A stretch of 64,000 nucleotides of DNA from an uncultured Gammaproteobacteria bacterium (lineage in GTDB: Bacteria > Patescibacteriota > Patescibacteriia > CAZSQN01). The notes under the pieces are model-generated. The model saw only the letters and a list, made by a program, of their open reading frames with translations. It did no database searches and was not told the origin of the DNA. The translations under genes and the position numbers were made by a program. The stretch is from assembly GCA_964609095.1 (NCBI GenBank), contig CAZSQN010000003.1:12687-76686 (forward strand). Direction: 5' to 3'. Positions 1-64,000 of this stretch are shown here, in pieces (positions within the stretch are counted from its first letter, which is position 1; every line of letters starts with the position of its first letter).

Positions 1-1551
1 CGCGTCCAAACCGTCCAAGGATTTGGCAAAACGGGCCCTAAACACCTTGAGGATAATGCTCGCGAACATCAATCCGGAGCCGCGCTCCTGCTGGGTTAGG
101 TTCATTCCGGCGTAAAGCTCGCCGCGCTGCATCATATTGTGCTTTAACCCTTCCACGGAATCGCCGGCATTAACAAGAATGTCGGCATTATGCTCAAGCA
201 TCACCACGGGCACTTCGCTGGCCAGATACTGATAATCAGTATCAAGCGACCCGAAATGCGTACAGCAAACCCCGACCATTCTGTCAACCTTGCGTTCACC
301 GGTCGGCAGAAAATACGAAAGCTTTTTCATCACCCATTCAAGGGCAAAATCCCAACGGTCGGAAAGTTCGTCATAGACCACGCCAGGCCATCTCTTGCGC
401 AATTTGCCTTTTCTGGCCTGCAGTTTTTGAAGCGTCTCTTTAACGCATTCGCGGCTTAAGCCGGTATCGTCGGAAATCAGACCAGTAGTGCGTTTTCCGT
501 GCTCTTTGAGCGACTCAATGCACTTCCTGCGCCGGGGAGACATCTCGGCCGGCAAACCAATAAAAGCGCGCTCGCGGCTAATCAAATCCTTAAACGGATA
601 ATTGCGGACAACGGGAACGGCGCGATCGTGATACACTTCCACGACCTGAACGCCGATCTGGTTTTCGTTCACGGTTGTCTCTTCAATTCGCGAGAGTACC
701 GGAACAGCCACATAAGGAACTTTTGCCTCGCCCTTGGGCTTGGTAATGGAAGAGCCAAAGCATCCGGCAATACGCAAATCCGGCGCGGAAGAAGCTGATT
801 GCTTGCTTCTATCCTTAATCATTCGCTCAACCGGCGTTGAATAATAGTCGCCGCGCATCCACACGGCCTTAACCGGAGTCAGGACTTCCAATTTCCTTGC
901 ATGCGGCTTACCGCTCCAAAGCGGCAGATTAACCGCGTTATCTTCGTAAAGCCGCATCTCGTTTTGCGAACGAAGCCGCGAGAGAAGCATGCCGGTTTCA
1001 ATGCCGACCGCTTTATCGTACGCCTCGCTTAAAACAACATAAAACTTAACCGTTTCGCCTTTGACATTCTTAAAATGAGGAAGGTGTCTGGCCAATCTCT
1101 TGGCCATAACTTCCGGCGAGAGGTCGCGAATCTTGCGCGCAAGAATTCGCAGCTGCGGATCAACCGCATCCAATTCTTTTTCAATCTCAGACAATCTGGC
1201 CACCAATCTGGCAAGCTCCCTCTGCTCCGAGAGAGTTCGCCCTTTCTTCATCTCCAGTTTTTTAATCTCGTCTTTGGTTTTGCCCAATTCCTTGAGCAGC
1301 TTTTTCTGCGGCTTTTCCAAAAGCCTGAAATCTCTGGAAAGATTCTTGAGCTTTCTGGCGACGGCGCGGCCGGAAACCAGACCGCCGGCCAAAATCACAA
1401 AATGAACGTCTTCCTTGCGAAAGACCTCGGCGGCAAGATCAATCAAGCCCTGCCTAAAGCCGTCAGAACCGTAATCAATCCGCGACATTAATCCTATCCG
1501 TAAATGTTCTTTCTTGTCTTTGTCCGTCATTTCTTTACCTGCGGGCGACAT
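1..1551 (-). CDS. Hypothetical protein, 3'-truncated at the window edge (516 codons or more). It has a coiled-coil central region and weak metallophosphoesterase-like motifs (VILAGGL, VCCTHFG, LEHNAD).
   Basis: Manual reverse-complement translation from the ATG at 1549-1551 (MSPAGKEMTDKDKKEHL...) finds no stop down to position 1. GGAG sits 6 nt upstream. It is absent from the ORF track only because its stop lies outside the window. The plus-strand ORFs 190..459, 499..798 and 1075..1491 are antisense artefacts of this gene. Confidence 0.6.
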   Translation of the reverse strand, partial: MSPAGKEMTDKDKKEHLRIGLMSRIDYGSDGFRQGLIDLAAEVFRKEDVHFVILAGGLVSGRAVARKLKNLSRDFRLLEKPQKKLLKELGKTKDEIKKLEMKKGRTLSEQRELARLVARLSEIEKELDAVDPQLRILARKIRDLSPEVMAKRLARHLPHFKNVKGETVKFYVVLSEAYDKAVGIETGMLLSRLRSQNEMRLYEDNAVNLPLWSGKPHARKLEVLTPVKAVWMRGDYYSTPVERMIKDRSKQSASSAPDLRIAGCFGSSITKPKGEAKVPYVAVPVLSRIEETTVNENQIGVQVVEVYHDRAVPVVRNYPFKDLISRERAFIGLPAEMSPRRRKCIESLKEHGKRTTGLISDDTGLSRECVKETLQKLQARKGKLRKRWPGVVYDELSDRWDFALEWVMKKLSYFLPTGERKVDRMVGVCCTHFGSLDTDYQYLASEVPVVMLEHNADILVNAGDSVEGLKHNMMQRGELYAGMNLTQQERGSGLMFASIILKVFRARFAKSLDGLDA

Positions 1552-1702
1552 AACCGCTCCTTTCACGCATTGCCTGCTGATTGTTGGTTGTTTGGTTGTT
1601 AAAGAACTAAAAAGCCCTTCCCTCCTTAGAGTTTCCCCCTCGGCAAGAAGAGCTTTATTGCTATTATTTTAATCTATCCACAATGGATATGTCTAATGGG
1701 AT

Positions 1703-1823
1703 GTCAACCCCCGCACATAACCTTCATAAATATCATTAGATAATTTTGTCGAAACTTCGGTTACATAAAATTACCCAAAATAAGTTAAGTTATTTGTATA
1801 GGTTTATGTGCGGGGTCAACCCC
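1703..1823. repeat. MITE-like element E1 with terminal inverted repeats GTCAACCCCCGCACATAA / TTATGTGCGGGGTCAACCCC.
   Basis: 12-bp inverted core CCCCGCACATAA/TTATGTGCGGGG plus a direct GTCAACCCC flank, enclosing about 85 bp of AT-rich sequence. Confidence 0.6.
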
Positions 1824-2737
1824 GGCCTCTCTTTTTTCAAATCCTTATGCGATGAATAAAAAGATAATCCTACGATTGAAAGCGTCACCGCCGTTGGCAG
1901 CCATTCGGGAAGATGCAGCCCCAACGCCTCTAAAATCATAAAGATGCCCAAAAATCCGATTGAGGTCATGGCTCCGTTTTTAAGCCAGCGGTATTTGCCT
2001 ACCTTGTCTATTCCTTTAATGGTCAGCTCACGAACAACTAAAGCGCCAACGCCATTTCCAATTAAAATCAACGCTACATTGGTTGTAAACGCAAACGCGC
2101 CAAATATGCCGTCAATGCTAAAAGAAAGGTCCAGCACTTCCAAAAACAAAAGTTTGGAAAGGTCGCTTCTTCCCGGTTTTTCTATCTCATGCTCCTCGCG
2201 CTCGGCCATCTGGCGAAAGCCGTAAAGAATAAAAAAGATGGCATTTCCGGCCGCCGCGGCCAGCATGGCAAGCGGCCGCTCGCGCGTTATGGCCAAAAGT
2301 CCCACCAAAAGCGCGGCTGTTAAAGCAAAAAACCAAACTCCATGCTGCGGCTTGATGAGTTTGTCAGGCACAAAATACGGGTCCTTTTTTTCCAAAAACA
2401 GCCAATGAAAATAAAGCAAAAGCAAAAACATTCCGCCGCCGATTAGCAGAATATAGGAATTTTCTTCCATGGACCGTCTGGCCATTTCATCCCCGCCGAA
2501 AGTCGCGGCGGCGGCAGCAAAAAGCGTGATGCCCGGGGTGGTAATCCAGATGATTAAAAGCGGCAACAATCCTCTTACCAGAAAAACAGCGGTTAATATG
2601 CCCCAAAATAAAAACCATTTCCGCGCCCGCTCGCTCATGGTTTTAAGCATGTGCGCGTTAACAATGGCATTGTCCACGCCCTGGACTACCTCCAGCGCCA
2701 TAAGGCCGATAATTGTAATCAATGACGCAATCAGCAT
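1790..2737 (-). CDS. TerC/DUF475-like integral membrane protein. Two repeats carry DNAIV and SIDGIFGAF motifs.
   Basis: Multi-TM hydrophobic profile. The paired motifs EVVQGVDNAIVNA and LSFSIDGIFGAFAFT are typical of the TerC/Alx family. The last 11 codons or so are encoded by the inverted-repeat element at 1804-1823. Confidence 0.5.
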   Translation of the reverse strand: MLIASLITIIGLMALEVVQGVDNAIVNAHMLKTMSERARKWFLFWGILTAVFLVRGLLPLLIIWITTPGITLFAAAAATFGGDEMARRSMEENSYILLIGGGMFLLLLYFHWLFLEKKDPYFVPDKLIKPQHGVWFFALTAALLVGLLAITRERPLAMLAAAAGNAIFFILYGFRQMAEREEHEIEKPGRSDLSKLLFLEVLDLSFSIDGIFGAFAFTTNVALILIGNGVGALVVRELTIKGIDKVGKYRWLKNGAMTSIGFLGIFMILEALGLHLPEWLPTAVTLSIVGLSFYSSHKDLKKERPGLTPHINLYK

Positions 2738-2738
2738 T

Positions 2739-3617
2739 TTATATTTTTAGATTAAAAAGCCGGACGGCGTTTTTAGTCGTTTCCTCCGCGATTTGCTCAT
2801 AACCGACGCCTTTGATTTCGGCAAGCCGTCGGGCGACAAACTCCACATAGCTTGGCTCGTTGCGCGCTCCGCGATGCGGCGGCGGGGCAAGATATGGCGA
2901 ATCGGTTTCAACCATAATCATATTAAGCGGCGCACGGAAGGCAACCTCGGCTAAAATATCAAGCGCGCCTTTTTTTGGCGGAAAAGCAATTGTTCCGGTA
3001 AAAGAAATTAAAAATTCCAGATCAAAATATCTTTTGGCGTCTTCCCAATTTCCGCTAAAACAATGAATCACCCCCCTTTTGCCCAGATTGCCCTGATGGA
3101 TTTCGTCGTGAAGAATCTCAATCGCGTCAGAATGCGCGCTTGCGGCCTCCGGAGTCAAACCATCGCGGACATGGACAACGAGCGGGAGATTTAATTCTGT
3201 GGCCAGATGAACATGCTCGCGAAACGTTTGCCTTTGTTTCTCTTTTGTCGCTTCCGCGTCCAAACCTTCCGGAATGCGGTAATAATCCAGCCCGCATTCG
3301 CCTATGGCAACTATTTTTTCCGAACTCCGCGCTAAATTTTTATAAAATTCGTAATCAAACTTCTCCAACTCTTTTTTAGGATTTGAAAGTTCAGATTCGT
3401 CGTGATGCAAACTATAAAGATGGCTTGGATGCATGCCCACGGCTGCCCAGATGCCGTCATCGTATTTTGCCGCCACGGCAATGGCGCCGGCTGATGTAGC
3501 CGCGTCGGTGCCAACCGTTATCATTTTGACGTTATTAAGAAAAGCGCGACGAATAACTTCGTCGCCGTCTTCTTTATAAGCGTTAAAGTGAACGTGGCAG
3601 TGGGTGTCAATCAGCAT
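2739..3617 (-). CDS. tatD: TatD-family metal-dependent hydrolase (DNase).
   Basis: N-terminus MLIDTHCHVHF plus His/Asp/Glu metal ligands spaced as in TatD/YcfH. Confidence 0.8.
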   Translation of the reverse strand: MLIDTHCHVHFNAYKEDGDEVIRRAFLNNVKMITVGTDAATSAGAIAVAAKYDDGIWAAVGMHPSHLYSLHHDESELSNPKKELEKFDYEFYKNLARSSEKIVAIGECGLDYYRIPEGLDAEATKEKQRQTFREHVHLATELNLPLVVHVRDGLTPEAASAHSDAIEILHDEIHQGNLGKRGVIHCFSGNWEDAKRYFDLEFLISFTGTIAFPPKKGALDILAEVAFRAPLNMIMVETDSPYLAPPPHRGARNEPSYVEFVARRLAEIKGVGYEQIAEETTKNAVRLFNLKI

Positions 3618-3647
3618 TAATTTTTTTATATTTAAATATTTAAATGT

Positions 3648-4178
3648 TTAAATATTCAAAGGCGGCAAGCCGAGAACGCGAAGCGCTTCTGGAAGAAGCG
3701 GCAGGAGCACTCTGGCAATTCCGATCAACCATCTCCCTATTTCCGACGGCCCGACAATTTTTTCCAAAAATACGGCAGAAACGGGAATCGCTCCGGCAAC
3801 ATGCAAAATAAGTCCCAGCACCAGCGCGCCTTCGGCAAATCCCAAAACGGCTCCGGCCAGCCGATTTATTGTTTTAAGAAACGGAATTATGGTCAGGATT
3901 TTAAATATCTTTTCAATTAAATAGAATACAAGCCCGACCAGGCGATTGACGATGGTAAAAACAATTATAAAAACAATAATTTTCCAAACGGGCAAACTGC
4001 CGCCAAATCTGCCGGAAAAAAATTCCGCGATGGAAGCAAAATAATGTCCGGCAACATAAGCCCCGGCAACGGTGCCGACTAGCGCGCCCAAAGTATGGAT
4101 AATACCGAACCAAAAACCAAAAAGAACAAACCCTCCAAGTATGATGAGCAAGATTATGTCAACAAAAGACATAAACAA
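3648..4178 (-). CDS. CvpA-family membrane protein.
   Basis: 176 aa with four TM helices. The N-terminal DIILLIILGGFVLFGFWFG pattern is typical of colicin V production protein CvpA. Confidence 0.5.
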   Translation of the reverse strand: MFMSFVDIILLIILGGFVLFGFWFGIIHTLGALVGTVAGAYVAGHYFASIAEFFSGRFGGSLPVWKIIVFIIVFTIVNRLVGLVFYLIEKIFKILTIIPFLKTINRLAGAVLGFAEGALVLGLILHVAGAIPVSAVFLEKIVGPSEIGRWLIGIARVLLPLLPEALRVLGLPPLNI

Positions 4179-4190
4179 AATATCTAATTT

Positions 4191-5711
4191 CTAATGACTA
4201 ATTTCTAATCTTGGAAAAAGCGCCGCGCCCTTTTTCACCTTGCTTCCCGGCTTTATCCCGCCCCATTTTTTGGCCGTCTCATAGCGCGAACTCCGCCAGG
4301 TCTTTCCAAAGCCAAGGTCTTTAAAAATTTTATCAGCCGTATCGGGTAAAAATGGCGCGACCATCCAAGCAATATTTCGGAGCGATTCAAGCAAGGTGTA
4401 GATAACTTTAGAGAGCCGTTTTTTGTCTATTTTGGCTAAAACCCACGGCTGCTCCGTATCAATAAATTTATCCAAAGCGCCGACCGCGTCCCAGATATCG
4501 GAGAGAGCCAAATCCAACCTTAAACTCCCCATATTCACTTCATATGATAGCCAAGTATGGGCAATCCTGCCAGTGGCGCGAGGCGGCACTATACCGCCAA
4601 AATACTTTTCGGCCATGCCTAAAATTCTGGCGGTTAAATTGCCTAAACCATTGGCCAGATCAGCGTTGTACCGCTCGCTCATCCTGTCGGGCGAAAAGTC
4701 CCCGTCGTTGCCAAACCCGATTTCGCGCAAAAGATAATAACGCAAAGCATCAACGCCAAACCGCGAAGTCAATTCAACCGGATTAATCGCGTTGCCCAGC
4801 GACTTGGAGATTTTCTCTCCGTCTATGGTAAAAAATCCGTGGGCAAAAACTTTTTTGGGAAGCGGCAATCCGGCGGAAAGCAGCATGGCCGGCCAAAGCG
4901 CGCAATGAAACTTGATAATATCTTTGCCCACCAGATGCAGGTCCGCCGGCCAATACTTTTGAAATTTTTTACCGTCTGCGCCGTAGCCAACCGCGCTTAA
5001 ATAATTGATAAGCGCGTCAAACCAGACATAAATCGCGTGATGTTTATCCTTTGGAAACGGAGTCCCGCATTTTGCCGAAGCGCGGGTAATGGAAATATCC
5101 TCCATAAAATTTTGGATATAACTCACTACCTCGTTTCGCCTGCTTTCAGGCGCGATAAAATCAGGATGCTTTTTAATGTGATTCAAAAGCGCTTTCCTGT
5201 ATTTTGACAGTTTGAAAAAATAATTTTCTTCTTTAATTTTTTCCGGCGGCTTTTTATGAATCGGGCAAAGCCCGCTTTCCAAATCCGATTCAGGCAAAAA
5301 TGTTTCGCATCCGACGCAGTACCAGCCCTCATAAGTTCCTTTATAAATATCCCCGCGCTTCCATACCACCTCAATAAACTTGGCGATCGCCTTTTTATGC
5401 CGCGTCTCGGTCGTGCGGATAAAATCGTCATTAGTCATTCCGAGCGAATCCCAGGTTTCCGCCCAAACCGCAGCCATTTCATCCAGATAACCTTTGATGT
5501 CCCCCTCTTTTCCCAATTTTTTGGCCGCTTCAATATTCTTTTGGCTGTTTTCATCCGTGCCAGTTAAAAAATTTACCTCAAAACCACGCATACGAAAGTA
5601 GCGCGCGAGCGCGTCTGCCGCGAACATAGTATAAGCGTGGCCAATATGCGGCTTGTCGTTTACGTAATAGATAGGCGTGGTGATGTAGAATTTTTTGGAA
5701 TTTAATGCCAT
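4191..5711 (-). CDS. metG: Methionyl-tRNA synthetase (class I, short form).
   Basis: TTPIYYVNDKPHIGHAYT (HIGH motif), KISKSLGN (KMSKS motif), and Cys-rich zinc knuckle CVGCETF...CPIHK. Confidence 0.92.
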   Translation of the reverse strand: MALNSKKFYITTPIYYVNDKPHIGHAYTMFAADALARYFRMRGFEVNFLTGTDENSQKNIEAAKKLGKEGDIKGYLDEMAAVWAETWDSLGMTNDDFIRTTETRHKKAIAKFIEVVWKRGDIYKGTYEGWYCVGCETFLPESDLESGLCPIHKKPPEKIKEENYFFKLSKYRKALLNHIKKHPDFIAPESRRNEVVSYIQNFMEDISITRASAKCGTPFPKDKHHAIYVWFDALINYLSAVGYGADGKKFQKYWPADLHLVGKDIIKFHCALWPAMLLSAGLPLPKKVFAHGFFTIDGEKISKSLGNAINPVELTSRFGVDALRYYLLREIGFGNDGDFSPDRMSERYNADLANGLGNLTARILGMAEKYFGGIVPPRATGRIAHTWLSYEVNMGSLRLDLALSDIWDAVGALDKFIDTEQPWVLAKIDKKRLSKVIYTLLESLRNIAWMVAPFLPDTADKIFKDLGFGKTWRSSRYETAKKWGGIKPGSKVKKGAALFPRLEISH

Positions 5712-5796
5712 AAGCTCATTTAATACAATCCTAATTCAGTATAACTTGTAATTTCCAAAATACCAAATTCCGTTTCGGTTCCTATATTCTGTAAAA

Positions 5797-5835
5797 TAGA
5801 ATAACAATTTTAAGCTATAGCTGATTTTTGTTATT
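5797..5835. promoter_or_regulatory. Nested-palindrome operator-like element AATAACAAAAATCAGCTATAGCTTAAAATTGTTATT in the metG upstream region (copy B).
   Basis: Central perfect palindrome AGCTATAGCT nested inside the inverted arms AATAACAA/TTGTTATT. It is near-identical to the copy at 6438-6474. Confidence 0.5.
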
Positions 5836-5862
5836 ATTTTTTAATTTCTTTATTGCTAACCT

Positions 5863-6432
5863 CTACTGACGATGGAGGCCAAATTTACGAACCAACCAAT
5901 AATCGCCGGGGAATCTCTCTGAGGTAAGATATATAATATTTCTTCTTAGACCATATCCGGTTCTCATAAGTTCGATCATCTGATCTGCGGAATAGGGGAA
6001 AATCCAGACACTGTCTTGTAGGCGAAAAAAACCTATAGAACGGAGGGTTTCCCGAGTCCTGTCTCGAAGAACCTTCCGCTTCTCCTCAACATCAAAAATA
6101 ACTATTCTCCACTTCTCATCCCATTTCTTTGGTCTTTTTAATTTTATCTGCTTGGCCTCAATCTGTTGCAGAAATTTGTATCCTTTTTCAGTTAGATTAA
6201 TAAATGTATGCGCGCTGCTAATTTTCTTGAACAAAATCCCACGAGCAACCAATCTATTTACTGTTTGGTTAATAATAGCGGTAAAACTCCCCTCCCTCCG
6301 TTCAAGAAACACCGGCCCAAGATGTTTAATCAGGTTCGGCGCAACAAAAGAAGCCGCGACCAAACCAGTTAATCCCACTGCTTTTATAACCTCTTTTGTC
6401 CATTCAATTCTTTCAATTCTTTTATTTTTCAT
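5863..6432 (-). CDS. Putative transcriptional regulator: N-terminal winged helix plus a C-terminal Cas2/VapD-like motif, resembling the PaaX-like architecture.
   Basis: The N-terminus INQTVNRLVARGILFKK...LTEKGYKFL looks like a wHTH. The C-terminus WRIVIFDVEEKRKVLRDRTRETLRSIGFFRLQDSVWIFP matches the Cas2 core pattern (hhhhYDV..RR..l...l...G.R.Q.SVF). The gene is flanked by identical about 35-bp nested-palindrome elements. Confidence 0.45.
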   Translation of the reverse strand: MKNKRIERIEWTKEVIKAVGLTGLVAASFVAPNLIKHLGPVFLERREGSFTAIINQTVNRLVARGILFKKISSAHTFINLTEKGYKFLQQIEAKQIKLKRPKKWDEKWRIVIFDVEEKRKVLRDRTRETLRSIGFFRLQDSVWIFPYSADQMIELMRTGYGLRRNIIYLTSERFPGDYWLVRKFGLHRQ

Positions 6433-6437
6433 AATAA

Positions 6438-6474
6438 CAATATTAAGCTATAGCTGATTTTTGTTATTGTCAAT
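6438..6474. promoter_or_regulatory. Nested-palindrome operator-like element (copy A) immediately upstream of the start codon of the wHTH gene. It overlaps a TTGACA-like -35 at 6475-6480.
   Basis: The sequence CAATAACAAAAATCAGCTATAGCTTAATATTGTTATT ends 5 nt before the ATG at 6432 on the minus strand. Same element as 5797-5835. Confidence 0.5.
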
Positions 6475-6489
6475 TTTTAAAATGACGGT

Positions 6490-7440
6490 CATTCTTTCTA
6501 TAATTAAAAAAGGGTCCAGCTTTTGGCCAGACCCTCGCGCCGACGAATCGGCTAATGTCACTTCGCCGAGAACGCGACCTTCATAGGACACCTCCTGGAT
6601 GAATGGTTTTTTCGTGAAAGAACGAAAGATGGGTGCGTGCCCGGAATCTAACAGGGATGTGTTTACATTACATTACACGCACCTTACCAGTAAAAACAGA
6701 GTGACTTAGCGTGCCTTATACGGCACGGCACCCGTCGAGGACGTCTCCTCTAACCGGATGAAGTCACGGACTTCGGGAACGTCGCGACGTCCCTGAAGTT
6801 GCCCTCCTGGACCCCGAGGCGGAACTCGGAGCGCTCCTTTGATTCGTTCCAGGCCATCGAGGACCTGGTAACGTCCGCTGCCCGTCCCCAACGCGTCAAC
6901 GCGTCAAGGACAGATTTTAAGGTTCTGGCGAACAGTGGGAAGTAAATCCCTAAACCATTCGTCAAAACCAGTGGAGCCGGGTGGAGTTGAACCACCATCA
7001 TCAACCTGGGCATCCTATATCCCATTAACAGGTATGCTGGCCCGTTAAGAGCTTACGCTCTGATTGATTTACCTCCCTTTAGGCGGCTCCTAAAAAGTGC
7101 TGGACTGAGTGAGATATTTGGGCGGTGAAGTTGGCTTCATTAAGGGAGAAGCCCAGTAGCCCATTTTGCCCGGTGAAGAGTTCCAGCACCAGTGCGACCG
7201 GAAGGATTTGAACCTTCACTCTCTGCGATTCCACTCCCCGTGATTCCCATTTGGGCGGAAGCCAGAGCGCAGCCCGTGCTCGGTCGCGACAACTTTGTGA
7301 AGAACTGCGGGGGGTTTTGTACTCTGGTCCAACCAGAGCCGAGGTTACTCTACCCCCCTAAATCACCTCACTTCTAACGGACAGGTTACCACAAACCCCA
7401 AAATCTGTCAAGCCCCACTGACAAAATTATGAATTTTCTC
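6490..7440 (-). ncRNA. ORF-free, GC-rich structured region: candidate ncRNA locus or loci of unknown class, containing two tRNA-like T-arm/acceptor modules. Possibly tmRNA-like or tRNA-like RNAs.
   Basis: There is no ORF above 91 aa on either strand across about 950 bp. The minus strand carries GGTGG-TTCAACT-CCACC-CGGCTCC-A (6969-6997), with a complementary GGAGCCG at 7083-7089. It also carries GAAGG-TTCAAAT-CCTTC-CGGTCGC-A (7193-7219), with a complementary GCGACCG at 7281-7287. Other structure includes a GNRA hairpin CAGAGC-GUAA-GCUCUG, a G6...C6 hairpin at about 7310-7355, and a minus-strand TTGACA-17-TAACCT promoter-like site at about 7384-7412. No canonical anticodon arm was found in either module. 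Confidence 0.4.
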
Positions 7441-7445
7441 TTCTG

Positions 7446-7481
7446 ATATCACTTTTGACACGGCCGTGTCAAAAGTGATAT
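7446..7481. terminator. 36-bp perfect palindrome (18+18, no spacer) abutting the rsmI stop codon.
   Basis: ATATCACTTTTGACACGG followed by CCGTGTCAAAAGTGATAT. TTTATT follows on the plus strand, and there is no U-run on the minus strand. Confidence 0.45.
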
Positions 7482-8165
7482 TTATTCCGCAGCGGCAGAA
7501 ATTACAATTACAAACTCTCCTCTTACTTCATCCTTCGGAATTTTATCCAAAATATCCACTATGTTTCCGCGATAAATAGATTCAAATTTTTTTGTTAATT
7601 CACGCGCCACCATTATTTTCCTTTTCGCATCAGCATATTTCCTTAATTGTTCCAAGGCCTTAATCAGGCGATACGGCGATTCGTATAAAACAATTGCCCG
7701 CTTCTCGCTTGCCAATTTTTTAAAAAACGTCTCTCTCCCCTTTTTATGCGGCGGGAATCCTAAAAAAACAAACTCGCCCATCGAAAAACCAGATATTGAA
7801 ATCGCGGCGGTCAAAGCCGAAGGACCGGGAATTGATTCACAATTTAAACGATCGTCAAAATTATGAACCAGGGCGGCAACCAATCTGCCGCCGGGATCTG
7901 ATATACCGGGGGTTCCGGCATCAGCGGTCAAAGCAATGTGTTTTCCGCTATCCAACGCTTCTATAATTTTTGGGAGCATTTTTTCATGGGAATGTTCGTC
8001 ATAGCGCCAAACTGTTTTATTTTTAATATCAAAATGCGCCAAAAGCTTGGCCGCCATGCGAGTGTCTTCGGCTAATATCAAATCCGCTTCGCGCAAAGTT
8101 CTAATGGCGCGAAGAGTAATATCTTCAAGATTGCCGATTGGCGTTGCCACAATTGACAATTTCAT
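7482..8165 (-). CDS. rsmI: 16S rRNA (cytidine1402-2'-O)-methyltransferase, a tetrapyrrole-methylase fold.
   Basis: MKLSIVATPIGNLEDITLRAIRTLREADLILAEDTR...TDAGTPGISDPG is the characteristic RsmI N-terminus. Confidence 0.85.
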   Translation of the reverse strand: MKLSIVATPIGNLEDITLRAIRTLREADLILAEDTRMAAKLLAHFDIKNKTVWRYDEHSHEKMLPKIIEALDSGKHIALTADAGTPGISDPGGRLVAALVHNFDDRLNCESIPGPSALTAAISISGFSMGEFVFLGFPPHKKGRETFFKKLASEKRAIVLYESPYRLIKALEQLRKYADAKRKIMVARELTKKFESIYRGNIVDILDKIPKDEVRGEFVIVISAAAE

Positions 8166-8187
8166 AAATTTTATTTACTTTGATTCT

Positions 8188-9366
8188 TCAAAGAATCAAA
8201 GAATCTACAAGTTTAACTTTCTCTATTTTAGCCATCGCGTTTCTTACAAGTTCTTCTACTTCCAGCTTCGCTTCCTCTCTGTCCAAATCTTCTGGACGCG
8301 ATTTTGTTGCCGGATTTTTGGGCACAAAAAGCGTGCAGCAATCCTCGTGCGGACGGATGGAAATTTCAAAAGTTCCTATCTTTTTCGCCATTTCAATTAT
8401 ATCATCTTTATTCTCTCCTATAAGCGGCCGCAAAATCGGGAGTTTAGCTGCCGCTTGCGCCGAAGAAATGTTTTCAATCGTCTGGCTGGCCACCTGTCCC
8501 AAGCTCTCTCCCGTAACCAAAGCTTTGGCGCCATTTGTCCGCGCAACTTCTTCGGCTATGCGCAACATAAATTTGCGATAAAGCAATACTCTGTATTTTG
8601 CTTCCGCTTTCATCATTATTTCTTTTTGAATATCAATAAAGGGAACAAGATAAAGCATTCCTCTTCCCTGCCAGCCCGCAAGCTCGGCGGCCAAGTCCTT
8701 AACCTTTTCAATTGAAGAACGGTTTGTATAAGGATAGGAATGAAAATGAATAAAATCAATTTCTGCTCCGCGGCGCATCATCTTCCAAGAAGCAACCGGC
8801 GAATCAATACCGCCGGAGAGCAATGAGAGAAGCTTGCCCGAACTCCCCACCGGCAATCCGCCTATTCCTTGATGAAATTCGCAGGAAATATAGCACTCTG
8901 TTTCCGCGATTATAATTGAACAAATTATATCCGGATTTTTAATTTTAACCTTTTTTTCTGTTCCCGCCGCCGCTGCCGCGCCAACGACTCTGCTTACCTC
9001 CATTGAATTTAAAGGAAATTTTTTATTTGACCGGCTGGTTTCTATTTTGAAAGAATCGCCGTCTGCCGCGCCCACTGCCAGAACCGCTTCTTTTTTTATT
9101 TCTTCAATATCCAGCGGCGCAACAGCCGCAAAATAAAAATTCGCTATGCCAAAGACGCGCGAAAGCGCGTCGCCAATATCAATTTTGCGCGCGGCAATCT
9201 CGTCTCCTTTAACTATTGCCCGTCCAAAACGCTTCTCTATTTTTATGCCTTTAAAATCCGAAAGGATTTTTTTTATATTAAAAATCAGCGCGTCTTCAAA
9301 CGCCCCTCTGTTTCTGCCTTTAAGCGCGAGTTCGTGATAATGAATAACTACCGCCGTTTGTCCCAT
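8188..9366 (-). CDS. thiI: tRNA 4-thiouridine synthase (THUMP domain plus PP-loop).
   Basis: PP-loop LLSGGIDSPVASW, an N-terminal THUMP-like region, and length about 390 aa. Confidence 0.8.
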   Translation of the reverse strand: MGQTAVVIHYHELALKGRNRGAFEDALIFNIKKILSDFKGIKIEKRFGRAIVKGDEIAARKIDIGDALSRVFGIANFYFAAVAPLDIEEIKKEAVLAVGAADGDSFKIETSRSNKKFPLNSMEVSRVVGAAAAAGTEKKVKIKNPDIICSIIIAETECYISCEFHQGIGGLPVGSSGKLLSLLSGGIDSPVASWKMMRRGAEIDFIHFHSYPYTNRSSIEKVKDLAAELAGWQGRGMLYLVPFIDIQKEIMMKAEAKYRVLLYRKFMLRIAEEVARTNGAKALVTGESLGQVASQTIENISSAQAAAKLPILRPLIGENKDDIIEMAKKIGTFEISIRPHEDCCTLFVPKNPATKSRPEDLDREEAKLEVEELVRNAMAKIEKVKLVDSLIL

Positions 9367-9401
9367 ATAGAATAGTTTATAATACTATATTTTAGGAAAT
9401 T

Positions 9402-9516
9402 AATCCCGTTAGAGATAGGAAACGGTTAAACCGTTTCCGTTAAACCTTTATAAATTTTCATAATTTATAATCATTTCTAAATTCAATAATTTCTGCGTAT
9501 AAAACATATATTGATC
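9402..9516. repeat. Inverted-repeat element: 14-bp arms ATCCCGTTAGAGAT / ATCTCTAACGGGAT enclosing a GGAAACGG-TTAAA-CCGTTTCC palindrome.
   Basis: Seen directly. It lies in the thiI upstream region. Confidence 0.5.
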
Positions 9517-9526
9517 TCTAACGGGA

Positions 9527-9557
9527 TAAAAAAGCCCCGGCTGTTTTAGTCGGGGCA
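9527..9557 (-). terminator. Rho-independent terminator for the 9569..10582 gene.
   Basis: Minus-strand hairpin GCCCCGACUAAAACAGCCGGGGC followed by UUUUUU. Confidence 0.6.
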
Positions 9558-9568
9558 CTTTATCAAAA

Positions 9569-10582
9569 CTATCTGGTATTTGAAGAAACGTTCGGAATAT
9601 CAATCGGCGGCCTGTTGGCGCCGCACAGCTCTTCCCTAACGCGGAAAGCCGCGTAAACAATCGGCCCGCCGCCGGCAAACGAGCGGATTTCCACCCGCAC
9701 AGCCGCCGGGTCAGCCGGAACCGCGAACGCAACCGCCGCGTTGGGATTAATCCGGTCGTCAAAAGCCAAAACATTTTGCTCCGTAAGAGGCGGCTCACCC
9801 GTAAAAACATAAAGGTCAACATCGCGAGCGGCGCCGCCCGAACCCGAAACGGCAACAAGCAAACACATACCGACAGTCGCGCCGGAAGGAAGTCCGGAAA
9901 CGGCCACGGTTCGGCCCTGCATGAAATTGGGGAAATCCGCCGCCCATGGCAAACGCGCCGCATTTGGTTCAGCGCCGCTCGCGATGGTGGAAATCGCCTC
10001 TTCCATGGCCCTTCTTTCAATATTCTGCAGCCGTGAAACAACATCAACTATCACTTCAACGCTCTCTACCGGATAAAGAGCCAAAACAATGCCCATCCTC
10101 GGTCCGCTTGAAACCGCGCCAAGCGTGACTCGCTCGGCGCCGCCAAGACAAAATCCCCGGCCGGCCATGCCAGCGCTCTTATACCAGTCATTCCTGTTTA
10201 GCCCCTGATTCACCAGTTCGCCGGCCATGTTGGTGGCGCCGACATCAACTTCTGCCAAAGGCAATTGAGTCGTGCCAACCAGCATATAACATCCCCGCGG
10301 AACTTCGGTCACAACGCTCAAGGCCCCGCTTTCGGTAGCCAAACCGGCGTAAACGGCAATCGCCGCCACGGAAGAAAGTCCGCTGGCCGTCTGAAATGAC
10401 CTCTGTCCCGTTCCCGCAACCTCAAAGTCGCTCTCGCCAAACTCAACTTCCGTCAGGCGCCGCATCGGCAAGCCGCCGCAGCCGAAAATGCTAAAAAGGG
10501 CAAACAGAGCCGTTGTCCGTCTCATCTCATTCTCCTCTCGTTGCTCCATTACAAGCTTATAATAAGCAAAAATCGCGGTCAA
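9569..10582 (-). CDS. Hypothetical secreted lipoprotein in a compositionally atypical, GC-rich segment.
   Basis: The probable start is the internal Met (MRRTTALFALFSIFGCGG, a signal peptide with a lipobox-like FGC). The segment 9450-10590 is visibly GC-richer than its flanks. No recognisable catalytic motif. Confidence 0.5.
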   Translation of the reverse strand: MTAIFAYYKLVMEQREENEMRRTTALFALFSIFGCGGLPMRRLTEVEFGESDFEVAGTGQRSFQTASGLSSVAAIAVYAGLATESGALSVVTEVPRGCYMLVGTTQLPLAEVDVGATNMAGELVNQGLNRNDWYKSAGMAGRGFCLGGAERVTLGAVSSGPRMGIVLALYPVESVEVIVDVVSRLQNIERRAMEEAISTIASGAEPNAARLPWAADFPNFMQGRTVAVSGLPSGATVGMCLLVAVSGSGGAARDVDLYVFTGEPPLTEQNVLAFDDRINPNAAVAFAVPADPAAVRVEIRSFAGGGPIVYAAFRVREELCGANRPPIDIPNVSSNTR

Positions 10583-10600
10583 ATCCCGCGGCCATTCTTT

Positions 10601-11113
10601 TTAAAGTTTCACCGTATCACCAATCACTTTGCCTACGATTATGCCGATAGCCGCGGCCAATCCTCCTATCACCAGCATTCTTAACGCGCCTTTCAAAACA
10701 TTAAGTCCGGAAATCTTCGCGCTAACTACTCCAAGCAGAAACAAAGCGGCTAAAGAAAAAAGTATTGACAAAAGAAACGCCAGCGGCATGGGAAGAATTA
10801 TATAAGGGAAAAGCGGAACAAAACCAGACGCAAAATACGAAAAAAACATAATCGTTCCGGTAATTACCGAACGGACGGGCGGCGCTTCCGCGCGTTTCAT
10901 ATATTCCTCGGCCGAATATTCAGAAAGGAAGCTTCCCACCGCCATGGAAAACGCCTCTACAAAAATCAAAACCACGCCGGTTAAAAAAATGGTCTTTCTC
11001 GGCACATTAGCTATGGCCACGCCCGAGAGCAGACCAACGGTTGAAACCAAGCTGTCTTCCACTCCAAAAATAAAGCTTCTAAAATACGAAGCCAAGGTAG
11101 TTTTGCTGTTCAT
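10601..11113 (-). CDS. VIT1/CCC1-family (DUF125) membrane iron/manganese transporter-like protein.
   Basis: RSFIFGVEDSLVSTVGLLSGVA motif plus C-terminal TM helices. Confidence 0.55.
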   Translation of the reverse strand: MNSKTTLASYFRSFIFGVEDSLVSTVGLLSGVAIANVPRKTIFLTGVVLIFVEAFSMAVGSFLSEYSAEEYMKRAEAPPVRSVITGTIMFFSYFASGFVPLFPYIILPMPLAFLLSILFSLAALFLLGVVSAKISGLNVLKGALRMLVIGGLAAAIGIIVGKVIGDTVKL

Positions 11114-11160
11114 ACTCCGTACAATAATTTCAACGTAAAAATGATTTGGGAAAAACCCGC

Positions 11161-11538
11161 CTATCTAAACCATTCCTTCAGATTTTTCGGCCAGCCGCGC
11201 AGTAAAAATAGCGCGAGCGGCGCGCCCCAATTAGCCCATCTTTCCACAAAATCCCAAAACGGCTCGCCAACCACCGGCCGAAGCAATGCTGTCCAAAATC
11301 CCCAAACAATCGCCCAAAGAAGAGCAATTCTAATTGGCCTCAACAACACCAAAACCGCAACGGTTACATCCAAAATGCCAATGGCAAGAAGCAATTTTCC
11401 CGCTAGGACGCTATCAACATTAAGCAAATCCTGAATCCAGCCAATCCACGCCTTTTTGCCTTGAAGCGCGAAAACTCCGTGCCCTAGAAATTCACCGAAG
11501 ACCGCGATTCTTAAAACCCAGAGAACGCTTTTGTTCAT
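11161..11538 (-). CDS. DoxX-like small membrane protein.
   Basis: 125 aa with 3-4 TM helices and the pattern LRIAVFGEFLGHG. Confidence 0.35.
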   Translation of the reverse strand: MNKSVLWVLRIAVFGEFLGHGVFALQGKKAWIGWIQDLLNVDSVLAGKLLLAIGILDVTVAVLVLLRPIRIALLWAIVWGFWTALLRPVVGEPFWDFVERWANWGAPLALFLLRGWPKNLKEWFR

Positions 11539-11553
11539 AATGATTATAAAAAA

Positions 11554-12246
11554 TTAATTAGTATCTTTTGAGAGCAAAGAATATAGCCAGACATAAGCAA
11601 GCGCGACGCCCACCCAGAACATTACCACATTGCTGCCGCGCGTGGCCGGACTTGTCCAAGCCGCGGCAAGATAAAAATTGATGTTCATCAAAAGACCGCC
11701 GGCAAGCGCGAGCAAAGACAGGCACAACCCGCAACGTTTGATTTTATTGCTCACCGGAGCGGCAATAAAATAAATCCCGATAAGCAGGGCAAAAGCAATC
11801 GCCACCTGGCTCCACTCTACCGCGTAGGCAAACGCAATGGCGTTTTTTGAGGCAAAACCCAAAAGAAAATCCTTATACCACGGAAAAGGATTTTTGCCGG
11901 CAAAAAAAGCCAATGTCTTGCTGATTCCGCTGACAAACTCCGGCGACGAAACCTTTTCCCAGCCGGCGCTCCACCACTCGTAAGCCACCGTTGCCTGCGC
12001 TCCCAAAAGGCCAAGCAAATAAAGAGTTTCTTTTTTCATGGAAACCAGCCGGTCTTTGCGCCCCATCATAGAAAGCAAGCCGCAAGTCGCCCACAACCCT
12101 TCAAAAAGGGAAAATACGCCAAAAAGAGCCGCCGCCAGCCGCGCCGCCGGATGCTTAAAGAGGGCGAACGCCGCGAACAGAAAAAACGCGGCGCCCAAAA
12201 ACCTTACCGCGCGGTCAAAAGCGTTAAGATTTTTATTTAATTGCAT
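11554..12246 (-). CDS. Membrane protein: DUF2892 (YgaP-like) N-terminus plus a DoxX-like body.
   Basis: NAFDRAVRFLGAAFFLFAAFALF followed by multiple TM helices. Confidence 0.35.
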   Translation of the reverse strand: MQLNKNLNAFDRAVRFLGAAFFLFAAFALFKHPAARLAAALFGVFSLFEGLWATCGLLSMMGRKDRLVSMKKETLYLLGLLGAQATVAYEWWSAGWEKVSSPEFVSGISKTLAFFAGKNPFPWYKDFLLGFASKNAIAFAYAVEWSQVAIAFALLIGIYFIAAPVSNKIKRCGLCLSLLALAGGLLMNINFYLAAAWTSPATRGSNVVMFWVGVALAYVWLYSLLSKDTN

Positions 12247-12356
12247 AGAAAATTAATTATGTGGATAAGTCCCTTTAATTATATCATAATACGGCTTGTT
12301 TATTTATAATTTAGGAATTACTATGTATAATACGGCTTAAATCAATAAAAAATCTT

Positions 12357-12941
12357 ATGCCTTATCTGCCCAAACCGCTGCCTTACAAAGAACTCAAAGG
12401 CATTTCAGCCAAAACACTGGAAATACATCACGGAAAGCTCTATGCGGGCTATGTTAATAAAAGAAACGAAATTGAGGATAAATTAAAATCCGCAGACCTT
12501 TCTTCGGCCAATCAAACCTATTCCGAATTGCGCGCGCTTAAAGTTGAAGAAACCTTTGCCGGAAACGGCGCGGCGCTGCACGAGGCCTATTTTGAAGGAA
12601 TGGGCGGAAGTGGCGGCAGGCCGTCGGGTAAGCTCCTTTCGGCAATAGAAGCCGAATGGGGTAATTATGAAAAGTGGGAGGCGGAATTTAAGGCCTGCGC
12701 TCTGGCTGTGCGCGGCTGGGTCGTGCTGGCCTACGATACTAATGATAATCGGCTTCACAATTATGTCGGTGACGCCCACAACCAGGGAGGAATGTGGGGC
12801 GCGATTCCGGTTCTTGTGCACGATGTTTACGAACACGCTTATTTTATTGATTACGGCAGCGACAGAAAGACCTATGTGGAAGCATATATGAGCAATATTA
12901 ATTGGACGGCGGCAGAAAAAATTTATTCTAAATACGCTTAA
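12357..12941 (+). CDS. sodA: Fe/Mn superoxide dismutase.
   Basis: LPYxxxELxGISAKTLEIHHGKLYAGYV at the N-terminus, and DVYEHAYFIDYGSDRKTYVEAYMSNINW (the D-x-W-E-H-A-Y-Y signature) at the C-terminus. Confidence 0.9.
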   Translation: MPYLPKPLPYKELKGISAKTLEIHHGKLYAGYVNKRNEIEDKLKSADLSSANQTYSELRALKVEETFAGNGAALHEAYFEGMGGSGGRPSGKLLSAIEAEWGNYEKWEAEFKACALAVRGWVVLAYDTNDNRLHNYVGDAHNQGGMWGAIPVLVHDVYEHAYFIDYGSDRKTYVEAYMSNINWTAAEKIYSKYA

Positions 12942-13011
12942 GCCAACGGCAGACAGCCAACAGTTGATAATTTCTGTTGGCCGTTAGCTATAAGCTTTAA
13001 GCTAAAATAGT

Positions 13012-13554
13012 ATGATTAAAATCGGCTTTCCGGCGCCTGATTGGAACGGCGCCGTAGCGTATCAAAAAGGAAAATTCATTAAATTGTCCCTCGCCGATTA
13101 TAAAGGCAAGTGGCTGGCGCTGTTCTTTTATCCGCGCGATTTTACTTATATCTGCCCCACTGAATTAAGGGCTTTCGCGGCGCAAAAGGCGGATTTCGGC
13201 AAATTAAAAGCGGAAATCGTTGCCTGCTCAACCGACTCCGAATGGAGCCACAAAGCGTGGATGGAGCACGATCTTCCGCAAGTTGATTATCCGGTGATAG
13301 CCGACACCACGCACCAGATTGCGGCGCGTTATGATGTTCTAAACGAAGAGAGCGGCGCCGCGGAACGGGGAACTTTTTTAATTGACCCGGAAGGCATCGT
13401 GCGCTATATTGTCGTGTCTTCGGAACAAGTCGGCAGGTCGGTTAAAGAAACATTAAGAGTCCTTCAGGCATTGGAGACCGAAGAGAGATGCCCGGCGGAA
13501 TGGCATCCGGGCGAACCCACCTTGGGAAAACCCGACCAAAATAAAAAATCTTAA
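13012..13554 (+). CDS. 2-Cys peroxiredoxin (AhpC/TSA family).
   Basis: FFYPRDFTYICPTEL contains the peroxidatic Cys. The C-terminal CPAEWHPG contains the resolving Cys. Confidence 0.9.
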   Translation: MIKIGFPAPDWNGAVAYQKGKFIKLSLADYKGKWLALFFYPRDFTYICPTELRAFAAQKADFGKLKAEIVACSTDSEWSHKAWMEHDLPQVDYPVIADTTHQIAARYDVLNEESGAAERGTFLIDPEGIVRYIVVSSEQVGRSVKETLRVLQALETEERCPAEWHPGEPTLGKPDQNKKS

Positions 13555-13557
13555 TGT

Positions 13558-13585
13558 CAAAACCCCGATAAAAATCGGGGTTTTT
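13558..13585. terminator. Bidirectional rho-independent terminator between convergent genes.
   Basis: AAAACCCCGAT-AAAAA-ATCGGGGTTTTT. Confidence 0.75.
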
Positions 13586-13590
13586 AAAAA

Positions 13591-14019
13591 TTATCTCTGC
13601 TCCCGGCAAACGGAACTGCCTAAAACATAAGCGGATAAATATATTCCGCCTTGACCTTTTACAGAAGTAACATTGACGCTTATATTGTCCGTTAGCGACG
13701 GCCTTCCGTATAAAACAAAAGCGTAATTTCCCGCCTTTTTCCCGGAAACCTCAACCTCAAACCGCCAAAATATGGAAATCGTTAATTCCGGCTGATCGCC
13801 TTCTCTTGGCGAAGTCACAAAAAGCAGGCAATCGCCGGACCACCCTTGCGGCGGCAAAGGCCAGTCCAAAGTCATTCCTTCCAGCATAAAAACATCTTCA
13901 TCAACCCAACGAATCGGTCTGGCTCGGGCGTCAATTGAATTCAACAATCTGTTGAATCTGGCCTCCTCCGCGGAAACGCAGGATGCTAAAAAAAGAACCA
14001 AAAGAGCTGTCTTTTTCAT
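13591..14019 (-). CDS. Hypothetical small lipoprotein.
   Basis: The signal peptide MKKTALLVLFLASC carries a lipobox. No other motifs. Confidence 0.5.
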   Translation of the reverse strand: MKKTALLVLFLASCVSAEEARFNRLLNSIDARARPIRWVDEDVFMLEGMTLDWPLPPQGWSGDCLLFVTSPREGDQPELTISIFWRFEVEVSGKKAGNYAFVLYGRPSLTDNISVNVTSVKGQGGIYLSAYVLGSSVCREQR

Positions 14020-14111
14020 CTTCTTCTCCTCAATCTACAGTATCTGACGCATTGCTTATCGTCAATTGCTTATGATAAATTTAAAATGAGTTCTTTCCCA
14101 AAAGGAGCAAA

Positions 14112-14480
14112 ATGGAAATCAAACTGACCGATGCCGCCATCTCCGCCGCTCTTCAGATTTTGAAAAACGAGATCGCCGGACAAAAAGCCGGGGAAGAAAA
14201 GTATGTCGGCGTAAGAATCAAGATCGTCGGCGGCGGCTGCGGCGGCTTTGCCTATGAGATGAACCTGGAAATTCAGACCGAGATTAGGGAAGGGCGCGAT
14301 ATGGAATTTGAATTTGGAGAAAACGAGAAACTAAAAATCGTCGCGGACCGATTTTCCATGCAGTATCTTGACGGCGTTACTATTGACTTTACAAATGACG
14401 GCCTTGGCGGCGCCGGTTTCAAGTTTGAAAATCCCAATGTCAAGTCAAAATGCGGCTGCGGCGGCTCTTTCTCCGATTAA
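14112..14480 (+). CDS. Fe-S cluster assembly A-type carrier (HesB/IscA/ErpA family).
   Basis: GGGCGGFAY...CGCGGSF signature cysteines. Confidence 0.85.
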   Translation: MEIKLTDAAISAALQILKNEIAGQKAGEEKYVGVRIKIVGGGCGGFAYEMNLEIQTEIREGRDMEFEFGENEKLKIVADRFSMQYLDGVTIDFTNDGLGGAGFKFENPNVKSKCGCGGSFSD

Positions 14481-14542
14481 AAATCCCCTTCTAAAATTCT
14501 GGAGGGGATATTTTATTTGCGAAAATGATTTTAAAGTTGGAC

Positions 14543-15100
14543 TTATATTTTCTTAATCACATTTTCCACCGCGGCCCATTTGGAAGGATTATTTTTTGGG
14601 ACCAAAATCACCGCTTCGTCCCCGGCCTCGCCTTTAAAATAAGTAATGCTTGCCGTCAGCGCGTTCCATTTTTTGCCGTCGGAGATAACTGAAAATTGCT
14701 TGGTCACCTGGTCTTGTTCAACAACCCCCACCAACCTCTCCCGCTCTATGGGCCCGATTTGCTTATACATAAATTTGCCGCCGGGCGCGATCACCAGCTT
14801 AAGCATATCCCCTTCCACCAATTTTGATTTGGACGCGTAGTTTGGCGGCACGGCATATTGCTTGCCATCGCTTCCTACCATATGCGTTCCGTCAAAAACG
14901 CCCTCCACGACCCTTCCGCCTCCGGCATCGATTGGTTCGCCGGTTGCCGCCGCCTCCACAAGCATTTTCTTCACTTCTTCCTCGTTTACCGCTTCTCCTT
15001 CGGAGAGCAGCCGCAGGGCGCTCGCGATATTTGTTTCCGCGCTTTTTAAAATTTTTTTAAGCACTTCATTTTTATCCATATTTTTTATCCGCCGACGCAA
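14543..15100 (-). CDS. Conserved hypothetical protein.
   Basis: ORF with no recognisable motif. The probable start is MDKNEVL. Confidence 0.4.
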   Translation of the reverse strand: MRRRIKNMDKNEVLKKILKSAETNIASALRLLSEGEAVNEEEVKKMLVEAAATGEPIDAGGGRVVEGVFDGTHMVGSDGKQYAVPPNYASKSKLVEGDMLKLVIAPGGKFMYKQIGPIERERLVGVVEQDQVTKQFSVISDGKKWNALTASITYFKGEAGDEAVILVPKNNPSKWAAVENVIKKI

Positions 15101-15159
15101 ATCGTATTATAAAATAATTAGATTAACAAAGGCGGATAACCATGAGCGAGTAAAGCGAA

Positions 15160-15254
15160 AGGCGGGCAACAAACTTTTTCGCGCGCCGCTGCTGTCCGAG
15201 CGAGCCGACGTCAGGTGAGCGAGTTCAGCGGCAAGAAAAAGTTTGTTGCCCGCC
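15160..15254. terminator. Compound hairpin: 19-bp perfect inverted repeat GGCGGGCAACAAACTTTTT / AAAAAGTTTGTTGCCCGCC enclosing an inner GCCGCTG/CAGCGGC stem.
   Basis: Seen directly in the sequence. It lies between the stop of the ATPase gene (15264) and the next minus-strand gene start (15100). Confidence 0.5.
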
Positions 15255-15263
15255 GATCATGCT

Positions 15264-17780
15264 TCATGCTCCCGACTGCGCCCTTTCCAAGATTTCCGCT
15301 TCCACCAGCTTGCGGTTGCGCCCGTATTTTAACCGGCTGATGTTTTTAATCGCTTCAATCAGCTTAACATCGCCTTTTATCGGCGGCGGAATGGAAACAT
15401 TAAACGGACGCGATGCGGTATTATCAATCAGCAATTTAGTGTTGGCGGTAAAAGCGTCGCAATTGATTAAGTCATACGGCCCGAATACCGGCGCGAATTC
15501 TTTGGACAAAAACTCGGCGTCTTCGGCGCCAACGCGAAAAGCGGCCATCGTGCCCACATTGCCAAAAATAGCGTCGCGAATGGCCGTGTCCCCGCCTTTG
15601 CCCACAAGCTGGCCTATGTATTGGTGGGCAATCACCAGACCCAAGCCGTATTTGCGCGCTTCTGACAAAATTGTGGCAATGGAATCGGTAAGGAAATTCT
15701 GAAACTCGTCAATATAGAGGAAAAAGTCCTGGCGCTCCTCGCGCGGCATATCGGTGCGGGAAAGCGCCGCGGCCAAAATTTTTCCCACCACCACCATGCC
15801 GATTAGATACGCGTTCAGCTCTCCAAGTTTGCCTTTAGAAAGGTCAAGAAGCAGAATTTTGCCCTCGTCCATTACCTGCCGGAAATTAAACGCGCTTTTT
15901 TGCTGGCCGATAATAGGCCGCACGATGTCGTTGGTGATAAACGGCGTTAGTTTGGAAGTGATGTAAGGAACCATATTAGCCAAAGATGCTTCTCCGCCGG
16001 CTTTCTGCGCTTCCTTGAGCCAAAAATCCTTGACCACCTGCGTTTTGCATTTAGAAAGCTTAAAGGCGCGGAACTTTTCATCGGCCAGCACGCGAGGAAC
16101 CTCCATTAAAGTGGAACCGGATTCAGGGTCATCCATAATAAGCAATAAGGCGTTCCTCATATATTGCTCAAACATCGGGCCTCCGGTTGCTTTGAGGTCA
16201 TAGAGCTTATCAAAAATCTTCAATATCTCATTGATGACAAAGGTCTTTTGTTCCGGATAACGCTCGTCATATTCCAGCATATTCAAGCCCATAGGCCGTT
16301 CGATGTCGGACGGGTCAAAATAAATAACATCGTCAACGCGCTCTTTGGGAACAAGCGCGATCGCGTCCCGCGCCAGGTCGCCGTGCGGATCCAAGGCGCA
16401 AATGCCGCGCCCGGCCTCAATATCCTGCTTAATCATCTGTTTTAAAAATTCGCTTTTGCCCACGCCGGATTTTCCAATGATGTAAAAGTGGCGCAGACGG
16501 TCCGGCTGTTTGATGCGCACGAGATGCTCTTGTCCGCGATATTTAACCGTGCCGATAACCATGCCCTCTTTGGGCAGATTTGTCGGAGGAGGCGGTTTTC
16601 TGGCGGATAGCCACATGATATTCGGGGTTTCAATGCCGGGAAGAGGAAAATGATAAACGCCGGCGAACTCTTCCGCGTTCAAAATAATTTTTCTTTTTTC
16701 GTCAAAAGTTCTGTAAATAAAATTGTGAACGAATCTGGGCAAAGAGCGCGGCGTCTTGCGGCTGAAACTGTTGCCGTATTCGTAGATATTGAATTGCGAA
16801 AAAGAATTGGCAATGTTGTCAAGGTGCATTTTGGCTCTGGCGCCGTCAGGAGAGGAAACAATAATCCTGACATTGACTTCCAACCCGGCTTTTGACGCCT
16901 TCTCCTCCAGCCCGCGCACGGCTTCCTCCTCAAGCGGAGAAAGCTTGTACTCTTTCGGCGGAGCGGTCCCTTCTTTTTTTGCCGGAGCCGTCGCCGCCTG
17001 CAAACCGCCCAAAAAGCTTGCGCCCCTCATCGCCTCTTTCATGCTCTTTCCTTGCTGCATGGCGCGGGCAATTTTTAATCCCGAAGAACGCCAATCGCCC
17101 CTTGCGGAACGGACTACAAATTGTATTGCCGCGCCGTCCGGTGAGGCGATCTTGCTCATAGAATTGGTGATGGCGGAGAGAGGGTCGGAATCAAGTTTTT
17201 TGTATGTTTTTATGGGGAAACCGCCGGGGCGTTTAAAAATCAAGTTTGCCCCGGCAATAACTCCGGTGGGGTTAAAAATGTTATAATCCCGCACCTCTTC
17301 AATCTGGGCGGATGGGAACTGGGCATGAACCTGCTGTTCCAAAAAATCGCGCAAACTCTTGGGCGCGGCGAGGTAAAAATAAATCAGTCCGTCTTTGGAA
17401 ACGATCTCAAAAGAAAAGGCGTCAGAACGGCCCGCAAGCCACGCTTTAAATCCTTTTTGCGGACGCAGTCCCCCGACCGCGGAAAAAAGCGCCTCGGAAA
17501 CGCCGATATCTTGGCGAATTTTGTCAATGGATGGGCTTTGCGTCTGCTCCTCGGCTTTAAGCGCTTCTTTGGGCACTAGAATCCGCAGCACGACTTTGTC
17601 AAAACCCAGTGCGCTCTCGTTGCGCCGGCGAAAATAATATCTTAAGCCGCGCAAAAATATTAAAACGGCGAAAATCAACCCGGCCAGAATCAATGACGCC
17701 AAAACCAAACCGTCGCCGGCAAAACCGGCGGCCTCCGGAGATTCTAAAACAACGGCTATTTGTAAGAGAAAGACAAGCAT
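15264..17780 (-). CDS. FtsK/HerA-superfamily P-loop ATPase resembling type IV secretion coupling proteins (VirD4/TraD/TraG-like).
   Basis: Two N-terminal TM helices. Walker A IIGKSGVGKSE, the motif ALDPHGDLARDA (compare the DPKGE motif of coupling proteins), Walker B LYIDEFQNF and a C-terminal IAHQYIGQL. 838 aa. Confidence 0.55.
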   Translation of the reverse strand: MLVFLLQIAVVLESPEAAGFAGDGLVLASLILAGLIFAVLIFLRGLRYYFRRRNESALGFDKVVLRILVPKEALKAEEQTQSPSIDKIRQDIGVSEALFSAVGGLRPQKGFKAWLAGRSDAFSFEIVSKDGLIYFYLAAPKSLRDFLEQQVHAQFPSAQIEEVRDYNIFNPTGVIAGANLIFKRPGGFPIKTYKKLDSDPLSAITNSMSKIASPDGAAIQFVVRSARGDWRSSGLKIARAMQQGKSMKEAMRGASFLGGLQAATAPAKKEGTAPPKEYKLSPLEEEAVRGLEEKASKAGLEVNVRIIVSSPDGARAKMHLDNIANSFSQFNIYEYGNSFSRKTPRSLPRFVHNFIYRTFDEKRKIILNAEEFAGVYHFPLPGIETPNIMWLSARKPPPPTNLPKEGMVIGTVKYRGQEHLVRIKQPDRLRHFYIIGKSGVGKSEFLKQMIKQDIEAGRGICALDPHGDLARDAIALVPKERVDDVIYFDPSDIERPMGLNMLEYDERYPEQKTFVINEILKIFDKLYDLKATGGPMFEQYMRNALLLIMDDPESGSTLMEVPRVLADEKFRAFKLSKCKTQVVKDFWLKEAQKAGGEASLANMVPYITSKLTPFITNDIVRPIIGQQKSAFNFRQVMDEGKILLLDLSKGKLGELNAYLIGMVVVGKILAAALSRTDMPREERQDFFLYIDEFQNFLTDSIATILSEARKYGLGLVIAHQYIGQLVGKGGDTAIRDAIFGNVGTMAAFRVGAEDAEFLSKEFAPVFGPYDLINCDAFTANTKLLIDNTASRPFNVSIPPPIKGDVKLIEAIKNISRLKYGRNRKLVEAEILERAQSGA

Positions 17781-18262
17781 TAAATTTGTTTTGATTTTTG
17801 CTCTTCGTAGAGCGCCAAAATCTTGTCGGTCTTAATCTTTGCTTCTTGTTCAAGAAAAAATTTATTAACGCCGGGAATAATTTTGAGCCAAAAGACAATC
17901 AGTTCCAACACGTCTTTAACCGCAACTTTGGCCGTCCTTATCATCGCCTGAATTTTGGAAGCAACTTCCTCGCCCTTGGCCTTAAACTCTTCCTGCGTCT
18001 CCGGCGGCATAGCCGCATACGCCTCCAGCAAATCTTCAGCCAAAAAATCTTCAATCTGCGCCGTAAGCTCGTCTTTTTTAACCATTGGAGAAACCGCGGC
18101 CTTGCCCGGAATTACCGTGACTGCCGGCGCCGCTTCTTCCGCCGCCTCCTCTTTTGCCAAAACTTCTTTTGGTTTTTCAATGCTAATCTCCGGAGCCGCT
18201 TCCGGAACCGGCCCGATTTCTACTTTGGTTATTTCTTGTTTTTCTTCCGGCATACCCCGCAC
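17780..18262 (-). CDS. Acidic coiled-coil hypothetical protein, co-oriented with and overlapping the ATPase gene.
   Basis: Glu/Ala/Lys-rich 160-aa ORF. Its start codon lies inside the TIR element at 18251-18266. Confidence 0.4.
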   Translation of the reverse strand: MRGMPEEKQEITKVEIGPVPEAAPEISIEKPKEVLAKEEAAEEAAPAVTVIPGKAAVSPMVKKDELTAQIEDFLAEDLLEAYAAMPPETQEEFKAKGEEVASKIQAMIRTAKVAVKDVLELIVFWLKIIPGVNKFFLEQEAKIKTDKILALYEEQKSKQI

Positions 18263-18432
18263 ATAACTTGCTTAATCCAAAACATAATTTATATTATGTG
18301 CTGGATTCCCGCATTATGTTCATCAAATCTTCTTTTTAAATTATTTGTACAGCCAACATACATAAAATGCTCTGCCTTGCTTTTAATCAAATAAACGAAA
18401 ACATCAAGCAAATTATGTGCGGGGCATACCCC
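18251..18432. repeat. MITE-like element E2 with terminal inverted repeats CATACCCCGCACATAA / TTATGTGCGGGGCATACCCC.
   Basis: Same 12-bp inverted core as E1 with a direct GCATACCCC flank, enclosing about 145 bp of AT-rich sequence upstream of the ATPase operon. Confidence 0.6.
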
Positions 18433-18470
18433 ATCATTATAGCACAAGCATGAGCGCTTGCGCTCATGCT

Positions 18471-19883
18471 TTACGCCTTCTTAATTTTTGGACCCGTTGC
18501 CGCATCCTCTACTTTAAACCCCAGCTCTTTTATTTTTTGCCGCAATTCATCAGCTTGCTTAAAATCGCCTTTTTTACGCGCTTCTTCCCGCTCTCTAACC
18601 AGCTTTTGCGCCTCTGTTGGAACTTTCTCCGCCTCTCTTTTTTTAAAACCGATTCCAAGCGTAGAACCCATTTCGCGAAGAAGCTTGGCGGCGGCTTTTG
18701 CTTCGGAACGCTTAACTCCGTAGTCAAGCAAAGCATTGCCTTTGCGCGCGAAATTATGAAGCGCGGCCAATGCCTTGGAAGTGTTAAGGTCATTGTCCAT
18801 GGCCCGCAGATATTCCTCGCGCGTTTCATTGATTAAACTTTTCATTGATGCGTTGCCGGCTTTGGGCTTATCTAATCTGCCGGCAAACTCGTCAATTCGG
18901 CTAATCGCTACGCGCGCCGAGTCCAAACTTTCCCAAGTAAAATTAAGCGGGTCTCTGTAATGAACCGAGATTAGGAGATAACGCAGTTCGCGCGGAGAAA
19001 ACCCGCGGGAAGTTATGTCATTAAGCGTATAAAAATTTCCCAAACTTTTGCTCATTTTCTCTCCGTCTACCAGCAAGTGCGTGACATGCAGGAAGTAGCG
19101 GCTGAATTTCGCGCCGTTGGCCGCCTCGGATTGCGCTATTTCCGCTTCGTGATGGGGAAACTTATTGTCTTCGCCGCCGGTATGGATATCAATGGTTTTC
19201 CCCAGATATTTTTCCGCCATGGCCGAACATTCAAGATGCCAGCCCGGATACCCCTCCCCCCACGGCGCCTTCCAAGTCATCAAATGTCCGGCCTTGCAAA
19301 TCCACAGCGCGAAATCAAACGGCTCTTTTTTGCCCGAAACCGGCGCCACGCGGGCTCCGGCTAAAAGATTTTCCAAAGTGTTGCCGGAGAGCTTGCCATA
19401 ATCAGAAAATTTTCTTACTTCGTAATAAACATTGCAGCCGTCCTTGTACCCGTACCCCGCCCTGATAAGCTTTTCTATCATTTTAATCATTTCTTTTATA
19501 TGAGCGCTGGCGCGGGGATACTTCCATGCCGGTTTAATGTTTAGGGCGTTAATGTCATTAAAAAACGCCTGCGTGAATTTTTCCGCGATTTGCTTGGGCG
19601 AGGTTTTGGCGAGCCGCGCGGCTTCTTCAATTTTGTCCAAGCCCTCTTCGGCGTCAGCCATCTGATGACCCACATCCGTGATGTTCATTACCTGCCTGAC
19701 TTTATAACCGCCGTATTCAAGATATCTTCGAAGAACATCCACGGCGACAAAAGAACGCAGATTGCCGATATGCGCGAAGTCGTAAACAGTCGGCCCGCAG
19801 GAATACATCTTTACAACCCCGCCTTCTTTCTTGAACGGCTCAATCTCTTTAGAAAGGGAATTATATAATTTTAAACTTGACAT
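18471..19883 (-). CDS. cysS: Cysteinyl-tRNA synthetase.
   Basis: MYSCGPTVYDFAHIGNLR (HIGH motif) and KMSKSLGN. The true start is probably MSSLKLYN, because the first 15 codons of the tracked ORF read through the (CCCTAAA)n repeat. Confidence 0.9.
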   Translation of the reverse strand: MSSLKLYNSLSKEIEPFKKEGGVVKMYSCGPTVYDFAHIGNLRSFVAVDVLRRYLEYGGYKVRQVMNITDVGHQMADAEEGLDKIEEAARLAKTSPKQIAEKFTQAFFNDINALNIKPAWKYPRASAHIKEMIKMIEKLIRAGYGYKDGCNVYYEVRKFSDYGKLSGNTLENLLAGARVAPVSGKKEPFDFALWICKAGHLMTWKAPWGEGYPGWHLECSAMAEKYLGKTIDIHTGGEDNKFPHHEAEIAQSEAANGAKFSRYFLHVTHLLVDGEKMSKSLGNFYTLNDITSRGFSPRELRYLLISVHYRDPLNFTWESLDSARVAISRIDEFAGRLDKPKAGNASMKSLINETREEYLRAMDNDLNTSKALAALHNFARKGNALLDYGVKRSEAKAAAKLLREMGSTLGIGFKKREAEKVPTEAQKLVREREEARKKGDFKQADELRQKIKELGFKVEDAATGPKIKKA

Positions 19884-19887
19884 AAAT

Positions 19888-19947
19888 AAAGGGTATAGGG
19901 TACGGGGTATAGAAATTAAAAAAACCAAACCCTAAACCCTAAACCCT
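19888..19947. repeat. Telomere-like heptamer element (inverted copy): GGGTATAGGGTACGGGGTATAG ... (CCCTAAA)x3.
   Basis: AAAGGGTATAGGGTACGGGGTATAGAAATTAAAAAAACCAAACCCTAAACCCTAAACCC. The two halves are partially self-complementary. Confidence 0.75.
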
Positions 19948-19949
19948 TT

Positions 19950-22199
19950 TTAATATATCGTTCTCCACGCGTAAGAATTTGCCGCGTCTTTGGCGCACAC
20001 GGCCATGGAATCTTTTACGCCGGAAGCGCCTTCTATAAAGCGCAGAGCGCCGCGCAAAGAGGAATTGCAAGTAGCGGCTCCTACCGTACCAAAAAGAATA
20101 TAATTATCAACATGCAGATTGCCGTTGACCCCGGCGTTGCCGTTCACATAGAAATCATCGCCGCCCATGGTAAAAGCCGGATCGTCAATGTTTTCCACCG
20201 TATTGCCAACAAATAAACTGTCGCCAACATAAACATTAGCGTATGGAGACACGCCTGTTCCGGAAAAATATCCGGCCCAGTTGGTTGTGCCTCCGGAAGC
20301 GCTGCCGTAAACGCCGTAGGTTGTGCCCGCTCCATTGCCAATGCCGCGCACGCCATAAATTCCATCGGCGTAAACTCCATAACTTCCGTACCCAACATAG
20401 GCCTCGCCTCCGCCGCTGTCAGTATCGGTAAAATATCCTCCGGCGGTAGAACCCTGCGAGCGCGCTCCATAAGCCGAATTAACGGTTTGTCCGCCGGAAG
20501 CCAGCGCGCCGCTTACAAGAAAATTGTCACCCGAAGCGGTTTGCACTGTTCCATTTGCAGAGTCCAATGTAAGCGCGCCGGTGCCGGCCGCGCCTAAAAT
20601 AGTCGGCGTGGCCTCATTAATAGTTACATCACCGGAAATCTGCGTCGGGTCGGTAATCCTAAATCCAAGAAAACCGCTCGCCATCTGTGAATTGTAAGAA
20701 ATTGACTCTGTTAAATTACCCCTAAAACTTACGTATACTGGGCCTTCCGCCGTATCATTGGCATTAAGTTTCAAAACGCCGTAATCAAGCGTGGTTTGCG
20801 GATACATACCATAAACCATGTTAATAATCCCGCCATTCAAATTGATGTCAGTCCCCAATCCGCTCATATTCAGGTCGCCGGTCATTGTGTCGCCGGGCAC
20901 ATTTACATATCTGCCGTCGGCAAAAGCCGTGTCAAGGGAAACCGTATCAGCGCCAACCGTGATGCCTGGTCCTGCCCCCACATCCAAAGTATCGGCAGAA
21001 GCCGTAAGCCCAGCTCCGGCGCCAACATCAACCGTCACATCCCCGCTTGCTCCGCCCCCGGTTAAACCCGAGCCGGCAGCCACTCCCGTAATATCTCCCC
21101 CGCCGCCGCCTCCTCCGGCCGGCCAGGAACTGCGGCAATCCGTTCCTATGCAAAAAGTGGACGCGCTAATGGTATTGGCGTCAGTATACGGCGCTCCGGA
21201 AGTGCAGGTAGCGCCGGTAAGAGAGCATATTGACCTTCCGATAATTGATCCTTGGGAGGTTAAATTATATCCGCCGGCAACCTGAACGGGACCGCTAAAA
21301 TTCGCGCTCTGCCCAATGGTTGTGCCAAGTCCGCCTCTGAAATAAACTGCTTTATTGAATTCAAAATTATTCCCTGGCGGAATCCAGTCCAAGCGATTAC
21401 CCGCATCAACGAAATTTACGGAAACGGTTGTGCCGCCGTTATCGGTATCAAGCGTGATTGAGCCGACCTGCGTTGTGTTGCCGCGGTTGGTTACAGTGCG
21501 CAAAGTGTCCGCGTCAACTGATGCCCAGGTGCTCCGGCAATCTCCGCCCATGCACAATTCCCGCGCGTCAATGTATCTGCCGGGGGCGTTAATATCTGCC
21601 GAACCGGCTAAATTCAGATCGCCAGTAATCGTGTCGCCGGTTATATTTACATACAACCCGTCAGCATAAGCCGTGTCCAATGAGACAGTCACATCCCCGC
21701 TGCTCCCACCGCCGGAAATTCCCGAACCGGCATTAACGCCGGTAATATCCCCGCCTCCGCCGCCTCCTCCGGCCGGCCAAACATTACGGCAGTCAGCGCC
21801 AATGCAAAGCTGGGTTCCTCTTACATTCCCTCCCGCAGTTAGATTGCCGTCAGTTGTAATGTCGCCTGCCGCCTGACTTGCTCCCGCGCCAATAATTGTT
21901 CCGTTAACGCCATTGCCAAAATAGGCATTGGGCGAAGTCACTCTCCAAGTCGCGTCAGGATTGTGTCCGCCAAAAGCTCCTCCCTGGCTCATCCTGCCGG
22001 TGCCGGAGATATTAAAACTCGCGGTTTGTTCGGTTCCGGAAATCTGGCTGTTCCAGATTAGCGGCGGCGTATTATTGCCGGGCGGAGCCGCAGTCGGCTC
22101 CTGCCAGCCCTGTGCCAATACAATTTGCACGGCAAAAATAAAAAACAAAGCCAATAAAGTGACGGCGGAACTCTCAAAAATAATCTTTTTTATTTTCAT
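19950..22199 (-). CDS. Large secreted Gly-rich repeat protein with tail-fibre-like motifs. Putative surface or adhesin protein.
   Basis: N-terminal signal/TM segment. An internally duplicated block of about 60 aa, CIG(A/T)DCR..WPAGGGGGGGDITGV.AGSG..GGG.SGDVTV.LDTA.ADG.YVN..GDT.TGDLN, occurs twice. Confidence 0.5.
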   Translation of the reverse strand: MKIKKIIFESSAVTLLALFFIFAVQIVLAQGWQEPTAAPPGNNTPPLIWNSQISGTEQTASFNISGTGRMSQGGAFGGHNPDATWRVTSPNAYFGNGVNGTIIGAGASQAAGDITTDGNLTAGGNVRGTQLCIGADCRNVWPAGGGGGGGDITGVNAGSGISGGGSSGDVTVSLDTAYADGLYVNITGDTITGDLNLAGSADINAPGRYIDARELCMGGDCRSTWASVDADTLRTVTNRGNTTQVGSITLDTDNGGTTVSVNFVDAGNRLDWIPPGNNFEFNKAVYFRGGLGTTIGQSANFSGPVQVAGGYNLTSQGSIIGRSICSLTGATCTSGAPYTDANTISASTFCIGTDCRSSWPAGGGGGGGDITGVAAGSGLTGGGASGDVTVDVGAGAGLTASADTLDVGAGPGITVGADTVSLDTAFADGRYVNVPGDTMTGDLNMSGLGTDINLNGGIINMVYGMYPQTTLDYGVLKLNANDTAEGPVYVSFRGNLTESISYNSQMASGFLGFRITDPTQISGDVTINEATPTILGAAGTGALTLDSANGTVQTASGDNFLVSGALASGGQTVNSAYGARSQGSTAGGYFTDTDSGGGEAYVGYGSYGVYADGIYGVRGIGNGAGTTYGVYGSASGGTTNWAGYFSGTGVSPYANVYVGDSLFVGNTVENIDDPAFTMGGDDFYVNGNAGVNGNLHVDNYILFGTVGAATCNSSLRGALRFIEGASGVKDSMAVCAKDAANSYAWRTIY

Positions 22200-22209
22200 A
22201 AAAATTATC

Positions 22210-22776
22210 TCACTGCAACTTAGGCCTGCGCTCTTCTCCGATAAAAATCATCAGCGCTATCGGCGTTACCAGCCAAAAAAATTTGCCCAAATTTCCGGTA
22301 AACACCATCTGCGTAAAAGGGGCAAAATAGCGCATAGCCGTTCCGGGCAAGAAAGAAAGCATCACGGAAGTTAAAAGCCCCACGTGCAAAAAGCTCCAAA
22401 GAATAACTTGCCACCAGCGTCCGCCGGCCGGAGAACCGATATTGCGCAAAAACGAGCTCCGGGCAAGAGCGAAAAATAAAATTATAAAAGCGCCGACAAA
22501 CAAGCTCATGCGCAAAGCAAACTCCGAACCGGTGTTTCTGAAATTGGAAAGATACGGCGCGGTATTAACCACGGCCAGAGACATATAGATCGCGATTAAA
22601 GTCAAAATAATGCGGTCGCGGCCCAAAGTCAGACCGTAGAGCAGCACGGCGAAAGAAAAGAAAAACAAAACAAAAATATCCCAGGTCGGCTGCGCCAGAT
22701 TCAGGTTTTTAAGCGCCGTAAAAAGTCCGGAAAAATCCACGCTCAATTTTGCCAATGTGGTTTGTATAAAAAACAT
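22210..22776 (-). CDS. Hypothetical polytopic membrane protein.
   Basis: 188 aa with 5-6 TM helices. Confidence 0.4.
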   Translation of the reverse strand: MFFIQTTLAKLSVDFSGLFTALKNLNLAQPTWDIFVLFFFSFAVLLYGLTLGRDRIILTLIAIYMSLAVVNTAPYLSNFRNTGSEFALRMSLFVGAFIILFFALARSSFLRNIGSPAGGRWWQVILWSFLHVGLLTSVMLSFLPGTAMRYFAPFTQMVFTGNLGKFFWLVTPIALMIFIGEERRPKLQ

Positions 22777-22781
22777 GACAC

Positions 22782-22848
22782 AGCGTATAGGGTTTAGGGT
22801 TTAGGGTTTAGGGTCACTAAACGCTGAACACTAACCGCTAAACGCTTT
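22782..22848. repeat. Telomere-like heptamer element: (TTTAGGG)x3.5 followed by CTAAACG-type heptamers.
   Basis: GCGTATAGGGTTTAGGGTTTAGGGTTTAGGGTCACTAAACGCTGAACACTAACCGCTAAACGC. Confidence 0.8.
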
Positions 22849-22894
22849 TAACGGTTTTCCACAGCTTCCATATCATTATATCAAAAGCAAGCAA

Positions 22895-22923
22895 ACAAAA
22901 AAAGCGGACAAAAGCCCGCTTTG
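22895..22923 (-). terminator. Rho-independent terminator downstream of the 22942..23190 gene.
   Basis: Minus strand: AAAGCGGGCUUUUGUCCGCUUU followed by UUUUUUG. Confidence 0.6.
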
Positions 22924-22941
22924 CCGCAACGTGGAAAAACT

Positions 22942-23190
22942 CTAAATTCGCTCAAAAGAATGAACAAAATGGCCGTTATTGCTTTCACCCCATTCTGTAA
23001 TACGGACCTTAAAGCCGACCGCGGCTTCAATCACGCCAATAATATAGTTCTCCACCTCGCGCCGCTCTTCCTCGGATTCCCAAAAAGTAACCCCATGATA
23101 GTCATAGTAATAAACCAAACCCTCGTTTCTACGAATGCCTATCTGCCTTGATGGAAGTTTATCCAAAAGTTCACGCTTCAGTTTTTCCAT
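22942..23190 (-). CDS. Small hypothetical protein (about 82 aa from MEKLKRELL).
   Basis: ORF divergent from the ParB/Srx-like gene. Confidence 0.35.
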   Translation of the reverse strand: MEKLKRELLDKLPSRQIGIRRNEGLVYYYDYHGVTFWESEEERREVENYIIGVIEAAVGFKVRITEWGESNNGHFVHSFERI

Positions 23191-23248
23191 GCTATTGCCT
23201 CCCTTGAAAGAACAACTTGATTTATAATATAATAATAAAAAAAATATT

Positions 23249-23677
23249 ATGCAAGAAGACCTTGACCCCAATAAGGCAACCTATGTTGATCCGAGACACG
23301 AGGAACACGCCTTTGACTTGCCTTTTTGGCGAGATAATCAGAAATTATGGGTATTAAAAGTTCCAGTGGAAGATATGAATATTGAGGAATTGCTTTGGAT
23401 TTTAGATGTGCCGTTCTGGGAAGACGAACGCGGCAATATCGTTATAACGCCCAATGAGGTTATAAACAATCCGGATAAATATCCCGCGCACCAAAACAGA
23501 ATAACGGCTGCCGACACTTCTTATCCCATTGATATAATGAAAAATAAAAAAGGAAAGTGGCTGACGTTAGACGGGCTGCACCGCCTTGCCAAGCTGGCAA
23601 TAAAAAAAGCACCCACTGTTAAAGTTAGGAAAATTCCGCCGAAACTTGTCCATTTGACGGCACGGGATAATAAGTAA
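23249..23677 (+). CDS. ParB/sulfiredoxin-fold (ParB-like nuclease domain) protein.
   Basis: PIDIMKNKKGKWLTLDGLHRLAKLAIKK matches the ParB/Srx core (DGxHR...A). Confidence 0.5.
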   Translation: MQEDLDPNKATYVDPRHEEHAFDLPFWRDNQKLWVLKVPVEDMNIEELLWILDVPFWEDERGNIVITPNEVINNPDKYPAHQNRITAADTSYPIDIMKNKKGKWLTLDGLHRLAKLAIKKAPTVKVRKIPPKLVHLTARDNK

Positions 23678-23718
23678 CCGAAACAAAAACAACCTCACGC
23701 GAGGAGGTCGTTTTTGGG

Positions 23719-23797
23719 TGTGGAGCCAAGGGGTATTGAACCCCCCTATCCGAGTGCTAACCACGGAATCCTCACCGTGAGGTGGCCACAAGGACTC
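23719..23797 (-). pseudogene. tRNA-like fragment, probable tRNA pseudogene or remnant. The 3' half is canonical and the 5' half does not fold.
   Basis: The minus strand reads ...GGGGG-TTCAATA-CCCCT-TGGCTCC-A, a T-arm plus acceptor 3' strand. The partner GGAGTCC lies at 23791-23797. The D and anticodon regions form a tight palindrome CCTCACGGTGAGG instead of a cloverleaf. Confidence 0.3.
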
Positions 23798-23955
23798 CAC
23801 GGCGAGGATTGTAGCAGTTTAGAAAATAAAAAGAAAATCCGAGATTTCTCTCGGACTTTCGAGGACTCAATAGAATCCGTGGTTAGCTATTTAAATATAG
23901 CATATCTATGAGATTTGTCAAGATAATCCATCCACAACCTCTTTTTGGATGAACT

Positions 23956-25065
23956 TCAACTCTTTTTCGCAAAATAATAAGCCGCCAAAAGAGTGGATAT
24001 GGGCACGGCAAGAATCAGCGCGGAACTGCCGACAAGAGTCCGGACAATTTCCTCTGCCATAAATTCGCTGTTAAAAATAACCCAAAGCGGTTGCGCTTTG
24101 TCTATTGTAAAAAACATAAATAAAGGCAAAGACGCCCCGGCATAAGCCAAAACAAGAGTATTGACCAGCGAAGCAATATGCTCCCTGCCAATGGAAAGCC
24201 CGCGCCGGTAAAGCTCGCCAAAACCAAGGGAACTATTCGCTTCTTTTAGCTCTGCCACGGCCGCGGCCTGCGCCGTTGTCACATCGTCCAAAACGCCCAA
24301 AGTGCCGATAATTATCCCGCCCAAAAGTAGGCCGCGCAGATTAATGGACTCCGTCAATGACAATTGGAGATTAATCGCCTCCTCGCTTCCGGCTCCCCAA
24401 AGCTTGGAAGCGGCAACAAATAAAAGCGCCAAAACTGCCGAAACCAAAAGAGTTATGACCGTGCTCAAATACGCCACGGCCGTCCGCTTGTTGATTCCAT
24501 GCGCCAAAAACAAAGAAATCGTGGCTATGGCCAGCGAACCCAAAAAGCTTATGCCAAATGCGTTGCCGCCATCAGCGATTTTAGGCACGACATAAAAATT
24601 CAAAATCAGCAAACTGAATCCAAGTCCGAGCAATGACAACACTCCCTTGCGCCTGCCGAAAATTGCCGCCAAAGAAAAAAAGATACCAAAAACCAGCAAG
24701 AGCGGAGTCAGACGATACTTCTCCACCAAAAGATATTCAATCTGGCCGTCAATTATTGTTTTGGAAACAATAATTTTTTCTTTTTCCTTAAATGTCTCCC
24801 AGCTCTTCTCCGCCTCTTGGGTATAAATAATGCCGATTGTTTTGCCTTTTTCTTTTCCGCTTAAAATCCGCGCTTCAAATTTTAATGTTTTGCCGATAAA
24901 CTCATTGCTCTCGGCCGGCAATTCCGCGATGGACAAAATCTTTGCTTTATAATACTCGTCTTTTGGCGGCAGAAAATTTGAAGAGTCAGCCGTTGCGCCA
25001 ACAAAGACAGGAAAAGTTAATAAATAAAAGATAAAAGACAAAAGAAAAAAGATTTTTTTAAACAT
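23956..25065 (-). CDS. YibE/F-family membrane protein.
   Basis: N-terminal signal peptide plus extracytoplasmic domain, then a polytopic region carrying GVLDDVTTAQAAAV. Confidence 0.5.
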   Translation of the reverse strand: MFKKIFFLLSFIFYLLTFPVFVGATADSSNFLPPKDEYYKAKILSIAELPAESNEFIGKTLKFEARILSGKEKGKTIGIIYTQEAEKSWETFKEKEKIIVSKTIIDGQIEYLLVEKYRLTPLLLVFGIFFSLAAIFGRRKGVLSLLGLGFSLLILNFYVVPKIADGGNAFGISFLGSLAIATISLFLAHGINKRTAVAYLSTVITLLVSAVLALLFVAASKLWGAGSEEAINLQLSLTESINLRGLLLGGIIIGTLGVLDDVTTAQAAAVAELKEANSSLGFGELYRRGLSIGREHIASLVNTLVLAYAGASLPLFMFFTIDKAQPLWVIFNSEFMAEEIVRTLVGSSALILAVPISTLLAAYYFAKKS

Positions 25066-25160
25066 AATTATTATTCCGTTTATTACATTTTTTCAAAATC
25101 CTTTAACGGCTGTGGATAACTGTTATTTCAAACTTTCTATTTATTTTCTATAATATCAGT

Positions 25161-26663
25161 ATGATGACAAAAAAGCAAAAACACGTGCTCGATTTTATAA
25201 CCTTTCACCAAGAACGGGAAGGATATGCCCCTTCCCTTGATGAGATACGCAAGAAATTTAAACTTGCGTCTGTTTCAACTGCCCATTTCCACGTATCAAA
25301 ACTCCGCGATTTGGGTTATTTATCCAAAGAAGAAAATAAACCGCGAGCCATTGAAGCGCTTGGCCGCGAAACAATGGTAAAGATTCCGCTTTTAGGAACG
25401 ATCGCCGCCGGCCAACCTATTGAAGCAATTCAAGAAAAAGAGATAATCGCGGTTCCAAAAAGCAAAATTCCTTTTTCGTCAGAGGTTTATGCTCTCCGCG
25501 TAGTCGGAAGCAGTATGATTGACGAAAATATAAACGATGGCGATGTTGTTTTGGTGCGTCAACAGGAAACAGCCGAAAACGGACAAAAAGTCGTGGCTCT
25601 CATAGATAATCACGAAGCAACCTTAAAAAAATTTTACAGAGAAAACGGGTATATTCGATTACAGCCCGCAAACAAAACAATGGAACCGCTTATTTTTAGA
25701 AATGGGCGGGATGTTTCAATTCAAGGAGTTGTGCTGGATGTTATTCGTGATGGCGGTTTTGTGTCTCCGGTAGAAATTTATCCGGATGCAAAACTTCTTA
25801 ATCGAGAAAGAAAAGTCAAAAACCGAGAAGCAAAAGAAAGAACGCGCGGCGGCACAAAATTTCAGAAAGATGCCGTTATGGTTGCGCAAGCAGACGGTAT
25901 TGAAAAATTTACTAATAAAATTATTTGCGGCGACAGTGAAGAAGTTTTGCGTAAAATCCCAACCGGTTCAGTTGATATTATTATTACATCGCCTCCATAT
26001 AATTTTGGTCTGGAATATAAAGACGATAAGAAAAATGATGCGGTTCACTGGGACGAGTATTTTAAGAAGATAAACACAATTTGGAAGGAGTGCGCGCGTG
26101 TTCTAAAACCAGGCGGACGATTGTGCCTCAATGTACAGCCATTGTTTTCAGATTACATTCCGACACATCACCTGATGTCAAAACAACTACTCAATCACGG
26201 TCTTATATGGAAAGGCGAAATTTTGTGGGAAAAAAACAACTATAACTGCAAATATACCGCGTGGGGTAGCTGGAAAAGCCCCAGTATGCCATATTTGAAG
26301 TACACTTGGGAATTTGTTGAGATTTTTTCAAAAGATACGCACAAAAAAGTCGGTGACTCGTCAAAAGCCGATATTACTGGCGATGAGTTTAAAAAATGGG
26401 TTTACGCGAAATGGTCTATTGCCTCCGAACGAAACATGAAAGATTATGATCATCCCGCGATGTTTCCAAAAGAGTTAGCAACACGACTGATGAAACTTTT
26501 CAGCTATCAAGACGATATCGTACTTGATCCATTTAACGGCGCCGGCACAACAACACTTTGCGCCGCAGAAACCGGCAGAAAATATATCGGCATAGATATT
26601 TCGCCTAAATACTGCGAAATCTCTGAAAAACGAATTAAAGAAATTCCAGCGAAGTTATTTTAG
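25161..26663 (+). CDS. LexA-like repressor (wHTH plus S24 autopeptidase) fused in frame to a beta-class N4-C/N6-A DNA methyltransferase.
   Basis: Residues 1-205 form a complete LexA: an HTH, the AAGQP Ala-Gly cleavage site, GSSM serine and LKKF lysine. Residues about 245-500 form the methyltransferase: NKIICGDSEEVLRKIP...IIITSPPYNF (motif IV) followed by C-terminal DPFNGAGTT (motif I). This is the beta-class domain order. No stop separates the two domains. Confidence 0.75.
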   Translation: MMTKKQKHVLDFITFHQEREGYAPSLDEIRKKFKLASVSTAHFHVSKLRDLGYLSKEENKPRAIEALGRETMVKIPLLGTIAAGQPIEAIQEKEIIAVPKSKIPFSSEVYALRVVGSSMIDENINDGDVVLVRQQETAENGQKVVALIDNHEATLKKFYRENGYIRLQPANKTMEPLIFRNGRDVSIQGVVLDVIRDGGFVSPVEIYPDAKLLNRERKVKNREAKERTRGGTKFQKDAVMVAQADGIEKFTNKIICGDSEEVLRKIPTGSVDIIITSPPYNFGLEYKDDKKNDAVHWDEYFKKINTIWKECARVLKPGGRLCLNVQPLFSDYIPTHHLMSKQLLNHGLIWKGEILWEKNNYNCKYTAWGSWKSPSMPYLKYTWEFVEIFSKDTHKKVGDSSKADITGDEFKKWVYAKWSIASERNMKDYDHPAMFPKELATRLMKLFSYQDDIVLDPFNGAGTTTLCAAETGRKYIGIDISPKYCEISEKRIKEIPAKLF

Positions 26664-27271
26664 AGATGCTTTTTGAGTGCGCGCTCAAAGTATCTGATTG
26701 CATGGTCCAATCTTTCGGGGCGAAGTGGTTTATAAAACTGCTTTTTGTGTATTTCCCCTTTAATGTTTCGCTCTCCATCCAGCATAGTGATAATCTCAAT
26801 GTCGAGATTTGGGAAATGATGCTCAAGAACTTTGACCGATGGACTCCCGTTCGGATGATTAACGGCGATGGAGTAATCACCGCCAAGCATACTCTCCAGT
26901 TGAAAAAGAAAAAATTTGAGTTTTGGAAAATGCTTTTTGAGCAAAAAAGCGTCAACTAATATCCGTTTATACATTGCGACCTCTGCATACGCCTTGCATT
27001 CAATCGAAAGCACAAATTCACCGTCAATATAAATCTGTTTGTCCTGCGATAGTTTATAAACATTTCCTTTTCCATCAACGATGGGATATTTTGTTTTGTT
27101 GATTTTAATACGTGCGGGTTTGCCGCCGATGTTCTTCCATGCAAGCAAAACCATCTCCTCAGCCATCGTCTCAACAAGAGTGCCTTTCAATGAACGCAAA
27201 ACACCACCTGCGCGGATGCGCCACATTTTTCGTATTGTTCGTTCATAAAATTTTATAAATTTGTCAAACAT
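26660..27271 (-). CDS. Putative Type II restriction endonuclease (PD-(D/E)xK), convergent with and 4 nt overlapping the methyltransferase gene.
   Basis: YIDGEFVLSIECKAY fits the D...E-x-K motif. 203 aa. Position fits a restriction-modification pair. Confidence 0.5.
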   Translation of the reverse strand: MFDKFIKFYERTIRKMWRIRAGGVLRSLKGTLVETMAEEMVLLAWKNIGGKPARIKINKTKYPIVDGKGNVYKLSQDKQIYIDGEFVLSIECKAYAEVAMYKRILVDAFLLKKHFPKLKFFLFQLESMLGGDYSIAVNHPNGSPSVKVLEHHFPNLDIEIITMLDGERNIKGEIHKKQFYKPLRPERLDHAIRYFERALKKHL

Positions 27272-27329
27272 ATTATTTCAGAAATAATCAACCGGCTTTT
27301 TGTGAATCCGCAGGTTTATTATCTATAAT

Positions 27330-28418
27330 TTAGTCCCCCAACTCCCAACGCAGCTCTTCCAAAAGCTCTTTCTGCCGCCGTGATAATTTTTGCGGAATAT
27401 CAACTAAAATCTCCACCAAGTGGTCGCCTCTACCGGACTTGCCCAAACGCGGCACTCCTTTGCATTTTAATTTCAACATCGTCCCGGGCAAAGTTCCAGC
27501 GGGAATTTTTAACTCCACTTCTCCGTCAACCGTTTCCACGGTCATGCTTCCGCCCAAAACCGCAAACGGATAAGTTATTTTTAATTTGGAAAAGATATCG
27601 TCTCCTTTGCGTTCAAATCTTTTGTCCTTTCTTACTTCTATGTTGATATACAAATCTCCGGCGCTTCCTCCGCGTATCCCCGCTTCTCCTCCGCCCGGAA
27701 CGCGCATAGTGCCGCCATCATCAACTCCGGCCGGAATTTTAACCAAAAACTTTTTCGTGCCTTTGGCAACTCCTGTTCCTCCGCACTTTTTACACTCCTC
27801 TTTTGGCTTGCTCCCCAGCCCGCCGCAGTCGCTACAGGTAACAACCGACTGCATCATGCCGAAAATAGTGCGTGAGGATTGCCTTACCTGGCCGGCTCCG
27901 CCGCAGGTTTTGCAGGTAATCATTTCCGTATTCGGCTCTTTGCCTGCTCCGTCGCACTCTTCGCAGGCAATTTCTTTGTAAAGCTCAACCTCGCGCTCCG
28001 TGCCCGTAACCGCGTCCATCAAGTCAATCGTCATATTCATCTCAATGTCCCGGCCGCGCTTGGAGCGGGTTTTTGTTCCGGTGCCGCCCCGAGATGAGCT
28101 GAAACCGCCTGAAAACATATTTCCCAAAATATCTCCCAGGTCTTCCATATTGATGCCGCCTCCCATTCCGCCAAAACCCTCAAAACCGGAAAATCCGCCT
28201 TGTCCGTTCTGGTCAAAGGCGGTTCCATATTGGTCGTATTGTTTGCGCTTTTTGGCATCGCCCAGCACCTGATACGCTTCATTGATTTCCTTAAACTTGT
28301 CCTGATTTCCGCCTTTATCAGGATGATGCTCGTGCGCGAGCCGGCGAAAGGCCTTTTTAATCTCGTCATCAGTCGCCTCCCGCCCAACTCCTAAGGTTTT
28401 GTAATAATCTTTGGACAT
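27330..28418 (-). CDS. dnaJ: Chaperone DnaJ.
   Basis: J-domain with HPD (AHEHHPDK), a G/F region, and four CxxCxGxG zinc-finger repeats. Confidence 0.95.
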
Positions 28419-28570
28419 GTTTTACTTAATTATTTACAATTATCTCCTGCCTTGATACTCTAAATCCGCGGTGGGGGTGGCTTAGTGTGGAATCTCGCCT
28501 CATCAACGAGGGTTCTCGGGGTGCAACTCCCCGCACCTCCACCGTCTCAAAAATTATTCAAGTATTACTC

Positions 28571-28670
28571 TTGACAATCATAATGATTATTTGCTATACT
28601 AAACATAGTTGATGAGGCGAGTTCCTACTCTAAGTTAGAACTCCGGAAAACCGCAGAAATGCGGTTTTTT
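28571..28670 (+). ncRNA. Candidate small RNA transcription unit: a sigma70-like promoter followed by a rho-independent terminator, inside a 272-bp insertion.
   Basis: TTGACA (28571-28576), an 18-nt spacer, then TATACT (28595-28600). Predicted transcript of about 64 nt ends at AAAACCGCAGAAATGCGGTTTTTT (28647-28670). A 14-nt inverted repeat CTCGCCTCATCAAC / GTTGATGAGGCGAG flanks the promoter. Confidence 0.45.
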
Positions 28671-28690
28671 GGTCTTCTAAATCTCATCTT

Positions 28691-28738
28691 CACTCGCCCC
28701 CGCCCGACTCCTAAGGTTTTGTAATAGTCTTTGGACAT
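28691..28738 (-). repeat. 47-nt direct duplicate (43/47 identical) of the dnaJ start region at 28372-28418, including the ATG and first 10 codons.
   Basis: Copy: CACTCGCCCCCGCCCGACTCCTAAGGTTTTGTAATAGTCTTTGGACAT. Native: AGTCGCCTCCCGCCCAACTCCTAAGGTTTTGTAATAATCTTTGGACAT. Confidence 0.8.
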
Positions 28739-28743
28739 TTCTA

Positions 28744-29457
28744 TTATTTTACCAAATCTATTATTTTTTCTATTGTTTGGGCTAATAGTTTAGATTCATG
28801 CTCTATCCATATAATATCCTTATAACCGGTAAACAGCTCCATTTGTCTATTTATATATCGCAAACATCTTTCTAATATTTTCTGTTTCGCGGTTTCAAAA
28901 TCAATCTCTTTATCCAAATAACTTACAAGCGGAACTACGGCATGGCCGTCTTGCATTACAAGCGTATCTCTATATTTCTTTAAATTTTGAGCGATCTCTT
29001 CAAGCAAACCTTCCTTGAAGGCCAGTTCAACTCTTTGGCTAATCTTCTTCTCTATATCAAAATTGGAGGGAAACTTTAATCCGATAATTTTACAGACTTT
29101 CATTTGTCGATTCAACCGATAGAAGTCCGAAAAATAGGTAGTAGAACCGCCCTCTATTATAGGCACTCCGCCGCTCTTAATAATTTCTAAACACTTATCT
29201 ATCACCATTTCAGAATATTTTATCGGATCAATAATATCTTCATCTGGTTCTAAAAGTTCATAGAGATGTTTCTTAACATCTTTTTCTTTCAGAGTATCCG
29301 ACAATCCCGAACTAATAGGAAAATGCTTAAAAAGATATATCTTATCGAGATTAATAACCTCTCCGTTACCCAGTTGTCTCGCAAGCGCAAAAGCAACAGA
29401 AGTTTTTCCAACTCCAGTAGGTCCAATTATAGCAATCGCGCCTTTGGTCTTGAGCAT
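28744..29457 (-). CDS. miaA: tRNA dimethylallyltransferase (short form).
   Basis: P-loop IAIIGPTGVGKTSVAFALARQLGNGEVINLDKIY. The start is taken at MLKTKGAIA to avoid overlapping dnaK. Confidence 0.75.
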   Translation of the reverse strand: MLKTKGAIAIIGPTGVGKTSVAFALARQLGNGEVINLDKIYLFKHFPISSGLSDTLKEKDVKKHLYELLEPDEDIIDPIKYSEMVIDKCLEIIKSGGVPIIEGGSTTYFSDFYRLNRQMKVCKIIGLKFPSNFDIEKKISQRVELAFKEGLLEEIAQNLKKYRDTLVMQDGHAVVPLVSYLDKEIDFETAKQKILERCLRYINRQMELFTGYKDIIWIEHESKLLAQTIEKIIDLVK

Positions 29458-29488
29458 TAATGGTAAATTATCTATAAACTGTAGGTTT

Positions 29489-31402
29489 TTATTCCTTCTC
29501 TTTAAACTCCGCATCCACGGTCTTTTTGTCGCCACCGTCTTCCTTTTTCTCTTCGGAAGCTGGCGCGCTTGTAGCGGCGTTGGCTTGGCTGTATAATTCC
29601 GCGCCGACTTTTTGCGATACGGTTGCCAGTTCATCTGCCGCCTTTTTCATAGCCGCGCCGTCTTCGCCTGCAAGCGTTTTCTTAAGCTCGACAAGTTTTT
29701 CTTCTATGGCCTTTTTATCATCTTCCTTGATTTTGTCCGCGTGCTCCTTGAGCATTTTCTCCGTGGTATAGCCAACCGTCTCGGCCAAATTCTTGGTCTC
29801 AATCAATTCTTTCTTTTTCTTATCCTCGTCCGCGTGCAGCTCCGCGTCATGCTTCATTTTCTCAATTTCTTCTTTGGAAAGTCCGGAAGAAGCAGTAATG
29901 GTTATTTTCTGTTCTTTATTTGTGGCTTTGTCCTTGGCTTTTACGTTCAAAATTCCGTTCGCGTCCAAGTCAAAAGAAACCTCCACCTGCGGCATGCCGC
30001 GCGGCGCCGGAGGAATCCCGTCCAAAATAAATCTGCCCAAGGTCTTGTTGTCAGAGGCCATGGAGCGTTCGCCCTGCAAAACATGGATTTCCACCGAGGT
30101 TTGTCCGTCGGCGGCAGTTGAAAAAACTTGCGATTTGGAAGTCGGGATAGTTGTGTTTCTGGTTATAAGCGGGGTCATTACCGAACCCAATGTCTCAATG
30201 CCAAGCGAAAGCGGGGTTACATCCAGTAGCAAGAGTTCGCCCTTGATGTCGCCCTGCAAATTTCCCGCCTGTACCGCGGCTCCAATGGCCACCACTTCGT
30301 CAGGATTTACGGAAACATTGGGCTTTTTGCCAAAAAACTTTTCAACAGACGACTGCACAAGAGGCATTCTGGTCATTCCGCCGACAAGGATAATTTCGTT
30401 AATGGCGCCGGCTGTAAGCTTGGCGTCTTCCAAGGCCTTGCGGCAGGGAGCCATGGTTTTCTCCACCAAGTCCCCGACCAGCTCTTCCAGCTTGGCGCGG
30501 GTCATCTTCATTACCAAATGCTTTGGCCCGTTGGCGTCGGAGGTGATAAACGGCTGGTTTATCTCCGTCTCCATTGTGGAAGAAAGCTCAATCTTGGCTT
30601 TTTCCGCCGCCTCTTTAATGCGCTGCAAGGCGAGCGGGTCCTTGCTCAAATCAATTCCTTCGGTTTTTTTAAATTCGTCAACAATCCAGACAATCACGCG
30701 CTGGTCAAAATCGTCTCCGCCCAGGTGCGTGTCGCCGTTGGTGGCTTTGACCTCAACCGTGTTCTGGTTCGCGGCCGCGTCAAAAGCGATCTCCAGCACG
30801 GAAATGTCAAAAGTTCCTCCGCCCAAATCGTAAACAACAATTTTCTCGTCTTTCTTTCTGTCAAAGCCGTAAGCCAAAGCCGCTGCCGTTGGCTCGTTTA
30901 AAATGCGCCTGACTTTGAGTCCGGCGATCTCTCCCGCGTCTTTGGTCGCCTGGCGCTGGGAGTCGTCAAAATAAGCCGGAACGGTAATAACCGCTTCCGT
31001 TATCTTTTCTCCCAAGCGCTCTTCGGCATCGGCTTTTAATTTTTGCAAAACCATAGCAGAAATTTCCTGCGGAGTATATTCCTTGTCTCCCATTTTAATC
31101 TTCACGCCTTCCCCCGCCTTCACAATTTCGTAAGGCATTAATTTTTTGTCGCGCTCCACTTCGCTGTCTCCCCAGCGCCTTCCGATAAGGCGCTTGATGG
31201 ATGAAAGCGTGTTCTTGGGATTGACAACCGCCTGGCGCTTGGCAAGCAAGCCCACGAGTTTTTCGCCTGTTTTGGAGGTAGCGACAATGGAAGGCGTTGT
31301 TCTTGCGCCTTCTTTATTTTCCAAAACCTTGGGCGCGCCGCCCTCTACGACCGCCACGCAAGAGTTAGTCGTACCTAAATCTATTCCGAGTATTTTTGGC
31401 AT
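29489..31402 (-). CDS. dnaK: Chaperone DnaK (Hsp70).
   Basis: [26 protein letters not shown] and the complete Hsp70 signature set. 637 aa. Confidence 0.97.
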
Positions 31403-31436
31403 AATTTTAGCTTTAAGTTATAAGTTTTAAGCTATA

Positions 31437-31478
31437 AGCTTATGGCCTATGGCTTACGGCTTATGGCTTATGGCTTAT
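31437..31478. repeat. Heptamer tandem repeat (TATGGCT)x6 in the grpE-dnaK spacer.
   Basis: The run tatggcc tatggct tacggct tatggct tatggct tatggct is visible directly. Confidence 0.85.
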
Positions 31479-31484
31479 GGCTAA

Positions 31485-31952
31485 TTATTTACTTATTATT
31501 ACTTTTGCCGACCGCAATATCTCATTTTGATATTTATATCCGGCTTGTATTTCTTTTAAGATTGTTCCCGACTCTCCCCCATCCTCGCTTCCCGCAGCTT
31601 CATGCAAATTTGGATCAAATTGCTCTCCGACGCACTTCATTTCCTCCACCCCAAACTGCTTTAACAATTCCTCCAGCTCCTTTTTAATAAGCAGGACTCC
31701 GGAAACCCATCCTTTTTCCATATCTTCTTTTGGAATATGGGCCATTGCCTCGCGGAAATGGTCCAGCGACGGAAGGAACGAAAGAATCACCGTTTGCGCG
31801 CCATATTTTAAAGAATCTGCGGCCGCGCGCTCCATTTGCTTTTTCAGATTCTGGTAATCCGCCATCGCCCGCTTCCATCCCAAAAGATATTCTTCATTTT
31901 GTTTTTTTAATTGTTCTAAATCTGGTTGTGAATTGTTTTCTTCCATAGCCAA
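31485..31952 (-). CDS. grpE: Nucleotide exchange factor GrpE.
   Basis: Coiled-coil N-terminus. C-terminus GVEEMKCVGEQFDPNLHEAAG. Confidence 0.85.
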   Translation of the reverse strand: MAMEENNSQPDLEQLKKQNEEYLLGWKRAMADYQNLKKQMERAAADSLKYGAQTVILSFLPSLDHFREAMAHIPKEDMEKGWVSGVLLIKKELEELLKQFGVEEMKCVGEQFDPNLHEAAGSEDGGESGTILKEIQAGYKYQNEILRSAKVIISK

Positions 31953-32011
31953 AGCGTTTAGCGATTAGCGTATAGCGTTTAGTTTTTACCCTAAACCCTA
32001 AACGCTAAACC
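31953..32011. repeat. Telomere-like heptamer element (reverse orientation relative to 22782-22848).
   Basis: GCGTTTAGCGATTAGCGTATAGCGTTTAGTTTTTACCCTAAACCCTAAACGCTAAACCCTATACCC. Its reverse complement aligns with the 22782 element. Confidence 0.75.
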
Positions 32012-32713
32012 CTATACCCTTAAATCACGAAGCATCTTGCGCGCATAGGAAATTAATGAATAATTACGGTCGTAGTTCATCCGAAGCGAACCCAAGACCC
32101 CTAAAATTCCCGACTCGTCTCCGGTATTAAAACGGGTGACAATGGTTCCGCAGCGGTCTCCGAATGGGCTCTCATGACCGACCAAAATCTGGATGTTATC
32201 AGGAACAGTTCCCCAGAGCGCCGCCATCACTTCGTCCAGCTTGTCCATGATTTCGGAAAAATCGCGCATAAACGCGGCTTCGGCAAATTCCGGTTTGGCA
32301 AAAAGCGCGCCAAAGCCCGTTGAATAATAATGCCGGGGAGTTAGTCCGACGATCACGGCTTCGCCCGTATTTACGGCCAAAAACTTGGCCACTGATTTTA
32401 AAAGCTCTTCCCTGTCGTCTTCTTTGGCCGCTTTCTGCCTGAATTCTTCCAGTTGCTTAACCTTTGTCTGTTTGGGCGAAAGAAAATTTTGAATGTAATA
32501 ACGGTAGCCGGTTTCGGTGGGCACGCGTCCGGCGCTCGTGTGCGGCGCAACAATAAATCCCCCTTCTTCCAGCTCAGCCATATCATTTCTAATCGTTGCC
32601 GGAGACACGCCGAACCGATATTTCTGAACGATAAAATTGGAGCCGACCGGCTCTGCCGTCCGCACGTATTCCTGAACTATGGCTTTTAACAATTGCTCCT
32701 GGCGAGTATCCAT
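32012..32713 (-). CDS. hrcA: Heat-inducible repressor HrcA (short form).
   Basis: N-terminal wHTH LLKAIVQEYVRTAEPVGSNFIVQKY...SPATIRNDMAELEEGGFI. A CIRCE element lies immediately upstream. Confidence 0.85.
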   Translation of the reverse strand: MDTRQEQLLKAIVQEYVRTAEPVGSNFIVQKYRFGVSPATIRNDMAELEEGGFIVAPHTSAGRVPTETGYRYYIQNFLSPKQTKVKQLEEFRQKAAKEDDREELLKSVAKFLAVNTGEAVIVGLTPRHYYSTGFGALFAKPEFAEAAFMRDFSEIMDKLDEVMAALWGTVPDNIQILVGHESPFGDRCGTIVTRFNTGDESGILGVLGSLRMNYDRNYSLISYARKMLRDLRV

Positions 32714-32731
32714 ATTTTCAATATAATATAA

Positions 32732-32758
32732 TTAGCACTCTACTGTCAAGAGTGCTAA
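32732..32758. promoter_or_regulatory. CIRCE operator (HrcA binding site) 19 nt upstream of hrcA.
   Basis: TTAGCACTC-TACTGTCAA-GAGTGCTAA, a perfect 9-N9-9 match to the CIRCE consensus. Confidence 0.95.
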
Positions 32759-32785
32759 TTTAGACCCGTTTTAATCCTATTTTAT

Positions 32786-33439
32786 CTATCGTGATTGGCT
32801 TATCTCAGACAAAAGAACATTTTCCACTATAATCCCGCGCGGGAAAAAGATGCGGGCAAGCTCATTTTTAAGGTCAATCTCCACCGAATCGCGGCGAAGC
32901 GAGGTGATATCCGGCTCATTGTAGCGCGAAGCAATCATGCGCACCCGGCTCTGAATTGTCGGCCGCACGATTTTGGCCACAAAGTCCTCGCCGATATTTT
33001 GCCAAATAGTGGGAATCTGATTTATGTCAAGCCGCAATAAAATAGTTCCCTCAACGTGAATTCTCTTCCCGTCAAGCGTTTGGGCGGAGATAGGCACATC
33101 GCCCATGGCCCGCACTTGTTCGGGGTCAAAATTGCGGTTAACGCCGTATTCCAACGTCTGCGTGTTAAAAAGTTTTGCCTTTTGCCAAAAAGGAATTTTA
33201 AGGTGAAGGCCCGGGGTCATCACCTTTTTAAGCACCCCCTGTCCCAAGTCATAAACGCAGGCAACATAACCCGGCGGGACATAAATAAACAGTCCCTTGA
33301 TTACGTCTTCCATCACGAAGGAATAAACGATTTTATCCAATGAATCAGCCATAGCTCGCTTTCCGGCCTCACTTATGTTCGGACTCAATTCTTCGTCCTC
33401 ACTTTCGTTCGGCCGCCGCTCGCTTCTGCGTCTATACAA
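32786..33439 (-). CDS. SPFH/Band-7 (stomatin/prohibitin/HflC-like) protein.
   Basis: VYDLGQGVLKKVMTPGLHLKIPFWQKAKLFNTQTLEY is a Band-7 core. The true start is probably the internal Met (MADSLDKIVY). Confidence 0.55.
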   Translation of the reverse strand: MYRRRSERRPNESEDEELSPNISEAGKRAMADSLDKIVYSFVMEDVIKGLFIYVPPGYVACVYDLGQGVLKKVMTPGLHLKIPFWQKAKLFNTQTLEYGVNRNFDPEQVRAMGDVPISAQTLDGKRIHVEGTILLRLDINQIPTIWQNIGEDFVAKIVRPTIQSRVRMIASRYNEPDITSLRRDSVEIDLKNELARIFFPRGIIVENVLLSEISQSR

Positions 33440-33460
33440 TAGACGCAGCTACATTAAGGT

Positions 33461-34147
33461 TTAATCCGTCGCTTCCTTAACCCATTTTATACCATGTTTC
33501 AGAAAGATAATCATAAAAGAAAAGAGCATTGATGTCAAGATAAAAAGCGACTTGGCCATAGGCAACGCCGCGAGCACCAAAAATGTCAAAAACGGAAAAC
33601 CAAAAGCATACCACACGTCGGAAGTCGCCACTTTTTTGCCAACATGAGTTAATCTGATTTCCAAAAAAAGAAGTACGGCCACCGCCGCGCTCCAACGCCA
33701 GTCCTGATGCGCGATATTAAAAGAAAAAAACTGCGTGTTCACGTAATCGGGGCGCGCGACCCAGCTATAGAGCTCGCGCATCTGCGGCGCGTTAAACCCG
33801 CCCAAGAATACCTGATAAAGCAAAATAAGCATCAAGCCCTGAATAGAGAGTGAAAACGCTTTGGACCAATAATTCACTTTATTCTCGCGCAAAAGCGAAC
33901 GGATGCGCTCCTTTTTTTCTTCAGAATCGTTTTTAAACCGTTCGCTGATTTTGGCGATCTGGCTTTCTATTTTGGCATATTTGTCTTTGCTCTTCTCGGA
34001 AGCGATGGAGAGCGGCAAAAGCAAAACGCGCAAAATAACGGTTAAAAAAATAACGGCTACGGCAAGCGAGCCGCCCGCCAAACCGTTATAGAGATAAATA
34101 AGAAAATTTAGGAGGGGAAGATAAAGAAAATTGTGCCAGATAAACAT
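33461..34147 (-). CDS. yidC: Membrane protein insertase YidC (short form).
   Basis: ILRVLLLPLSIASEKSKDKYAKIESQIAKISERFK matches the YidC/SpoIIIJ core. The start is taken at MFIWHNF, because the tracked N-terminus overlaps tRNA-Glu. Confidence 0.65.
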   Translation of the reverse strand: MFIWHNFLYLPLLNFLIYLYNGLAGGSLAVAVIFLTVILRVLLLPLSIASEKSKDKYAKIESQIAKISERFKNDSEEKKERIRSLLRENKVNYWSKAFSLSIQGLMLILLYQVFLGGFNAPQMRELYSWVARPDYVNTQFFSFNIAHQDWRWSAAVAVLLFLEIRLTHVGKKVATSDVWYAFGFPFLTFLVLAALPMAKSLFILTSMLFSFMIIFLKHGIKWVKEATD

Positions 34148-34213
34148 AGTTAATTGGTACCTCCAACCGGATTTTCCGCCCAAGGCGGACTGCGCTGACC
34201 CCACACTTTTCCT

Positions 34214-34288
34214 TAGCCCCAACCGGATTTGAACCGGTGTTCTTGCGTTGAGAACGCAATGTCCTAGACCGGGCTAGACGATGGGGCC
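34214..34288 (-). tRNA. tRNA-Glu (anticodon CUC), no encoded CCA.
   Basis: Manual cloverleaf. Acceptor GGCCCCA/TGGGGCT (G1-U72). D-stem GTCT/GGAC. Anticodon stem TTGCG/CGCAA with loop TTCTCAA. Variable loop GAAC. T-arm ACCGG-TTCAAAT-CCGGT. Discriminator A. Confidence 0.8.
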
Positions 34289-34349
34289 ATGGAAAAGTGT
34301 GGGGCAAGGAACGCGGTGCGAAGTCCCGTACCGAGCTTGCTCTGGTGCG

Positions 34350-34379
34350 GGATGCCAGACCGGGCTAGACGATGGAGGC
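34350..34379 (-). pseudogene. Degenerate partial duplicate of the tRNA-Glu 5' half, lying upstream of the intact tRNA.
   Basis: GCCTCCATCGTCTAGCCCGGTCTGGCA versus GGCCCCATCGTCTAGCCCGGTCTAGGA in the intact tRNA. The D-stem cannot pair and no T-arm follows. Confidence 0.45.
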
Positions 34380-34417
34380 ATCATATTTAACTCATACCCT
34401 ACCAGATTTTTCATTTT

Positions 34418-35215
34418 TTGAAAAGAAAGATTAATTTGACCCCCGCGCGCCAAACGGATACTATTAAATTGTTCTTTCAACAAAAAGGAGTCGAGGTGAA
34501 AACCGCAAAAACATTCTTGGCCATTCTGGGATTTGCCGCGGCTGCGGCCGCGCTCATCCTGCATTTTTACAATCCATTTTCCTCTCCGCCCTGGCGGCTT
34601 GAACGGGCGGCGTCAAACAATCGCGCCACCGTTCACATTGTAAATATAACGCAGACAAGTTTGGGTTCGGGGGTCGTCATCTCCCAAAACGGCGTCGTGC
34701 TTACGGCTATGCATATGGCCAATCCCGGGGACTTGCTTTTTGTCATCACCCATGAAAACGCCAAACCCGCCTACCACCTTGCGTCAGTCGGCATTGCCGA
34801 CAAACAATCGCAGCTGGCGATTCTTTTTACCAGAGACGCTCTGCCGCCGCCGGCGCGAATTGGCCGCACCAATTCTCTCCAAATCGGCGATTTCATCTAC
34901 AGCATTGGTTTTCCCGGCAATATGGCGAGAACAGTTACGAGCTTCGGCATTGTTTCTCAAAAATTCTTTTTCCCTCCTCAAAAGCCGCGGCGGCGCGCCA
35001 TCCTGGTTGACCTTGATCCCGTGCCGGGAATGAGCGGTTCCCCGGTTTTTAACAGCCGCGGGGAGCTTGTCGGCATTTTTGAAGCCGCTACGGGACAGAT
35101 GACCATGGGCGGCATCAGGCGCTGGGGAGTTATGAACTCCATTGACCCGCTTTCCAGCATCATCAGAAAACAGCTGGCCGCTTCCGGCCTGCCGGTTCCG
35201 GAAACGGTCAGATAA
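34418..35215 (+). CDS. Trypsin-like (S1, DegP-family core without PDZ) serine protease. The probable start is the GTG at about 34493.
   Basis: GSGVVISQNGVVLTAMH (His), GMSGSPVFN (Ser). AAGGAG lies 5 nt upstream of the in-frame GTG. The N-terminus after that start is a TM/signal anchor. Confidence 0.7.
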   Translation: MKRKINLTPARQTDTIKLFFQQKGVEVKTAKTFLAILGFAAAAAALILHFYNPFSSPPWRLERAASNNRATVHIVNITQTSLGSGVVISQNGVVLTAMHMANPGDLLFVITHENAKPAYHLASVGIADKQSQLAILFTRDALPPPARIGRTNSLQIGDFIYSIGFPGNMARTVTSFGIVSQKFFFPPQKPRRRAILVDLDPVPGMSGSPVFNSRGELVGIFEAATGQMTMGGIRRWGVMNSIDPLSSIIRKQLAASGLPVPETVR

Positions 35216-35266
35216 ACAAAATCCGCCCAAAAGGCGGATTTTTTAAAAACGGTAAAAGCTATAAGC

Positions 35267-36547
35267 TTATTCACGAACTAAAATCTCTTCCGCCTTCTCC
35301 GGCTCGGCCATAAGCTCCAAAACAGCTTTTTCCATACGCATTCCGCGCGAGCCCTTGATTAAAATAACATCACCCGTCTTAATTCTCTCTTGCGCGAACA
35401 ATCCGGCCTCTTCCGATATTCCAAAATGAAATACTTTTCCCTCATCCATTCCGGCTTCTTTAGCCGCTTTCATGATTTCCGCGCCAAGCTCTCCAACGCA
35501 AATCAAGACGTCAACGCCCAATTCCACGGCACGGCGGCCAATTTCAATATGATAATTAACGCTTTCGCTCCCAAGCTCCAGCATATCGCCCAAAATAGCG
35601 TAATGTTTATTGTTTTCGGCAATGGGAACGGCCGCGAGCTCCTCCATGGCCTTGTTCATCGCGGCCGGCGAAGCGTTATACGAATCATCAATCAGCAAAG
35701 TATGCTTTATTCCCGGAATAAGCCGCATCCTGCCCGGAAGCGGCGCGTAACCGTGCAGGCCCTCAACAATGTCATGATAATTTAATCCAAACGCCGCTCC
35801 GCAGGCGGCGCCGGAAGCAGCCGCCAGCGCGTGGCTCCTCCCCAGTACGCCGTCAATATGCACCGGCAGAACCGAACCGTCGGCGTAAAGCTTAAAAGCG
35901 ATTCCGCGAACCTGTTCTTCAATAAATTCTCCCGGCGCGGCAAAAATCATAATTTCTCCGGCCATGATGTCTCCGTTTTCCGTTCCGTAGGAAATTATTT
36001 TTCTCTTTATTTTTTTTATCTCCTCCGCGACCGACGGGTCATCGGCGTTGCCGATGACTGTTCCGTTCGGGCGGACTCCGGCCCACAATTGCAGTTTCTC
36101 TTTCCGCACTTCGGAGAGCGAAATAAATTTTTCAAGATGAACCGGCGTTATGGCCGTGATAATCGCCGCGTGCGGCGCCGCGATATCAGCCAATTTTTTA
36201 ATGTCTCCCGGCCGGTCAGCTCCCATTTCTAAAATCAAAACATCGGGGTAGCTGTGGTCGGTTGCCGCGAGAAGCTTGACGGTCCGCAATATTACTCTTA
36301 TCCATTTCAAAACAGATCTGCCGGGCGCGGGCAAATCAAGGATGGTAAGCGGCGCGCCTATCTCGGTATTATAATTGCTTCTGCTTGCCCGGACCACAAG
36401 CGAGCGCCGCAAAACCGCAAAAGCGGCTTCTTTTGCCGAACTCTTGCCAACCGTGCCGGTGATGGCGACTATTTTGGGCTGGTACTTTTTAAGTACCGCC
36501 TTGGCGCAAATGGCTAAAAATTTAATTGCCAGTTTTTTCATAACCAC
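35267..36547 (-). CDS. murF: UDP-MurNAc-tripeptide--D-alanyl-D-alanine ligase.
   Basis: ITGTVGKSSAKEA P-loop and a Mur-ligase middle/C-terminal pattern (ASPAAMNKAMEEL...GDMLELG). Confidence 0.8.
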   Translation of the reverse strand: MVMKKLAIKFLAICAKAVLKKYQPKIVAITGTVGKSSAKEAAFAVLRRSLVVRASRSNYNTEIGAPLTILDLPAPGRSVLKWIRVILRTVKLLAATDHSYPDVLILEMGADRPGDIKKLADIAAPHAAIITAITPVHLEKFISLSEVRKEKLQLWAGVRPNGTVIGNADDPSVAEEIKKIKRKIISYGTENGDIMAGEIMIFAAPGEFIEEQVRGIAFKLYADGSVLPVHIDGVLGRSHALAAASGAACGAAFGLNYHDIVEGLHGYAPLPGRMRLIPGIKHTLLIDDSYNASPAAMNKAMEELAAVPIAENNKHYAILGDMLELGSESVNYHIEIGRRAVELGVDVLICVGELGAEIMKAAKEAGMDEGKVFHFGISEEAGLFAQERIKTGDVILIKGSRGMRMEKAVLELMAEPEKAEEILVRE

Positions 36548-36572
36548 TAATTAAAGATGAGATTTATGGTAA

Positions 36573-37454
36573 TTATTCTGTCCACCAATCAAAATTATCC
36601 GAAATTATGATTTCCCTTTTTTCCAAATGATGTGTTGTCTTCATGGGTACCATTCTATATTTTAGATGGTACTTATGAACCAGATTTCTAATTTTTTCAC
36701 TATCATCATAAGTCAACATAAACTTACCCTTAATTTCAGCGGCAATAACAAACAATCTCTCGTGGTCCAAATCGTAATGAGTATAAAGTCGCTTCCCCGC
36801 AGTAGTATATGGCGGGTCAATAAAGAAAAAACTGTCGGGATTATTTTTATATTGTTCAATTATTTCAAAACCATCTCCAGTATAAAAATTAATTTTATCC
36901 TTAATAAAATTAATTGCAAGTATTCTACTTTGAAGCGTCTTGGGATACCAACGCGAACGGATACCTTTCCCATTTTCTCCTTTTTTAATCAATCCAGAAC
37001 CTTTAGCCATAATACCGCCATGAAAAATTCTATTTTTAAGAATGGTGCAAAATGCAACGTCATTAATTTGTTTTCTTTGTTTTTCAAATTCCGTTTTGGC
37101 ATTTTTATATGTTAAATCAAAATTATAAATTTTATCGGCAAGCCATTTATTTTTTCCATTTAAAATAACATTCCAAACAGCCGCAATTTCTCTATCCAGT
37201 TCAACCATTGTGATATGTTCAGCAAGATTTTCAAAAGCCGCCGTCAAACTGACAATACCCCCTCCAGCAAAAGGTTCTATTAAATGAGACGCTTTCTTAT
37301 TCTGCATTAACCATTGACGAACAATGGGTATTAACCATGTTTTGCCGCCTGGGTATCGAAACGGACTGCGCTGCGGCACAGATGCAACATTAACAATTTT
37401 GTTTGATTGTTTTTGTAGGCTTTCTGTTTTTAAAATTGTTAATTGCGTTTGCAT
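36573..37454 (-). CDS. Dam-family (D12 class) N6-adenine DNA methyltransferase.
   Basis: SPFRYPGGKTWL, EPFAGGG (motif I) and FFFIDPPY (motif IV). Confidence 0.85.
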   Translation of the reverse strand: MQTQLTILKTESLQKQSNKIVNVASVPQRSPFRYPGGKTWLIPIVRQWLMQNKKASHLIEPFAGGGIVSLTAAFENLAEHITMVELDREIAAVWNVILNGKNKWLADKIYNFDLTYKNAKTEFEKQRKQINDVAFCTILKNRIFHGGIMAKGSGLIKKGENGKGIRSRWYPKTLQSRILAINFIKDKINFYTGDGFEIIEQYKNNPDSFFFIDPPYTTAGKRLYTHYDLDHERLFVIAAEIKGKFMLTYDDSEKIRNLVHKYHLKYRMVPMKTTHHLEKREIIISDNFDWWTE

Positions 37455-37457
37455 AGT

Positions 37458-38345
37458 TTAACTACTAATAATATCCTTTAATGTCGGGGCATCCGGTGAA
37501 TTACTTTCTAATCTTTCGTCCAATTTATCTTGGAGAAGATTAACAAAATCTGAAATATTTCCCGGCTTGGGAGTCGTCACGCAAAGCAAAGCGGGTTCAA
37601 ATTTTGTATAAACAGTATCAACTAACGTGAGATGATATTGTTTAGTATTTTTATCTAAAATAAGATCGTAAAGAAACCAAGCTATCTCTGCGTTTTCCTT
37701 TTTTACGGTTGGCAATTTCGGCAAAGTATCAAAAAAGGATTTTTGTAACGCAACGGCTTGTTTTTTGTTCCAAGTCTTAAATATTCCACCTTTATAAAGC
37801 ATCTGTGGGATAAGTCGTTTTCGTGATGAGGAGAGATAATCAGGTTTAGGATAATTATAACCCTTTGGCCAATAAAACTTGCTAGATGGCCTTTTAATAT
37901 AAGCTTCGAAAGGATTACGAAGATTGCCTGAAATATACACGCCTTGTACTTCAAGCGAGGCAAAGTCCGTCAACTGTCCTTTGTCGTTATAAGAAACTAA
38001 AACTAAATCAACATTTCCGGCTGATTCTCCATTACGGTCAAGTAATTTAACTTCAGTCAAAGACGTCCATTTGCTTTTTTCGTTGAAGAAAAACCTAGCT
38101 GCGTCTTCAACAATAAGCCACTCTTCGCGAAAACGAATTGGGCAGGTAATTACGGGCTTTCCATTATGGATAACACTACATACACCTAAAGGATTATTTG
38201 CTTTGTCTTTCGTGCAGTTAGGGACTTTATTGTTGAAAGGACACAATTTCCGATCACAATATCGTTTTGCTTTTCCCGTGTCATTGGATATAGGGAATCC
38301 AAAAATTTCAGCTAAAGGATTGGAATTATTTTGACTCGAAGGCAT
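37458..38345 (-). CDS. Putative Type II restriction endonuclease partner of the Dam-family methyltransferase. It has an N-terminal Cys cluster.
   Basis: Immediately upstream of and co-oriented with the methyltransferase (3-nt gap). N-terminal Cys-x4-Cys...Cys-x15-Cys cluster. Possible catalytic core NVDLVLV...LEVQ. No definitive family match is possible by eye. Confidence 0.4.
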   Translation of the reverse strand: MPSSQNNSNPLAEIFGFPISNDTGKAKRYCDRKLCPFNNKVPNCTKDKANNPLGVCSVIHNGKPVITCPIRFREEWLIVEDAARFFFNEKSKWTSLTEVKLLDRNGESAGNVDLVLVSYNDKGQLTDFASLEVQGVYISGNLRNPFEAYIKRPSSKFYWPKGYNYPKPDYLSSSRKRLIPQMLYKGGIFKTWNKKQAVALQKSFFDTLPKLPTVKKENAEIAWFLYDLILDKNTKQYHLTLVDTVYTKFEPALLCVTTPKPGNISDFVNLLQDKLDERLESNSPDAPTLKDIISS

Positions 38346-38377
38346 AATAAAAAGAATTAATATTTGAACTTTATAGC

Positions 38378-40129
38378 TTATTCACGATCCGGCGGGACAT
38401 TCATATATTGTAACAAAAATTTGGCTATTTCTCCAAAAAGAGGCGCGGCTGTTGACTCGGCCCATTCCACATCGCGCGGATGGTCTACGCGGGCAAGCAT
38501 AACGAATTTGGGATTCTTTAGCGGCGCGAAGCCCGCGAACGAGCCAATAGTGGCGTCCTTTTCATAACCACCCCCGCCGGCCTTGGGAATCTGCGCCGTG
38601 CCGGTTTTCCCGGCCACAAAATAACCAGGAACTCCGGCGCGCTTGCCGTGACCGTTTTCCACCACCGAAACAAGCATATTGGAAATAATGGCCGAAGCCC
38701 GCGGCGAAATAACTCTGGCTGTTTCTTTTGGCGCGGTTTTTATTATTGTGCCGTCGCTGCGCCTGATTTCATCAACAATATACGGCCGCATCAGCTTCCC
38801 GCCGTTACCAAGAGCCGCAAATGCGGCCACCATCTGCAAGGGAGTCACCGCTATGCCCTGACCGAAAGAAGCCGTGGCCGCGTAGATTTCTCCGCGTTTG
38901 GACAGCGAGCTTATGTCGCCGGCAACCTCGCTCATCATTTCTATGCCGGTTTCTTCGCCAAATCCGAATGCCTTTACATAGCGGCGGAACTCGCCGTCAT
39001 CAAGCTGCCTCATGGCAAAAACGGCGCCGGTGTTAAGCGAATTCTGAAGCACCTGCGCCATGGTCTGGACGCCATTTGCTTTTCCGTCAGAATTTTTAAT
39101 TTCATGCGGCCCTATTTTCACGCTCCCGGTGTCGGTATAGGCGGTGTCAACCGAAACCTTGCCCGCGTCAACTGCCGCCGCCATGGTAATGGGCTTAAAA
39201 ACGGAGCCGGGTTCATATTGAAAAAAAATTGCCGGATTGTTAAAAACGGAAACATTCTCCACTTCCCCAAATTTATTCGGGTCATAATCAGGGTAAGAGC
39301 ACATAGCCAAAATCGCGCCCGTTTCCGGTTCCATAATAATCACCGTTCCTCCGTCGGCGCTGTGGCGCTCCACGGCTTGGCGCAATTTATCGCAGGCGAC
39401 AAATTGGATGGTGCGGTCAAGAGTAAGCACGAGATCAGAGCCGTCGCGCGCGAAAACCGGCTTGCGCCCGGCTCCAAGCAATCCGCCTAATCCTGATTTT
39501 TGCGAGGCAATCCTTGCCGGAGTTCCGGCCAGCTCCTTTTCAAAATATCCTTCAAGCCCGTATCTGCCCTTTCTGCCGCCCTCATCCTCTCCCACAAAAC
39601 CGGTAATATGCCCTCCCAAGCGCCCCTCGGGATAAACGCGCATAACCTCCCGTTTCCATTTTATTCCTTTGATTCCCAGTTCCTTTATTTTTTGCGCTTC
39701 TTCGTCGGAAACTTTTCCTTTCAAGGGTTCATAAGGGTCGCCGGAACGATTAAGCTTATCGGCAATCTCCTCCTCTTCCAAACCCAAAATCGGAGCGAGT
39801 TTGGCCGCCGCCCCATTAGGGTCAGCAATGTCTTTCGGCTCCGCGTAAATTGCGTAAACGACCGTGTTGGCCGCCACCGGCTGAAGTTCCGCGCTATCCC
39901 TGTCGCGCACAAAAATTTCGCCGCGGACGGGATTGAGTTTTGAAAAAATATCCTGCCTGCCGGAAGCTATGCCGTTATAAACGTCATAATCCACGACCTG
40001 CAGCAAAAAAAGCTTGACCGAAAGCAGAACAAACGCAAAAACCAATCCTTTGGCAAAAAACGGAAGACGTTTAAGCGAGGCGTCTCCGCGAATTTTCCAT
40101 TTTTCTCCGGATCTGGCAAATCGCGACAT
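38378..40129 (-). CDS. Penicillin-binding protein 2 / FtsI-type peptidoglycan transpeptidase.
   Basis: N-terminal TM anchor. SVFK (SxxK), SLN (SxN), KTGTA (KTG). 583 aa. Confidence 0.88.
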   Translation of the reverse strand: MSRFARSGEKWKIRGDASLKRLPFFAKGLVFAFVLLSVKLFLLQVVDYDVYNGIASGRQDIFSKLNPVRGEIFVRDRDSAELQPVAANTVVYAIYAEPKDIADPNGAAAKLAPILGLEEEEIADKLNRSGDPYEPLKGKVSDEEAQKIKELGIKGIKWKREVMRVYPEGRLGGHITGFVGEDEGGRKGRYGLEGYFEKELAGTPARIASQKSGLGGLLGAGRKPVFARDGSDLVLTLDRTIQFVACDKLRQAVERHSADGGTVIIMEPETGAILAMCSYPDYDPNKFGEVENVSVFNNPAIFFQYEPGSVFKPITMAAAVDAGKVSVDTAYTDTGSVKIGPHEIKNSDGKANGVQTMAQVLQNSLNTGAVFAMRQLDDGEFRRYVKAFGFGEETGIEMMSEVAGDISSLSKRGEIYAATASFGQGIAVTPLQMVAAFAALGNGGKLMRPYIVDEIRRSDGTIIKTAPKETARVISPRASAIISNMLVSVVENGHGKRAGVPGYFVAGKTGTAQIPKAGGGGYEKDATIGSFAGFAPLKNPKFVMLARVDHPRDVEWAESTAAPLFGEIAKFLLQYMNVPPDRE

Positions 40130-40137
40130 ATTTTTTT

Positions 40138-41340
40138 CTACATGCCAACGCCAAAATCATACAGCCCGCCGGGCCCGTTGGGATTTTGAGCGTTATTTAC
40201 TTCATCGCCGTCCGAGATTCCGTCGCTGTCCGTGTCAGCCAAATTTGGATTGCTGCCATAAAATCTTTCCGCGGTATCAGGCAGCCCGTCTTTATCGGCG
40301 TCGCTATTAAAATCTGGCAAAGACGGCATCGCCGCGGGAAGCGGAGCGTTGTTTTGATTTATAAAAAACTGGCTTGCCGCCGGCGCGCCGGGCATAAGGC
40401 GGCGCGGCGATAAACCTTTGCCAACCGCCTCTTCCAATGTTTTTGCCTCTTCTGGAACTTCTACCGCGACCGGCTTATTATGATTGTTCAAGAGCAAAGA
40501 AATTTCCACTTTTTCTCCTTTGGAGGTATTGCCTGCTGCCAAAAACTTATACGGCCAGCGGCGGAAGATGCTGGCCCAAACGTCAATCTGGGATTTTCCG
40601 ATTTCTTTGATTCTGGCGTCTATCTCATCCAGTTCTTTGCCGCTAAGCTCGCGGCCGGCAAAGGTTTGCTCGTATTCAATTAAAAATTTTTTAAACTTTT
40701 CGGGGTCGGGAATCAAAACCAAATGAATGGTCCAGGCGCCGTCAATTTTTTCAAATTTGTTTTTTCTTTCTATCTTAAACGGCTTATGCTTCGCCAAAAG
40801 CTTAATCGCCGTCTGCCGCTTTTCGGCGCTGATTTTATCCGCCAGCGCATCCGGCGAAATGGATTTGGGAATGCGATTAACCGGAAATTTCAGCCAAACA
40901 TTCAGGTATTGACCAAACATTCCGCCAAAAATCTCCGGCAATTTTAAAATTTTTAAATAACCGGCGTTGTCTTTGTATCTCGCCTCCAGCCGGGCGAGAA
41001 TTTTGCTTTCTTCCGCTCCGGCTTCCGCGTCAATAAAACCTGATAATAACGGGTTTGCCGGATTCTTCCAGCTGTAATCCCCTTTTGCCAAAACAGAGAT
41101 TTCCGTCTCCTTGCCCAATGCTCCGCCTCCCAAAGGAGCAATCTGCGCGTTAACCGAAAGTTTGCTTTTCGCGCGCGCTTCCACGCGCGCGGAATTCAAG
41201 GACTCAATTTTTTTAAGCATGTCCGCGTAAACGCGCCGCGGGCTCACCCAATAGACGGCGGCCGCTCCGATTGTTAAAAAAACAATTCCGAAAATAAAAA
41301 TCTTTTTCATAATATAAAAACAGTATGATACTGCCGCCAT
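40138..41340 (-). CDS. Secreted hypothetical protein with C-terminal thrombospondin-type-3-like Ca-binding repeats.
   Basis: Signal peptide MKKIFIFGIVFLTIGAAAVY. C-terminal DADKDGLPD...DTDSDGISDGDE. Confidence 0.45.
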   Translation of the reverse strand: MAAVSYCFYIMKKIFIFGIVFLTIGAAAVYWVSPRRVYADMLKKIESLNSARVEARAKSKLSVNAQIAPLGGGALGKETEISVLAKGDYSWKNPANPLLSGFIDAEAGAEESKILARLEARYKDNAGYLKILKLPEIFGGMFGQYLNVWLKFPVNRIPKSISPDALADKISAEKRQTAIKLLAKHKPFKIERKNKFEKIDGAWTIHLVLIPDPEKFKKFLIEYEQTFAGRELSGKELDEIDARIKEIGKSQIDVWASIFRRWPYKFLAAGNTSKGEKVEISLLLNNHNKPVAVEVPEEAKTLEEAVGKGLSPRRLMPGAPAASQFFINQNNAPLPAAMPSLPDFNSDADKDGLPDTAERFYGSNPNLADTDSDGISDGDEVNNAQNPNGPGGLYDFGVGM

Positions 41341-41375
41341 AATATCATATTAAGGCCGGCCCGTCCCGCGTTTTT

Positions 41376-42065
41376 TCATTTTCCAAAACGCCGCTCGCGA
41401 TTTTGGTACCAGGCCAAGGCCTCGTCTAAATCGCTTTGTTCAAATTCAGGCCAATGTTTTTGCGCAAAATATAGTTCGCTGTAAGCGCCTTGATAAGTTA
41501 AAAAGCCGGATGTCCTTTGCTCGCCGGAAGTGCGGATGATTAAATCCGGATCTGACGCTTCCGGCGCGTACAAAAATTTTCTAAGCGATTCTTCCGTCAT
41601 CGTTTCCATCTCCATTCCAGAGCTAATCGCCTTTTTCGCCGCGTCAACAATCTCGGCCCGGCCGCCGTAATTGATGGCAATGTAGAGCGTTCCCTTTTTA
41701 TTTTCCGCTGTTGCCGCTTCCGCCTCGGGAATAGCGCCAGCCACATTTTCGGGCAAACCCTCGCGCCGGCCGATAATGCGAAGTTTTATTCCACGTTTCG
41801 TAAATTCGCCCAATTCTTTGGTCAGGGCAAAATGAAGAAGATTCATTAAATAATCAACCTCTTCTTTAGAGCGGTTCCAATTTTCAGTTGAGAAAGCAAA
41901 GGCGGTCATCTCGCTAATGCCGCGGGCAAAACACCAATCGGCAACTTCTTTTAATTTATTATAGCCGCGCCTGTGCCCTTCCAAAGTTGGCAACCCGCGG
42001 CTTCGCGCCCAACGCCTGTTGCCATCCATAATAAAGGCAATGTGTTTTAAGCTGGTATTTTCCAT
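41376..42065 (-). CDS. uppS: Undecaprenyl-diphosphate synthase.
   Basis: HIAFIMDGNRRWA and the C-terminal RTSGEQRTSGFLTYQ(G/S)AYSELYF. Confidence 0.9.
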   Translation of the reverse strand: MENTSLKHIAFIMDGNRRWARSRGLPTLEGHRRGYNKLKEVADWCFARGISEMTAFAFSTENWNRSKEEVDYLMNLLHFALTKELGEFTKRGIKLRIIGRREGLPENVAGAIPEAEAATAENKKGTLYIAINYGGRAEIVDAAKKAISSGMEMETMTEESLRKFLYAPEASDPDLIIRTSGEQRTSGFLTYQGAYSELYFAQKHWPEFEQSDLDEALAWYQNRERRFGK

Positions 42066-42066
42066 A

Positions 42067-43356
42067 TTACAGATATTTTCTCCCTTTTAATTCCTCCGGC
42101 AGATATTCCTGCTCCACCGGTCCGGCAAAGTCCGGATTGTATTTGTATTCTTTGCCGTAGCCAAGATTCTTCATCAGCTCTGTTGGCGCGTTCCTAACAT
42201 GAAGCGGTACCGGAGCGTTGCCAAAATTCTTAACATCTTCTTGAACCAAGCCGTAGGCCTTATAGAGCGCGTTGGATTTAGGAGCGCGTGATAAGTAGAC
42301 AACCGCTTGCGCTAAATTAACATTGCACTCCGGCATCCCGAGCATATGAGCCGCCTGATATGCGGCAACCGCCTGCGGCAAGGCATTCGGGTCTGCCAAA
42401 CCAATGTCTTCCGAGGCAAAACGGATAAGCCGGCGAGCAATATAAAGCGGGTCCTCACCGGCCTCCAGCATCCTGCCCAGCCAGTAAAGAGCGGCGTTCT
42501 CGTCGCTTCCGCGCATTGATTTATGAAGCGCGGAAATGATATTGTAATGCTCTTCGCCCAGACGGTCGTAAAGCAGATTTTTTTTCTGCAAGGCGGAAGA
42601 GATATGCTCTTTTTTTAAAAAAATAACGCCGTCATTGCCGCAAGGAACGGACTTGGCCGCAAGCTCCAAAAGCGAAAGAGCCAGCCGCGCGTCGCCATTG
42701 GCAAGCGAAGCAATGCTTTTAAGCGCTCCTTCTTCGGTTTGTATCTTAAAGCCGGCCAGACCGCGCCCGGCGTCACTTATCGCGCGAGTAAGAAGCGATT
42801 CTATTTCTTCCACCTTAAGCGGTTCCAGCACAAAGACCCTGGCGCGCGACAGAAGCGCGTTATTTATCTCAAAACTGGGATTTTCGGTTGTCGCGCCGAT
42901 AAGCGTAATAGCTCCCCTCTCTATATATGGAAGAAGCGCGTCCTGCTGGACCTTGTTCCAGCGGTGGATTTCGTCAATAAAAATAATAGTGCGCGTCCCG
43001 GAATAAGCGCGGCGCGCTTTCGCCTCCGCAAGCATTTTGCGCAGCTCTGCCAATCCGGACGAAACGGCGGAAATATGCTCAAAATGGGATTTGGTTGCTT
43101 TGGCGATAATGCCGGCAAGAGTTGTCTTGCCGACTCCCGGAGGCCCCCAAAAAATAAGCGAAGGAATCTCGTCTTTTAGCAAAAGAGTCCGCAAAACGCC
43201 TTTTTCTCCCACAAGCGCCTCCTGTCCGACAAATTCATCAAGAGTGCGCGGCCGCATCCGTTCCGGCAACGGGGGGTAGTAGAGCTTCGCTTCACTACCC
43301 CCCATCGGCGCCTCGCTCTTTAATTTCTCCTCTGCCGCGTTGGAAAATAAATCCAT
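42067..43356 (-). CDS. rarA: Replication-associated recombination protein A (AAA+ ATPase).
   Basis: LIFWGPPGVGKTTLAGIIAKA, Walker B IIFIDEIHRWNK and the MgsA C-terminal helical lid. Confidence 0.85.
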   Translation of the reverse strand: MDLFSNAAEEKLKSEAPMGGSEAKLYYPPLPERMRPRTLDEFVGQEALVGEKGVLRTLLLKDEIPSLIFWGPPGVGKTTLAGIIAKATKSHFEHISAVSSGLAELRKMLAEAKARRAYSGTRTIIFIDEIHRWNKVQQDALLPYIERGAITLIGATTENPSFEINNALLSRARVFVLEPLKVEEIESLLTRAISDAGRGLAGFKIQTEEGALKSIASLANGDARLALSLLELAAKSVPCGNDGVIFLKKEHISSALQKKNLLYDRLGEEHYNIISALHKSMRGSDENAALYWLGRMLEAGEDPLYIARRLIRFASEDIGLADPNALPQAVAAYQAAHMLGMPECNVNLAQAVVYLSRAPKSNALYKAYGLVQEDVKNFGNAPVPLHVRNAPTELMKNLGYGKEYKYNPDFAGPVEQEYLPEELKGRKYL

Positions 43357-43441
43357 ATTTGTCCTACGAATCTTAACGCTTTAATTGATTTGAATCAATA
43401 TATCTGCTAAAATGACACGAGCTTTGATTTCTAAGATTATT

Positions 43442-43513
43442 CGGGGTGTAGTTCACCGGTAGAACGCTCCGTTCGGGTCGGAGAGGCAGCAGGTTCAATT
43501 CCTGTCACCCCGA
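43442..43513 (+). tRNA. tRNA-Pro (anticodon CGG), no encoded CCA.
   Basis: Manual cloverleaf. Acceptor CGGGGTG/CACCCCG. D-arm GTTC-ACCGGTA-GAAC. Anticodon stem CTCCG/CGGAG with loop TTCGGGT. Variable loop AGGCA. T-arm GCAGG-TTCAATT-CCTGT. Discriminator A. Confidence 0.85.
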
Positions 43514-43539
43514 ATAATTTTAGAAGACGATTTAATTTT

Positions 43540-44052
43540 ATGCGTTTGTTTTCTGCGGGAATTATAGATAGTTATATTGAACCGAAATTTGGTAAATTCG
43601 CAGATGAAACTGATAAGATTCAAGGAGTGCCCAGCCGCTCTATTCCTATTTCTTGGAGCGACCTTCCAAAAAATACAAAGAGTTTGGCCTTGATCATGCA
43701 AGATTACGACGCCATACCTGTTTGCGGTTTCAGCTGGATTCATTGGACCGTGGCAAATATTGATCCGCCAAAAAATGAGTTGCTGGAAAATGCAAGCCGC
43801 AATGATGCAAGCATCATCCAAGGTAAAAATAGTCTGGCCCCAAAACAAATCTGCGGTGAATCGCCCGAAAGTATCACAAACTTTTATGGAGGGCCGAGAC
43901 CGCCGGACAAAAATCATGAATACGAAATAACTCTTTTTGCTTTAGATACAAAACTTAATCTCTCTACTGGATTTTGGCTTAACGAACTTGTTAAAGCCAT
44001 GAGAGGACACATCTTGGATTCATCCCCAATTTACGGCATCTATCGCGCGTAA
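43540..44052 (+). CDS. YbhB/YbcL-family PEBP (phosphatidylethanolamine-binding / Raf-kinase-inhibitor-like) protein.
   Basis: YDAIPVCGFSWIHWTVANI and YGGPRPPDKNHEYEITLFALD match the PEBP signature. Confidence 0.65.
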   Translation: MRLFSAGIIDSYIEPKFGKFADETDKIQGVPSRSIPISWSDLPKNTKSLALIMQDYDAIPVCGFSWIHWTVANIDPPKNELLENASRNDASIIQGKNSLAPKQICGESPESITNFYGGPRPPDKNHEYEITLFALDTKLNLSTGFWLNELVKAMRGHILDSSPIYGIYRA

Positions 44053-44089
44053 TTAAACCCAATGGAAACACGTTACAAAAGGATAAAAT

Positions 44090-44671
44090 ATGAAATATGT
44101 TAAAAATACAACTTGGGAAGATGTCTTTAAGGGATGGCGCGATCGAGAAGCTAATAATCCCGGTTGGGTTCACTGCGCTACAAAAATTAAAGGATGGCCT
44201 GATTGGGAATCATGGAGGCGATTTACCGCCAAGCAGATAGACGCCGAAGATCGTAAGTGGCAAATATTTGAATTTTCCAATCCAATGGAAGAAGTTTCCC
44301 AAATGCTCATTGGCCCATATTCGGGTTGGCAATCAAGAGTCATCAGTAAAAACAGCACAACATTCCAAGAATTATTGGAGATTCCTGAACAGTATGAGCA
44401 TTTCAGCAAACACGAAGGAGTCATATCAATTTTGAACGGTTTACCATTTACGACAGAATTTATCGGGCTTCTTCGAGAAGATATAAATAAGGTTGTATGC
44501 GTGGAAGGACATCATCGCGCTACCGCAATGGCGTTGGCCGGACAACAAAAAAGACAGATAGACTTCAACAATCATAAGATAACTATTGCCTTATCTCGTC
44601 TTCCTGTTAAAGAATGTTATCTATTTGATGAACTGCTAAAGAGAGGGTCATCGAAAAATACTCAGAGTTAA
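44090..44671 (+). CDS. Hypothetical protein with a ParB/Srx-like motif.
   Basis: VVCVEGHHRATAMALAG resembles the ParB-like nuclease-domain core. Confidence 0.35.
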   Translation: MKYVKNTTWEDVFKGWRDREANNPGWVHCATKIKGWPDWESWRRFTAKQIDAEDRKWQIFEFSNPMEEVSQMLIGPYSGWQSRVISKNSTTFQELLEIPEQYEHFSKHEGVISILNGLPFTTEFIGLLREDINKVVCVEGHHRATAMALAGQQKRQIDFNNHKITIALSRLPVKECYLFDELLKRGSSKNTQS

Positions 44672-44767
44672 GGAATAACCATATTTTTTTATTTACCATC
44701 TTCTTGATATCTATCATTCTTTTTGCTAATCTGCCAAATGTCCTAAAATAACGACAAGGAGGGCGAA

Positions 44768-45382
44768 ATGCCTGGATTTCTAAGCCATCCGTCCGGACAA
44801 ATGTTCTTTAAAATTCCAAATAACAGCATCATGATGTCCTATCTTATTGAAGCCGTGCCGAACGAGTGGCGGTGCGTCTTCGGACACCTTTGCGCTTCCA
44901 GAAATCTCATAGAAATGGGCAGGGCGCTTCAATTAACCGGCATCTCCCTTGATGGCGGTTGCCAAATAGTCGGCGGCTATGACGCTAACGGCAAACCAGC
45001 AAATCCCAACATCTATTCCATGGCTCTGCTTGGGATGATGCCAGGTTTTGTTGATTTCCGCGTCCATACATACGGCAGAGGAAGCATCGCCGATATTAAA
45101 AATCTTGCCATTGGCCTTGTCGTTAGCGGATACCGCGGTTCGCTTCTTTTTGGCAAATCAACTCCGGACGATGACAATGAGGTTCTGTATATTGACCCGT
45201 ACGCGGCGGCCTGTTCGCTTGAACTTGCGCCGTGGAACGGGCATCCTAACGGAAACGAACCAGGAGAACAGCCGGCTCGCATCAAGCTTTGGTGGAATAA
45301 ATCTCTTGAGGGCAAAAAAGATGACATCTGGCCTATTGCCAGAATTTGCCAAAAATTGCGCTTGGAAGAATATACGCCGTAA
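44768..45382 (+). CDS. Hypothetical protein.
   Basis: 204-aa ORF, followed by a terminator. Confidence 0.35.
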   Translation: MPGFLSHPSGQMFFKIPNNSIMMSYLIEAVPNEWRCVFGHLCASRNLIEMGRALQLTGISLDGGCQIVGGYDANGKPANPNIYSMALLGMMPGFVDFRVHTYGRGSIADIKNLAIGLVVSGYRGSLLFGKSTPDDDNEVLYIDPYAAACSLELAPWNGHPNGNEPGEQPARIKLWWNKSLEGKKDDIWPIARICQKLRLEEYTP

Positions 45383-45408
45383 AGCAACAGAGCGGACAAA
45401 CCCCGACA

Positions 45409-45433
45409 ACGCCGATTAAATCGGCGTTTTTTT
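45409..45433 (+). terminator. Rho-independent terminator.
   Basis: ACGCCGAT-TAAA-TCGGCGTTTTTTT. Confidence 0.7.
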
Positions 45434-45468
45434 ATTTTCTTTTTGCGCGGTAAAAGTGTAAAATCTAA

Positions 45469-46104
45469 ATGGATATGATTTTCAAAGACCGTGTTGAAGC
45501 GGGGAAAAAATTGGCAGCAGCTTTGGAAAAATACAACCGCTCGCCCGAAGCCGTTATTTTAGGATTGCCGCGCGGCGGCGCAGTTGTGGCGGCGGAAGCT
45601 GCCAAATTGCTTAATTTGCCGCTTGATATAATCGTGCCGCGCAAAATCGGCGCGGAATTTAATCCCGAATACGCCATCGGCGCCATTACCGAAACCGGCG
45701 AAACAATCTGGAACGAGGAAGAGCGGCAAAATGCCGATCCGGAATATCTAAAAAGAATTATCAAGGAAGAGCAGGCCGAGGCCATGCGCCGTCTTAACGC
45801 TTACAGAGGAGCGCGCCTGCCGCGAGATATTAAAAATAAAATCGCCATACTTGTTGATGATGGCGTGGCTACGGGACTGACTATGCGCGCGGCGATAAAA
45901 ACCGCGCGAGCCGAACGTCCTAAAAAAATAGTCGTCGCCGTTCCTCACGGCGCCGGGGATTCAATGGAGATTATTAAAAAAGAAGCAAACGAGATAATCG
46001 TCCTATTCACTCCGGCCGTCTATGGCGCCGTCGGGCAATTTTACGAATCGTTTGAACAAGTGGAGGATAACATCGTCATTAATTTATTAAAACAAGCCGA
46101 ATGA
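45469..46104 (+). CDS. Type I phosphoribosyltransferase-domain protein.
   Basis: PRPP-binding motif IAILVDDGVATGLTM. Confidence 0.7.
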   Translation: MDMIFKDRVEAGKKLAAALEKYNRSPEAVILGLPRGGAVVAAEAAKLLNLPLDIIVPRKIGAEFNPEYAIGAITETGETIWNEEERQNADPEYLKRIIKEEQAEAMRRLNAYRGARLPRDIKNKIAILVDDGVATGLTMRAAIKTARAERPKKIVVAVPHGAGDSMEIIKKEANEIIVLFTPAVYGAVGQFYESFEQVEDNIVINLLKQAE

Positions 46105-46994
46105 TAATTTTTCCAACCTCTGCCAATCCCGCCCTGTCAGGACGCGTTGCCGAACTCATGGGCGCGAAAATCAGCTCCTGCCAGATAAGCAAATTTAGCG
46201 ACGGCGAGCCGCGTTTTCAAATTACCGCCCGTCTTTTGCCCGGTCCTTATGCCGTTTTTGGCTCGCTAAACCAGCCGGAGACAAACATTAGAGAAATGCT
46301 CTGGACGCTTAATGCCGTAAAGCACTGGAGCGGGCAAGGCGCGCGAGCCGTTATTCCCTATCTCGGCTATTCGCGGCAAGACAGAAGCGAGCCAAAAGGA
46401 ACTGCCGTTTCCGCCGAGCTTGTGGCCGGATTTTTATCCGCTGCCGGCGCGAACGGAGTTATGGCAATTGATGTTCATAGCCCGCGTGTTATAAATTATT
46501 ACACTATTCCGTTTATTAACATTTCTTCCGCGTCCCTGTTTGCCGGGCAGCTTAAAAAAATAAATACGGCTGATTTGGTTTTAGCCGCCCCCGATGAAGG
46601 CGCCGGCGAACGCGTCCGGGAGGTTGCCAAACTCTTGAATCATAAAGATATCGCGGTGGTAAAAAAACGCCGCGACCCTATTGCCGGCCGCGTCCGCGCT
46701 CTGGAGTTTGACGGCGATGTCAAGGGAAAAAACATATGTTTTATTGATGATATGATAGATACCGGCGGAACCTTGATGGAAGCGGCAAAATTGCTTAAAT
46801 CCGCCGGCGCCAAAAAGTTTATGGCCGTTGCCACTCACGGCATTTTCAGCTCAAACGCTTTTGGCAACCTGCAAAAATCCGGATTTGAAAAAATCTTAAC
46901 CACCGACACTATCGCGCGGCCCAAACCGCCCAAATTCGTAACTGTTGTTTCCGTAGCCGCTTTGCTTGCCAAAGAACTTGCCCGCTCAAATTGA
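46101..46994 (+). CDS. prs: Ribose-phosphate pyrophosphokinase (PRPP synthetase).
   Basis: FSDGEPRFQI...DDMIDTGGTL and overall Prs layout. Overlaps the upstream phosphoribosyltransferase gene by 4 nt. Confidence 0.85.
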   Translation: MIIFPTSANPALSGRVAELMGAKISSCQISKFSDGEPRFQITARLLPGPYAVFGSLNQPETNIREMLWTLNAVKHWSGQGARAVIPYLGYSRQDRSEPKGTAVSAELVAGFLSAAGANGVMAIDVHSPRVINYYTIPFINISSASLFAGQLKKINTADLVLAAPDEGAGERVREVAKLLNHKDIAVVKKRRDPIAGRVRALEFDGDVKGKNICFIDDMIDTGGTLMEAAKLLKSAGAKKFMAVATHGIFSSNAFGNLQKSGFEKILTTDTIARPKPPKFVTVVSVAALLAKELARSN

Positions 46995-47046
46995 TAATGG
47001 TGTATAATTAAAATATAAATAAAACTAATTTATAATTTTATAAATT

Positions 47047-47778
47047 ATGGGCAAATTATTTTTATCTTTATTATTAAGCTTGGTTTTGGCAGCGCCAGCG
47101 CTGGCAAATAATACCGGCGCGCCGCGGCAGTCCGCGCGCGAGACCGTCAAGCAGCAGCGCCGGCAAACATTGGAGCAAATAAAAGAAACGCGGGAAACGG
47201 CCAGAAAAGAAATGCGGGATAAACGCGAAGCGTTTAAAAAGGACTTTGAAGCCAGACAGGCGGAATTAAAAAAACAAATTGAAGCGAAACGGGAAGAGCT
47301 CAAACAAAGATTGGAAAAAATCAAGGATGAACGGAAAAAGAATCTGGTCCAAAAAATAGACAAATCCCTTGATGAACTGAACGCCCGCCGCTTAAAGCAT
47401 TACAGCGCCGTGCTGGACCAGATAGAAAAAGTATTGGAGCGCGTCGGCAAAAGAGCTGAACGCGCCGAAGAACGAGGGCTTGATGTCGCGGCCGTAAAGT
47501 CAGCCGAGGAAGCGGCCAAAGCCGCTATCGCGGCGAGCCGTGAAGCAATCAAGACGCAGGCCGGGAAAACTTATAAAATAGAAATAACAACGGAAATGGG
47601 ACTTAAGCAAGCGGTGCAAAAAGCGCGCCAAGCTCTCCATGCCGACCTGAAAAAGGTTGAAGAAACAGTCAAAGCGGCGCGTGAAGCCGTAAGAAAAGCG
47701 GCTGTGGCCCTGGCGCAAGTGCCAAGAGTTGACGAACCAGAGTCCCCGACCTCCACGCCTCCGACAACTTCGCAATAA
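47047..47778 (+). CDS. Secreted Lys/Glu/Arg-rich coiled-coil protein.
   Basis: Signal peptide, then long heptad-like K/E/R stretches and a Pro/Thr-rich C-terminus. Confidence 0.45.
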   Translation: MGKLFLSLLLSLVLAAPALANNTGAPRQSARETVKQQRRQTLEQIKETRETARKEMRDKREAFKKDFEARQAELKKQIEAKREELKQRLEKIKDERKKNLVQKIDKSLDELNARRLKHYSAVLDQIEKVLERVGKRAERAEERGLDVAAVKSAEEAAKAAIAASREAIKTQAGKTYKIEITTEMGLKQAVQKARQALHADLKKVEETVKAAREAVRKAAVALAQVPRVDEPESPTSTPPTTSQ

Positions 47779-47799
47779 CTTTTAAAACATAAACATAAC

Positions 47800-47895
47800 G
47801 CAAATCTACGAATCTTATGCGAATTTACAAATATGCGAATAAATTGTATTCGCGATTCGCGGCATTCGCATTAAATTCGCATCATTCGCATTATA
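47800..47895. repeat. About 100-bp ATTCGCA/ATGCGAA-rich intergenic repeat, copy R1.
   Basis: GCAAATCTACGAATC...GTATTCGCGATTCGCGGCATTCGCATTAAATTCGCATCATTCGCATTAT. Near-identical to 53894-53998. Confidence 0.8.
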
Positions 47896-47899
47896 TTTT

Positions 47900-48124
47900 A
47901 TGAAAAAAACGCTTTTAATCGCCGCTATCATCGTTGCCGCAGCTGTCGGCCTTTGGCTGTGGAAAAACCAGCGAGTTAACCAAGAAGCAGCCCTGCCAAA
48001 GAAGGAAGCTCCGGCCGCGGCGCTGGACTCATCGGCTAAAATCAATCAAGATATTCAGGCCGTTGAAGTAAACAATCTTGACCAGGATTTTAAGGAAATT
48101 GACAGCGATTCAAACCGGCTCTAA
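47900..48124 (+). CDS. Small membrane-anchored or secreted hypothetical protein.
   Basis: N-terminal TM/signal MKKTLLIAAIIVAAAVGLWLW. 74 aa. Confidence 0.35.
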   Translation: MKKTLLIAAIIVAAAVGLWLWKNQRVNQEAALPKKEAPAAALDSSAKINQDIQAVEVNNLDQDFKEIDSDSNRL

Positions 48125-48229
48125 AAAATTGTTAAAATAAATCGCTCCGCAATACCGCGGGGCGATTTTTGTATGTATACAGTTTAGAAAACTTTGGTTA
48201 TAGTATTAAGGATTTAATTCGCGCCAATT

Positions 48230-50251
48230 ATGAAATTTAGCATAACCAAAAACAGCGCGGTTCCGTTGACCATGTTTTTTGCCTCGCTTTTGCTCTATGC
48301 GGCCACGCTGCATCCGTCTATTTTCCCAAGCGATCCGACGGAATTTATGACCGTTATCGGCGTAAACGGGGTGGCGCATCCGCCCGGCTATCCTCTTTTT
48401 ACGCTTTTGGGCAAATTGGCTTCCTTTTTTCCTTTTTTAACTTTTCCGGAACGGATTAATTTTTTATCAGCTTTCTTTGGCGCGGCAACGGTTGGATTAG
48501 CCAGCCATATTATCATGCGCCTTTCAAAATCAATTCCTGCCGCCGCTCTCGGCGCCGGAGCGCTTGCCCTTGCCAAATCATTTTGGCTCTATTCAGTTAC
48601 CGCAGAGGTTTTTACTTTAAATACTTTCCTGCTCGCGCTCTTTGCCAACCAAATTATTTCCTTCATTCAAAAGCCAAGCCAGAAAAACGGTTTGCTATCC
48701 GTTTTCGCGCTCTCTATAAGCGCCGGCAACCATCACACAGCCGCGTTTATGTTGCCCGCGCTCATCTATATTTTATTAAAGAAACGCCGCGCCGCCGGCT
48801 TAAAATGGAATTTTATTCCGCTGGCTTTTTTCGTATCGCTTGCCGGACTGCTTCCTTATATTTATGTAGTAATCGCGGCTCGGGGTAATCCGCCGATAAA
48901 TTGGGATAATGCCGCAAATCTTAAAAATCTTATCCGCCTTTTTTTGCGGCAGGACTTTGGCACGACCGCGCTTGCCGCAGGCGAACTGGCTTATCGCCCC
49001 AAAACAACGGCTTTGGAATTTTTCTTAAAAAACGCGGTGACAGAAACCTTCGGCCTTTTGCCTTTATTCGCTGCCGCTGGCGCGATATTGTTTATCCGCC
49101 GCAAACAAACGGCTTTGGCCATGCCTTTAATTTGGGGTTTCCTGGCTTTGGGTCCGTTTTTTATGATGATAAGCCGTTTACCAATCGCTTCACTTAATCA
49201 AGCGGCTGCCATTGAAAGGTTTTTCATGGCGCCATCTCTTTTTTTGGCGATTCTTGCCGGCTACGGCGCCGCCGGCATTTTTGGATATTTGCGGCGCCGC
49301 CTCAAACTTGTTTCCCCAATTATTATTTTAATTTTGCTCGCGCCGCTCGCCGCCGCTAATATCTCTTACGCCGGCCAAAAAAATAATTTTCTCTACTATA
49401 AATACAGCGTGGCGCTTCTTAACGGCTTGCCAAAAAACGCTGTTTTTCTGACAACTGATGACATCAGCGATAATGGCGCGCATTATCTTCAGTTTGTAGA
49501 AAATATCCGCCCGGATGTTAAACTGGTCACTATGCCTAAAGTGGTGGCGGATTGGTACCGCGAATCGCTTGGAGAACTCTATCCGGAGCTTCGGGACTTG
49601 CTTAGCGCCAATCCGGCGGAAGCGGTAAAAAATTTGTGCCGAACATACGCGAAAGACGGGCTTATTTTTTCCGCCGGCTGGCCGCGGCAATTTACAGGCG
49701 CGGAAGAAGAATGTCTGCCGCTTCCTTTCGGACTGCTGACCCGCTTGACGCCGCCAAACGCGCAATTTAATCTGGAAGATTATCAAAAAACACAAACTGA
49801 TTTTTTTGACAAATTTCTCTCTGAAATCCCCGCTTCGGATAAAAGACCGCGCGATAACCGCACGGAACGGCTTATTTATGAAATCAGCGCCGCGCTTGAT
49901 GCCGTCGCCGATACCTTAAAACGTCAAGGCAATGAAGATGCCGCGATTCTGTTTTACCAGCGCGCGACTATCACATCGCCGTACTGGTACCGCAGTTTAA
50001 ACAAACTGGCGGCTATTGATGTTAAAAACGAGATGCTGGATGAGGCCATCGCCAAAACGCGGGAATCCATCAAAAGAAATCCTGATTTTCCCTGGAGCTA
50101 TTATGATTTAGGCATCATGCTTTTTGGCGTCGGAGACGCCAAGGGCGCCGAAGGAGCCCTTGACTATTTTATTTCTTTTGAAACAAACGCCCAAAGCCCG
50201 CAAGTGGAGATGGCCAAACAAGCGCTCGCGCAAATCAGGGCGCAAAAATAA
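48230..50251 (+). CDS. GT-C-fold glycosyltransferase-like membrane protein (DUF2723/TMEM260-like) with C-terminal TPR repeats.
   Basis: At least 10 TM helices with an early FPSDPTEF loop (an Asp-Glu type motif), then a soluble C-terminal helical-repeat domain. Adjacent to a GT2 polyprenyl-phosphate glycosyltransferase. Confidence 0.5.
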   Translation: MKFSITKNSAVPLTMFFASLLLYAATLHPSIFPSDPTEFMTVIGVNGVAHPPGYPLFTLLGKLASFFPFLTFPERINFLSAFFGAATVGLASHIIMRLSKSIPAAALGAGALALAKSFWLYSVTAEVFTLNTFLLALFANQIISFIQKPSQKNGLLSVFALSISAGNHHTAAFMLPALIYILLKKRRAAGLKWNFIPLAFFVSLAGLLPYIYVVIAARGNPPINWDNAANLKNLIRLFLRQDFGTTALAAGELAYRPKTTALEFFLKNAVTETFGLLPLFAAAGAILFIRRKQTALAMPLIWGFLALGPFFMMISRLPIASLNQAAAIERFFMAPSLFLAILAGYGAAGIFGYLRRRLKLVSPIIILILLAPLAAANISYAGQKNNFLYYKYSVALLNGLPKNAVFLTTDDISDNGAHYLQFVENIRPDVKLVTMPKVVADWYRESLGELYPELRDLLSANPAEAVKNLCRTYAKDGLIFSAGWPRQFTGAEEECLPLPFGLLTRLTPPNAQFNLEDYQKTQTDFFDKFLSEIPASDKRPRDNRTERLIYEISAALDAVADTLKRQGNEDAAILFYQRATITSPYWYRSLNKLAAIDVKNEMLDEAIAKTRESIKRNPDFPWSYYDLGIMLFGVGDAKGAEGALDYFISFETNAQSPQVEMAKQALAQIRAQK

Positions 50252-50271
50252 TTATCGCCAAAAGCATTATT

Positions 50272-51087
50272 ATGGATAATATTGAATTTTTCATAGAACG
50301 TTTTTCGCGCATCTACCCCCTCTCGCATTGCCTTTGGCGCGTGCCGGAAGCGGCGGCGGAGCTGAAATTTTTCCCTTTGCAACCGCCCATACTTGATCTT
50401 GGCTGCGGCGACGGAACGTATGCTCAAGCTATTTTTACGCGCGTAGCCGAGGTCGCGCCGTATAAAAAATATGCTCCTCTAATCGGCCTTGACCCCAATC
50501 CCAAGGAAACAGCCAAAGCGATTAAATTGAAAATTTATGACAAAGTATCAACTGCCGACTCTTTTGCCATTCCCTTGCCGGACGCATCGGTAAACACGAT
50601 TTTCTCTAACAGTGTTGTTGAGCATATTAAGAATAAAGACGGCGCTTTGCGAGAAATCTCCCGCGTGCTCGCGCCCGGCGGCGCATATCTTTTCAGCGCC
50701 CCGTCCCAAAATTACGGCTCAAATTTCAGAATTGCCGAATTTTTATCGCGTATCGGCGGGCCGCGATTAGCCAAACTCTGGATTAGCGCCATCAATGGCA
50801 AATTCAAACATTATTGGATCCAATCGCCAGAAGAGTGGTCCGAAGACTTAGCCCGCCATGGACTCAAAACGTTAAAATATCGTTATACGCTCTCGCCCAG
50901 AAATTCATCTCTTTGGGAGCTATTTCTTTTACCGTCTTATGTTCAGCATCTTTTTGCCAAAAAGTTCGGCATATTGCCCTTTGCTTCAATAACAAAAAAA
51001 TATCTGCAAAAACATATTTCCGAATTAACGGAGGATCCGAATATGGAAACTGGCGGTAATATCGTAATCTTGGCTCAAAAAATATAA
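50272..51087 (+). CDS. Class I SAM-dependent methyltransferase.
   Basis: Motif I ILDLGCGDGTYAQ. Motif post-I and II spacing. Confidence 0.7.
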   Translation: MDNIEFFIERFSRIYPLSHCLWRVPEAAAELKFFPLQPPILDLGCGDGTYAQAIFTRVAEVAPYKKYAPLIGLDPNPKETAKAIKLKIYDKVSTADSFAIPLPDASVNTIFSNSVVEHIKNKDGALREISRVLAPGGAYLFSAPSQNYGSNFRIAEFLSRIGGPRLAKLWISAINGKFKHYWIQSPEEWSEDLARHGLKTLKYRYTLSPRNSSLWELFLLPSYVQHLFAKKFGILPFASITKKYLQKHISELTEDPNMETGGNIVILAQKI

Positions 51088-51094
51088 TCCTTCT

Positions 51095-51805
51095 ATGCTT
51101 GTCTCTATTATCATTCCAACCTTAAACGAGCGCGACGCCCTCGGCTTTTTGTTTGGAGAATTGCAGGAAGCGCTTACGCGAATCCCCGAATACGAATTTG
51201 AAATAATTATTGTTGACGACGGCTCCATTGACGGCACGCGAGAATTTGTTTCAGGATTTAAAAATTTTCCCTGGACTTTGCGGCTTATGGAAAGAAAAAA
51301 ACGCGGATTGGCAACCGCCGTGCTTGAAGGATTTAAAAACTCATCTGGAGAAATACTTGGCGTAATGGACGCTGACCTCTCCCACCCTCCGGCGCTTATA
51401 CCCAAATTGCTGGACGCTTTAAAAAATGCGGATGTCGCCATCGGCAGCCGGCATATTTATGGAGGCGGTGTTGAAGAATGGCCGCTTGTGCGAAGAATGT
51501 TCTCCGAGTTCGCGACGCTCCTCGCCCGCCCAATATCCGGCGGCATGCGCGACCCGCTCTCGGGATTTTTCTTTATAAAAAAATCAGCGCTCAAAGTCGC
51601 TGACCTTAAACCGTTTGGTTATAAAATACTTCTGGAAATTCTGGTGCGAGCCGCGCCGCTTAAAGCCGTTGAAATCCCTTATATATTCAGAAACCGGAGC
51701 GTGGGCAAAAGCAAGCTTAACTGGCGCGTTTCAATTGATTATTTCCTGCATTTAGTTCGACTATATTCTTTTACCGCGAGACAACTTTGCCGGAAAAAAG
51801 AATAA
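51095..51805 (+). CDS. GT2-family polyprenyl-phosphate glycosyltransferase (DPM1/GtrB-like).
   Basis: VSIIIPTLNE...IIIVDDGSIDGT...DADLSHPP (DxD region). Length 236 aa. Confidence 0.75.
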   Translation: MLVSIIIPTLNERDALGFLFGELQEALTRIPEYEFEIIIVDDGSIDGTREFVSGFKNFPWTLRLMERKKRGLATAVLEGFKNSSGEILGVMDADLSHPPALIPKLLDALKNADVAIGSRHIYGGGVEEWPLVRRMFSEFATLLARPISGGMRDPLSGFFFIKKSALKVADLKPFGYKILLEILVRAAPLKAVEIPYIFRNRSVGKSKLNWRVSIDYFLHLVRLYSFTARQLCRKKE

Positions 51806-51851
51806 AAAATACCCCGATTTAATTCGGGGTTTTATTTTTCATAAAAGAACT

Positions 51852-52553
51852 TTAGAAATGAAATCCGGCCAGAGCCAGAGACGCAAACGTCAAGCCGTCC
51901 TGAAGCGCATGGTAATCCACCAAAAAACGGAGTTCGCGAGCAGAAAACATTCTCGTCTTTCCAAGAATCTCCAGAGCTTCCGGCCTGCTCTCGCCTCTCC
52001 CGACAATATCTGCGGCAACGACATACTGGCTATGAGCAAAGAAAGTGGTGTTGGCGTTGACCATACCGACCACGCGAGCATTGGCTACGGAAAATCCCGA
52101 TTCTTCCAAGGCCTCGGCCTTGGCAGTCTCCAGGACAAACTTTTCTAGATTGGTTTCCGTACTCACCTGAGAAAGCCCGCGCGGCAGCTCCCATTGCCAT
52201 TCGCCAAGCTTTTCCAAAAGTTCATCCCACCGTCCTTCTTCATTGAGCCGCTTCACGTAATCGGCTCCGGCTTCCAACAGACGCTTGGCGGTAAATCTGT
52301 AATTTTGAACCAGTCCGACCTTATCTCCGGCCTTGCAGACAACCATTGAACCGGCATTTTCCACAATAAGCGGCTGATCATAAAGGTCCTTGAGCCGGCC
52401 GTCAATGACTTTCTGAACAACAACGCGAAGCAGAGCCCAGCCCTTGGAATTAACCAAGCTGCCGGCGCCCTGCGTCCCGGGTTTCCATCCGACAACGGAA
52501 GTGACCAAATCGCTCTCTGTCAAAAGACGCACTGCTCCGCCGGGCTGTTTCAT
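51852..52553 (-). CDS. Hypothetical protein, possibly NUDIX-like.
   Basis: GEWQWELPRG...ETAKAEALEESGF loosely fits the Nudix box. Confidence 0.3.
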   Translation of the reverse strand: MKQPGGAVRLLTESDLVTSVVGWKPGTQGAGSLVNSKGWALLRVVVQKVIDGRLKDLYDQPLIVENAGSMVVCKAGDKVGLVQNYRFTAKRLLEAGADYVKRLNEEGRWDELLEKLGEWQWELPRGLSQVSTETNLEKFVLETAKAEALEESGFSVANARVVGMVNANTTFFAHSQYVVAADIVGRGESRPEALEILGKTRMFSARELRFLVDYHALQDGLTFASLALAGFHF

Positions 52554-52670
52554 TTACTGTCTCCTTGTTAAGGTTCAAATACGCGTTTACCGAGCAAAAA
52601 TGCGGACGTTCTTGTCCGCATTCCCGGATAAACGCCTATCTTTATTACAATAAATTCAATTAAAAGTCAA

Positions 52671-53285
52671 TTAAAAGTCAATCCCTTCCCTCGCACGGGT
52701 ACCGCGGTAAAAATAATGCTTCACGAGTTTCATTTCCGTAACAAGGTTGGCAATATCCAAAAATTCTTTTGGCGCGTTCCTGCCGGTTAGTACAAGTTCG
52801 GCCTTGTCTGGATTTTGACCCGACCGCCGTCGGGGCATCCCGCCAGCTTTGCGCCGTATAGGAAAATGGCGGGAAATTACTTTTAGCACCTCCGCCGCAG
52901 TCAGCATCTTTAAATCCACAGTGGAGTTTATTTCATCCAAAATAACCAAATCGTATTTTTTTGATATTAAAAACTTCTTTGCCGCTTTGAGCCCGGCTCT
53001 TGCTTCCCTTATATCCGCCGGCGTTACGCCAAACCTAAAACGGCCTGTTTTGGGGTCAATCCTATCGCAGCCGCTTACAAAATAATCAATTCCCAATTTC
53101 TTGAATAACTTTCTTTCCGAATAATGCGTCCCGCCCTTATCAAAATAAACAATAGCAACCTTAAGCCCGGCTCCGCGCGCCCGAAGAGCAAGCCCCAGCG
53201 CCGCCGTCGTTTTTCCCTTGCCGTTTCCTGTGTAAATTTGTATAAATCCGTAATTCGTAAAGCTATACTTGACATTTCGCATCAT
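52671..53285 (-). CDS. cobO: ATP:cob(I)alamin adenosyltransferase (CobO/BtuR family).
   Basis: IQIYTGNGKGKTTAALGLALRARGAGLKVAIVYFDKGG is the family signature. The start is taken at the MMRNVKY Met. Confidence 0.75.
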   Translation of the reverse strand: MMRNVKYSFTNYGFIQIYTGNGKGKTTAALGLALRARGAGLKVAIVYFDKGGTHYSERKLFKKLGIDYFVSGCDRIDPKTGRFRFGVTPADIREARAGLKAAKKFLISKKYDLVILDEINSTVDLKMLTAAEVLKVISRHFPIRRKAGGMPRRRSGQNPDKAELVLTGRNAPKEFLDIANLVTEMKLVKHYFYRGTRAREGIDF

Positions 53286-53357
53286 TTTTGCTAAAGTTAA
53301 ATACTTGTTCTTTATATCCTTGCCAATCAGTAATCTCGCCAAAAAGGAAAAATAAAA

Positions 53358-53828
53358 ATGGCTAAAAAATCAAGAAAACCAAGAGAGAAAACGGTAAAGA
53401 TGAGCGTTTCTTGTGGAGCGCTCGGAGAAGTGAACAACGCCACAGAACCAGAAGCGGATACCACTTTAGTTCCCAAAGCACTCCAAAACACAGAATATTG
53501 CAAAACTCCGACTTGGCCATCACCGCGAGGTGATAATAACTTTCCGCGCAACGAAATGCGGTGCAGTAAATGTCATTTCTTTATTTACAGAGACGAAATA
53601 AGTGATAATTGCAAATCTCTACGCACATATGAGCGCCGGGCATTTGTTGGCAATAGGTTGCGTCCTAAGGAAGTTACAATTTATGACGAAGATGGTAACT
53701 ACCGCCGCAGGATAGATGTCGTCGAATCCGTTGTTATTGCTATAACTGGAAAAGTATATCTATGCGGCAATTGCGGTAAAGAAATCAAAGTTGATGATAA
53801 CCCCGAACACCAAGAATACAATGTCTAA
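53358..53828 (+). CDS. Cys-rich zinc-ribbon hypothetical protein.
   Basis: CSKCHFF...C and CGNCGKE pairs. Confidence 0.4.
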   Translation: MAKKSRKPREKTVKMSVSCGALGEVNNATEPEADTTLVPKALQNTEYCKTPTWPSPRGDNNFPRNEMRCSKCHFFIYRDEISDNCKSLRTYERRAFVGNRLRPKEVTIYDEDGNYRRRIDVVESVVIAITGKVYLCGNCGKEIKVDDNPEHQEYNV

Positions 53829-53893
53829 TTTCTAACTTGGTTCCTTCTCTCGCCTCGATACCTATCGGGGCTTTTTTATTTTCTTTGTAAAAT

Positions 53894-53998
53894 GCAAATC
53901 TATAAACGAACTACGAACCTACGAACATGCAAATACGGTATTCGCACATTCGCGGCATTCGCATAAGATTCGCATTATTTGCATTATGTTTATCCGCA
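53894..53998. repeat. About 100-bp ATTCGCA-rich intergenic repeat, copy R2.
   Basis: GCAAATCTATAAACGAA...GTATTCGCACATTCGCGGCATTCGCATAAGATTCGCATTATTTGCATTATG. Same orientation as R1. Confidence 0.8.
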
Positions 53999-56317
53999 CT
54001 TGGAATACCCGCACCCTTGGCAGAGCATACAGCCCTCGCCCATGCGTAACACCCCTCCGCAATCAGGGCATTGCGGCGCGCCGCCAAAGTTAGCAATGGA
54101 TTTTGTTTTAATCAACGGAACGGGTTCTGATTCTACTGCCGAAACAGGTATGGCTTCCGGCACGCGCAAACTTTTTACTTCGGCATTTTCCATTTCCTTT
54201 TTCGCCTCGGCAAGCGGCAGATGCCGTTGCGGGCCTTTAACATGCTCTTCCAGCACTTGGGCAATGGCGTCCGGAACGGAGAGAATCATGCCCCGTTCGC
54301 TCCAGCTGGGCATCGGCCCCCTGATTCCTTTTATCTGGTCAATCACTTCTTCGGGCGCAATGCCCGAACGCAAAGAAAGCGAAACCAATCGGCAAACGCT
54401 TTCCGATTTGGCGGCAAAAAATCCTCCGGCCTTGCCGATGGTGGCAAAAACCTCAAACGGTTTGCCGTCTTCATCATCATTTACCGTAATGTAGAGATTG
54501 CCGTAGCCGGTGGAGCATTTATAGGTCTTTCCGCTCATCACCTTTGGACGGATGCGCGGCGACAATTTGGGGAGTTGCCCCGCGGACGCGGGATTATCAG
54601 AAGTTGAAAGTTCGGATTGTTTTTCCTCATTGTTTACTTTTTGATTCTTATCTTTAGAGTACAAAACCGCCGCGTCTCTGGAGTTTTCCCTAAAATACGC
54701 CACTCCCTTGCAGCCCAGCTCATAAGCCAAAGTATATAATGTCTTCACATCTTCCAAAGTATGTCCCTCCGGGGCATTGACCGTCTTGGAAATGGAAGAA
54801 TCAACATATTTTTGTATAATCGCCTGCATGCGGATATGCTCTTCCGGAGAAAGCTCCTTGGCATTCACAAAATAATCGGGGACTTTTTCTCCCGGATGCT
54901 CGTCAATATATTTTTGATACAAAGGATGATAAACCTCGTGCTCTCCGATGCGGTCTTTGCGCGTAAAGACAAAATCATAAATCGGCTCTATGCCCGAACT
55001 TGCGCCGGAGAGCAGCGAGGTGGTGCCGGTTGGCGCCTGCGTCAAGAGCACGGCGTTTCTAATGCCAACTTCCGCGATGCCGGCCTTGATGTCATCCGGA
55101 AGCTGCTCTATAAAATAACCTTGCAGATACTTCTCACGCTCAAATTTTGGAAACGCGCCCTTTTCCGCCGCCATGGCCACCGAGGCGCGATAGGCCTCGT
55201 CCCGTATAAAAGAATACAGCTTTTCGCAAAAAGCAATCGCCTCCGGCGAGCCGTAGCGGATTTTTAATTTAATCAAAAGATCGCCCAAACCCATTGACCC
55301 AAGGCCGGTGCGGCGGATATTTTTTTGCGCTTCGCGATTTTCCAAAAACGGATAAGCCGTGGCGTCAATCACATTGTCTAAAAAACGGACAGACGCGGAC
55401 ACCACTCGTCCAAGCCGCGCCCAGTCAACATCGCCGTTTGCTTCAAACGCGGACAGGTTCAGCGCGCCAAGATTGCAGACGCTCCATGGGCCCAAACCCT
55501 GTTCGCCGCAGGGATTTACCGAAACGATATCTTCAAAATACCAGGTATTTGACCATTTGTTATATCGTTCCAAAAAAACAGTTCCCGGCTCGCCCGACGC
55601 CCATGCCGATTCGCAAATAAGGTCCCACAAATAACGGGCGCGGATGGTTTTTACGATTTCGCCCTTCCAGACAAGGTTCCAAGAAGCGTCCTTTTTAACC
55701 GCTTCCATAAAACGGTCGGACACGCAAACGGAAAGATTGGCGTTGGTGATAAGCCCCATTGTCTTTTTAACCGTAATAAACTCCTCAATATCCGGATGGT
55801 CATCATTTAACATAAGCATCAGCGCGCCCCGCCTGCTTCCTCCTTGGATAATTAATCCCGTGGCGTAAGAATAAAGGCCGCCAAAAGACACGGCGCCGGA
55901 AGCGGAGCCGTTAACGCCTTTAACGCGGCTTCCGCGCGGCCGAAGCGATGAAAGATTTACGCCGACTCCCCCGCTCCGGGACATTATCTCCACCATTGTT
56001 TTGACCGAATCCAAAATTCCGCTGCGCGAGTCCTCCGGACTGGGAATGACAAAACAATTATAAAAAGTCACTTCATAGCCGCTTCCGGCGCCGGAAAGAA
56101 TCCTGCCGCCGGGCACAAACTGGAATCCTTCGAGAGCTTTATAAAATTCATTGGCCCAAAAATCTTTTTTTTCCGGAGTGGATTCAACTTGGGCTATGGC
56201 CTTAGCCACCCGGCGCCACATTTCTTCGGGGGCGCTTTCTACCTGGTTTCCATTCGCGTCTTTAAGCGCGTAACGGTCGTCAAAAACTTTTTTAGAAAGG
56301 CCTTCTAGGATATGCAT
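53990..56317 (-). CDS. nrdJ: Class II (adenosylcobalamin-dependent) ribonucleotide reductase.
   Basis: Roughly 780-aa RNR catalytic core, with a C-terminal zinc ribbon [25 protein letters not shown] typical of NrdJ. Start taken at the internal ATG (MHILEGL), because the tracked GTG start lies inside NrdR box 1. Confidence 0.75.
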   Translation of the reverse strand: [775 protein letters not shown]

Positions 56318-56340
56318 AAAGCATGGGTTATGAAATTTAT

Positions 56341-56356
56341 CCACAATATATTGTGG
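56341..56356. promoter_or_regulatory. NrdR box 1.
   Basis: CCACAATATATTGTGG, a perfect 16-bp palindrome matching the NrdR-box consensus acaCwAtATaTwGtgt. Confidence 0.8.
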
Positions 56357-56372
56357 TTATAAATAAATTATA

Positions 56373-56388
56373 CCACTATATGTAGTGG
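56373..56388. promoter_or_regulatory. NrdR box 2, 32 bp from box 1.
   Basis: CCACTATATGTAGTGG, one mismatch from a perfect palindrome. The tandem 31-32-bp spacing is typical of NrdR operators. Confidence 0.8.
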
Positions 56389-56472
56389 CAAGTTGGGGAT
56401 AAGGTCGTACTTCTCGGCCTGCCTCAAACAGCAGCGGCACGCAAAAAATTTGTTTCCCTCGCTGAAGAATAT

Positions 56473-57087
56473 TTAAAACGGCATTGTGAGGTTAATGGCG
56501 GGTTTTGTTTCGGCCAGATTGCGGTTGAATTTAACGGGAACCAAAACCATTTTCCCCTGCCTATTGTCATAATATTTTAATTCCCCTTTTGCCAGACCAT
56601 GCTCGTAAACCGCTTTAGTAACTTTCACGTCCTGCAGACAATAATCGCGGAGCTTTTCCATCTCGCCCTGCCTAAAATACTGGACCGCCATAAGACCGTT
56701 GCCCGACTTTCCCATTCCCAAAGTTCCATGCGCCACATCATCCAATTTTACGCGAAATCCGATATGTTTCTGGATTTCTTCCATAATATCCAGCTGCGGA
56801 ATCCGCAAAAGGTCGCCGGCGTAATAATTATTCATCACCGGCAAATCAAAACCCTTGCTGTTGTATCCTACAATGCGCTCCGCGCGCTCTAAACGCGGCC
56901 AAAGCGAGGGCAACTCATGCTCCAAAAAACTTTCATAAGTGTCGGTTTCATAAAAATAAGCTCCCACAAGCGAAATGCGGAGCAGAGTATGGTCGTATTT
57001 CCCCACTTCCTGAAAGGTATTTTGCGTTTCTATGTCTAAAACGATTTCTTTGGACATAAATAAATTTAAATCCGAAATCCGAAGCAC
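56473..57087 (-). CDS. DEDD-family 3'-5' exonuclease (RNase H-like fold).
   Basis: Exo I VLDIETQN, Exo II GYNSKGFDLP, Exo III YCLQDVKVTKAV. Confidence 0.6.
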   Translation of the reverse strand: MLRISDLNLFMSKEIVLDIETQNTFQEVGKYDHTLLRISLVGAYFYETDTYESFLEHELPSLWPRLERAERIVGYNSKGFDLPVMNNYYAGDLLRIPQLDIMEEIQKHIGFRVKLDDVAHGTLGMGKSGNGLMAVQYFRQGEMEKLRDYCLQDVKVTKAVYEHGLAKGELKYYDNRQGKMVLVPVKFNRNLAETKPAINLTMPF

Positions 57088-57218
57088 GAAGCACGAAATC
57101 TAAAACAAATCTCTCGCACTTTATTGTAATAAGTTCGAAATGCCTAAAATTCAAAAGTTAAAACTTTTACTTTTGACTTTCACAGTTTACCACACTTTTT
57201 TTCTGTGGATAATTTTTT

Positions 57219-57258
57219 GTCAACTCCGCACATAACTTTTTATGCGCGGGGTCAATTC
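57219..57258. repeat. Solo or collapsed copy (E3) of the CCGCACATAA inverted-repeat family.
   Basis: GTCAACTCCGCACATAACTTTTTATGCGCGGGGTCAATTC. Confidence 0.5.
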
Positions 57259-57272
57259 TCCAAACCCGAAAT

Positions 57273-57310
57273 TAAAAAACTCCGCACGAATGCGGAGTAA
57301 ATTTTTATTT
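57273..57310. terminator. Bidirectional rho-independent terminator.
   Basis: AAAAAACTCCGCA-CGAA-TGCGGAGTAAATTTTTATTT. Confidence 0.75.
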
Positions 57311-58663
57311 AGAACACATCTTACGGGCAACGACCACGCCCATCATTGAGGCCTGAAGCAAGCCGCGCGTGCGGCCGGAACCGTCGCCTCCCACATAAAG
57401 ACCGGGGATTTCCGTTTCAAAGGTCTGTTCGTCGGTCTCCACTTTGTTGGAGTAGAATTTGACCTCAATGCCGTAAAGCAAAGTATGCTTGGAGGCAATG
57501 CCCGGAGCGATTGCTTCCAGCGCGTCAAGCATTTCCACAATGCCGACCAAATGCCGGTGCGGAATAGCCAGGGCCAAGTCGCCGGGAATGGCTTCCGGCA
57601 TACTCAAAGTCGGCTGAACCATCCAAGTATGCATTTTTTCCGCTTTGGAGCGCCTGCCGTCGCGAAGGTCTCCCAGCCGCTGTACCAGCACGCCGCCGCC
57701 GGCCAGCTTGTTAGCCAGGCCGGAAATGTATTTGCCGTAGCCGAGCGGGTCGTCAAACGGCTCGGTAAAAACCTGCGTCATCAGCATGGCAAAATTGGTA
57801 TTGTTACTCTTCCTTTCCTTATAGGAATGGCCGTTTACGGTCTTTAATCCGCGATAATTTTCTATGGACACAAACCCACCGGGACACATGCAGAAAGTCC
57901 GCACCCTGTCTCCGTTTCTTGACTCAAAATAAAGCTTGGCTTCGTAAAGCAGGTCGGTAATCTGCCGCAGGGTATCGTCGCGCACCTCCACCCGCACGCC
58001 GACATCAATGCCGTTATTCATCAACTTGAGGCCAAGGCCGCGCGCCTGTTCGCTAAACCATTCCGCCCCGTCTCTGCCGGGTGCAACAAGCGTCTTCGCG
58101 GCCAAAATATCGCTTCCGTCCTCCAGGAGAAGGCGAACGCCAACGCCCGGCTCGGGAACGATTTTATCCACGGCAATCCCCGTTCGGATTTCCACTCCGT
58201 TTGAGTAAAGATGCGCTCTGATATTTTCCACAATGACATAGGCCGTATCCGTGCCCAAATGCCGGATGGGAAAATAAGCAAGGTCTAGGTTGGCGGAGAG
58301 CGCCTTGATGCGCAGCGCCTGAACCTTTTCCCATTTTTCTTGGTCGCTTTTCGCGTCAATTATCTCCGGATGACCGCCAAAATGCAGGTATTGCCTGTCC
58401 ACATAGGCCATCAGCTCCAAAAAAGCGTCTTCGCCAAGGCATTGGCCCATCACGCCGCCGACGCAGCTTCCCAAATCCAGCTTGCCGTCGGAAAACGCTC
58501 CGGCTCCTCCCCAGCCGGAAACGGCATGCTCCTTGTCCCCCATTTCGCGGATAGGCCCGCGCTCAATAATGGCAATCTTTAGTCCCGGATTGATTTTTAC
58601 CAATTCCAACGCGCAAAACATTCCGGCCGGGCCGGAGCCAATGATGGCAATATCGTATTCCAT
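57305..58663 (-). CDS. FAD-dependent oxidoreductase (COG2509-like uncharacterised dehydrogenase).
   Basis: MEYDIAIIGSGPAGMFCALEL Rossmann GxGxxG. C-terminal GLYVGGDGSG. The start is taken at the internal Met. Confidence 0.6.
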   Translation of the reverse strand: MEYDIAIIGSGPAGMFCALELVKINPGLKIAIIERGPIREMGDKEHAVSGWGGAGAFSDGKLDLGSCVGGVMGQCLGEDAFLELMAYVDRQYLHFGGHPEIIDAKSDQEKWEKVQALRIKALSANLDLAYFPIRHLGTDTAYVIVENIRAHLYSNGVEIRTGIAVDKIVPEPGVGVRLLLEDGSDILAAKTLVAPGRDGAEWFSEQARGLGLKLMNNGIDVGVRVEVRDDTLRQITDLLYEAKLYFESRNGDRVRTFCMCPGGFVSIENYRGLKTVNGHSYKERKSNNTNFAMLMTQVFTEPFDDPLGYGKYISGLANKLAGGGVLVQRLGDLRDGRRSKAEKMHTWMVQPTLSMPEAIPGDLALAIPHRHLVGIVEMLDALEAIAPGIASKHTLLYGIEVKFYSNKVETDEQTFETEIPGLYVGGDGSGRTRGLLQASMMGVVVARKMCSK

Positions 58664-58788
58664 TATTTTTCTCCTTGTGTCAAAGAACCCTAACAAGGGT
58701 AGCAAAAACCGCCTTTGTTGACAAATACCGCGAGCATTAAAAATCTCAGCTTTTAAGCGAAGATTTTTATGCGATTGCAAATTTGAAA

Positions 58789-60126
58789 TTATATGATGAG
58801 CGGCAGTTTTTCCAGCTTATACGGCTTGCCGGTGATAATCTCTTCAATGCGGAACGCGCCGTGCGTTGGCGCTTCTATAAACCCGCTCCAGGCCATGCGG
58901 GCAAAAGCTCCGTTTTCCACCCAGTCAAAAAGCCATTCATTGGTATAGCGCGGGTCGTTCATAGTAACGCCGCCGCCCATAACCTTTAGCCAAATCTTGT
59001 TAAAATCCTCCTGGCTTCCCACCGGCGGGGCCATAATAATCGGCAGTCCAAGTCCCGTGTAAAAGGACAGTTCTGACGGCTTGGTCCACAAAATGTCCGT
59101 GGTGCGAAGCATCTTGGTAAACTCGCGGAAATAATCAGCCCGCGTTTTCCAAATGTTCACGTTTATCCAACTGCCTAATTTCTTGCCCAAATTGGCGGCA
59201 AGCGCCGTTTCGGTAAAAAATCTGGCAACCTCCTTGCGGGAGCCGGCGACCAAGTTGACCCGTATCTTTTTTTGGCGGATTTTTTCCGACAAACTTTTGA
59301 TAATATGAGCGCCGATTTCTTTTTGCGCTCCGGCGCCGCCCACGGTAAAAGTGAGAGTAAGCGGATGGGACGGTTTTCTGGTGCAGTGATGCGAAGGCAA
59401 AAATTCGTGCAGAGTCATCTCATAGCGCTGGTTAAAAATTTTATTAGGGTCAAGATTGCAAAGGCGGGCTGACAAATCTTTTTTAGCTATCTCGGCGCGG
59501 GAACCGCCCACCAATTCTTTGGGCAAAGGAAAGCCGGTCAAATAGATATTTTCTTCGCGCACGCCGTAAAGCTTGAGCCGCTCCGCAACCCTTCCGGTGG
59601 GAGCAAAATACTTTATCCGGCTTCGCTTGGGGTCAAGCGCGACCCAGGCGCGATTCATATCCGTATCGGTTACTAGACAATAAATATCGCCCGGATATTG
59701 CCAAAACTCGGCCACAAACGCCGGAAGAGGAAAAGTGCAAATTATCGGGAGCGGGCGCTTACCAAGCTCCATAATCAAATGCTTACACCATTCTTTTCTT
59801 TCAATCAAACGATAGGTCTGCTTAAGCTGGAAACTTGGCTTGGAAAGGTCGCGCCGGGGATAAAACGGCTCTATTTCCTGCAGGCGGTCCATTAAACCGA
59901 AAAGGGCTTCGCCTATAACCGGCGCCGGCTTTAACCTGGATACGGCTTCGTAAATTGATCTGTTTTGCGTCCAAATATCCCTATCGCTTTTTGGTATGCC
60001 AGGATAATTATTGGCAACGATAATGCCCCCTTCCGCCAGATGGCGCAGTCCATAAGCGGCCCGCTCATGGCCATAGCCCATATCCACGGCGATGACCCAT
60101 GCTTTTCCTTTAGGTAATCTGCTCAT
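58789..60126 (-). CDS. GT-B-fold glycosyltransferase-like protein (MGDG-synthase/UgtP-like).
   Basis: N-terminus VIAVDMGYGHERAAYGL. C-terminus LGLPIIMAPPVGSQEDFNKIWL. Weak family-level similarity only. Confidence 0.35.
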   Translation of the reverse strand: MSRLPKGKAWVIAVDMGYGHERAAYGLRHLAEGGIIVANNYPGIPKSDRDIWTQNRSIYEAVSRLKPAPVIGEALFGLMDRLQEIEPFYPRRDLSKPSFQLKQTYRLIERKEWCKHLIMELGKRPLPIICTFPLPAFVAEFWQYPGDIYCLVTDTDMNRAWVALDPKRSRIKYFAPTGRVAERLKLYGVREENIYLTGFPLPKELVGGSRAEIAKKDLSARLCNLDPNKIFNQRYEMTLHEFLPSHHCTRKPSHPLTLTFTVGGAGAQKEIGAHIIKSLSEKIRQKKIRVNLVAGSRKEVARFFTETALAANLGKKLGSWINVNIWKTRADYFREFTKMLRTTDILWTKPSELSFYTGLGLPIIMAPPVGSQEDFNKIWLKVMGGGVTMNDPRYTNEWLFDWVENGAFARMAWSGFIEAPTHGAFRIEEIITGKPYKLEKLPLII

Positions 60127-60158
60127 AACTTCTATAATATTATAACAAAAAATCCCCC

Positions 60159-61775
60159 TTATCCGCCAAAAGCGACTTGGGATGAATCCGGCGGAGCGGT
60201 TTCAGAAACCGCATAAACGGGATCGCCAAGCCGATAATTGGCAAAAAACGCGTCTGACAATTCTTCCACACCCTGCCTCCAATCATCTCCGTAAATAACT
60301 TTGGCCAGCTCCTCGCTGGTTATCCAGCGAATTATTCCGTCCGGCGAAGCGGCATAAATCTTAGAATCGGTCTGAAATTTAATCCGTTTTTTTGGCACTT
60401 CTTCTCTAAGAACCGCCGGACTCACCAAAATCGGGGCTGCGGCCGCCTCTGTTTCCTTAAACGCCAGCCGCGAGGCCTCGTCCATCCTTTGCATCATATT
60501 TTGCTTTAAGGACAAGTGAGCGTAAACCGGACGCAGTTTATTGAGATAATTTATTGTCTCCGCCTTAAGCGAACCCTTTTTCAAAAAGGCGATTTTTGCC
60601 ACTAAATCGTCATGGTCTTTTTGCGCGCTTCCGAGTTCGGCCCTTAACTTTTTCGCTTCAGCATTGGTTTGGGCTTTTTTAATTTTGCTTTTTAATTGTG
60701 AAATCTTCGCGTCAATTGATTTATGCCGGATGTTTTCTTTCGCTATGTCCACGAAATGGTCAGCATTCCACAGTTCGCCCCACGCGCGAATGGCATAAGA
60801 CACCCTGCTGCTACCTCCATTATAAGAAGCCGCCAGATATTCTCCTATAAGCACGGGGTCGGCAAACGCGCGCTCTTTTATATTATTCGGCAGGACATTA
60901 AGCTGTATATCCATAAAAGCCACTTGGGCCAAAATGGAATTTGGATGGTCTGTCATCGCGTCCTCAAAATACGCGATTAAACCCAAATCAGGCCGCGATG
61001 CCCTTAGCGACTTATAGGTCTTGGGCATAAATTGGGCAATGCCTCTTGCGCCGGCGCTGCTTCTGGAATAATTAAAGGTGTTAGTCGTATTAAGGCCGAA
61101 AGTGGTATAAAGGCGGCGAAGCGCGCCGTCAAAATCGCCCAAAAGAGTCGTGGTGCCGATATGCTCTATTAAAATCAGCGACTCAACCATCTGCCGGTTC
61201 AAAACCTCGGTTATTTTTTTATCAGGAAAAGCGCGCGATTTTGTCCCAAGCGCTTCTAACTTGTTATAAGCGCCGGCAATCAGATTATCCACATAGGCCT
61301 GGCCATTCCCGAGTATCTCCGGCGATTCCAAATCCTTTGAATACGCGGAGTAAACAACATCCTCCGGATAACGAACTTCAATGCCTTTTTTATTAAGATT
61401 GCGCAAGGTGACGGGATACTTCATCGCCACCACGAGCTGACTCTCGGGACTGATTACTTTAAACTCGGTATTGACGCCATTATTATTTAACATCAATATC
61501 TTCCAATCTTTATCGCCCAAAACAGCGGCTTTTTTATTAACCACGGAAATATCGATGATTTCAATTTCGCCGGTATTCTTATCAAGCGCCGCGAGCGCGA
61601 TTCTGTCTTCTCCTTTTTTGGGTTTTGACGGTTTGGGGATTTTGTATTTTTGAAGCAATTCCTGCCCTTGGCGCACCTTTTCTAAAAGAGTCCATTGTTT
61701 TTCTTCGGCAAAAACAGAGGATGGAACAATCAGCGCCAAAAACACAAAAGATAATAAAATGACGGGCTTACGCAT
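60159..61775 (-). CDS. Secreted protein with a lytic transglycosylase (SLT) domain.
   Basis: Signal peptide MRKPVILLSFVFLALIVPSSVFA. SLT motif GARGIAQFMPKTY. Confidence 0.55.
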   Translation of the reverse strand: MRKPVILLSFVFLALIVPSSVFAEEKQWTLLEKVRQGQELLQKYKIPKPSKPKKGEDRIALAALDKNTGEIEIIDISVVNKKAAVLGDKDWKILMLNNNGVNTEFKVISPESQLVVAMKYPVTLRNLNKKGIEVRYPEDVVYSAYSKDLESPEILGNGQAYVDNLIAGAYNKLEALGTKSRAFPDKKITEVLNRQMVESLILIEHIGTTTLLGDFDGALRRLYTTFGLNTTNTFNYSRSSAGARGIAQFMPKTYKSLRASRPDLGLIAYFEDAMTDHPNSILAQVAFMDIQLNVLPNNIKERAFADPVLIGEYLAASYNGGSSRVSYAIRAWGELWNADHFVDIAKENIRHKSIDAKISQLKSKIKKAQTNAEAKKLRAELGSAQKDHDDLVAKIAFLKKGSLKAETINYLNKLRPVYAHLSLKQNMMQRMDEASRLAFKETEAAAAPILVSPAVLREEVPKKRIKFQTDSKIYAASPDGIIRWITSEELAKVIYGDDWRQGVEELSDAFFANYRLGDPVYAVSETAPPDSSQVAFGG

Positions 61776-61849
61776 ATAGATAATATACAAGATAAATCGC
61801 CGATGCTCAATCGCGCGTATCGCGAATCACGAAAAAGACCGCCCAATTT

Positions 61850-61880
61850 AAAACCCCCCGATTTTATCGGGGGGATTTTT
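61850..61880. terminator. Rho-independent terminator downstream of the response-regulator gene.
   Basis: AAAACCCCCCGATTTTATCGGGGGGATTTTT. Confidence 0.75.
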
Positions 61881-62262
61881 ATGCCTTTTTTGTTCTGGAT
61901 TTTATTGAAAGCAGTTTGACTTTTTCAACCACTTCGTCAATCGGATGCTGGACTTTGACAAAGTAATCGTCGGCGCCCAAAGCCAGCGCCTTTTTAATGT
62001 CTTCATCAGTATCCAGATTGGTCAAGACAATTACCGGAATCTTTTTAAATTCCTCATCGGCTTTTAAATCGGCCAATACTTCCAGCCCATGCTTTTTAGG
62101 CAGAATTAAATCCAGAAGCACGACATCGGGAACAAATTTAGAAATATTGGTCATTGCTTCTTCGCCGTCAGACGCAACGTCTACTTCAAAATTCTCTCTT
62201 TCAAATTTTTCTTTAAGCACTCTCGCGAGCACTTCTTCGTCTTCAACGATAAGTAATTTCAT
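61879..62262 (-). CDS. Stand-alone response-regulator receiver domain (CheY-like).
   Basis: MKLLIVEDEEVLARVLKEKFERENFEVDVASDGEEAM...DVVLLDLILP. 127 aa with no output domain. Confidence 0.85.
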   Translation of the reverse strand: MKLLIVEDEEVLARVLKEKFERENFEVDVASDGEEAMTNISKFVPDVVLLDLILPKKHGLEVLADLKADEEFKKIPVIVLTNLDTDEDIKKALALGADDYFVKVQHPIDEVVEKVKLLSIKSRTKKA

Positions 62263-62280
62263 ACGGCTAAAACATTATTA

Positions 62281-64000
62281 TTATTTATTGATTTCTTCAA
62301 TATTTTCAATAATATACTTTTTGACCCTGTCCTGATTTGTTCTGACGCGCTTCAACAAAAATTTTATCTCAGTGACGCCTTTCTCGTCAAGTTCTCCGTC
62401 CAATTTCGAAATAACGGCTTCTATGCTCTTGCCTACGGCGTCAAAGGCGTTAACAACATCCCGCTCGGCAATAATGATTTTCCTGTTTCTTTGCTTGCTC
62501 GCGAGATTCTGCAAATACCAGCCGGCTGCCGCACCCGCGCCTAAAAGAGCAAGGAGAAAAAACAAAAGCCATGCTTTGGAGAGTTCAAACCCGCCAATGA
62601 CAATAAACGGCCTTTCACGCACGGATACTTCCGCGCTCACGGGCAAACTTAACGCTCCGCGCTCGTCTTTTGCCCTAACCCTTACGATGTAATCGCCCTT
62701 TTTAAGGGGTTCGTCAACTTTAAACGACCAATTGCCTTCTGCTCCCGTCTGAACCACTTTTGAAGCTGCCAGAACATCTGGCTTTTGCAAAACCTCCACT
62801 ACCACATACAAATTCGGAAGAGCCGTGCCCACTACTTCAAGCCCGCCTTCGCCGATAAACAATTGTTTGGTCACGGAAAATATGGTCGGGGAAGCAATTG
62901 GCAATATCTCAAATTCCGCTGGTTTTTCGGTTGAATTGCCGGCATTGTCTTTGACGGAAACTCTTACTTTATATTTAGCCGGAGGCAGAGGCGAAAAGGT
63001 ATAAACGGCTTCCTCCGTTTCTATCACCTCTCCGCCTTCAAGCTGAATAGCGTAATTGGCCACGCCCGAATTCTCGTCTCTCGCCTGAAATTCCAGAGCG
63101 GGCGTCGGGTTATCGCTGGCTGCGCCCTGTTTGATATTTATATCCTGCATAATGGGCGCGGTTTTATCAATCGCCAGGCGATAATTGGCCGTCTGCCCCC
63201 AGCCGATATTATTTCTAAAACGGACATGCAGATACCAAATGCCTTCCTGGAGCGAGCCAAAGGCCTTATTGTCAAAAAGCCCTTCTGACTTTGTTGGCGC
63301 AAACACCGGCCGCTTATCAAGAGAAGTGGCCACATCCGTGACATCCGGCGGTAAATCCCACTTTACCGTAAAAACGGAAGTAACATTATAAAATTTATCC
63401 GGATCGGGATAGAACTCCACAACCAGTTCCGGCTTATCCGGCGCTTTTGCCGCCTCCACCGCCTTGCGGGTTATCTGCGCGGGCGCCGGCACAATCTCCG
63501 GCTGCGGCGCCGGAGCCGGCGCAGGCGCCTCAACCGAAGCTTTTGCCGGAACATTTATCTGAATTCCGACCATTGACGAGAGCACATTGGTGCCGCTGCC
63601 GTCTGCCGCCGTTACCGCGCCGTCGGCAAAAGAAATCTGCGCCGTGCCGCTTCCCACAACCTTAAAGGTCGCCCGCAAAACCTGCAAAACGCTTCCGTTA
63701 AAATCAGAGCTTGAACCGCCGATAAAGCTGATTTCTCCATTCGCATTAGAATAGATTGGCTCTTCAACCCAAAATGTTATTACCGAGCCGGTTTTATCCA
63801 GCTTTACTGCCTGCAATATATCCGCTGGATAGCGCAAAGCCGCCTGAATGGCGTTAGCGCTTACCCTCTCGCTGTCCAATTTAATGTCCACAATCAGCTG
63901 GTCTCCTACTGAAGCGATTGTTTTATCCGGCGCCAGATATAATTTTGCGGCGCTTGCTTCGCCGCGCGTAAAAACAACTCCGGCAAACACCATCGCGAAA
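62281..64000 (-). CDS. Cell-surface protein with a cohesin-like N-terminal domain, Ig-like repeats and a C-terminal TM anchor. Probably 5'-truncated at the window edge.
   Basis: KLYLAPDKTIASVGDQLIVDIKLDS...ILQAVKLD looks like a cohesin-type beta-sandwich. A PAPAPAPQPEIVPAP linker follows, then a C-terminal TM helix plus charged tail. The reading frame stays open to position 64000. Confidence 0.45.
   Translation of the reverse strand, partial: FAMVFAGVVFTRGEASAAKLYLAPDKTIASVGDQLIVDIKLDSERVSANAIQAALRYPADILQAVKLDKTGSVITFWVEEPIYSNANGEISFIGGSSSDFNGSVLQVLRATFKVVGSGTAQISFADGAVTAADGSGTNVLSSMVGIQINVPAKASVEAPAPAPAPQPEIVPAPAQITRKAVEAAKAPDKPELVVEFYPDPDKFYNVTSVFTVKWDLPPDVTDVATSLDKRPVFAPTKSEGLFDNKAFGSLQEGIWYLHVRFRNNIGWGQTANYRLAIDKTAPIMQDINIKQGAASDNPTPALEFQARDENSGVANYAIQLEGGEVIETEEAVYTFSPLPPAKYKVRVSVKDNAGNSTEKPAEFEILPIASPTIFSVTKQLFIGEGGLEVVGTALPNLYVVVEVLQKPDVLAASKVVQTGAEGNWSFKVDEPLKKGDYIVRVRAKDERGALSLPVSAEVSVRERPFIVIGGFELSKAWLLFFLLALLGAGAAAGWYLQNLASKQRNRKIIIAERDVVNAFDAVGKSIEAVISKLDGELDEKGVTEIKFLLKRVRTNQDRVKKYIIENIEEINK

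Follow-up and report, generated by a model that had tools for sequence, protein, structure and literature searches.

In the Cas1-Cas2 complex, dimers of Cas2 bind duplex DNA. An accessory spread and paralogues with separate operator specificities are typical of toxin-antitoxin modules. The E. coli repressor PaaX recognises TGATTC-N27-GAATCA and, through steric hindrance, represses Px, its own promoter (PMC9493321). Our literature search found no paper linking PaaX with Cas2 or with Patescibacteria. We examined a 64-kb stretch of DNA (hereafter the window) from an uncultured groundwater bacterium, in which a gene for a 189-aa protein is bracketed by two copies of a 36-bp quasi-palindrome, U upstream and D downstream (Table 1). 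We consider, with a probability of about 60%, that this locus is a self-contained one-gene cassette: a minimal PaaX-type repressor with its own site at each end. DNA binding, repression and the role of D are the parts of this reading that we infer.

The earlier note had described the protein as a winged helix followed by a Cas2/VapD-like core, and profile and structure searches agreed with the Cas2-like core and, less firmly, with a winged helix of the PaaX type. The C-terminal part clearly matched PF20803 (PaaX_M, 'PaaX protein central Cas2-like domain'; E 3.3e-18, 66 bits vs a cut-off of 24, residues 102-173), while Cas2 models matched residues 108-157 slightly under their cut-offs (PF09827, 21.3/23.8; TIGR01573, 23.8/24.5; PADLOC Cas2, E 1e-5). 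AlphaFold2 predicted the order beta-alpha-beta-beta-alpha-beta for this domain (strands 107-113, 136-139, 142-145 and 166-172; helices 117-133 and 150-159), with a confidence <50 for residues 23-45 of the protein. The best structural match in Foldseek was E. coli PaaX (8a39; E 5.5e-6, 179 columns), followed by the Cas2 structures 5zyf, 2ivy and 3exc; when the C-terminal domain was run as a single sequence against PDB, no matches were obtained. The N-terminal Pfam PaaX model gave no match at E <= 1, and the profile of the family aligned with residues 55-144 of 8a39 (E 0.005). No PaaX_C domain, the phenylacetyl-CoA effector part of PaaX, was found by Pfam profile search, the protein stopping at residue 189, and the score for the TIGR02277 equivalog was 44.3 bits vs a cut-off of 264.55. 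Residues D105, D114, R123, Q139, S141 and P146 were present in 100% of 231 family members and E117 in 97%; D114 aligned to profile position 8, the position of the Cas2 catalytic Asp. These conserved Cas2-like residues exceed the needs of a dimerisation role, which speaks against the repressor reading, and the invariant Asp/Arg/Gln/Ser set makes a nuclease or mobility role possible.

Table 1. Features of the cassette and its surroundings in the window, and sequences expected under the mobile-element reading
Feature	Position	Strand	Basis
metG (methionine-tRNA ligase), neighbour of the cassette, outside it	4191..5711	-	ORF; synteny
Downstream site D, same direction as U and identical to it but for one base (A5809)	5800..5835	-	sequence; family comparison
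189-aa gene (probable PaaX-type winged helix ~1-95, Cas2-like PaaX_M domain ~100-189)	5863..6432	-	ORF; profile and structure matches
Upstream site U, 36-bp bipartite quasi-palindrome, AATAACAA-AAATC-AGCTATAGCT-TAATA-TTGTTATT	6433..6468	-	sequence; family-wide position/geometry
-10-like hexamer TAATAT inside U	6440..6445	-	read from sequence; family geometry
Terminator-like hairpin, end of the upstream non-coding RNA region	6510..6536	-	sequence; relatives
Solo perfect 36-bp palindrome P3, ATATCACTTTTGACACGGCCGTGTCAAAAGTGATAT	7446..7481	.	sequence
Expected if the cassette is deleted (mobile reading), AAAAATTGAC-AATAACAA...TTGTTATT-CTATTTTACAG			
Expected at a circle/tandem junction (mobile reading), AAAAAATAAT-AATAACAA...TTAATATTGTTATT-ATGAAAAAT			

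The two copies of the element, AATAACAAAAATCAGCTATAGCTTAA(A/T)ATTGTTATT, lay on the gene strand and differed by one mismatch only (A5809 vs T6442); no such pair was expected by chance (0 in 100 shuffles). Each copy comprised outer arms of 8 bp, an asymmetric spacer of 5 nt and a palindromic core of 10 bp, and the core was confined to these two copies in the 64-kb search. A third, weaker site with both arms and core was not found in the window, and the exact 36-bp element had no matches in JGI metagenomes. The twice-occurring palindrome nested in longer arms, as read in the earlier note, was recovered, and it is not a generic repeat. Two of the distances given there needed correction: U, placed 5 nt before the ATG of its gene, directly abuts it (0 nt), and D, placed about 95 nt upstream of metG, ends 88 nt before the metG ATG (5711), with its centre 106 nt from it, and starts 27 nt past the stop codon that closes the 189-aa reading frame. 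The solo palindrome P3 had the family architecture with the core ACGGCCGT, different arms and no adjoining family gene; the window contained one family copy.

At the gene start, the core is followed by the -10-like hexamer, 7 nt (TGTTATT) and the ATG at 6432, and a weak -35 match (ATAACA, 6462-6467) lies at a spacer of 16 nt. A -10 only 7 nt before the ATG implies a leaderless mRNA, and we infer from this spacing that the transcript of the 189-aa gene starts without a leader. The same geometry was present in 19/70 U sites of the family, that is, in only about a quarter of them. A forward -10-like hexamer at offset +5 was found in 17/70 U sites vs 3-6/70 in three controls, and this enrichment was restricted to U (3/70 D sites); across the family, the start codon lay most often 16-18 nt from the centre of U. 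We propose that U is an autoregulatory operator overlapping the promoter of its own gene, as it fits a PaaX-type long-spaced operator compatible with autorepression. The autoregulation suggested in the earlier note is the best reading for the copy at the gene start, given that U overlaps the -10 in the family and given the analogy to PaaX.

The bracketing was not particular to the window. We compared 82 homologous loci of Patescibacteria (about 8.5 kb scanned per relative and 64 kb for the window), taking CGRYCG or CTATAG as core motif within <=200 nt upstream or <=260 nt downstream of the gene. A core-bearing palindrome was found upstream in 74 out of the 82 loci and downstream in 77. When at least 14 of 22 arm positions had to be symmetric, there were 49 upstream and 61 downstream sites, with 44 loci having both, and just 13 symmetric cores elsewhere in 536 kb, several of them adjoining further family genes. 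The symmetry profile was bipartite: the core was fixed, the spacer (positions 5-9) reached 55-65% and the outer half-site (positions 10-18) 85-95%, and the identity of the outer half-site between U and D was also 85-95%. The outer half-sites varied among genomes, yet agreed between U and D of one genome, and the recognition-helix classes tracked the half-site classes (RRISQA..RL with TGTTCC; RLRET.SR with TTGTTTAT/TGCTTA). The global relation between half-site distance and protein distance was weak and uninformative (rho 0.14-0.17). The top protein columns tied to the core type included 116 and 140 in the Cas2-like domain, an association confounded by shared ancestry. U and D were direct repeats in 18 out of 20 informative loci, spaced 597-814 bp apart, and no 10-11-bp periodicity was found in the U-D distances.

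The profile of the family recovered 6422 clusters (50% identity) at E <= 0.001 and 1019 at E <= 1e-30, and the recovered loci with family members came from Patescibacteria only. Nearly all examined members had their own bipartite site at both ends. No conserved partner gene was found on either side in the family loci: the neighbours on both sides were diverse housekeeping genes, the downstream genes represented 93 Pfam families among 75 genes, with 35 out of 77 convergent, and no fixed relation of D to the downstream gene was found. A one-gene unit with a site at both ends recurs across the Candidate Phyla Radiation.

In the window, the cassette lies among rsmI, a non-coding RNA region, metG, cvpA and tatD. 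In the syntenic order ThiI-RsmI-[X]-MetRS-CvpA-TatD, the cassette occupied position X in the window, was inverted in one relative (L088) and was absent in 6 out of the 7 closest syntenic relatives (L086 and L090 to L094). In the relatives without it, metG and its promoter region came immediately after the terminator-like hairpin, which gives the insertion interval. The non-coding region gave only sub-threshold tmRNA matches in Rfam. Of the readings in the earlier note, the alternative of a cassette insertion between duplicated flanks describes the locus better. Since the cassette was gained, lost and flipped among close relatives, its position beside metG is incidental.

We suggest the following mechanism for the repressor cassette. 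The protein would bind the 36-bp site most likely as a dimer, with two winged helices reading the genome-specific outer half-sites (AATAACAA and TTGTTATT, 10-18 bp from the dyad) and the Cas2-like dimer covering the AT-rich spacer together with the core that is conserved in the family (R-C-K-R|Y-M-G-Y, here GCTA|TAGC). Binding at U, which would span the promoter from the -35 to the start codon, would shut off the protein's own transcription (negative autoregulation). D, often the more symmetric of the two, would most likely be a second operator that strengthens the repression or blocks transcription across the border of the cassette. The whole unit is accessory DNA inserted between the non-coding RNA terminator and metG, and any effect on metG would come from this landing place, where the -10 of D (TAAAAT) may partly drive and repress metG. 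A regulator with detectable sites only at itself, within the 64 kb and the roughly 8.5 kb per relative that were scanned, has no obvious benefit for the cell, which speaks against the cassette model; more distant regulon sites are possible.

An unlikely alternative is that the locus is a mobile or invertible element, wholly or partly autonomous, with the protein acting as its nuclease or recombinase. The arms of the two end sites would be the docking places of the winged helix, and cleavage or strand exchange by the Cas2-like domain would take place at the conserved core, with the left end overlapping the promoter as in many insertion sequences and autoregulation as a by-product. The gene is indeed flanked by its own sites at a spacing of about the size of IS200, it lacks conserved neighbours, and the invariant polar residues of its Cas2-like domain include the Asp at the Cas2 catalytic position; however, Pfam and NCBIfam gave PaaX_M and Cas2 alone, with no known transposase or recombinase catalytic domain, and the ends are direct, not inverted, repeats. 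The presence, absence and inversion at one intergenic spot among close relatives would be explained by mobility, but divergence in place with one inversion and several losses would fit as well. The window and L088 copies were only 36% identical and the neighbour genes 60-81%, although the ratio of their divergence to that of the neighbours, about 2.2, falls inside the 0.8-3.3 of syntenic orthologue pairs. No protein was >46% identical to that of the window among 5.8 billion sequences, with MetRS relatives at 77-87%, and the GC content of the cassette was 5-8 points under that of its neighbours. Four element copies were found within 1.5 kb in one locus (L037), and solo sites were represented by P3 in the window and by a palindrome at metG in L086; nevertheless, paralogues of the same genome were 33-52% identical, which does not indicate recent copying, and synteny was kept in most close orthologue pairs (by tblastn comparison, L041/L053 and L063/L070 were syntenic).

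Target-site duplications were rejected as a general feature: across 44 loci, the longest shared flank word averaged 4.39 vs 4.30 in shuffled pairs, the exception being L024, with a direct repeat of 13 nt outside both sites. A phage origin was also discarded, with no relatives in the viral contigs of IMG/VR and no match in PHROGs. We further rejected the ends of Logan contigs as a circular or tandem junction: four cassette-side contigs end at 5810 and the metG-side ones start at 5829, and their overlap of 20 nt falls within the 26 nt that U and D have in common, which fits an assembly-graph break at a repeat. The stronger claim, that Patescibacteria have in this cassette a minimal element, mobile or invertible and hitherto unrecognised, with an active site-specific nuclease or recombinase acting on the C-K-R-Y-M-G core, seems rather unlikely to us; the junctions it predicts are given in Table 1.

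It is quite improbable that control of metG is the dedicated task of the protein, with one operator for autoregulation and the second at the metG promoter. D does carry ATAACA-16-TAAAAT toward metG (5834..5807), but few D sites of the family have a -10 at offset +5, and D was present whatever gene followed, so that it belongs to the cassette and not to metG. The insertion separates metG from the ancestral, terminator-proximal promoter region conserved in relatives, and the metG-proximal -10 of the window seems weaker than those of L088 and L090; yet the family gene of L088, the single syntenic relative with one next to metG, faces away from it, and the protein lacks an effector domain to sense methionine or tRNA status. 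The control of metG through a second copy shared with its promoter, as suggested in the earlier note, is not supported in that form in view of the constancy of D (77/82 loci), the convergent downstream genes (35/77) and the absence of the cassette in 6/7 relatives. As D retains a good -10 (TAAAAT) facing metG, an incidental influence is plausible, and any control of metG would go no further than a local by-product of the insertion.

We regard as very improbable that the protein is a Cas2/VapD-like toxic ribonuclease in a fused, autoregulated toxin-antitoxin-like or defence module, whose palindromes would serve just to hold expression very low. Cas2 and VapD are related nucleases, the family retains the Cas2 signature residues, and its accessory distribution goes along with genomes holding several paralogues that differ in operator specificity; on the other hand, there is no partner gene, the second site downstream is left unexplained and the cassettes lie amid housekeeping genes, not in defence islands. 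Membership in a defence system was rejected, as PADLOC returned Cas2 models alone. Finally, a role of the palindromes at the RNA level, as terminator or insulator hairpins on either side of the gene instead of DNA bound by a protein, is hardly credible: near-perfect 36-48-bp palindromes occur in many genomes, some U/D differences are compensated within a copy (L026, L047, L048, L051 and L057) and P3 folds at -22 kcal/mol, but the window copies reach only -6.7 and -7.3 kcal/mol (z -1.6 and -2.5) with a 5x5 internal loop, compensated spacer changes number 5-7 vs 20-28 uncompensated in the family, the sites are specific to one gene family and not a general terminator type, and a transcription start at the ATG would leave the U copy itself untranscribed.

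Patescibacteria have tiny genomes with few recognisable regulators, yet the family of this 189-aa protein is large, and the cassette gives an uncultured phylum a small protein-DNA pair that lends itself to testing. From the architecture of the sites, the winged helix is predicted to read the variable half-sites while the Cas2-like dimer sits on the conserved core, and the family pattern points to leaderless promoters in Patescibacteria. The comparison also corrects a tempting over-reading, that of the protein as regulator of the adjacent aminoacyl-tRNA synthetase gene. If the Cas2-type residues were catalytic, the family would show a role of a Cas2-like domain outside CRISPR and bear on the old question of why Cas2 retains its active-site residues. 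Were the protein to mobilise its cassette, the Cas2 fold would have a DNA-rearranging function outside CRISPR, and the family would be placed between VapD/Cas2 nucleases and PaaX repressors.

Among known systems, type II antitoxins and the controller C proteins of restriction-modification systems share with this locus a palindromic operator over their own promoter, paralogues with diverged specificities and a scattered occurrence as accessory modules; here, in contrast, there is a single gene without partner enzyme or toxin, the fold is different and an operator lies also downstream. IS200/IS605 insertion sequences and REP/RAYT units pair a small gene with palindromic ends recognised by the gene product, and the resemblance extends to a unit of about 0.65 kb with palindromic ends in the same orientation, a left end overlapping the promoter and an accessory distribution. 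Unlike them, the cassette has no HUH or tyrosine transposase motif and no multi-copy spread in the window or, as far as scanned, within a genome, a target duplication is found at one locus only, and its site symmetry is operator-like (bipartite) without strict hairpin conservation. With Cas2 and VapD, the protein shares the ferredoxin-like beta-alpha-beta-beta-alpha-beta fold, an invariant Asp that closes beta-1 and a Q-x-S-V-W/F motif, but it scores slightly under the curated Cas2 cut-offs, its domain is fused to a winged helix, no cas1 or VapX-like partner lies near the cassette and no CRISPR array was found in the 64-kb window. PaaX of E. coli W (PDB 8a39; TIGR02277), the repressor of phenylacetate catabolism, has what is probably the same succession of a winged helix and a Cas2-like middle domain (PF20803), and a long-spaced inverted-repeat operator that is alike in architecture only (TGATTC-N27-GAATCA vs AATAACAA-N20-TTGTTATT here). 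The window protein differs from it in lacking PaaX_C (189 aa vs 316) and in having no paa genes nearby in the window, while its operator has an added conserved central core and the cassette a second site behind the gene. In addition, the alignment showed that the family keeps the Cas2 signature FD...R...R...Q.SVW, which E. coli PaaX has lost.

The 189-aa protein encoded upstream of metG matched the Pfam domain PF20803 ('PaaX protein central Cas2-like domain'; E 3.3e-18), scored slightly below the cut-offs of the Cas2 models of Pfam, NCBIfam and PADLOC, lacked the PaaX_C effector domain and reached 44 bits with the PaaX equivalog model (cut-off 264.55). The AlphaFold2 model (mean pLDDT 73.8; 85-91 in the C-terminal domain) predicted a winged helix, with a beta-alpha-beta-beta-alpha-beta domain on its C-terminal side. 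The top Foldseek match in PDB was E. coli PaaX (8a39; E 5.5e-6, 179 columns), ranked above PaaX-like regulators (3kfw, 3l09), winged-helix proteins and several Cas2 structures. Based on these scores, the model and the matches, the earlier note was right in calling a winged helix-turn-helix joined to a Cas2-like domain. That architecture has been catalogued before; what is new is that the family members have kept the Cas2 signature lost by E. coli PaaX. In particular, among 231 family members (median pairwise identity near 37%), D105, D114, R123, Q139, S141 and P146 were 100% conserved, followed by E117 (97%), R127 and C149 (both 95%) and Y168 (92%). D114 occupies the profile position of the Cas2 beta-1 Asp. 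The window's protein retains all these near-invariant residues except at position 149, where it has Ala instead of the Cys of the P-Y-x-C motif. No protein more than 46% identical to it, itself excepted, was found in a 5.8-billion-sequence collection.

The gene and the 36-bp site at each of its ends (U upstream, D downstream) form a one-gene cassette. U and D differ by a single base; chance expectation for the element was none, and neither a third copy nor its AGCTATAGCT core outside U and D was found in the 64 kb. The element had been described accurately before, except for two slightly inaccurate distances (5 and about 95 nt): U directly adjoins the ATG of the gene, and D begins 27 nt past the stop codon, its end being 88 nt from the metG ATG (5711). 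Independent Logan assemblies of several sequencing runs all break inside D, with a 20-nt overlap of the flanking contigs within a 26-nt stretch common to U and D. Most simply, this is an assembly-graph break at a repeat. Palindromic repeats of the U/D type are thereby also seen to fragment assemblies.

Coordinates of the cassette, its sites and other features (window positions unless a locus of another genome or assembly is named)
Feature	Position	Strand	Sequence or remark
U	6433-6468	-	AATAACAAAAATCAGCTATAGCTTAA(A/T)ATTGTTATT
D	5800-5835	-	AATAACAAAAATCAGCTATAGCTTAA(A/T)ATTGTTATT
189-aa gene	5863..6432	-	
Codon 149	5986-5988		Ala
metG-proximal -10	5712-5735		
Logan breaks in D	5810; 5829		ends of L002-L005; starts of L095-L096 (window positions)
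P3, solo palindrome	7446-7481		ATATCACTTTTGACACGGCCGTGTCAAAAGTGATAT
ORF-free region	6469-7445	-	
tRNA-like modules	~7285-7190; 7095-6970		
Terminator	6536..6510		
Inverted-repeat arms	22782-22848; 31951-32020		
500-aa ORF	25161-26663	+	
L088, both sites	4237-4274; 4889-4926		TTGTAAACAATATAAGCTATAGCAyryTTTGTTTACAA
L088, metG -10	4985-5003		TGATATAAT-TTAAAC-ATG
L090, metG -10	1075-1097		TAAAAT-AGCATT-ATG
L086, palindrome	4963-5002		ATGCCCGCTTAAATTTTGCGGGCAAAATTTAAGCGGGTAT
L037, four copies	3780-5290		GGGGAATATAATGCGCGGTCGTG...TTATATTCCCC
L024, direct repeat	~3880-3895; 4650-4665		TATTGAATAATTA

Of the representative clusters recovered by a profile search, 6422 reached E <= 0.001 and 1019 E <= 1e-30; almost all were about 190 aa long. 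Scanning one genome for each species confirmed 283 loci, 80 of which were kept, with titles that were all Patescibacteria or unclassified MAGs. Palindromes were mapped in these loci, the cores sought being CGRYCG or CTATAG. A core was present within 200 nt upstream of 74 out of 82 family genes and within 260 nt downstream of 77; sites symmetric at 14 or more of the 22 arm positions numbered 49 upstream and 61 downstream, and 44 loci had both. Away from the family-gene flanks there were 13 symmetric sites in 536 kb of the same loci, of which several border one more, weaker family gene (L032) or are additional copies (L037, L080). The arms vary between genomes and match between U and D within one genome. 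Counting from the dyad, the site comprises a fixed core (positions 1-4; R-C-K-R on one side of the dyad, Y-M-G-Y on the other), an AT-rich spacer (5-9; 55-65% symmetric) and an outer half-site (10-18; 85-95% symmetric and 85-95% identical between U and D), while compensated U/D differences were present but a minority. A strictly conserved hairpin would not show this pattern; it is that of a site bound by a protein through two read-out modules. Recognition-helix sequence classes co-occurred with half-site classes, and one helix class was found with either core type; the match supports the view that the encoded protein recognises the arms, although shared ancestry is a caveat.

Among 70 U sites, 19 had an in-frame start codon 16-19 nt from the dyad and 17 a -10-like hexamer in gene direction starting 5 nt from it, versus 3-6 of 70 at the same position in each of three controls (U reverse, D forward, D reverse). 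The typical U reads core-(TG)TATAAT-7 nt-ATG, and that of the window GCTATAGC-T-TAATAT-TGTTATT-ATG. Because there is no space for a ribosome-binding site, we infer that the mRNA would be leaderless, starting at or beside the ATG; a protein on the U palindrome would span the promoter from the -35 position to +1. The geometry of U and the -10 enrichment in it make the autoregulation suggested in the earlier note a well-supported prediction from sequence comparison. Both the long-spaced architecture and autoregulation have direct precedent, since PaaX of E. coli recognises TGATTC-N27-GAATCA and acts as repressor of its own Px promoter (PMC9493321). Leaderless mRNAs may be common in the clade, because the metG -10 box lies 6 nt before the ATG in two relatives (L088 and L090); the metG-proximal -10 of the window is poorer.

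The gene following D was co-directional in 42 loci and convergent in 35, and the spacing between D and the following start codon was unconstrained. Downstream neighbours covered 93 Pfam families among 75 genes, with no family common to more than three, and the upstream neighbours, housekeeping genes, were as diverse. Where spacer asymmetry was informative, U and D were direct repeats in 18 loci versus 2; their spacing was 597-814 bp (median 657), and no helical phasing was seen across loci. D copies were often more symmetric than U and usually missed the -10. From the neighbour diversity, the convergent genes, the unconstrained distance and the direct-repeat relation to U, we concluded that D is part of the cassette and does not behave like an operator of the downstream gene; D may serve as an auxiliary operator, act as a roadblock where the cassette ends, or mark the end of an element. 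The window D unusually retains a good -10 (TAAAAT) directed at metG, and an incidental effect of the cassette on metG is plausible.

Using MetRS homologues at 77-87% identity, ThiI-RsmI-[X]-MetRS-CvpA-TatD synteny was recovered in seven related genomes. The interval between the ncRNA terminator and metG holds the cassette in the window, holds it in opposite orientation in L088, with both sites turned along with it, and lacks it in five relatives (L086, L090, L091, L092 and L093); L094 has another gene upstream of metG. Where relatives lack the cassette, a TTGAAA-type -35, a -10 and metG come right after the terminator, so the window cassette lies between the ancestral promoter region and metG. 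The cassette is thus accessory. The window and L088 cassette proteins share only 36% identity, versus 60-81% for RsmI, MetRS, CvpA, TatD and ThiI; the two cassettes have the extended core AGCTATAGC in common and related half-sites (TAACAA vs TAAACAA). This may reflect fast divergence of an old cassette at its original place, with one inversion and several losses, or else independent arrival of related cassettes; the cassette/neighbour divergence ratio, about 2.2, is within the 0.8-3.3 of clearly syntenic orthologue pairs.

We consider it unlikely that the cassette is a mobile element. Its one-gene architecture bracketed by its own sites, the presence/absence/inversion polymorphism at rsmI-metG, a GC content 5-8 points under its neighbours and the invariant Cas2-type residues would suit one, as would solo sites at P3 (core ACGGCCGT) and before the L086 metG, the four element copies within 1.5 kb of L037 and a 13-nt direct repeat outside both sites of L024. 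However, target duplications were generally missing in the 44 loci tested, near-identical paralogues were not found (copies in one genome are 33-52% identical), most close pairs retain synteny, no known transposase or recombinase domain was found in the protein (Pfam, NCBIfam), and no phage association was found (IMG/VR, PHROGs). The L024 repeat, whose copies lie 11 nt to the left of U and 6 nt to the right of D, was the sole signal like a target-site duplication. In L037, one copy of that genome's own element lies upstream of the family gene and three downstream, with non-coding spacers of about 140-330 bp. The 40-bp palindrome of L086, a close relative, adjoins the start codon of metG, with 18 nt between its dyad and the ATG, and resembles a family-type site minus two central bases. 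P3, a perfect 36-bp palindrome directly after the rsmI stop codon, has the family architecture (AT-rich spacer, 9-bp arms), with arms unlike those of U and D, and folds as RNA at -22 kcal/mol; no associated family gene or pseudogene was found in the window, and it may be a solo site that remained when a cassette was lost, or belong to a paralogue whose gene lies elsewhere. Finally, the earlier claim that the protein controls metG is to be dropped, and a dedicated metG regulator is not plausible, as D is constant whatever its neighbour and the cassette is missing from the rsmI-metG interval of six of the seven relatives and inverted in the other.

Between rsmI and the cassette lie about 970 ORF-free, GC-rich nt (0.50-0.56), conserved in relatives whether or not the cassette is present. 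This region has its own promoter (TTGACA-17-TAAYCT) and two tRNA-like modules (7-bp acceptor stem and T arm), followed by a Shine-Dalgarno sequence, an 8-codon ORF (MKVAFSAK) and a terminator. Rfam gave sub-threshold tmRNA matches only (E 0.0015) and ARAGORN found nothing; the region is probably a structured RNA, either undescribed or highly divergent. Elsewhere in the window, a pair of inverted repeats of about 67 bp (88-94% complementary), composed of TTTAGGG/TAAACGC-type heptamers, encloses about 9.1 kb with grpE, dnaK, a miaA-like gene, dnaJ, a YibE/F protein and a LexA-methylase gene, with hrcA immediately outside the right arm. In the 500-aa LexA-methylase (LexA DNA-binding, S24 peptidase and N6/N4 DNA methyltransferase domains), an SOS-type self-cleaving repressor is fused to a DNA methylase, which is unusual.

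No paper linking PaaX to Cas2 or to Patescibacteria, or placing PF20803/PaaX_M in such a context, was found in the library that was searched. The cassette is worth an experiment for its self-bracketing across the family, its conserved core and the Cas2 signature that its protein has retained. It would work like a PaaX-type autorepressor, but its protein is not PaaX, since the effector domain and the paa context are missing and the equivalog score falls short of the cut-off. The protein has fold and signature in common with CRISPR Cas2, yet it is not one, because there is no cas1 and no array and the Cas2 scores are sub-threshold. The layout is like that of IS200 or REP/RAYT units, but the cassette shows no transposase domain, no general target duplication and no multi-copy spread.

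Follow-up and report, generated by a model that had tools for sequence, protein, structure and literature searches.

A clade-restricted modular noncoding RNA with embedded tRNA-like modules downstream of rsmI in Candidatus Uhrbacteria

The RNA gene, its features and its distribution

The stretch of DNA analyzed here (the window, 64,000 nucleotides) comes from a member of Candidatus Uhrbacteria in the candidate phyla radiation (CPR). The CPR bacteria, or Patescibacteria, have tiny genomes from which very few noncoding RNAs are known. Positions 7411-6504 on the minus strand of the window are a stand-alone structured noncoding RNA gene of approximately 880 nt, a single transcription unit that runs from a sigma-70-type promoter of its own to an intrinsic terminator. 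The flanking genes (thiI, rsmI, metG, cvpA, tatD) are chromosomal housekeeping genes; a paaX-like gene is inserted between the RNA locus and metG, and, this insertion aside, the RNA is co-oriented with metG. The features of the gene, from its promoter to its terminator, are as follows.

7383-7411, minus strand: promoter (-35 TTGACA at 7411-7406; 17-bp spacer with TG at 7391-7390; -10 TAACCT at 7388-7383)
7300-7369, minus strand: 5' H-type pseudoknot domain (from strand order and complementarity in relatives)
7193-7287, minus strand: tRNA-like module 2, 95 nt (alignment A2, covariance model R1)
7091-7192, minus strand: spacer between the modules, CUGG-UGCUGGA...UCCAGCA-CUUUUU, which folds as a long hairpin
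6972-7090, minus strand: tRNA-like module 1, 119 nt (four-arm fold predicted in three loci)
6911-6971, minus strand: linker hairpin GGUUUUGACGAA...UUCGCCAGAACC and conserved UUAAAAUCUG
6697-6910, minus strand: conserved pseudoknotted 3' core (from nine complete loci)
6632-6683, minus strand: window-specific hairpin GGUGCGUG...CACGCACC (predicted fold)
6558-6596, minus strand: optional module with a perfect Shine-Dalgarno (SD) sequence AGGAGGUG (6596-6589) and an eight-codon ORF, MKVAFSAK (6584-6558)
6504-6552, minus strand: small hairpin GCCGAUUCGUCGGC (6552-6539) and intrinsic terminator stem (6536-6510) with U-tract

The RNA is conserved at a fixed position in one sub-clade of Candidatus Uhrbacteria: all 12 loci in which RsmI is 66-100% identical have a homologous RNA of 550-900 nt immediately downstream of rsmI, and metG follows in every locus that reaches that far (rsmI - RNA - metG). 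Segments of the window have 80-83% nucleotide identity to one of these loci, L007. Eighty more distant rsmI loci do not carry the motifs, and an RsmI-based scan of GTDB found only relatives of at most 56% identity, all without them. DNA-pattern scans gave no match in GTDB, none and then two chance matches within coding sequence in JGI metagenomes, and none among IMG/VR viral sequences; no earlier description of this RNA was found in the literature. A repeat or mobile element, raised by four Logan contigs that end 30 nt past rsmI, was rejected: the contigs break inside a perfect palindrome (7443-7484), which indicates an assembly artefact.

GC content is 0.50-0.62 across the RNA region versus 0.34-0.46 in its flanks, and the predicted fold of the minus strand is more stable than that of the plus strand (-365 versus -319 kcal/mol; z = -4.5), in agreement with a preliminary description of the region as GC-rich and structured. 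The lower folding energy of the minus strand, together with G:U pairs in the helices, is consistent with its transcription. The earlier statement that no credible ORF exists holds insofar as a Pfam search of nine ORFs in the region returned no match, but not insofar as mechanical ORFs of up to 91 amino acids are present. A protein-coding pseudogene was rejected on the Pfam result and on the interspecies indels and hairpin covariation, which are incompatible with a reading frame. Thus, both outcomes that the preliminary description named as arguing against an RNA gene, a lack of conservation and a frameshifted pseudogene, were looked for and neither was found.

TTGACA-17-TAnnnT, mostly with an extended -10 TG, is present at the rsmI end of the locus in all relatives. 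The promoter of this form previously placed at approximately 7384-7412 is therefore present in a recurring arrangement, although its position is 7411-7383 and its -10 hexamer (TAACCT) is weak, which accounts for its absence from the output of a consensus promoter scan of the window. At the other end, where a terminator-like hairpin had been noticed at approximately 6508-6535, a terminator scan gives a stem of 11 pairs at 6536-6510 with TTTTTT behind it; every relative for which the 3' end is available closes its locus with a homologous terminator (GAGGGUUCAG...CUGAACCCUC) or a comparable hairpin with U-tract, and in L005 a convergent gene comes after it. The mini-ORF reported earlier can be read from the sequence as described, with AGGAGG at 6596-6591 and MKVAFSAK at 6584-6558. 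Mini-ORFs of eight or nine codons, each behind a perfect SD, are found in three of the 12 loci (MKVAFSAK in the window, MKVAFSVR in L007 and MRVTVSVAK in L005, the K-to-R change between the window and L005 being made via AAG to CGA), and were not found in the other loci with an available 3' end (L013 is cut off). The long GC helix GGUGCGUG...CACGCACC of the preliminary description does fold as a hairpin (6683-6632), though it has no counterpart in any relative and is an insertion limited to this genome.

Independently folding modules and their covariation

The RNA is an assembly of modules that fold independently and have been gained or lost from one species to another. In the 5' domain, S1 pairs GAGG (7369-7366) with CCUC (7344-7341) and S2 pairs GGGGGG (7358-7353) with CCCCCC (7314-7309), so the GGGGGG...CCCCCC helix noted earlier is the second stem of a conserved pseudoknot; an inserted hairpin (7338-7322), an A-rich strand and conserved GCAGUUCUU follow in that order. 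The strand order S1a-S2a-S1b-hairpin-S2b is kept in 11 of the 12 loci, in which six S1 and nine S2 strand pairs occur in ten combinations, all complementary.

The two T-arm/acceptor modules followed by CUGG that were recognized in the preliminary description are present at 7287-7193 (95 nt) and 7090-6972 (119 nt). Module 2 consists of a 7-bp acceptor stem (GCGACCG/CGGUCGC), a 3-bp D-stem with a 5-nt loop containing GG, a variable arm at the anticodon-arm position, a T-arm (GAAGG-UUCAAAU-CCUUC) and a discriminator A before CUGG. Module 1 has the acceptor stem GGAGCCG/CGGCUCC (A3-U70), a D-like hairpin (CCU-AAAGGG-AGG), a branched arm closed by AUCAAUC/GGUUGAU, a T-arm (GGUGG-UUCAACU-CCACC) and likewise a discriminator A before CUGG; the GNRA-capped helix noted earlier is a GUAA-capped hairpin within it. 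Separate predictions for the window, L007 and L015 agree on its four-arm fold, and the base stem of the long arm has a different version in each (AUCAAUC/GGUUGAU, AUUGUUCC/GGGCAAU and UCCGGAUU/GAUUCGGA, respectively). A regular-expression scan of the 64-kb window for a T-arm with a perfect 7-bp acceptor stem found only two true tRNAs, the two modules and one weak match, compared to approximately 0.6 matches in the shuffled-sequence control.

Across species, the modules keep the 7-bp acceptor, the 5-bp T-stem, a UUCRANY loop, G53-C61 and the D-loop GG, with compensatory changes. In an alignment of nine modules (A2), 94.4% of cells are paired versus 37-49% with the partners slid, and seven pairs are changed on both sides, including acceptor pairs 3:70 and 4:69 and T-stem pair 51:63. 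The covariance model R1 gives 79.5 bits for module 2 of the window, a copy that belongs to the training alignment, and 25 bits for the L007 copy of module 1; it finds modules in this clade only, including two copies outside the training set. Genomes whose RsmI proteins are only 67-77% identical share the 5' half of module 2 without a change. In most relatives module 2 has G1:C72, C2:G71, G3:C70 and U73, a combination similar to the acceptor set of bacterial tRNA-Gly. The arm at the anticodon position is free in length and sequence and different in every species, ending in a GNRA tetraloop (e.g. GAAA), a long hairpin or another non-anticodon loop; the modules therefore cannot decode. The shortest modules (68-73 nt) have this arm capped by a tetraloop, and module interiors range from 25 to 150 nt. 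Every module in the relatives is followed by a long hairpin equivalent to the spacer of the window. A separate small tRNA-like gene with its own promoter and terminator is located elsewhere in the window (23721-23799), and the best Rfam match of the element at 23722-23771 is the mascRNA model, below threshold. This free-standing gene suggests that the organism makes tRNA mimics as independent products.

All 12 loci have the linker hairpin, those without tRNA-like modules included, and a AACCUUAAAAUCUG motif follows it in most of them (not in L005, L007 or L099). In the 3' core, a pseudoknot forms between GCGGA (6878-6874) and the loop UCCGC (6823-6819), hairpin Hc (6831-6812) borders an invariant stretch, GUCCAGGAGGGCAA (6812-6799), a long-range helix joins GUGACUU (6767-6761) to AAGUCAC (6707-6701), and hairpin Hf pairs CGUGCC with GGCACG. 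The hand-registered helices of the core, which were chosen by eye, are 95.1% paired in the nine complete loci (264 cells) versus 33-46% when slid, with six or seven differing versions each of Hc, P-long, J and Hf. RNAalifold and a pair-count tool applied to MAFFT alignments support the pseudoknot, Hc and Hf; P-long and J are just 57-58% paired in the raw MAFFT alignment because of one-column shifts. The core motif is found neither in the rest of the window nor in the 80 distant loci. Invariant single-stranded stretches stand beside freely covarying stems in the core, and such invariant unpaired nucleotides in a structured RNA of approximately 0.9 kb argue for a real function. The covariation in related loci that the preliminary description proposed to look for thus takes the form of compensatory changes in the modules, the 5' pseudoknot and the 3' core; the sample is 12 loci of one sub-clade, the only ones in which the family is seen, so the covariation rests on few independent events.

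The number of tRNA-like modules per locus varies from zero to three. L005, L011 and L013 have no module yet keep the 5' domain (and, in L011 and L013, the 3' domain), which implies that punctuation is not required for the RNA to exist; L098 is without the entire 3' core, and L015 is without the 5' domain. The locus is therefore a natural variant series, in which the tRNA mimics number zero to three and the 3' core is present or missing.

Known RNA families, rival explanations and a proposed function

No Rfam 15 family reaches threshold in the window or its relatives, nor is any part of the RNA matched, which together with the conservation and covariation in 12 loci bears out two of the identities offered by the preliminary description, a tRNA-like RNA and a novel structured RNA, as opposed to the others. 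RNase P RNA, SRP RNA, 6S RNA, known riboswitches, group I and II introns and self-cleaving ribozymes were rejected, having no Rfam match at E <= 10 in the window and six relatives. A hammerhead was rejected as well, the likeness to CUGAUGA...GAAA being present in some relatives only and replaced by GUCCGUGAC in the window, as was oligomerization by kissing loops through palindromic apices (ACGCGU), the same sequence being a stem and not a loop in the window. A Y-RNA-like molecule, also suggested earlier, fits neither the Rfam result nor the neighborhood, which has no rsr and no Ro/TROVE domain among the flanking genes, nor the 5' and 3' ends, which lie at the acceptor stem rather than at a Ro-binding stem. 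ARAGORN with default settings, with and without introns, found no tRNA or tmRNA in the window region or in 12 intergenic regions, and with relaxed settings gave a different 'anticodon' and unrelated 'tags' in each homologue, i.e., nothing consistent at any setting. There is no match to RF00005, and the tRNA-Sec model scores just 15.8-16.8 bits; noncanonical or intron-bearing tRNAs, as once envisaged, are contradicted by these results and by the species-specific GNRA-capped or long arm at the anticodon position.

A divergent tmRNA, one-piece or permuted, is a very improbable identity for the locus, as is an intron-containing pair of tRNAs. The acceptor 3' strand GCUCCA resembles those of tRNA-Ala and tmRNA, and module 1 of two species has weak matches to the tmRNA model (14.7 and 18.9 bits), but all scores of RF00023 (14.7, 15.7 and 18.9 bits) are far under the threshold of 47 and only the acceptor and T-arm align. 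At 3:70, module 1 has A-U and module 2 has G-C (A-U in L099), never G:U; the order of the acceptor strands is the standard one and not permuted; and the interiors contain no conserved tag frame. The modules of 68-73 nt close the arm at the anticodon position with a tetraloop, and ARAGORN returned nothing by default and only inconsistent noise under relaxed settings; the earlier suggestion of a tmRNA or permuted tmRNA (RF00023, RF04321) fails. Regulation of metG is another improbable role, in which the RNA would be a cis-regulatory leader (a divergent T-box, riboswitch or attenuator) sensing methionyl-tRNA via its tRNA-like parts or mini-ORF and gating read-through of the terminator. The RNA is always upstream of metG and co-oriented with it save for the inserted paaX-like gene, it ends in a terminator with a perfect-SD mini-ORF just ahead of it, and words of the GGUACCG type recall T-box sequence. 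Nevertheless, there is no Rfam match to the T-box (RF00230) or a riboswitch, no antiterminator pairing was found to compete for the 5' strand of the terminator, and past the terminator metG has a conserved promoter-like motif of its own (TTGAAAAAAA...TAAAAT); a convergent gene in L005 and the paaX-like gene in the window intervene, and the mini-ORF, limited to three loci, has no internal Met codons.

The resemblance of the modules to tRNAs minus the anticodon arm, their variable number and the loss of whole domains in some genomes would also be expected of a relic tRNA operon with leader, spacers and trailer, in which tRNA genes decay and the locus has no function of its own. This explanation is unlikely to be correct: compensatory changes keep the stems, the 5' half of module 2 is unchanged at RsmI identities of 67-77%, the 3' core and the 5' pseudoknot covary as well, promoter and terminator are retained, the GC content is elevated in the manner of functional structured RNAs, and not one true tRNA gene lies downstream of rsmI in the 80 more distant loci; the trend here is already one of stem positions under pairing constraint. 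More probable, though still rather unlikely, is an intact large 'ornate' RNA of the GOLLD/ROOL/OLE kind, in which the linked mimics would be functional domains, for instance to dock on elbow binders (such as the ribosome or RNase P) or as cargo on display, rather than cleavage signals. The size and multiple pseudoknots agree with it, the invariant unpaired stretches beside covarying stems in the 3' core are as in a functional core, and the architecture parallels that reported for GOLLD, whose 3' region is conserved, whose 5' region is less so and whose linker sometimes holds tRNAs (PMC12286853). Against this, the Rfam models of GOLLD and ROOL have no match in the window, L010, L011, L012, L015, L099 or L100 even at E <= 10, the context is chromosomal housekeeping rather than prophage with no match in IMG/VR, and the absence of the 3' core from L098 and of the 5' domain from L015 is hard to square with a single integrated fold.

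The explanation considered best, with about an even chance of being right, is a clade-restricted modular noncoding RNA whose tRNA mimics act as recognition units for tRNA-processing machinery. The upper half of a tRNA suffices for RNase P, RNase Z and the CCA-adding enzyme; thus, judging from their shape, the modules are most likely recognized by these three enzymes. Neither the modules nor the true tRNA genes of the window and genome encode CCA, which fits tRNA processing, whereas A8 instead of U8 and a D-stem of just 3 bp in module 2 (2 bp in L012, L014 and L100) count against it. RNase P would cut at 7288/7287 and 7091/7090, and RNase Z after 7193 and after 6972. This would leave the 5' pseudoknot as a capped RNA, free the modules as stable tRNA-shaped small RNAs (95 and 119 nt) and yield a 3' fragment of approximately 460 nt with the core, in a way analogous to the release of mascRNA from MALAT1 and the punctuation of plant mitochondrial transcripts by t-elements. 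It is also possible, more tentatively, that the RNA represents an undescribed class of modular large RNA of CPR chromosomes in which the embedded anticodon-less mimics do more than punctuate, being either functional products or domains for docking, as decoys of the machinery that binds elbows or acceptors; the mimic at 23721-23799 of the same genome would be a sign that the lineage has a dedicated family of tRNA-shaped RNAs that do not decode.

Comparison with known systems

YrlA, like the modules, does not decode and has a tRNA-like module with acceptor, D and T parts. It ends in a Ro-binding stem, its acceptor is closed by a loop and its genes adjoin rsr and rtcB; in the present RNA, the ends lie at the acceptor stem, no rsr is nearby and there is no Rfam match. 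The tRNA-like domain of tmRNA shares the acceptor and T-arm, the reduced D region, the long helix from the anticodon side, the acceptor 3' strand GCUCCA and weak covariance-model matches, but the modules lack G3:U70, an mRNA-like domain, a tag frame and pseudoknots PK1-PK4.

GOLLD RNA (RF01998) and, more loosely, ROOL are likewise large bacterial noncoding RNAs (> 500 nt) with multiple pseudoknots. In GOLLD, as in the RNA of the window, tRNA units can be joined covalently into a linker between two regions; GOLLD is reported to have them there in some cases, between a 5' region of lower conservation and a conserved 3' region (PMC12286853). Assembly into homo-oligomeric cages is a further trait of GOLLD and ROOL. 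The present RNA differs from GOLLD and ROOL in matching no Rfam model and no sequence in IMG/VR and in its chromosomal housekeeping context, as opposed to phage or prophage near tRNA islands; it differs from GOLLD in that the embedded units are anticodon-less mimics rather than decoding tRNAs and in that its domains are individually dispensable between species. The variant series is thus useful for the question, raised by GOLLD, of the role of embedded tRNA units in large bacterial RNAs.

The mascRNA is only approximately 60 nt and has no normal anticodon loop. Structures resembling tRNAs within transcripts of other kinds are known substrates of RNase P and RNase Z (PMC4919922), and for mascRNA and menRNA (from MALAT1 and MEN-beta) and the t-elements of plant mitochondria, cuts by the two enzymes set the flanking ends and release a small tRNA-like RNA (PMC4919922). 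As in these systems, the modules have a tRNA-shaped upper half with a conserved acceptor and T-arm within a long non-tRNA transcript; the known examples are eukaryotic or organellar, whereas the modules here are bacterial and internal, number up to three per transcript, and are predicted to be cleaved. If RNase P and RNase Z do cut the mimics out, the locus would be a bacterial counterpart of MALAT1/mascRNA end formation; if the mimics stay uncut, it is a new case of tRNA mimicry as a structural or decoy domain.

A stand-alone RNA gene between rsmI and metG

The region from 7411 to 6504 on the minus strand of the window is shown to be a stand-alone, modular, structured RNA gene, in the order metG, small PaaX_M/Cas2-like gene, RNA locus, rsmI, thiI; the NCBI source of the RsmI protein is a Candidatus Uhrbacteria bacterium. 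Its GC content is 0.50-0.62 versus 0.34-0.46 in the flanks, and folding is more stable for the minus strand (-365 kcal/mol, against -319 for the plus strand; z = -4.5). The preliminary description called the region free of ORFs; mechanical ORFs of up to 91 aa exist, but none has a Pfam match. The terminator-like hairpin that it placed near the end of the locus was confirmed by a scan (6536-6510), and the promoter that it proposed has a form common to relatives (TTGACA-17-TAnnnT, usually with a TG extended -10 in the latter), but its -10 hexamer is weak and was unreported by the consensus scan.

Contigs of relatives, chosen via RsmI homologues of 66-77% identity, supplied 11 further loci (L005, L007, L010-L015, L098-L100), all with 340-940 bp devoid of genes after rsmI, and with metG next wherever the contig reaches (those of L010 and L013 stop before). 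By BLASTN, two stretches of the window are 80-83% identical to L007: the 5' part with module 2, and the 3' end. The common plan, read from the sequences, is promoter (the -35 hexamer overlapping the rsmI stop codon in several loci), 5' domain, zero to three tRNA-like modules with a long hairpin after each, AACCUUAAAAUCUG motif, 3' domain, optional SD and mini-ORF, and a strong terminator. The modules of the locus are individually dispensable between loci: tRNA-like modules are missing from L005, L011 and L013, the 3' domain from L098 and the 5' domain from L015; L100 carries two or more tRNA-like modules, of which one measures 200 nt, and the mini-ORF is present only in the window (MKVAFSAK), L007 (MKVAFSVR) and L005 (MRVTVSVAK).

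Just 5' of metG, directly after the RNA terminator, L007, L010, L011, L014, L015, L098, L099 and L100 have a conserved promoter-like motif, TTGAAAAAAA-N(about 14)-TAAAAT. Its end is just a few bases short of the metG start codon, which suggests a promoter of metG's own and a nearly leaderless mRNA. In L007, a perfect 16-bp hairpin covers the metG start codon. The PaaX_M (Cas2-like) protein of the window (189 aa, 5863-6432, minus strand) is encoded between the RNA terminator and metG, co-oriented with the RNA; L005 has a paaX-like gene in the same interval (4613-5170), but inverted, and none is present in the remaining relatives whose contigs extend to metG.

At the other end of the locus, a perfect 42-nt palindrome, AUAUCACUUUUGACACGGCCGUGUCAAAAGUGAUAU (7443-7484), overlaps the rsmI stop codon of the window and is not found in relatives, in which that stop codon is overlapped by the RNA promoter instead. 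Four independent Logan contigs end 30 nt after rsmI, inside this palindrome, which marks the breaks as an assembly artefact and no indication of a repeat. Elsewhere, GC is unusually high (0.59-0.63) at positions 9500-10000 and AT skew is strongly positive (up to 0.46); the stretch falls within overlapping minus-strand ORFs (9448-10047 and 9569-10582), neither with a Pfam match.

tRNA-like modules

Reading of both strands located two T-arm/acceptor modules exactly as the preliminary description had them:

7287-7193, minus strand: module 2, GCGACCG ... GAAGG-UUCAAAU-CCUUC-CGGUCGC-A, then CUGG
7090-6972, minus strand: module 1, GGAGCCG ... GGUGG-UUCAACU-CCACC-CGGCUCC-A, then CUGG

A scan of the 64-kb window for a UUCRANY T-loop with five closing pairs and, next, a 7-nt strand whose perfect complement lies 30-260 nt upstream returned the two real tRNAs, both modules, one weak match and nothing else; shuffled sequence gave about 0.6 matches. 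Covariation in homologous loci, the check proposed earlier, was run on nine aligned modules with an imposed acceptor stem, 3-bp D-stem, 5-bp stem in the anticodon position and T-stem, and compensatory pairs were seen. Pairing held in 94.4% of cells, versus 37-49% with the 3' partners slid by one to three columns; seven pairs changed on both sides, and in 500 shuffles neither the pairing nor the covariation score was ever as high as observed. In the acceptor, 3:70 (G-C to A-U) and 4:69 (A-U to G-C) change together, pair 51:63 of the T-stem is A-U, U-A or G-C, and three pairs of the anticodon-position stem show two-sided changes. The modules are thus under structural selection.

No conserved anticodon loop was found across the modules; the anticodon-position stem is capped by a GAAA tetraloop (L010, L098), a near-palindromic hairpin (L012, L100), a 9-nt loop (L007) or a 37-nt hairpin (window). 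The four-arm fold of module 1 is the same in the window, L007 and L015, with a different base stem of the long arm in all three. Since G53-C61 and the UUCRANY loop are retained, as is a GG in the small D-loop, a tRNA elbow could form. The true tRNA genes of the window are likewise without an encoded CCA. A covariance model of the module, searched over 558 kb of sequence, recovered every training copy and two modules outside the training set (L100 999-1198, 39 bits; L007 module 1, 25 bits), with no match in 80 rsmI loci of more distant bacteria, at least 20 of them other Patescibacteria.

One further element lies apart from the locus:

23721-23799, minus strand: third tRNA-like element, within intergenic stretch 23690-23955

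Its T-arm is GGGGG(G)-UUCAAUA-CCCCU(U), and its acceptor-like strands (GGAGUC.../...GGCUCCA) resemble the acceptor of module 1, with A3-U70 in both. Upstream of it (about 23914-23830) are a TTGACA-17-TATATT promoter and a short hairpin resembling a terminator; its own terminator follows. ARAGORN did not call it, the covariance model scored it at 19 bits, and its top Rfam match was mascRNA, sub-threshold (E = 0.055). A separate gene with an acceptor like that of module 1 hints that the tRNA mimics are products in their own right.

The 5' and 3' domains

In 11 of the 12 loci, the 5' domain has the strand order S1a, S2a, S1b, inserted hairpin, A-rich strand, S2b, with all strands complementary despite wide differences in sequence, and is an H-type pseudoknot. 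Stem S1 occurs as GAGG/CCUC, GAGGC/GCCUC, GAAAG/CUUUC, GGAGA/UCUCC, ACGGG/CCCGU, CGGG/CCCG and ACUGG/CCAGU; S2 as GGGGGG/CCCCCC (the helix pointed out previously, its complementarity kept across loci), GGUGGU/ACCACC, GGGAGU/ACUCCC, GGAGG/CCUUC, AGGGU/GCCCU and others. Conservation of the loop nucleotides is low, so a structural or protective element would be a better fit than a ligand pocket. A 15-nt tandem duplication (UUUGCAUUCUCCGCC x2) covers the S1b strand in the 5' domain of L014 (3681-4320), and hairpin Ha of the window (about 6907-6892) contains a similar direct repeat (UUGACGCG x2); from these, variation between modules would seem to be driven by local duplications.

The 3' domain is a pseudoknotted core with invariant unpaired stretches. 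Invariant in it are AAGGrgyGC, UUCYGC, GUCCAGGMGSGMAA, a CUCAAUCG-like stretch and CGGUNCCGKGCC; in the RNAalifold structure GCGGA pairs with the UCCGC of a hairpin loop, with compensatory GCAGG/UCUGC in L012 and L014. On the raw MAFFT alignment the pseudoknot and helices Hc and Hf are 94-98% paired, and helices P-long and J 57-58% because of one-column misalignments. With hand registration 95.1% of 264 cells are paired versus 33-46% when slid, an upper estimate since the helices were picked by eye. Hc, P-long, J and Hf each have six or seven distinct sequence versions.

Identity of the RNA and comparison with known systems

The tRNA, tmRNA and Y-RNA identities first proposed for the locus did not hold up. 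On the window, both ARAGORN and Rfam 15 at gathering thresholds reported tRNA-Glu and tRNA-Pro only, neither module and no other family. At E <= 10, module 2 matched tRNA-Sec (15.8 bits, sub-threshold) and module 1 matched tmRNA (14.7 bits) and permuted tmRNA (15.7 bits; threshold 47 for each), the tmRNA alignment spanning just the T-arm and the 3' acceptor strand; ARAGORN with introns and relaxed thresholds gave calls that disagree from one homologue to the next. A tRNA, intron-bearing or not, a tmRNA and a permuted tmRNA are ruled out by the lack of a consistent or above-threshold match and by the varying anticodon-position arm. A Y-RNA-like identity had also been suggested at the outset; a YrlA-type Y RNA is rejected by the lack of a match and of an adjoining rsr and by the wrong placement of the RNA ends. 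Against a relic tRNA operon stand the covarying stems and the conserved promoter and terminator; rsmI is not followed by a tRNA gene in any of 80 other loci. A T-box or other metG leader is rejected by the lack of an Rfam match or antiterminator alternative, by the separate promoter-like motif before metG and by the convergent gene after the terminator in L005; GOLLD and ROOL, by the lack of a model match and a different context.

What RNase P, RNase Z and the CCA-adding enzyme recognise in tRNA is the elbow and the acceptor/T-arm half. The modules retain precisely this half and discard the anticodon, so they are most likely handles for the tRNA-processing machinery, a reading given about even confidence. 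Cleavage at the modules would turn the primary transcript into products of four kinds: the 5' pseudoknot as a separate RNA, small tRNA-shaped RNAs, the spacer hairpins, and a 3' RNA with the conserved core. These enzymes are known to act on tRNA-like structures in non-tRNA transcripts, among them MALAT1/mascRNA, MEN-beta and plant mitochondrial t-elements (PMC4919922). The main rival, rather unlikely, is that the RNA is left uncut, as has been reported for GOLLD, in which the 3' region is conserved, the 5' region varies and the linker sometimes contains tRNAs (PMC12286853).

The 3'-core motif occurs once in the window and in none of 80 distant rsmI loci, and the family is seen in 12 loci of one sub-clade; broader pattern scans of JGI metagenomes gave just two chance matches, both inside coding sequence, and scans of GTDB representatives and IMG/VR gave none. 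A published description was not found in the literature, and no Rfam family matches. The general concepts of large ornate bacterial RNAs and of tRNA-like processing modules are not new; this RNA family, its chromosomal CPR setting and its embedded anticodon-less tRNA mimics appear to be.

Follow-up and report, generated by a model that had tools for sequence, protein, structure and literature searches.

The locus studied here lies in a 64-kb stretch of DNA, referred to below as the window, and consists of a mobile type II restriction-modification (R-M) gene pair of a CPR (Patescibacteria) bacterium. The modification gene (M) encodes a LexA repressor joined in frame to a DNA methyltransferase, and it converges on the gene for the restriction endonuclease (R) such that the two stop codons overlap by 4 nt (Table 1). 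This gene arrangement had been proposed in a first-pass annotation of the locus and stands as described. Pfam places all three domains of the fusion in a single 500-codon frame, the AAGQP, GSSM and LKKF motifs are present in the LexA part, and SPPY lies 5' of DPFNGAGTT in the methyltransferase part. The K/R/E-rich linker, estimated in that annotation at ~40 aa, corresponds to a disordered region (residues 198-240) of the AF2 model, and the convergent PD-(D/E)xK gene is a 203-aa frame for which a fold search returned a type II restriction-endonuclease fold.

Table 1. Features of the cassette and their positions in the 64-kb window
Feature	Position	Residues	Strand	Basis or description
DnaA-box motif TGTGGATAAC	25111..25120		+	reverse complement of consensus TTATCCACA; just 5' of -35
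sigma-70-like promoter TTCAAA-16 nt-TATAAT	25127..25154; -10 at 25149-25154		+	promoter scan, 10/12 positions match
inferred LexA-module operator TTTCTAT-TTAT-TTTCTAT	25134..25151		+	direct repeat, 11-bp period; overlaps spacer and -10
LexA-methyltransferase fusion gene	25161..26663	500 aa	+	reading frame without internal stop
LexA winged-HTH DNA-binding domain	25164..25349	2-63	+	Pfam PF01726 LexA_DNA_bind, 3.5e-13
recognition helix of the LexA wHTH, VSTAHFHVSKLRD		around 38-50	+	AF2 helix
S24 self-cleavage and dimerisation domain	25386..25733	76-191	+	Pfam PF00717 Peptidase_S24, 2.4e-29
predicted scissile bond Ala83-Gly84	25407-25412	within AAGQP (82-86)	+	motif
predicted nucleophile Ser118	25512-25514	within GSSM (116-119)	+	motif
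predicted general base Lys156	25626-25628	within LKKF (155-158)	+	motif
K/R/E-rich linker, disordered	25752..25907	198-249	+	AF2 pLDDT <50 at 198-220 and 228-238
beta-class N4/N6 DNA methyltransferase domain	25908..26660		+	Pfam PF01555 N6_N4_Mtase, 9.4e-40
motif IV SPPY	25989-26000	277-280	+	sequence motif
motif I DPFNGAGTT	26526-26552	456-464	+	sequence motif
type II restriction endonuclease gene (R)	26660..27271	203 aa	-	PD-(D/E)XK; predicted catalytic D77, E91, K93
remnant of C-protein gene 3' end	27272..27298		-	aligns with last ~25 nt of 73-aa HTH_3 C gene

The fusion scores 182 bits against the NCBIfam lexA equivalog model TIGR00498 (cut-off 111), and the best solved relative of its N-terminal half is the Thermotoga LexA 3k2z (2.7e-35). 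The AF2 model comprises three folded domains in addition to the disordered linker, with helices of the winged helix-turn-helix (wHTH) domain at residues 4-20, 26-32 and 38-50. The predicted self-cleavage residues of the S24 domain (Ala83, Gly84, Ser118 and Lys156) are the same in all 82 aligned homologues, which span 46-92% identity, and correspond to A84-G85, S119 and K156 of E. coli LexA. In the C-terminal half, the PF01555 match (residues 271-490) takes in the whole profile, positions 1-221 of 221; the methyltransferase domain is also matched by PADLOC MTase_II (1.1e-69), and the best solved relatives are TTHA0409 (2zie) and the N4-cytosine methyltransferase 8s9n. The placement of SPPY N-terminal to DPFNGAGTT represents the beta-class motif order, and the SPPY motif hints at N4-cytosine (m4C) as the predicted target. 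Palindrome avoidance in the window yielded no unique candidate for the recognition site, as GATC, TCGA, ACGT, CTAG and TGCA were all depleted. All three parts of the cassette are under purifying selection, with dN/dS values of 0.02-0.07 (LexA ~0.06; R against its relatives 0.04-0.06). As judged from its sequence, the fusion is a beta-class methyltransferase translationally joined to a complete LexA whose self-cleavage apparatus is predicted to be intact.

The R product gave no significant match in sequence and profile searches of the PDB, and no annotated R relatives were found in plasmids. In the closest relatives of the cassette, the loci L011 and L013 (92-94% identical), R is directly preceded by a gene for a 73-aa HTH_3 controller (C) protein with a palindromic C-box-like promoter, and the same element lies 5' of R at 31 or more other loci. 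The first-pass annotation had set the cassette apart from C-protein control, a contrast that does not hold for the family. In the window itself neither a small HTH controller nor a C-box is found. The segment directly 5' of R aligns with the end of the L011 and L013 C gene, and the dnaJ stop at 27330 lies beyond this remnant, an arrangement which indicates that the window copy has lost the C gene and its promoter. A palindrome 5' of R, ATTATTTC-A-GAAATAAT (27274-27290), was considered as an R operator and rejected because it is part of the C-gene remnant. Between dnaJ and R there is no promoter-like site on the minus strand and no terminator. With C and its promoter lost, read-through from dnaJ is probably the only source of R transcription, and lacking both C and a recognisable promoter of its own R may be poorly expressed.

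The promoter block of the fusion gene is kept in relatives, where the -35 reads TTTACA. The ATG of the fusion lies 6 nt past the -10, and from this spacing alone its mRNA is probably leaderless. The direct repeat TTTCTAT-N4-TTTCTAT has a single zero-mismatch match in the 64-kb window and is conserved 5' of LexA-module genes in relatives. Its repeat unit co-varies with the recognition helix: helices with AHF are paired with TTTC[T/G]AT..TTTCTAT in 60 of 61 cases, those with IHQ, IHE or VAQ with TTCGGT..TTCGGT in seven of eight, and those with IHF or VHF with TTTCTAC..GTTCTAT in six of eight. This covariation points to the direct repeat as the probable operator of the LexA module. A different operator, ATAAC-T-GTTAT, had been suggested earlier; it is present at 25116-25126, but conservation is confined to the left half, which belongs to TGTGGATAAC, and the right half varies.

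The motif TGTGGATAAC was rejected as a LexA site, since it is unchanged while the recognition helix and the repeats vary and it also occurs at other promoters. Of 81 regions 5' of LexA-module genes, 56 contain the exact 9-mer, and most of the rest carry TGGGGATAA. Intergenic positions account for 66 of 80 exact copies in the CPR DNA examined, of which 17.6% is intergenic sequence, and two copies together with one variant are clustered in the dnaA-dnaN intergenic region of L067. Its constancy across helix and repeat changes, its presence at other promoters and this origin-like cluster argue that the motif is a DnaA box. An exact TTATCCACA at 56337 was discarded as a DnaA site because it belongs to a tandem pair 5' of a ribonucleotide reductase gene that is NrdR-box-like as judged by the NrdR consensus.

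The LexA module has 376 relatives in species-representative genomes, and the fusion recurs in many CPR lineages: among the 80 LexA relatives in reference genomes that lie closest, approximately 74 are joined to methyltransferases. A protein search likewise gave over 35 proteins of this architecture, with identities that range from 90% to 49%. The LexA halves of the genomic set are 68-92% identical, while the methyltransferase halves form at least 10 clusters with less than 50% identity and carry SPPY or DPPY/DPPF motifs. The homology junction lies just after ...VLDVIR (residue 196), and relative to fusions of other clusters the identity is 85-100% up to about residue 197 but at most 30% beyond it. 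Between L011 and L013, the LexA part has a dS of 0.83, against 0.12 for the methyltransferase and 0.11 for R, a contrast that implies recombination at the LexA-methyltransferase junction. Each methyltransferase cluster has its own tightly linked nuclease, and the partners represent at least 8 families (types seen include RE_TaqI, BglII, Tsp45I, MutH-like, HNH, Hpy99I-like, Endonuclease_7/His-Me and SfiI/BglI-like). The M-R pair of the window, with the same 4-nt convergent overlap, is also found at L001, L003, L006, L011 and L013 in differing genomic contexts. The recurrence of one LexA module on at least 10 methyltransferase families suggests DNA-damage-sensing control of restriction systems.

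Several variants of this organization were observed. M and R are co-directional in the HNH, MutH-like and Tsp45I clusters, and at L061 a stand-alone LexA lies directly 5' of a DpnI-type nuclease. Derivatives with the HTH only (P0062 and similar) lack the S24 domain and carry the same methyltransferase behind a comparable promoter that has a DnaA box and direct repeats, ATGTTCG-N4-ATGTTCG; the S24 domain is therefore dispensable in at least some systems. The linker segment ERKVKNR..RGGTK of the window fusion is also present in P0062. A few relatives are truncated or split, such as the 300-aa protein of L027, and others end at contig edges. Terminal inverted repeats around the cassette are absent from 29 other testable loci and occur only at L019, where they measure 189-196 nt on a 5.9-kb contig and may be an assembly artefact. 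Phage records matched the LexA half only at less than 60% identity, in ordinary LexA/CI-like genes.

We read the locus, with a probability of about 0.68, as a mobile type II R-M cassette in which a LexA-fused regulatory methyltransferase represses its own gene until RecA-stimulated self-cleavage relieves the repression, and it is reasonable to expect such a cassette to be SOS-responsive. The LexA part would dimerise via its S24 domain, and the dimer would bind TTTCTAT-N4-TTTCTAT over the -10 of the cassette's own promoter, by which the methyltransferase would limit its own synthesis. Entry into a naive cell would then be followed by a burst of expression and a low steady level. Upon DNA damage, RecA filaments would promote self-cleavage at Ala83-Gly84, freeing the DNA-binding domain, de-repressing the promoter and raising the level of methyltransferase. 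Increased transcription of M would also run antisense into R, because the two genes are convergent and overlapping with no terminator in between. The net effect would be a damage-triggered shift to modification, a built-in 'restriction alleviation' limiting self-restriction. Through the DnaA box 5' of the -35, the replication initiator probably contributes a further input, and in the usual layout of the family the conserved C protein would govern the nuclease from the opposite end. Where M and R are co-directional, the LexA promoter would induce both genes, and at L061 the LexA fronts a DpnI-type nuclease, so the module may in general serve to up-regulate defence upon damage instead of alleviating restriction.

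Another possibility is that the LexA module serves only as a dimeric autorepressor in place of an SsoII-type HTH, its cleavage having no physiological role and no connection with damage. The HTH-only variants of the same methyltransferase family, with their similar promoter, are consistent with this, as is the sufficiency of HTH-methyltransferase autorepression in known systems (PMC3874152). Catalytic residues that are not used would be expected to drift, so the invariance of the Ala-Gly, Ser and Lys residues in every aligned homologue counts against this possibility, which we regard as unlikely; the low dN/dS of the LexA part likewise weighs against it.

The reach of the operator bears on whether the fused LexA could instead be the global SOS repressor of the host, ruling a chromosomal SOS regulon together with the R-M genes. 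Across approximately 740 kb of related DNA, every copy of the operator lay at a LexA-module promoter. A scan of metagenomes gave 121 operator hits, of which 89 were directly 5' of a LexA-module ORF and 3 more in divergent LexA promoters, and none of the 121 had a repair gene downstream. This nearly exclusive placement looks more like that of a controller dedicated to R-M than that of a global SOS repressor. The first-pass annotation had located the LexA activity of the cell on the methyltransferase, and several observations are compatible with that view. The TIGR00498 equivalog score is above cut-off, no second LexA is present in the window, few stand-alone LexAs could be placed and these came from other phyla or large genomes, and the nearest stand-alone LexAs of ~200 aa in a global representative library are at most ~50% identical, a distance which suggests that the carrier CPR genomes may have no other LexA. 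However, the contig of L001 and the genomes JACQDT01 and JAGUVE01 each carry two fusions, the module travels with varied R-M cargos into varied contexts, and the window contains no further zero-mismatch operator. The evidence does not support the claim, and a global SOS role appears distinctly improbable.

Cleavage could also act as a suicide or defence trigger, in which damage or phage-derived ssDNA causes the fusion to be cleaved and degraded, so that methylation falls, or the nuclease is induced in co-directional and DpnI-type relatives, with abortive-infection-like restriction of phage and/or host DNA as the outcome. De-repression would indeed raise the nuclease in the HNH, MutH-like and Tsp45I clusters and at L061, and the predicted N-terminal fragment would end in ...IAA, similar to the ...VAA end by which ClpX recognises cleaved E. 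coli LexA. However, M alone lies behind the LexA promoter in the window and in most convergent relatives, the methyltransferase domain resides in the C-terminal cleavage fragment, and the promoter logic predicts more M upon cleavage rather than less, all of which makes this alternative very unlikely. The notion that the fusion is an artefact, in which a sequencing or assembly error erased a stop or frameshift between separate lexA and methyltransferase genes, is refuted by full-length, uninterrupted copies in dozens of independent assemblies (NCBI, JGI, ENA, Logan) and by purifying selection throughout the ORF.

The proposed autorepression has precedents in established R-M control, where HTH-fused methyltransferases bind an operator overlapping the M promoter and repress their own gene (PMC3874152, PMC12707154). 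M.SsoII, M.Ecl18kI, M.EcoRII, M.MspI and M.ScrFIA likewise have an N-terminal DNA-binding domain fused to the methyltransferase of an R-M system, and the cassette combines such a domain with a predicted operator in the M promoter, the two features of a regulatory methyltransferase. Known regulatory methyltransferases of the SsoII group are C5-cytosine enzymes, whereas the cassette encodes a beta-class amino-methyltransferase with a direct-repeat operator and a module common to at least 10 methyltransferase families. It also differs from SsoII-type enzymes in carrying an entire LexA, wHTH and S24 domain with invariant catalytic residues, and is thus potentially inactivated by a signal. The likeness is one of mechanism and does not establish membership of the SsoII family. 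Relatives share with the C-protein systems (PvuII, BamHI, AhdI, Esp1396I, Kpn2I) a small HTH_3 protein 5' of R but pair it with a LexA-fused M at the opposite end of the cassette; in the window the C gene is deleted except for ~25 nt.

The cassette LexA has the architecture, Ala-Gly site, Ser-Lys dyad and predicted autoregulation of LexA/SOS repressors (TIGR00498; 3k2z, 1jhh). It differs from them in being enzyme-fused, in being carried by a mobile R-M cassette that occurs several times per genome and in having no regulon detected past its own operon in the window, the 740 kb or the metagenome scan. A statement in PMC7739468, citing Sanchez-Osuna et al. 2017, reports a direct-repeat motif as the recognition site of LexA in Patescibacteria. 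Like that motif, as far as this statement describes it, and like the alphaproteobacterial-type LexA boxes (GTTC-N7-GTTC), the predicted cassette operator is not a palindrome but consists of direct repeats with a period of 11 bp. The type I restriction alleviation of EcoKI is induced by DNA damage and acts through degradation of HsdR by ClpXP (PMC12707154). Both systems would couple DNA damage to protection over restriction, but EcoKI alleviation is post-translational, host-encoded and confined to type I systems, whereas the predicted sensor of the cassette would lie inside a type II methyltransferase and act on transcription.

R-M systems must hold methylation ahead of cleavage, and the known solutions include C proteins, HTH-fused methyltransferases, promoter methylation and antisense RNA. 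A LexA-bearing methyltransferase would bring an environmental input, DNA damage, into this control and would connect SOS with R-M, which both rank among the best-studied systems of bacteria. Neither broad reviews of R-M regulation (2014, 2025) nor full-text searches yielded a description of R-M control by a LexA-methyltransferase, a survey that did not cover Sanchez-Osuna et al. 2017, and no literature combining LexA, Patescibacteria and methyltransferase was returned. The wide distribution of the module (376 relatives, with its many methyltransferase and nuclease families) suggests that LexA-type proteins here may serve mobile defence rather than DNA repair, which bears on the organization of SOS in ultra-small genomes. 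At somewhat less than even odds, we tentatively extend this to a Patescibacteria-wide chassis, in which a promoter with DnaA box and direct-repeat operator and a cleavage-competent LexA would have been joined by recombination to many unrelated type II methyltransferases and, on occasion, set before methyl-dependent nucleases, usually with a C-protein module opposite. The M/R cargo of such a chassis would be swappable, and its LexA would, in these reduced genomes, be a damage- and replication-sensing R-M switch rather than the controller of a repair regulon. The fusion would in that case be the first regulatory methyltransferase that a signal can inactivate, and a type II equivalent of restriction alleviation. 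The combination of conserved ends and variable cargo suggests a route for the exchange of restriction specificities.

The first-pass annotation proposed that a complete LexA repressor is joined to a DNA methyltransferase in a single 500-codon frame. This frame is uninterrupted, Pfam profiles place all three domains on the one polypeptide, and the motifs named from the sequence (AAGQP, GSSM and LKKF; SPPY upstream of DPFNGAGTT) were all found. At 182 bits the ORF clears the 111 cut-off of the NCBIfam LexA equivalog model, the closest solved structure to the first 200 residues is the Thermotoga LexA 3k2z, and the remainder is closest to TTHA0409 (2zie) and the N4-cytosine methyltransferase 8s9n. 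The AlphaFold model has a disordered segment at 198-240, with a winged helix-turn-helix (wHTH) and an S24 beta-domain before it and a methyltransferase fold after it. A sequencing or assembly artefact as the origin of the fusion is ruled out by independent homologues and low dN/dS: more than 35 full-length homologues with all three domains (identity falling from 90% to 49%) were recovered from mutually independent assemblies in NCBI, JGI, ENA and Logan, the named ones all from Patescibacteria (CPR), and when the window is compared with its closest relatives the LexA part, the methyltransferase part and the nuclease all have dN/dS values of 0.02-0.07.

Features of the LexA-methyltransferase locus (nucleotides of the window, or residues of the fusion protein where marked aa)
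Feature	Position	Strand	Description
TGTGGATAAC	25111-25120		putative DnaA box
-35	25127-25132		TTCAAA
Direct repeat	25134-25151		TTTCTAT-TTAT-TTTCTAT
-10	25149-25154		TATAAT
Fusion gene (M)	25161-26663	+	500-codon ORF
LexA_DNA_bind	aa 2-63		Pfam
Peptidase_S24	aa 76-191		Pfam
N6_N4_Mtase	aa 271-490		Pfam, full-length
Nuclease gene (R)	26660-27271	-	convergent 203-codon ORF; stop codon overlaps that of M by 4 nt

The same fusion was found in other CPR genomes. Species-representative genomes scanned with the LexA half alone yielded 376 relatives, the best 80 of which are 68-92% identical and represent many CPR lineages; ORF and BLAST classification of these 80 gave approximately 74 methyltransferase fusions, four genes truncated at a contig end and two stand-alone LexAs. 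Relatives of the LexA module (promoter/operator plus LexA part) are also encoded on three IMG/VR contigs classed as viral (L093-L095). Two of these are proteins of 483 and 497 aa extended past LexA, with operator repeats that are inverted and downstream of the -10; the L094 relative contains an SPPY motif, and no methyltransferase motif was detected in that of L093.

A single LexA module is combined with many enzymes. Identity to the window fusion is 85-100% until approximately residue 197 (...VLDVIR) and then drops abruptly to 30% or less. The methyltransferase halves form at least 10 clusters with less than 50% identity between them, carry SPPY or DPPY/DPPF as motif IV, and have a separate tightly linked partner gene for each cluster, assigned by Pfam to TaqI, BglII, Tsp45I, MutH-like, HNH and Endonuclease-VII/His-Me nucleases. 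One 522.9-kb contig (L001, region 12899-19584) carries both a homologue of the window system, adjoined by NERD, GIY-YIG and AbiEi/AbiEii genes in a small defence island, and a second LexA-S24-methyltransferase fusion of 616 aa beside a SfiI/BglI/MwoI-like nuclease. At L061:4001-5412 a DpnI + DpnI_C methyl-directed nuclease (1.5e-77) begins 5 nt after a stand-alone 211-aa LexA that is 74% identical and shares the promoter block, here with TTTCGGT repeats; in L049 the protein encoded after a similar LexA is 244 aa long and matches HARE-HTH weakly. The closest relatives of the window system, L011 and L013, have near-identical M and R genes (dS 0.11-0.12) against a dS of 0.83 for their LexA parts, which indicates recombination at the junction. 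The window methyltransferase family also exists in a stand-alone form of approximately 305 aa in other phyla, and in an HTH-only form of 375-405 aa that keeps the LexA wHTH without the rest of LexA.

The 203-aa R protein has no sequence match in Pfam, NCBIfam or PDB. Its assignment as a nuclease is upheld by a PADLOC type II REase match (8.7e-55) and by a restriction-endonuclease-like, high-confidence predicted model (pLDDT 94.7) that in fold comparison is most like BbvCI, NgoMIV, Bse634I, PspGI, SgrAI and Cfr10I; D77, E91 and K93 are invariant in 116 homologues. In L011 and L013 a single nucleotide separates the nuclease start from the end of the gene for a 73-aa HTH_3 protein (C), which PADLOC 'Control_protein' models match. 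By tblastn this protein (50-89% identical) lies directly upstream of the convergent nuclease at no fewer than 33 loci spanning seven methyltransferase clusters, and its gene has the conserved palindromic promoter tATATCCCATTTTGGGATTATACCACAATAGGATATAt. With the LexA module on one side and C and its promoter on the other, the typical cassette is a pair of conserved ends (promoter + LexA; C + C-box) enclosing a variable M/R cargo. The C gene of the window is reduced to approximately 25 nt of its 3' end (27272-27298), with the dnaJ stop at 27330, and a similar remnant lies beside leuS in L003. Neither a minus-strand promoter-like site nor a terminator was found between dnaJ and R in the window, so read-through probably accounts for the transcription of R; selection on R is still purifying.

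Alignment of 81 upstream regions revealed a conserved block consisting, 5' to 3', of [T/G]GTGGATAAC, approximately 12 nt, a -35 (TTTACA or TTCAAA) and ACTTTCKATTTAYTTTCTATAAT, with the ATG either 6-7 nt further on, as in the window, where the mRNA is probably leaderless, or past a leader of ~35 nt. The palindrome ATAAC-T-GTTAT, annotated at first as a candidate operator, is the end of the DnaA box plus a non-conserved GTTAT and was discarded. The direct repeat co-varies with the recognition helix, which points to it as the predicted operator: AHF pairs with TTTC[T/G]AT..TTTCTAT (60/61 loci), IHQ, IHE or VAQ with TTCGGT..TTCGGT (7/8) and IHF or VHF with TTTCTAC..GTTCTAT (6/8), counts that are phylogenetically non-independent, and the HTH-only variant (helix STVHQQ) has ATGTTCG-N4-ATGTTCG. 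A direct-repeat operator agrees with a statement in PMC7739468 that patescibacterial LexA recognizes such a motif.

We call TGTGGATAAC a putative DnaA box since it is unchanged across all helix classes, equals the DnaA-box consensus, is strongly enriched in intergenic DNA and forms a cluster between dnaA and dnaN in L067. Two further genes have an exact DnaA-box 9-mer (TGTGGATAA) in their promoter region, one for a Fe/Mn superoxide dismutase (12357-12941, +; 9-mer at 12260-12268) and the other for a PolB-exonuclease-like protein (56473-57087, -; 9-mer at 57204-57212), a hint that DnaA may serve this genome as a general transcription factor. Upstream of a class II ribonucleotide reductase gene (53990-56344, -), the region 56337-56400 contains two 16-bp palindromes approximately 31 bp apart, CCACAATATATTGTGG and CCACTATATGTAGTGG, which resemble tandem NrdR boxes; the first overlaps an exact TTATCCACA.

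The proposal that the cell's LexA activity sits on a methyltransferase is not supported by the distribution of the operator in the DNA scanned. The operator has one zero-mismatch copy in the window and occurs essentially once per locus in approximately 740 kb of related DNA, at the LexA-module promoter. An exact-match scan of metagenome contigs gave at least 121 matches; among the 121 listed, 89 lie directly before a LexA-module ORF, three within divergent LexA promoters and one before an IS-disrupted copy, the remainder look like chance or microsatellites, and none precedes a repair gene. The 51 complete ORFs behind these 89 matches comprise 50 of 396-621 aa and one 104-aa fragment, with none of ~200 aa. 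As one genome can also carry several fusions, a dedicated controller of restriction systems is the favoured reading of these sequence patterns. The hosts may have no other LexA, since the nearest ordinary ~200-aa LexAs are at most ~50% identical and, where placeable, come from other bacteria. In L099, L203 and L131 an inverted second operator copy faces a divergent gene (277 or 95 aa) opposite the LexA gene, and the module may control these partners. L168 retains the DnaA box, operator (~6430, minus-strand reading) and -10, but its LexA gene is replaced by an ORF resembling an IS3-type transposase, and it looks like an insertion-disrupted copy.

HTH-fused regulatory methyltransferases provide a model for self-repression by M (PMC3874152, PMC12707154), and by analogy the fusion would repress its own promoter. 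The cleavage site and dyad are invariant in 82/82 homologues, which argues that self-cleavage is used; cleavage would release the DNA-binding domain, lifting repression of the promoter. With M and R convergent and lacking a terminator, raised M transcription would extend antisense into R, giving a damage-induced shift to modification. Where relatives are co-directional, and in the LexA-DpnI operon, this switch would increase expression of the nuclease; what unites the family may therefore be a control of restriction systems in response to damage, and not alleviation as such. The cassette resembles an SsoII/Ecl18kI-type regulatory methyltransferase and a C-protein system combined, but its regulator is a full LexA predicted to be inactivated by a signal, its promoter includes a putative DnaA box, and one module serves many enzyme families. 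A LexA fusion is unmentioned in broad reviews of restriction-modification (R-M) regulation (PMC3874152, PMC12707154), and full-text literature searches, a 2017 patescibacterial LexA paper aside, found none; that paper is the main caveat to novelty.

The M/R pair is flanked by a YibE/F gene and dnaJ-dnaK in the window, occupies the thiolase-leuS interval in L003-L005, adjoins argS in L006 and L007, and sits amid defence genes in L001; in these differing neighbourhoods it behaves as a mobile cassette. On the 5.9-kb contig L019 a 189-nt inverted repeat (3153-3341 and 5562-5750, 99% complementary) bounds the whole LexA-M/R/C cassette; such a repeat is absent from 29 other testable loci and may therefore be an assembly artefact. 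GATC, TCGA, ACGT, CTAG and TGCA are strongly under-represented in the window (z -4.8 to -9.9), and the 6-bp palindromes ACTAGT, AGTACT, CCTAGG, CTCGAG, GCTAGC and GTCGAC have zero copies, a pattern consistent with pressure from many R-M systems over a long period. A 142-aa ORF at 23249-23677 (+) lacks a Pfam match; its DGLHR motif is by eye reminiscent of ParB/sulfiredoxin-type nuclease domains.
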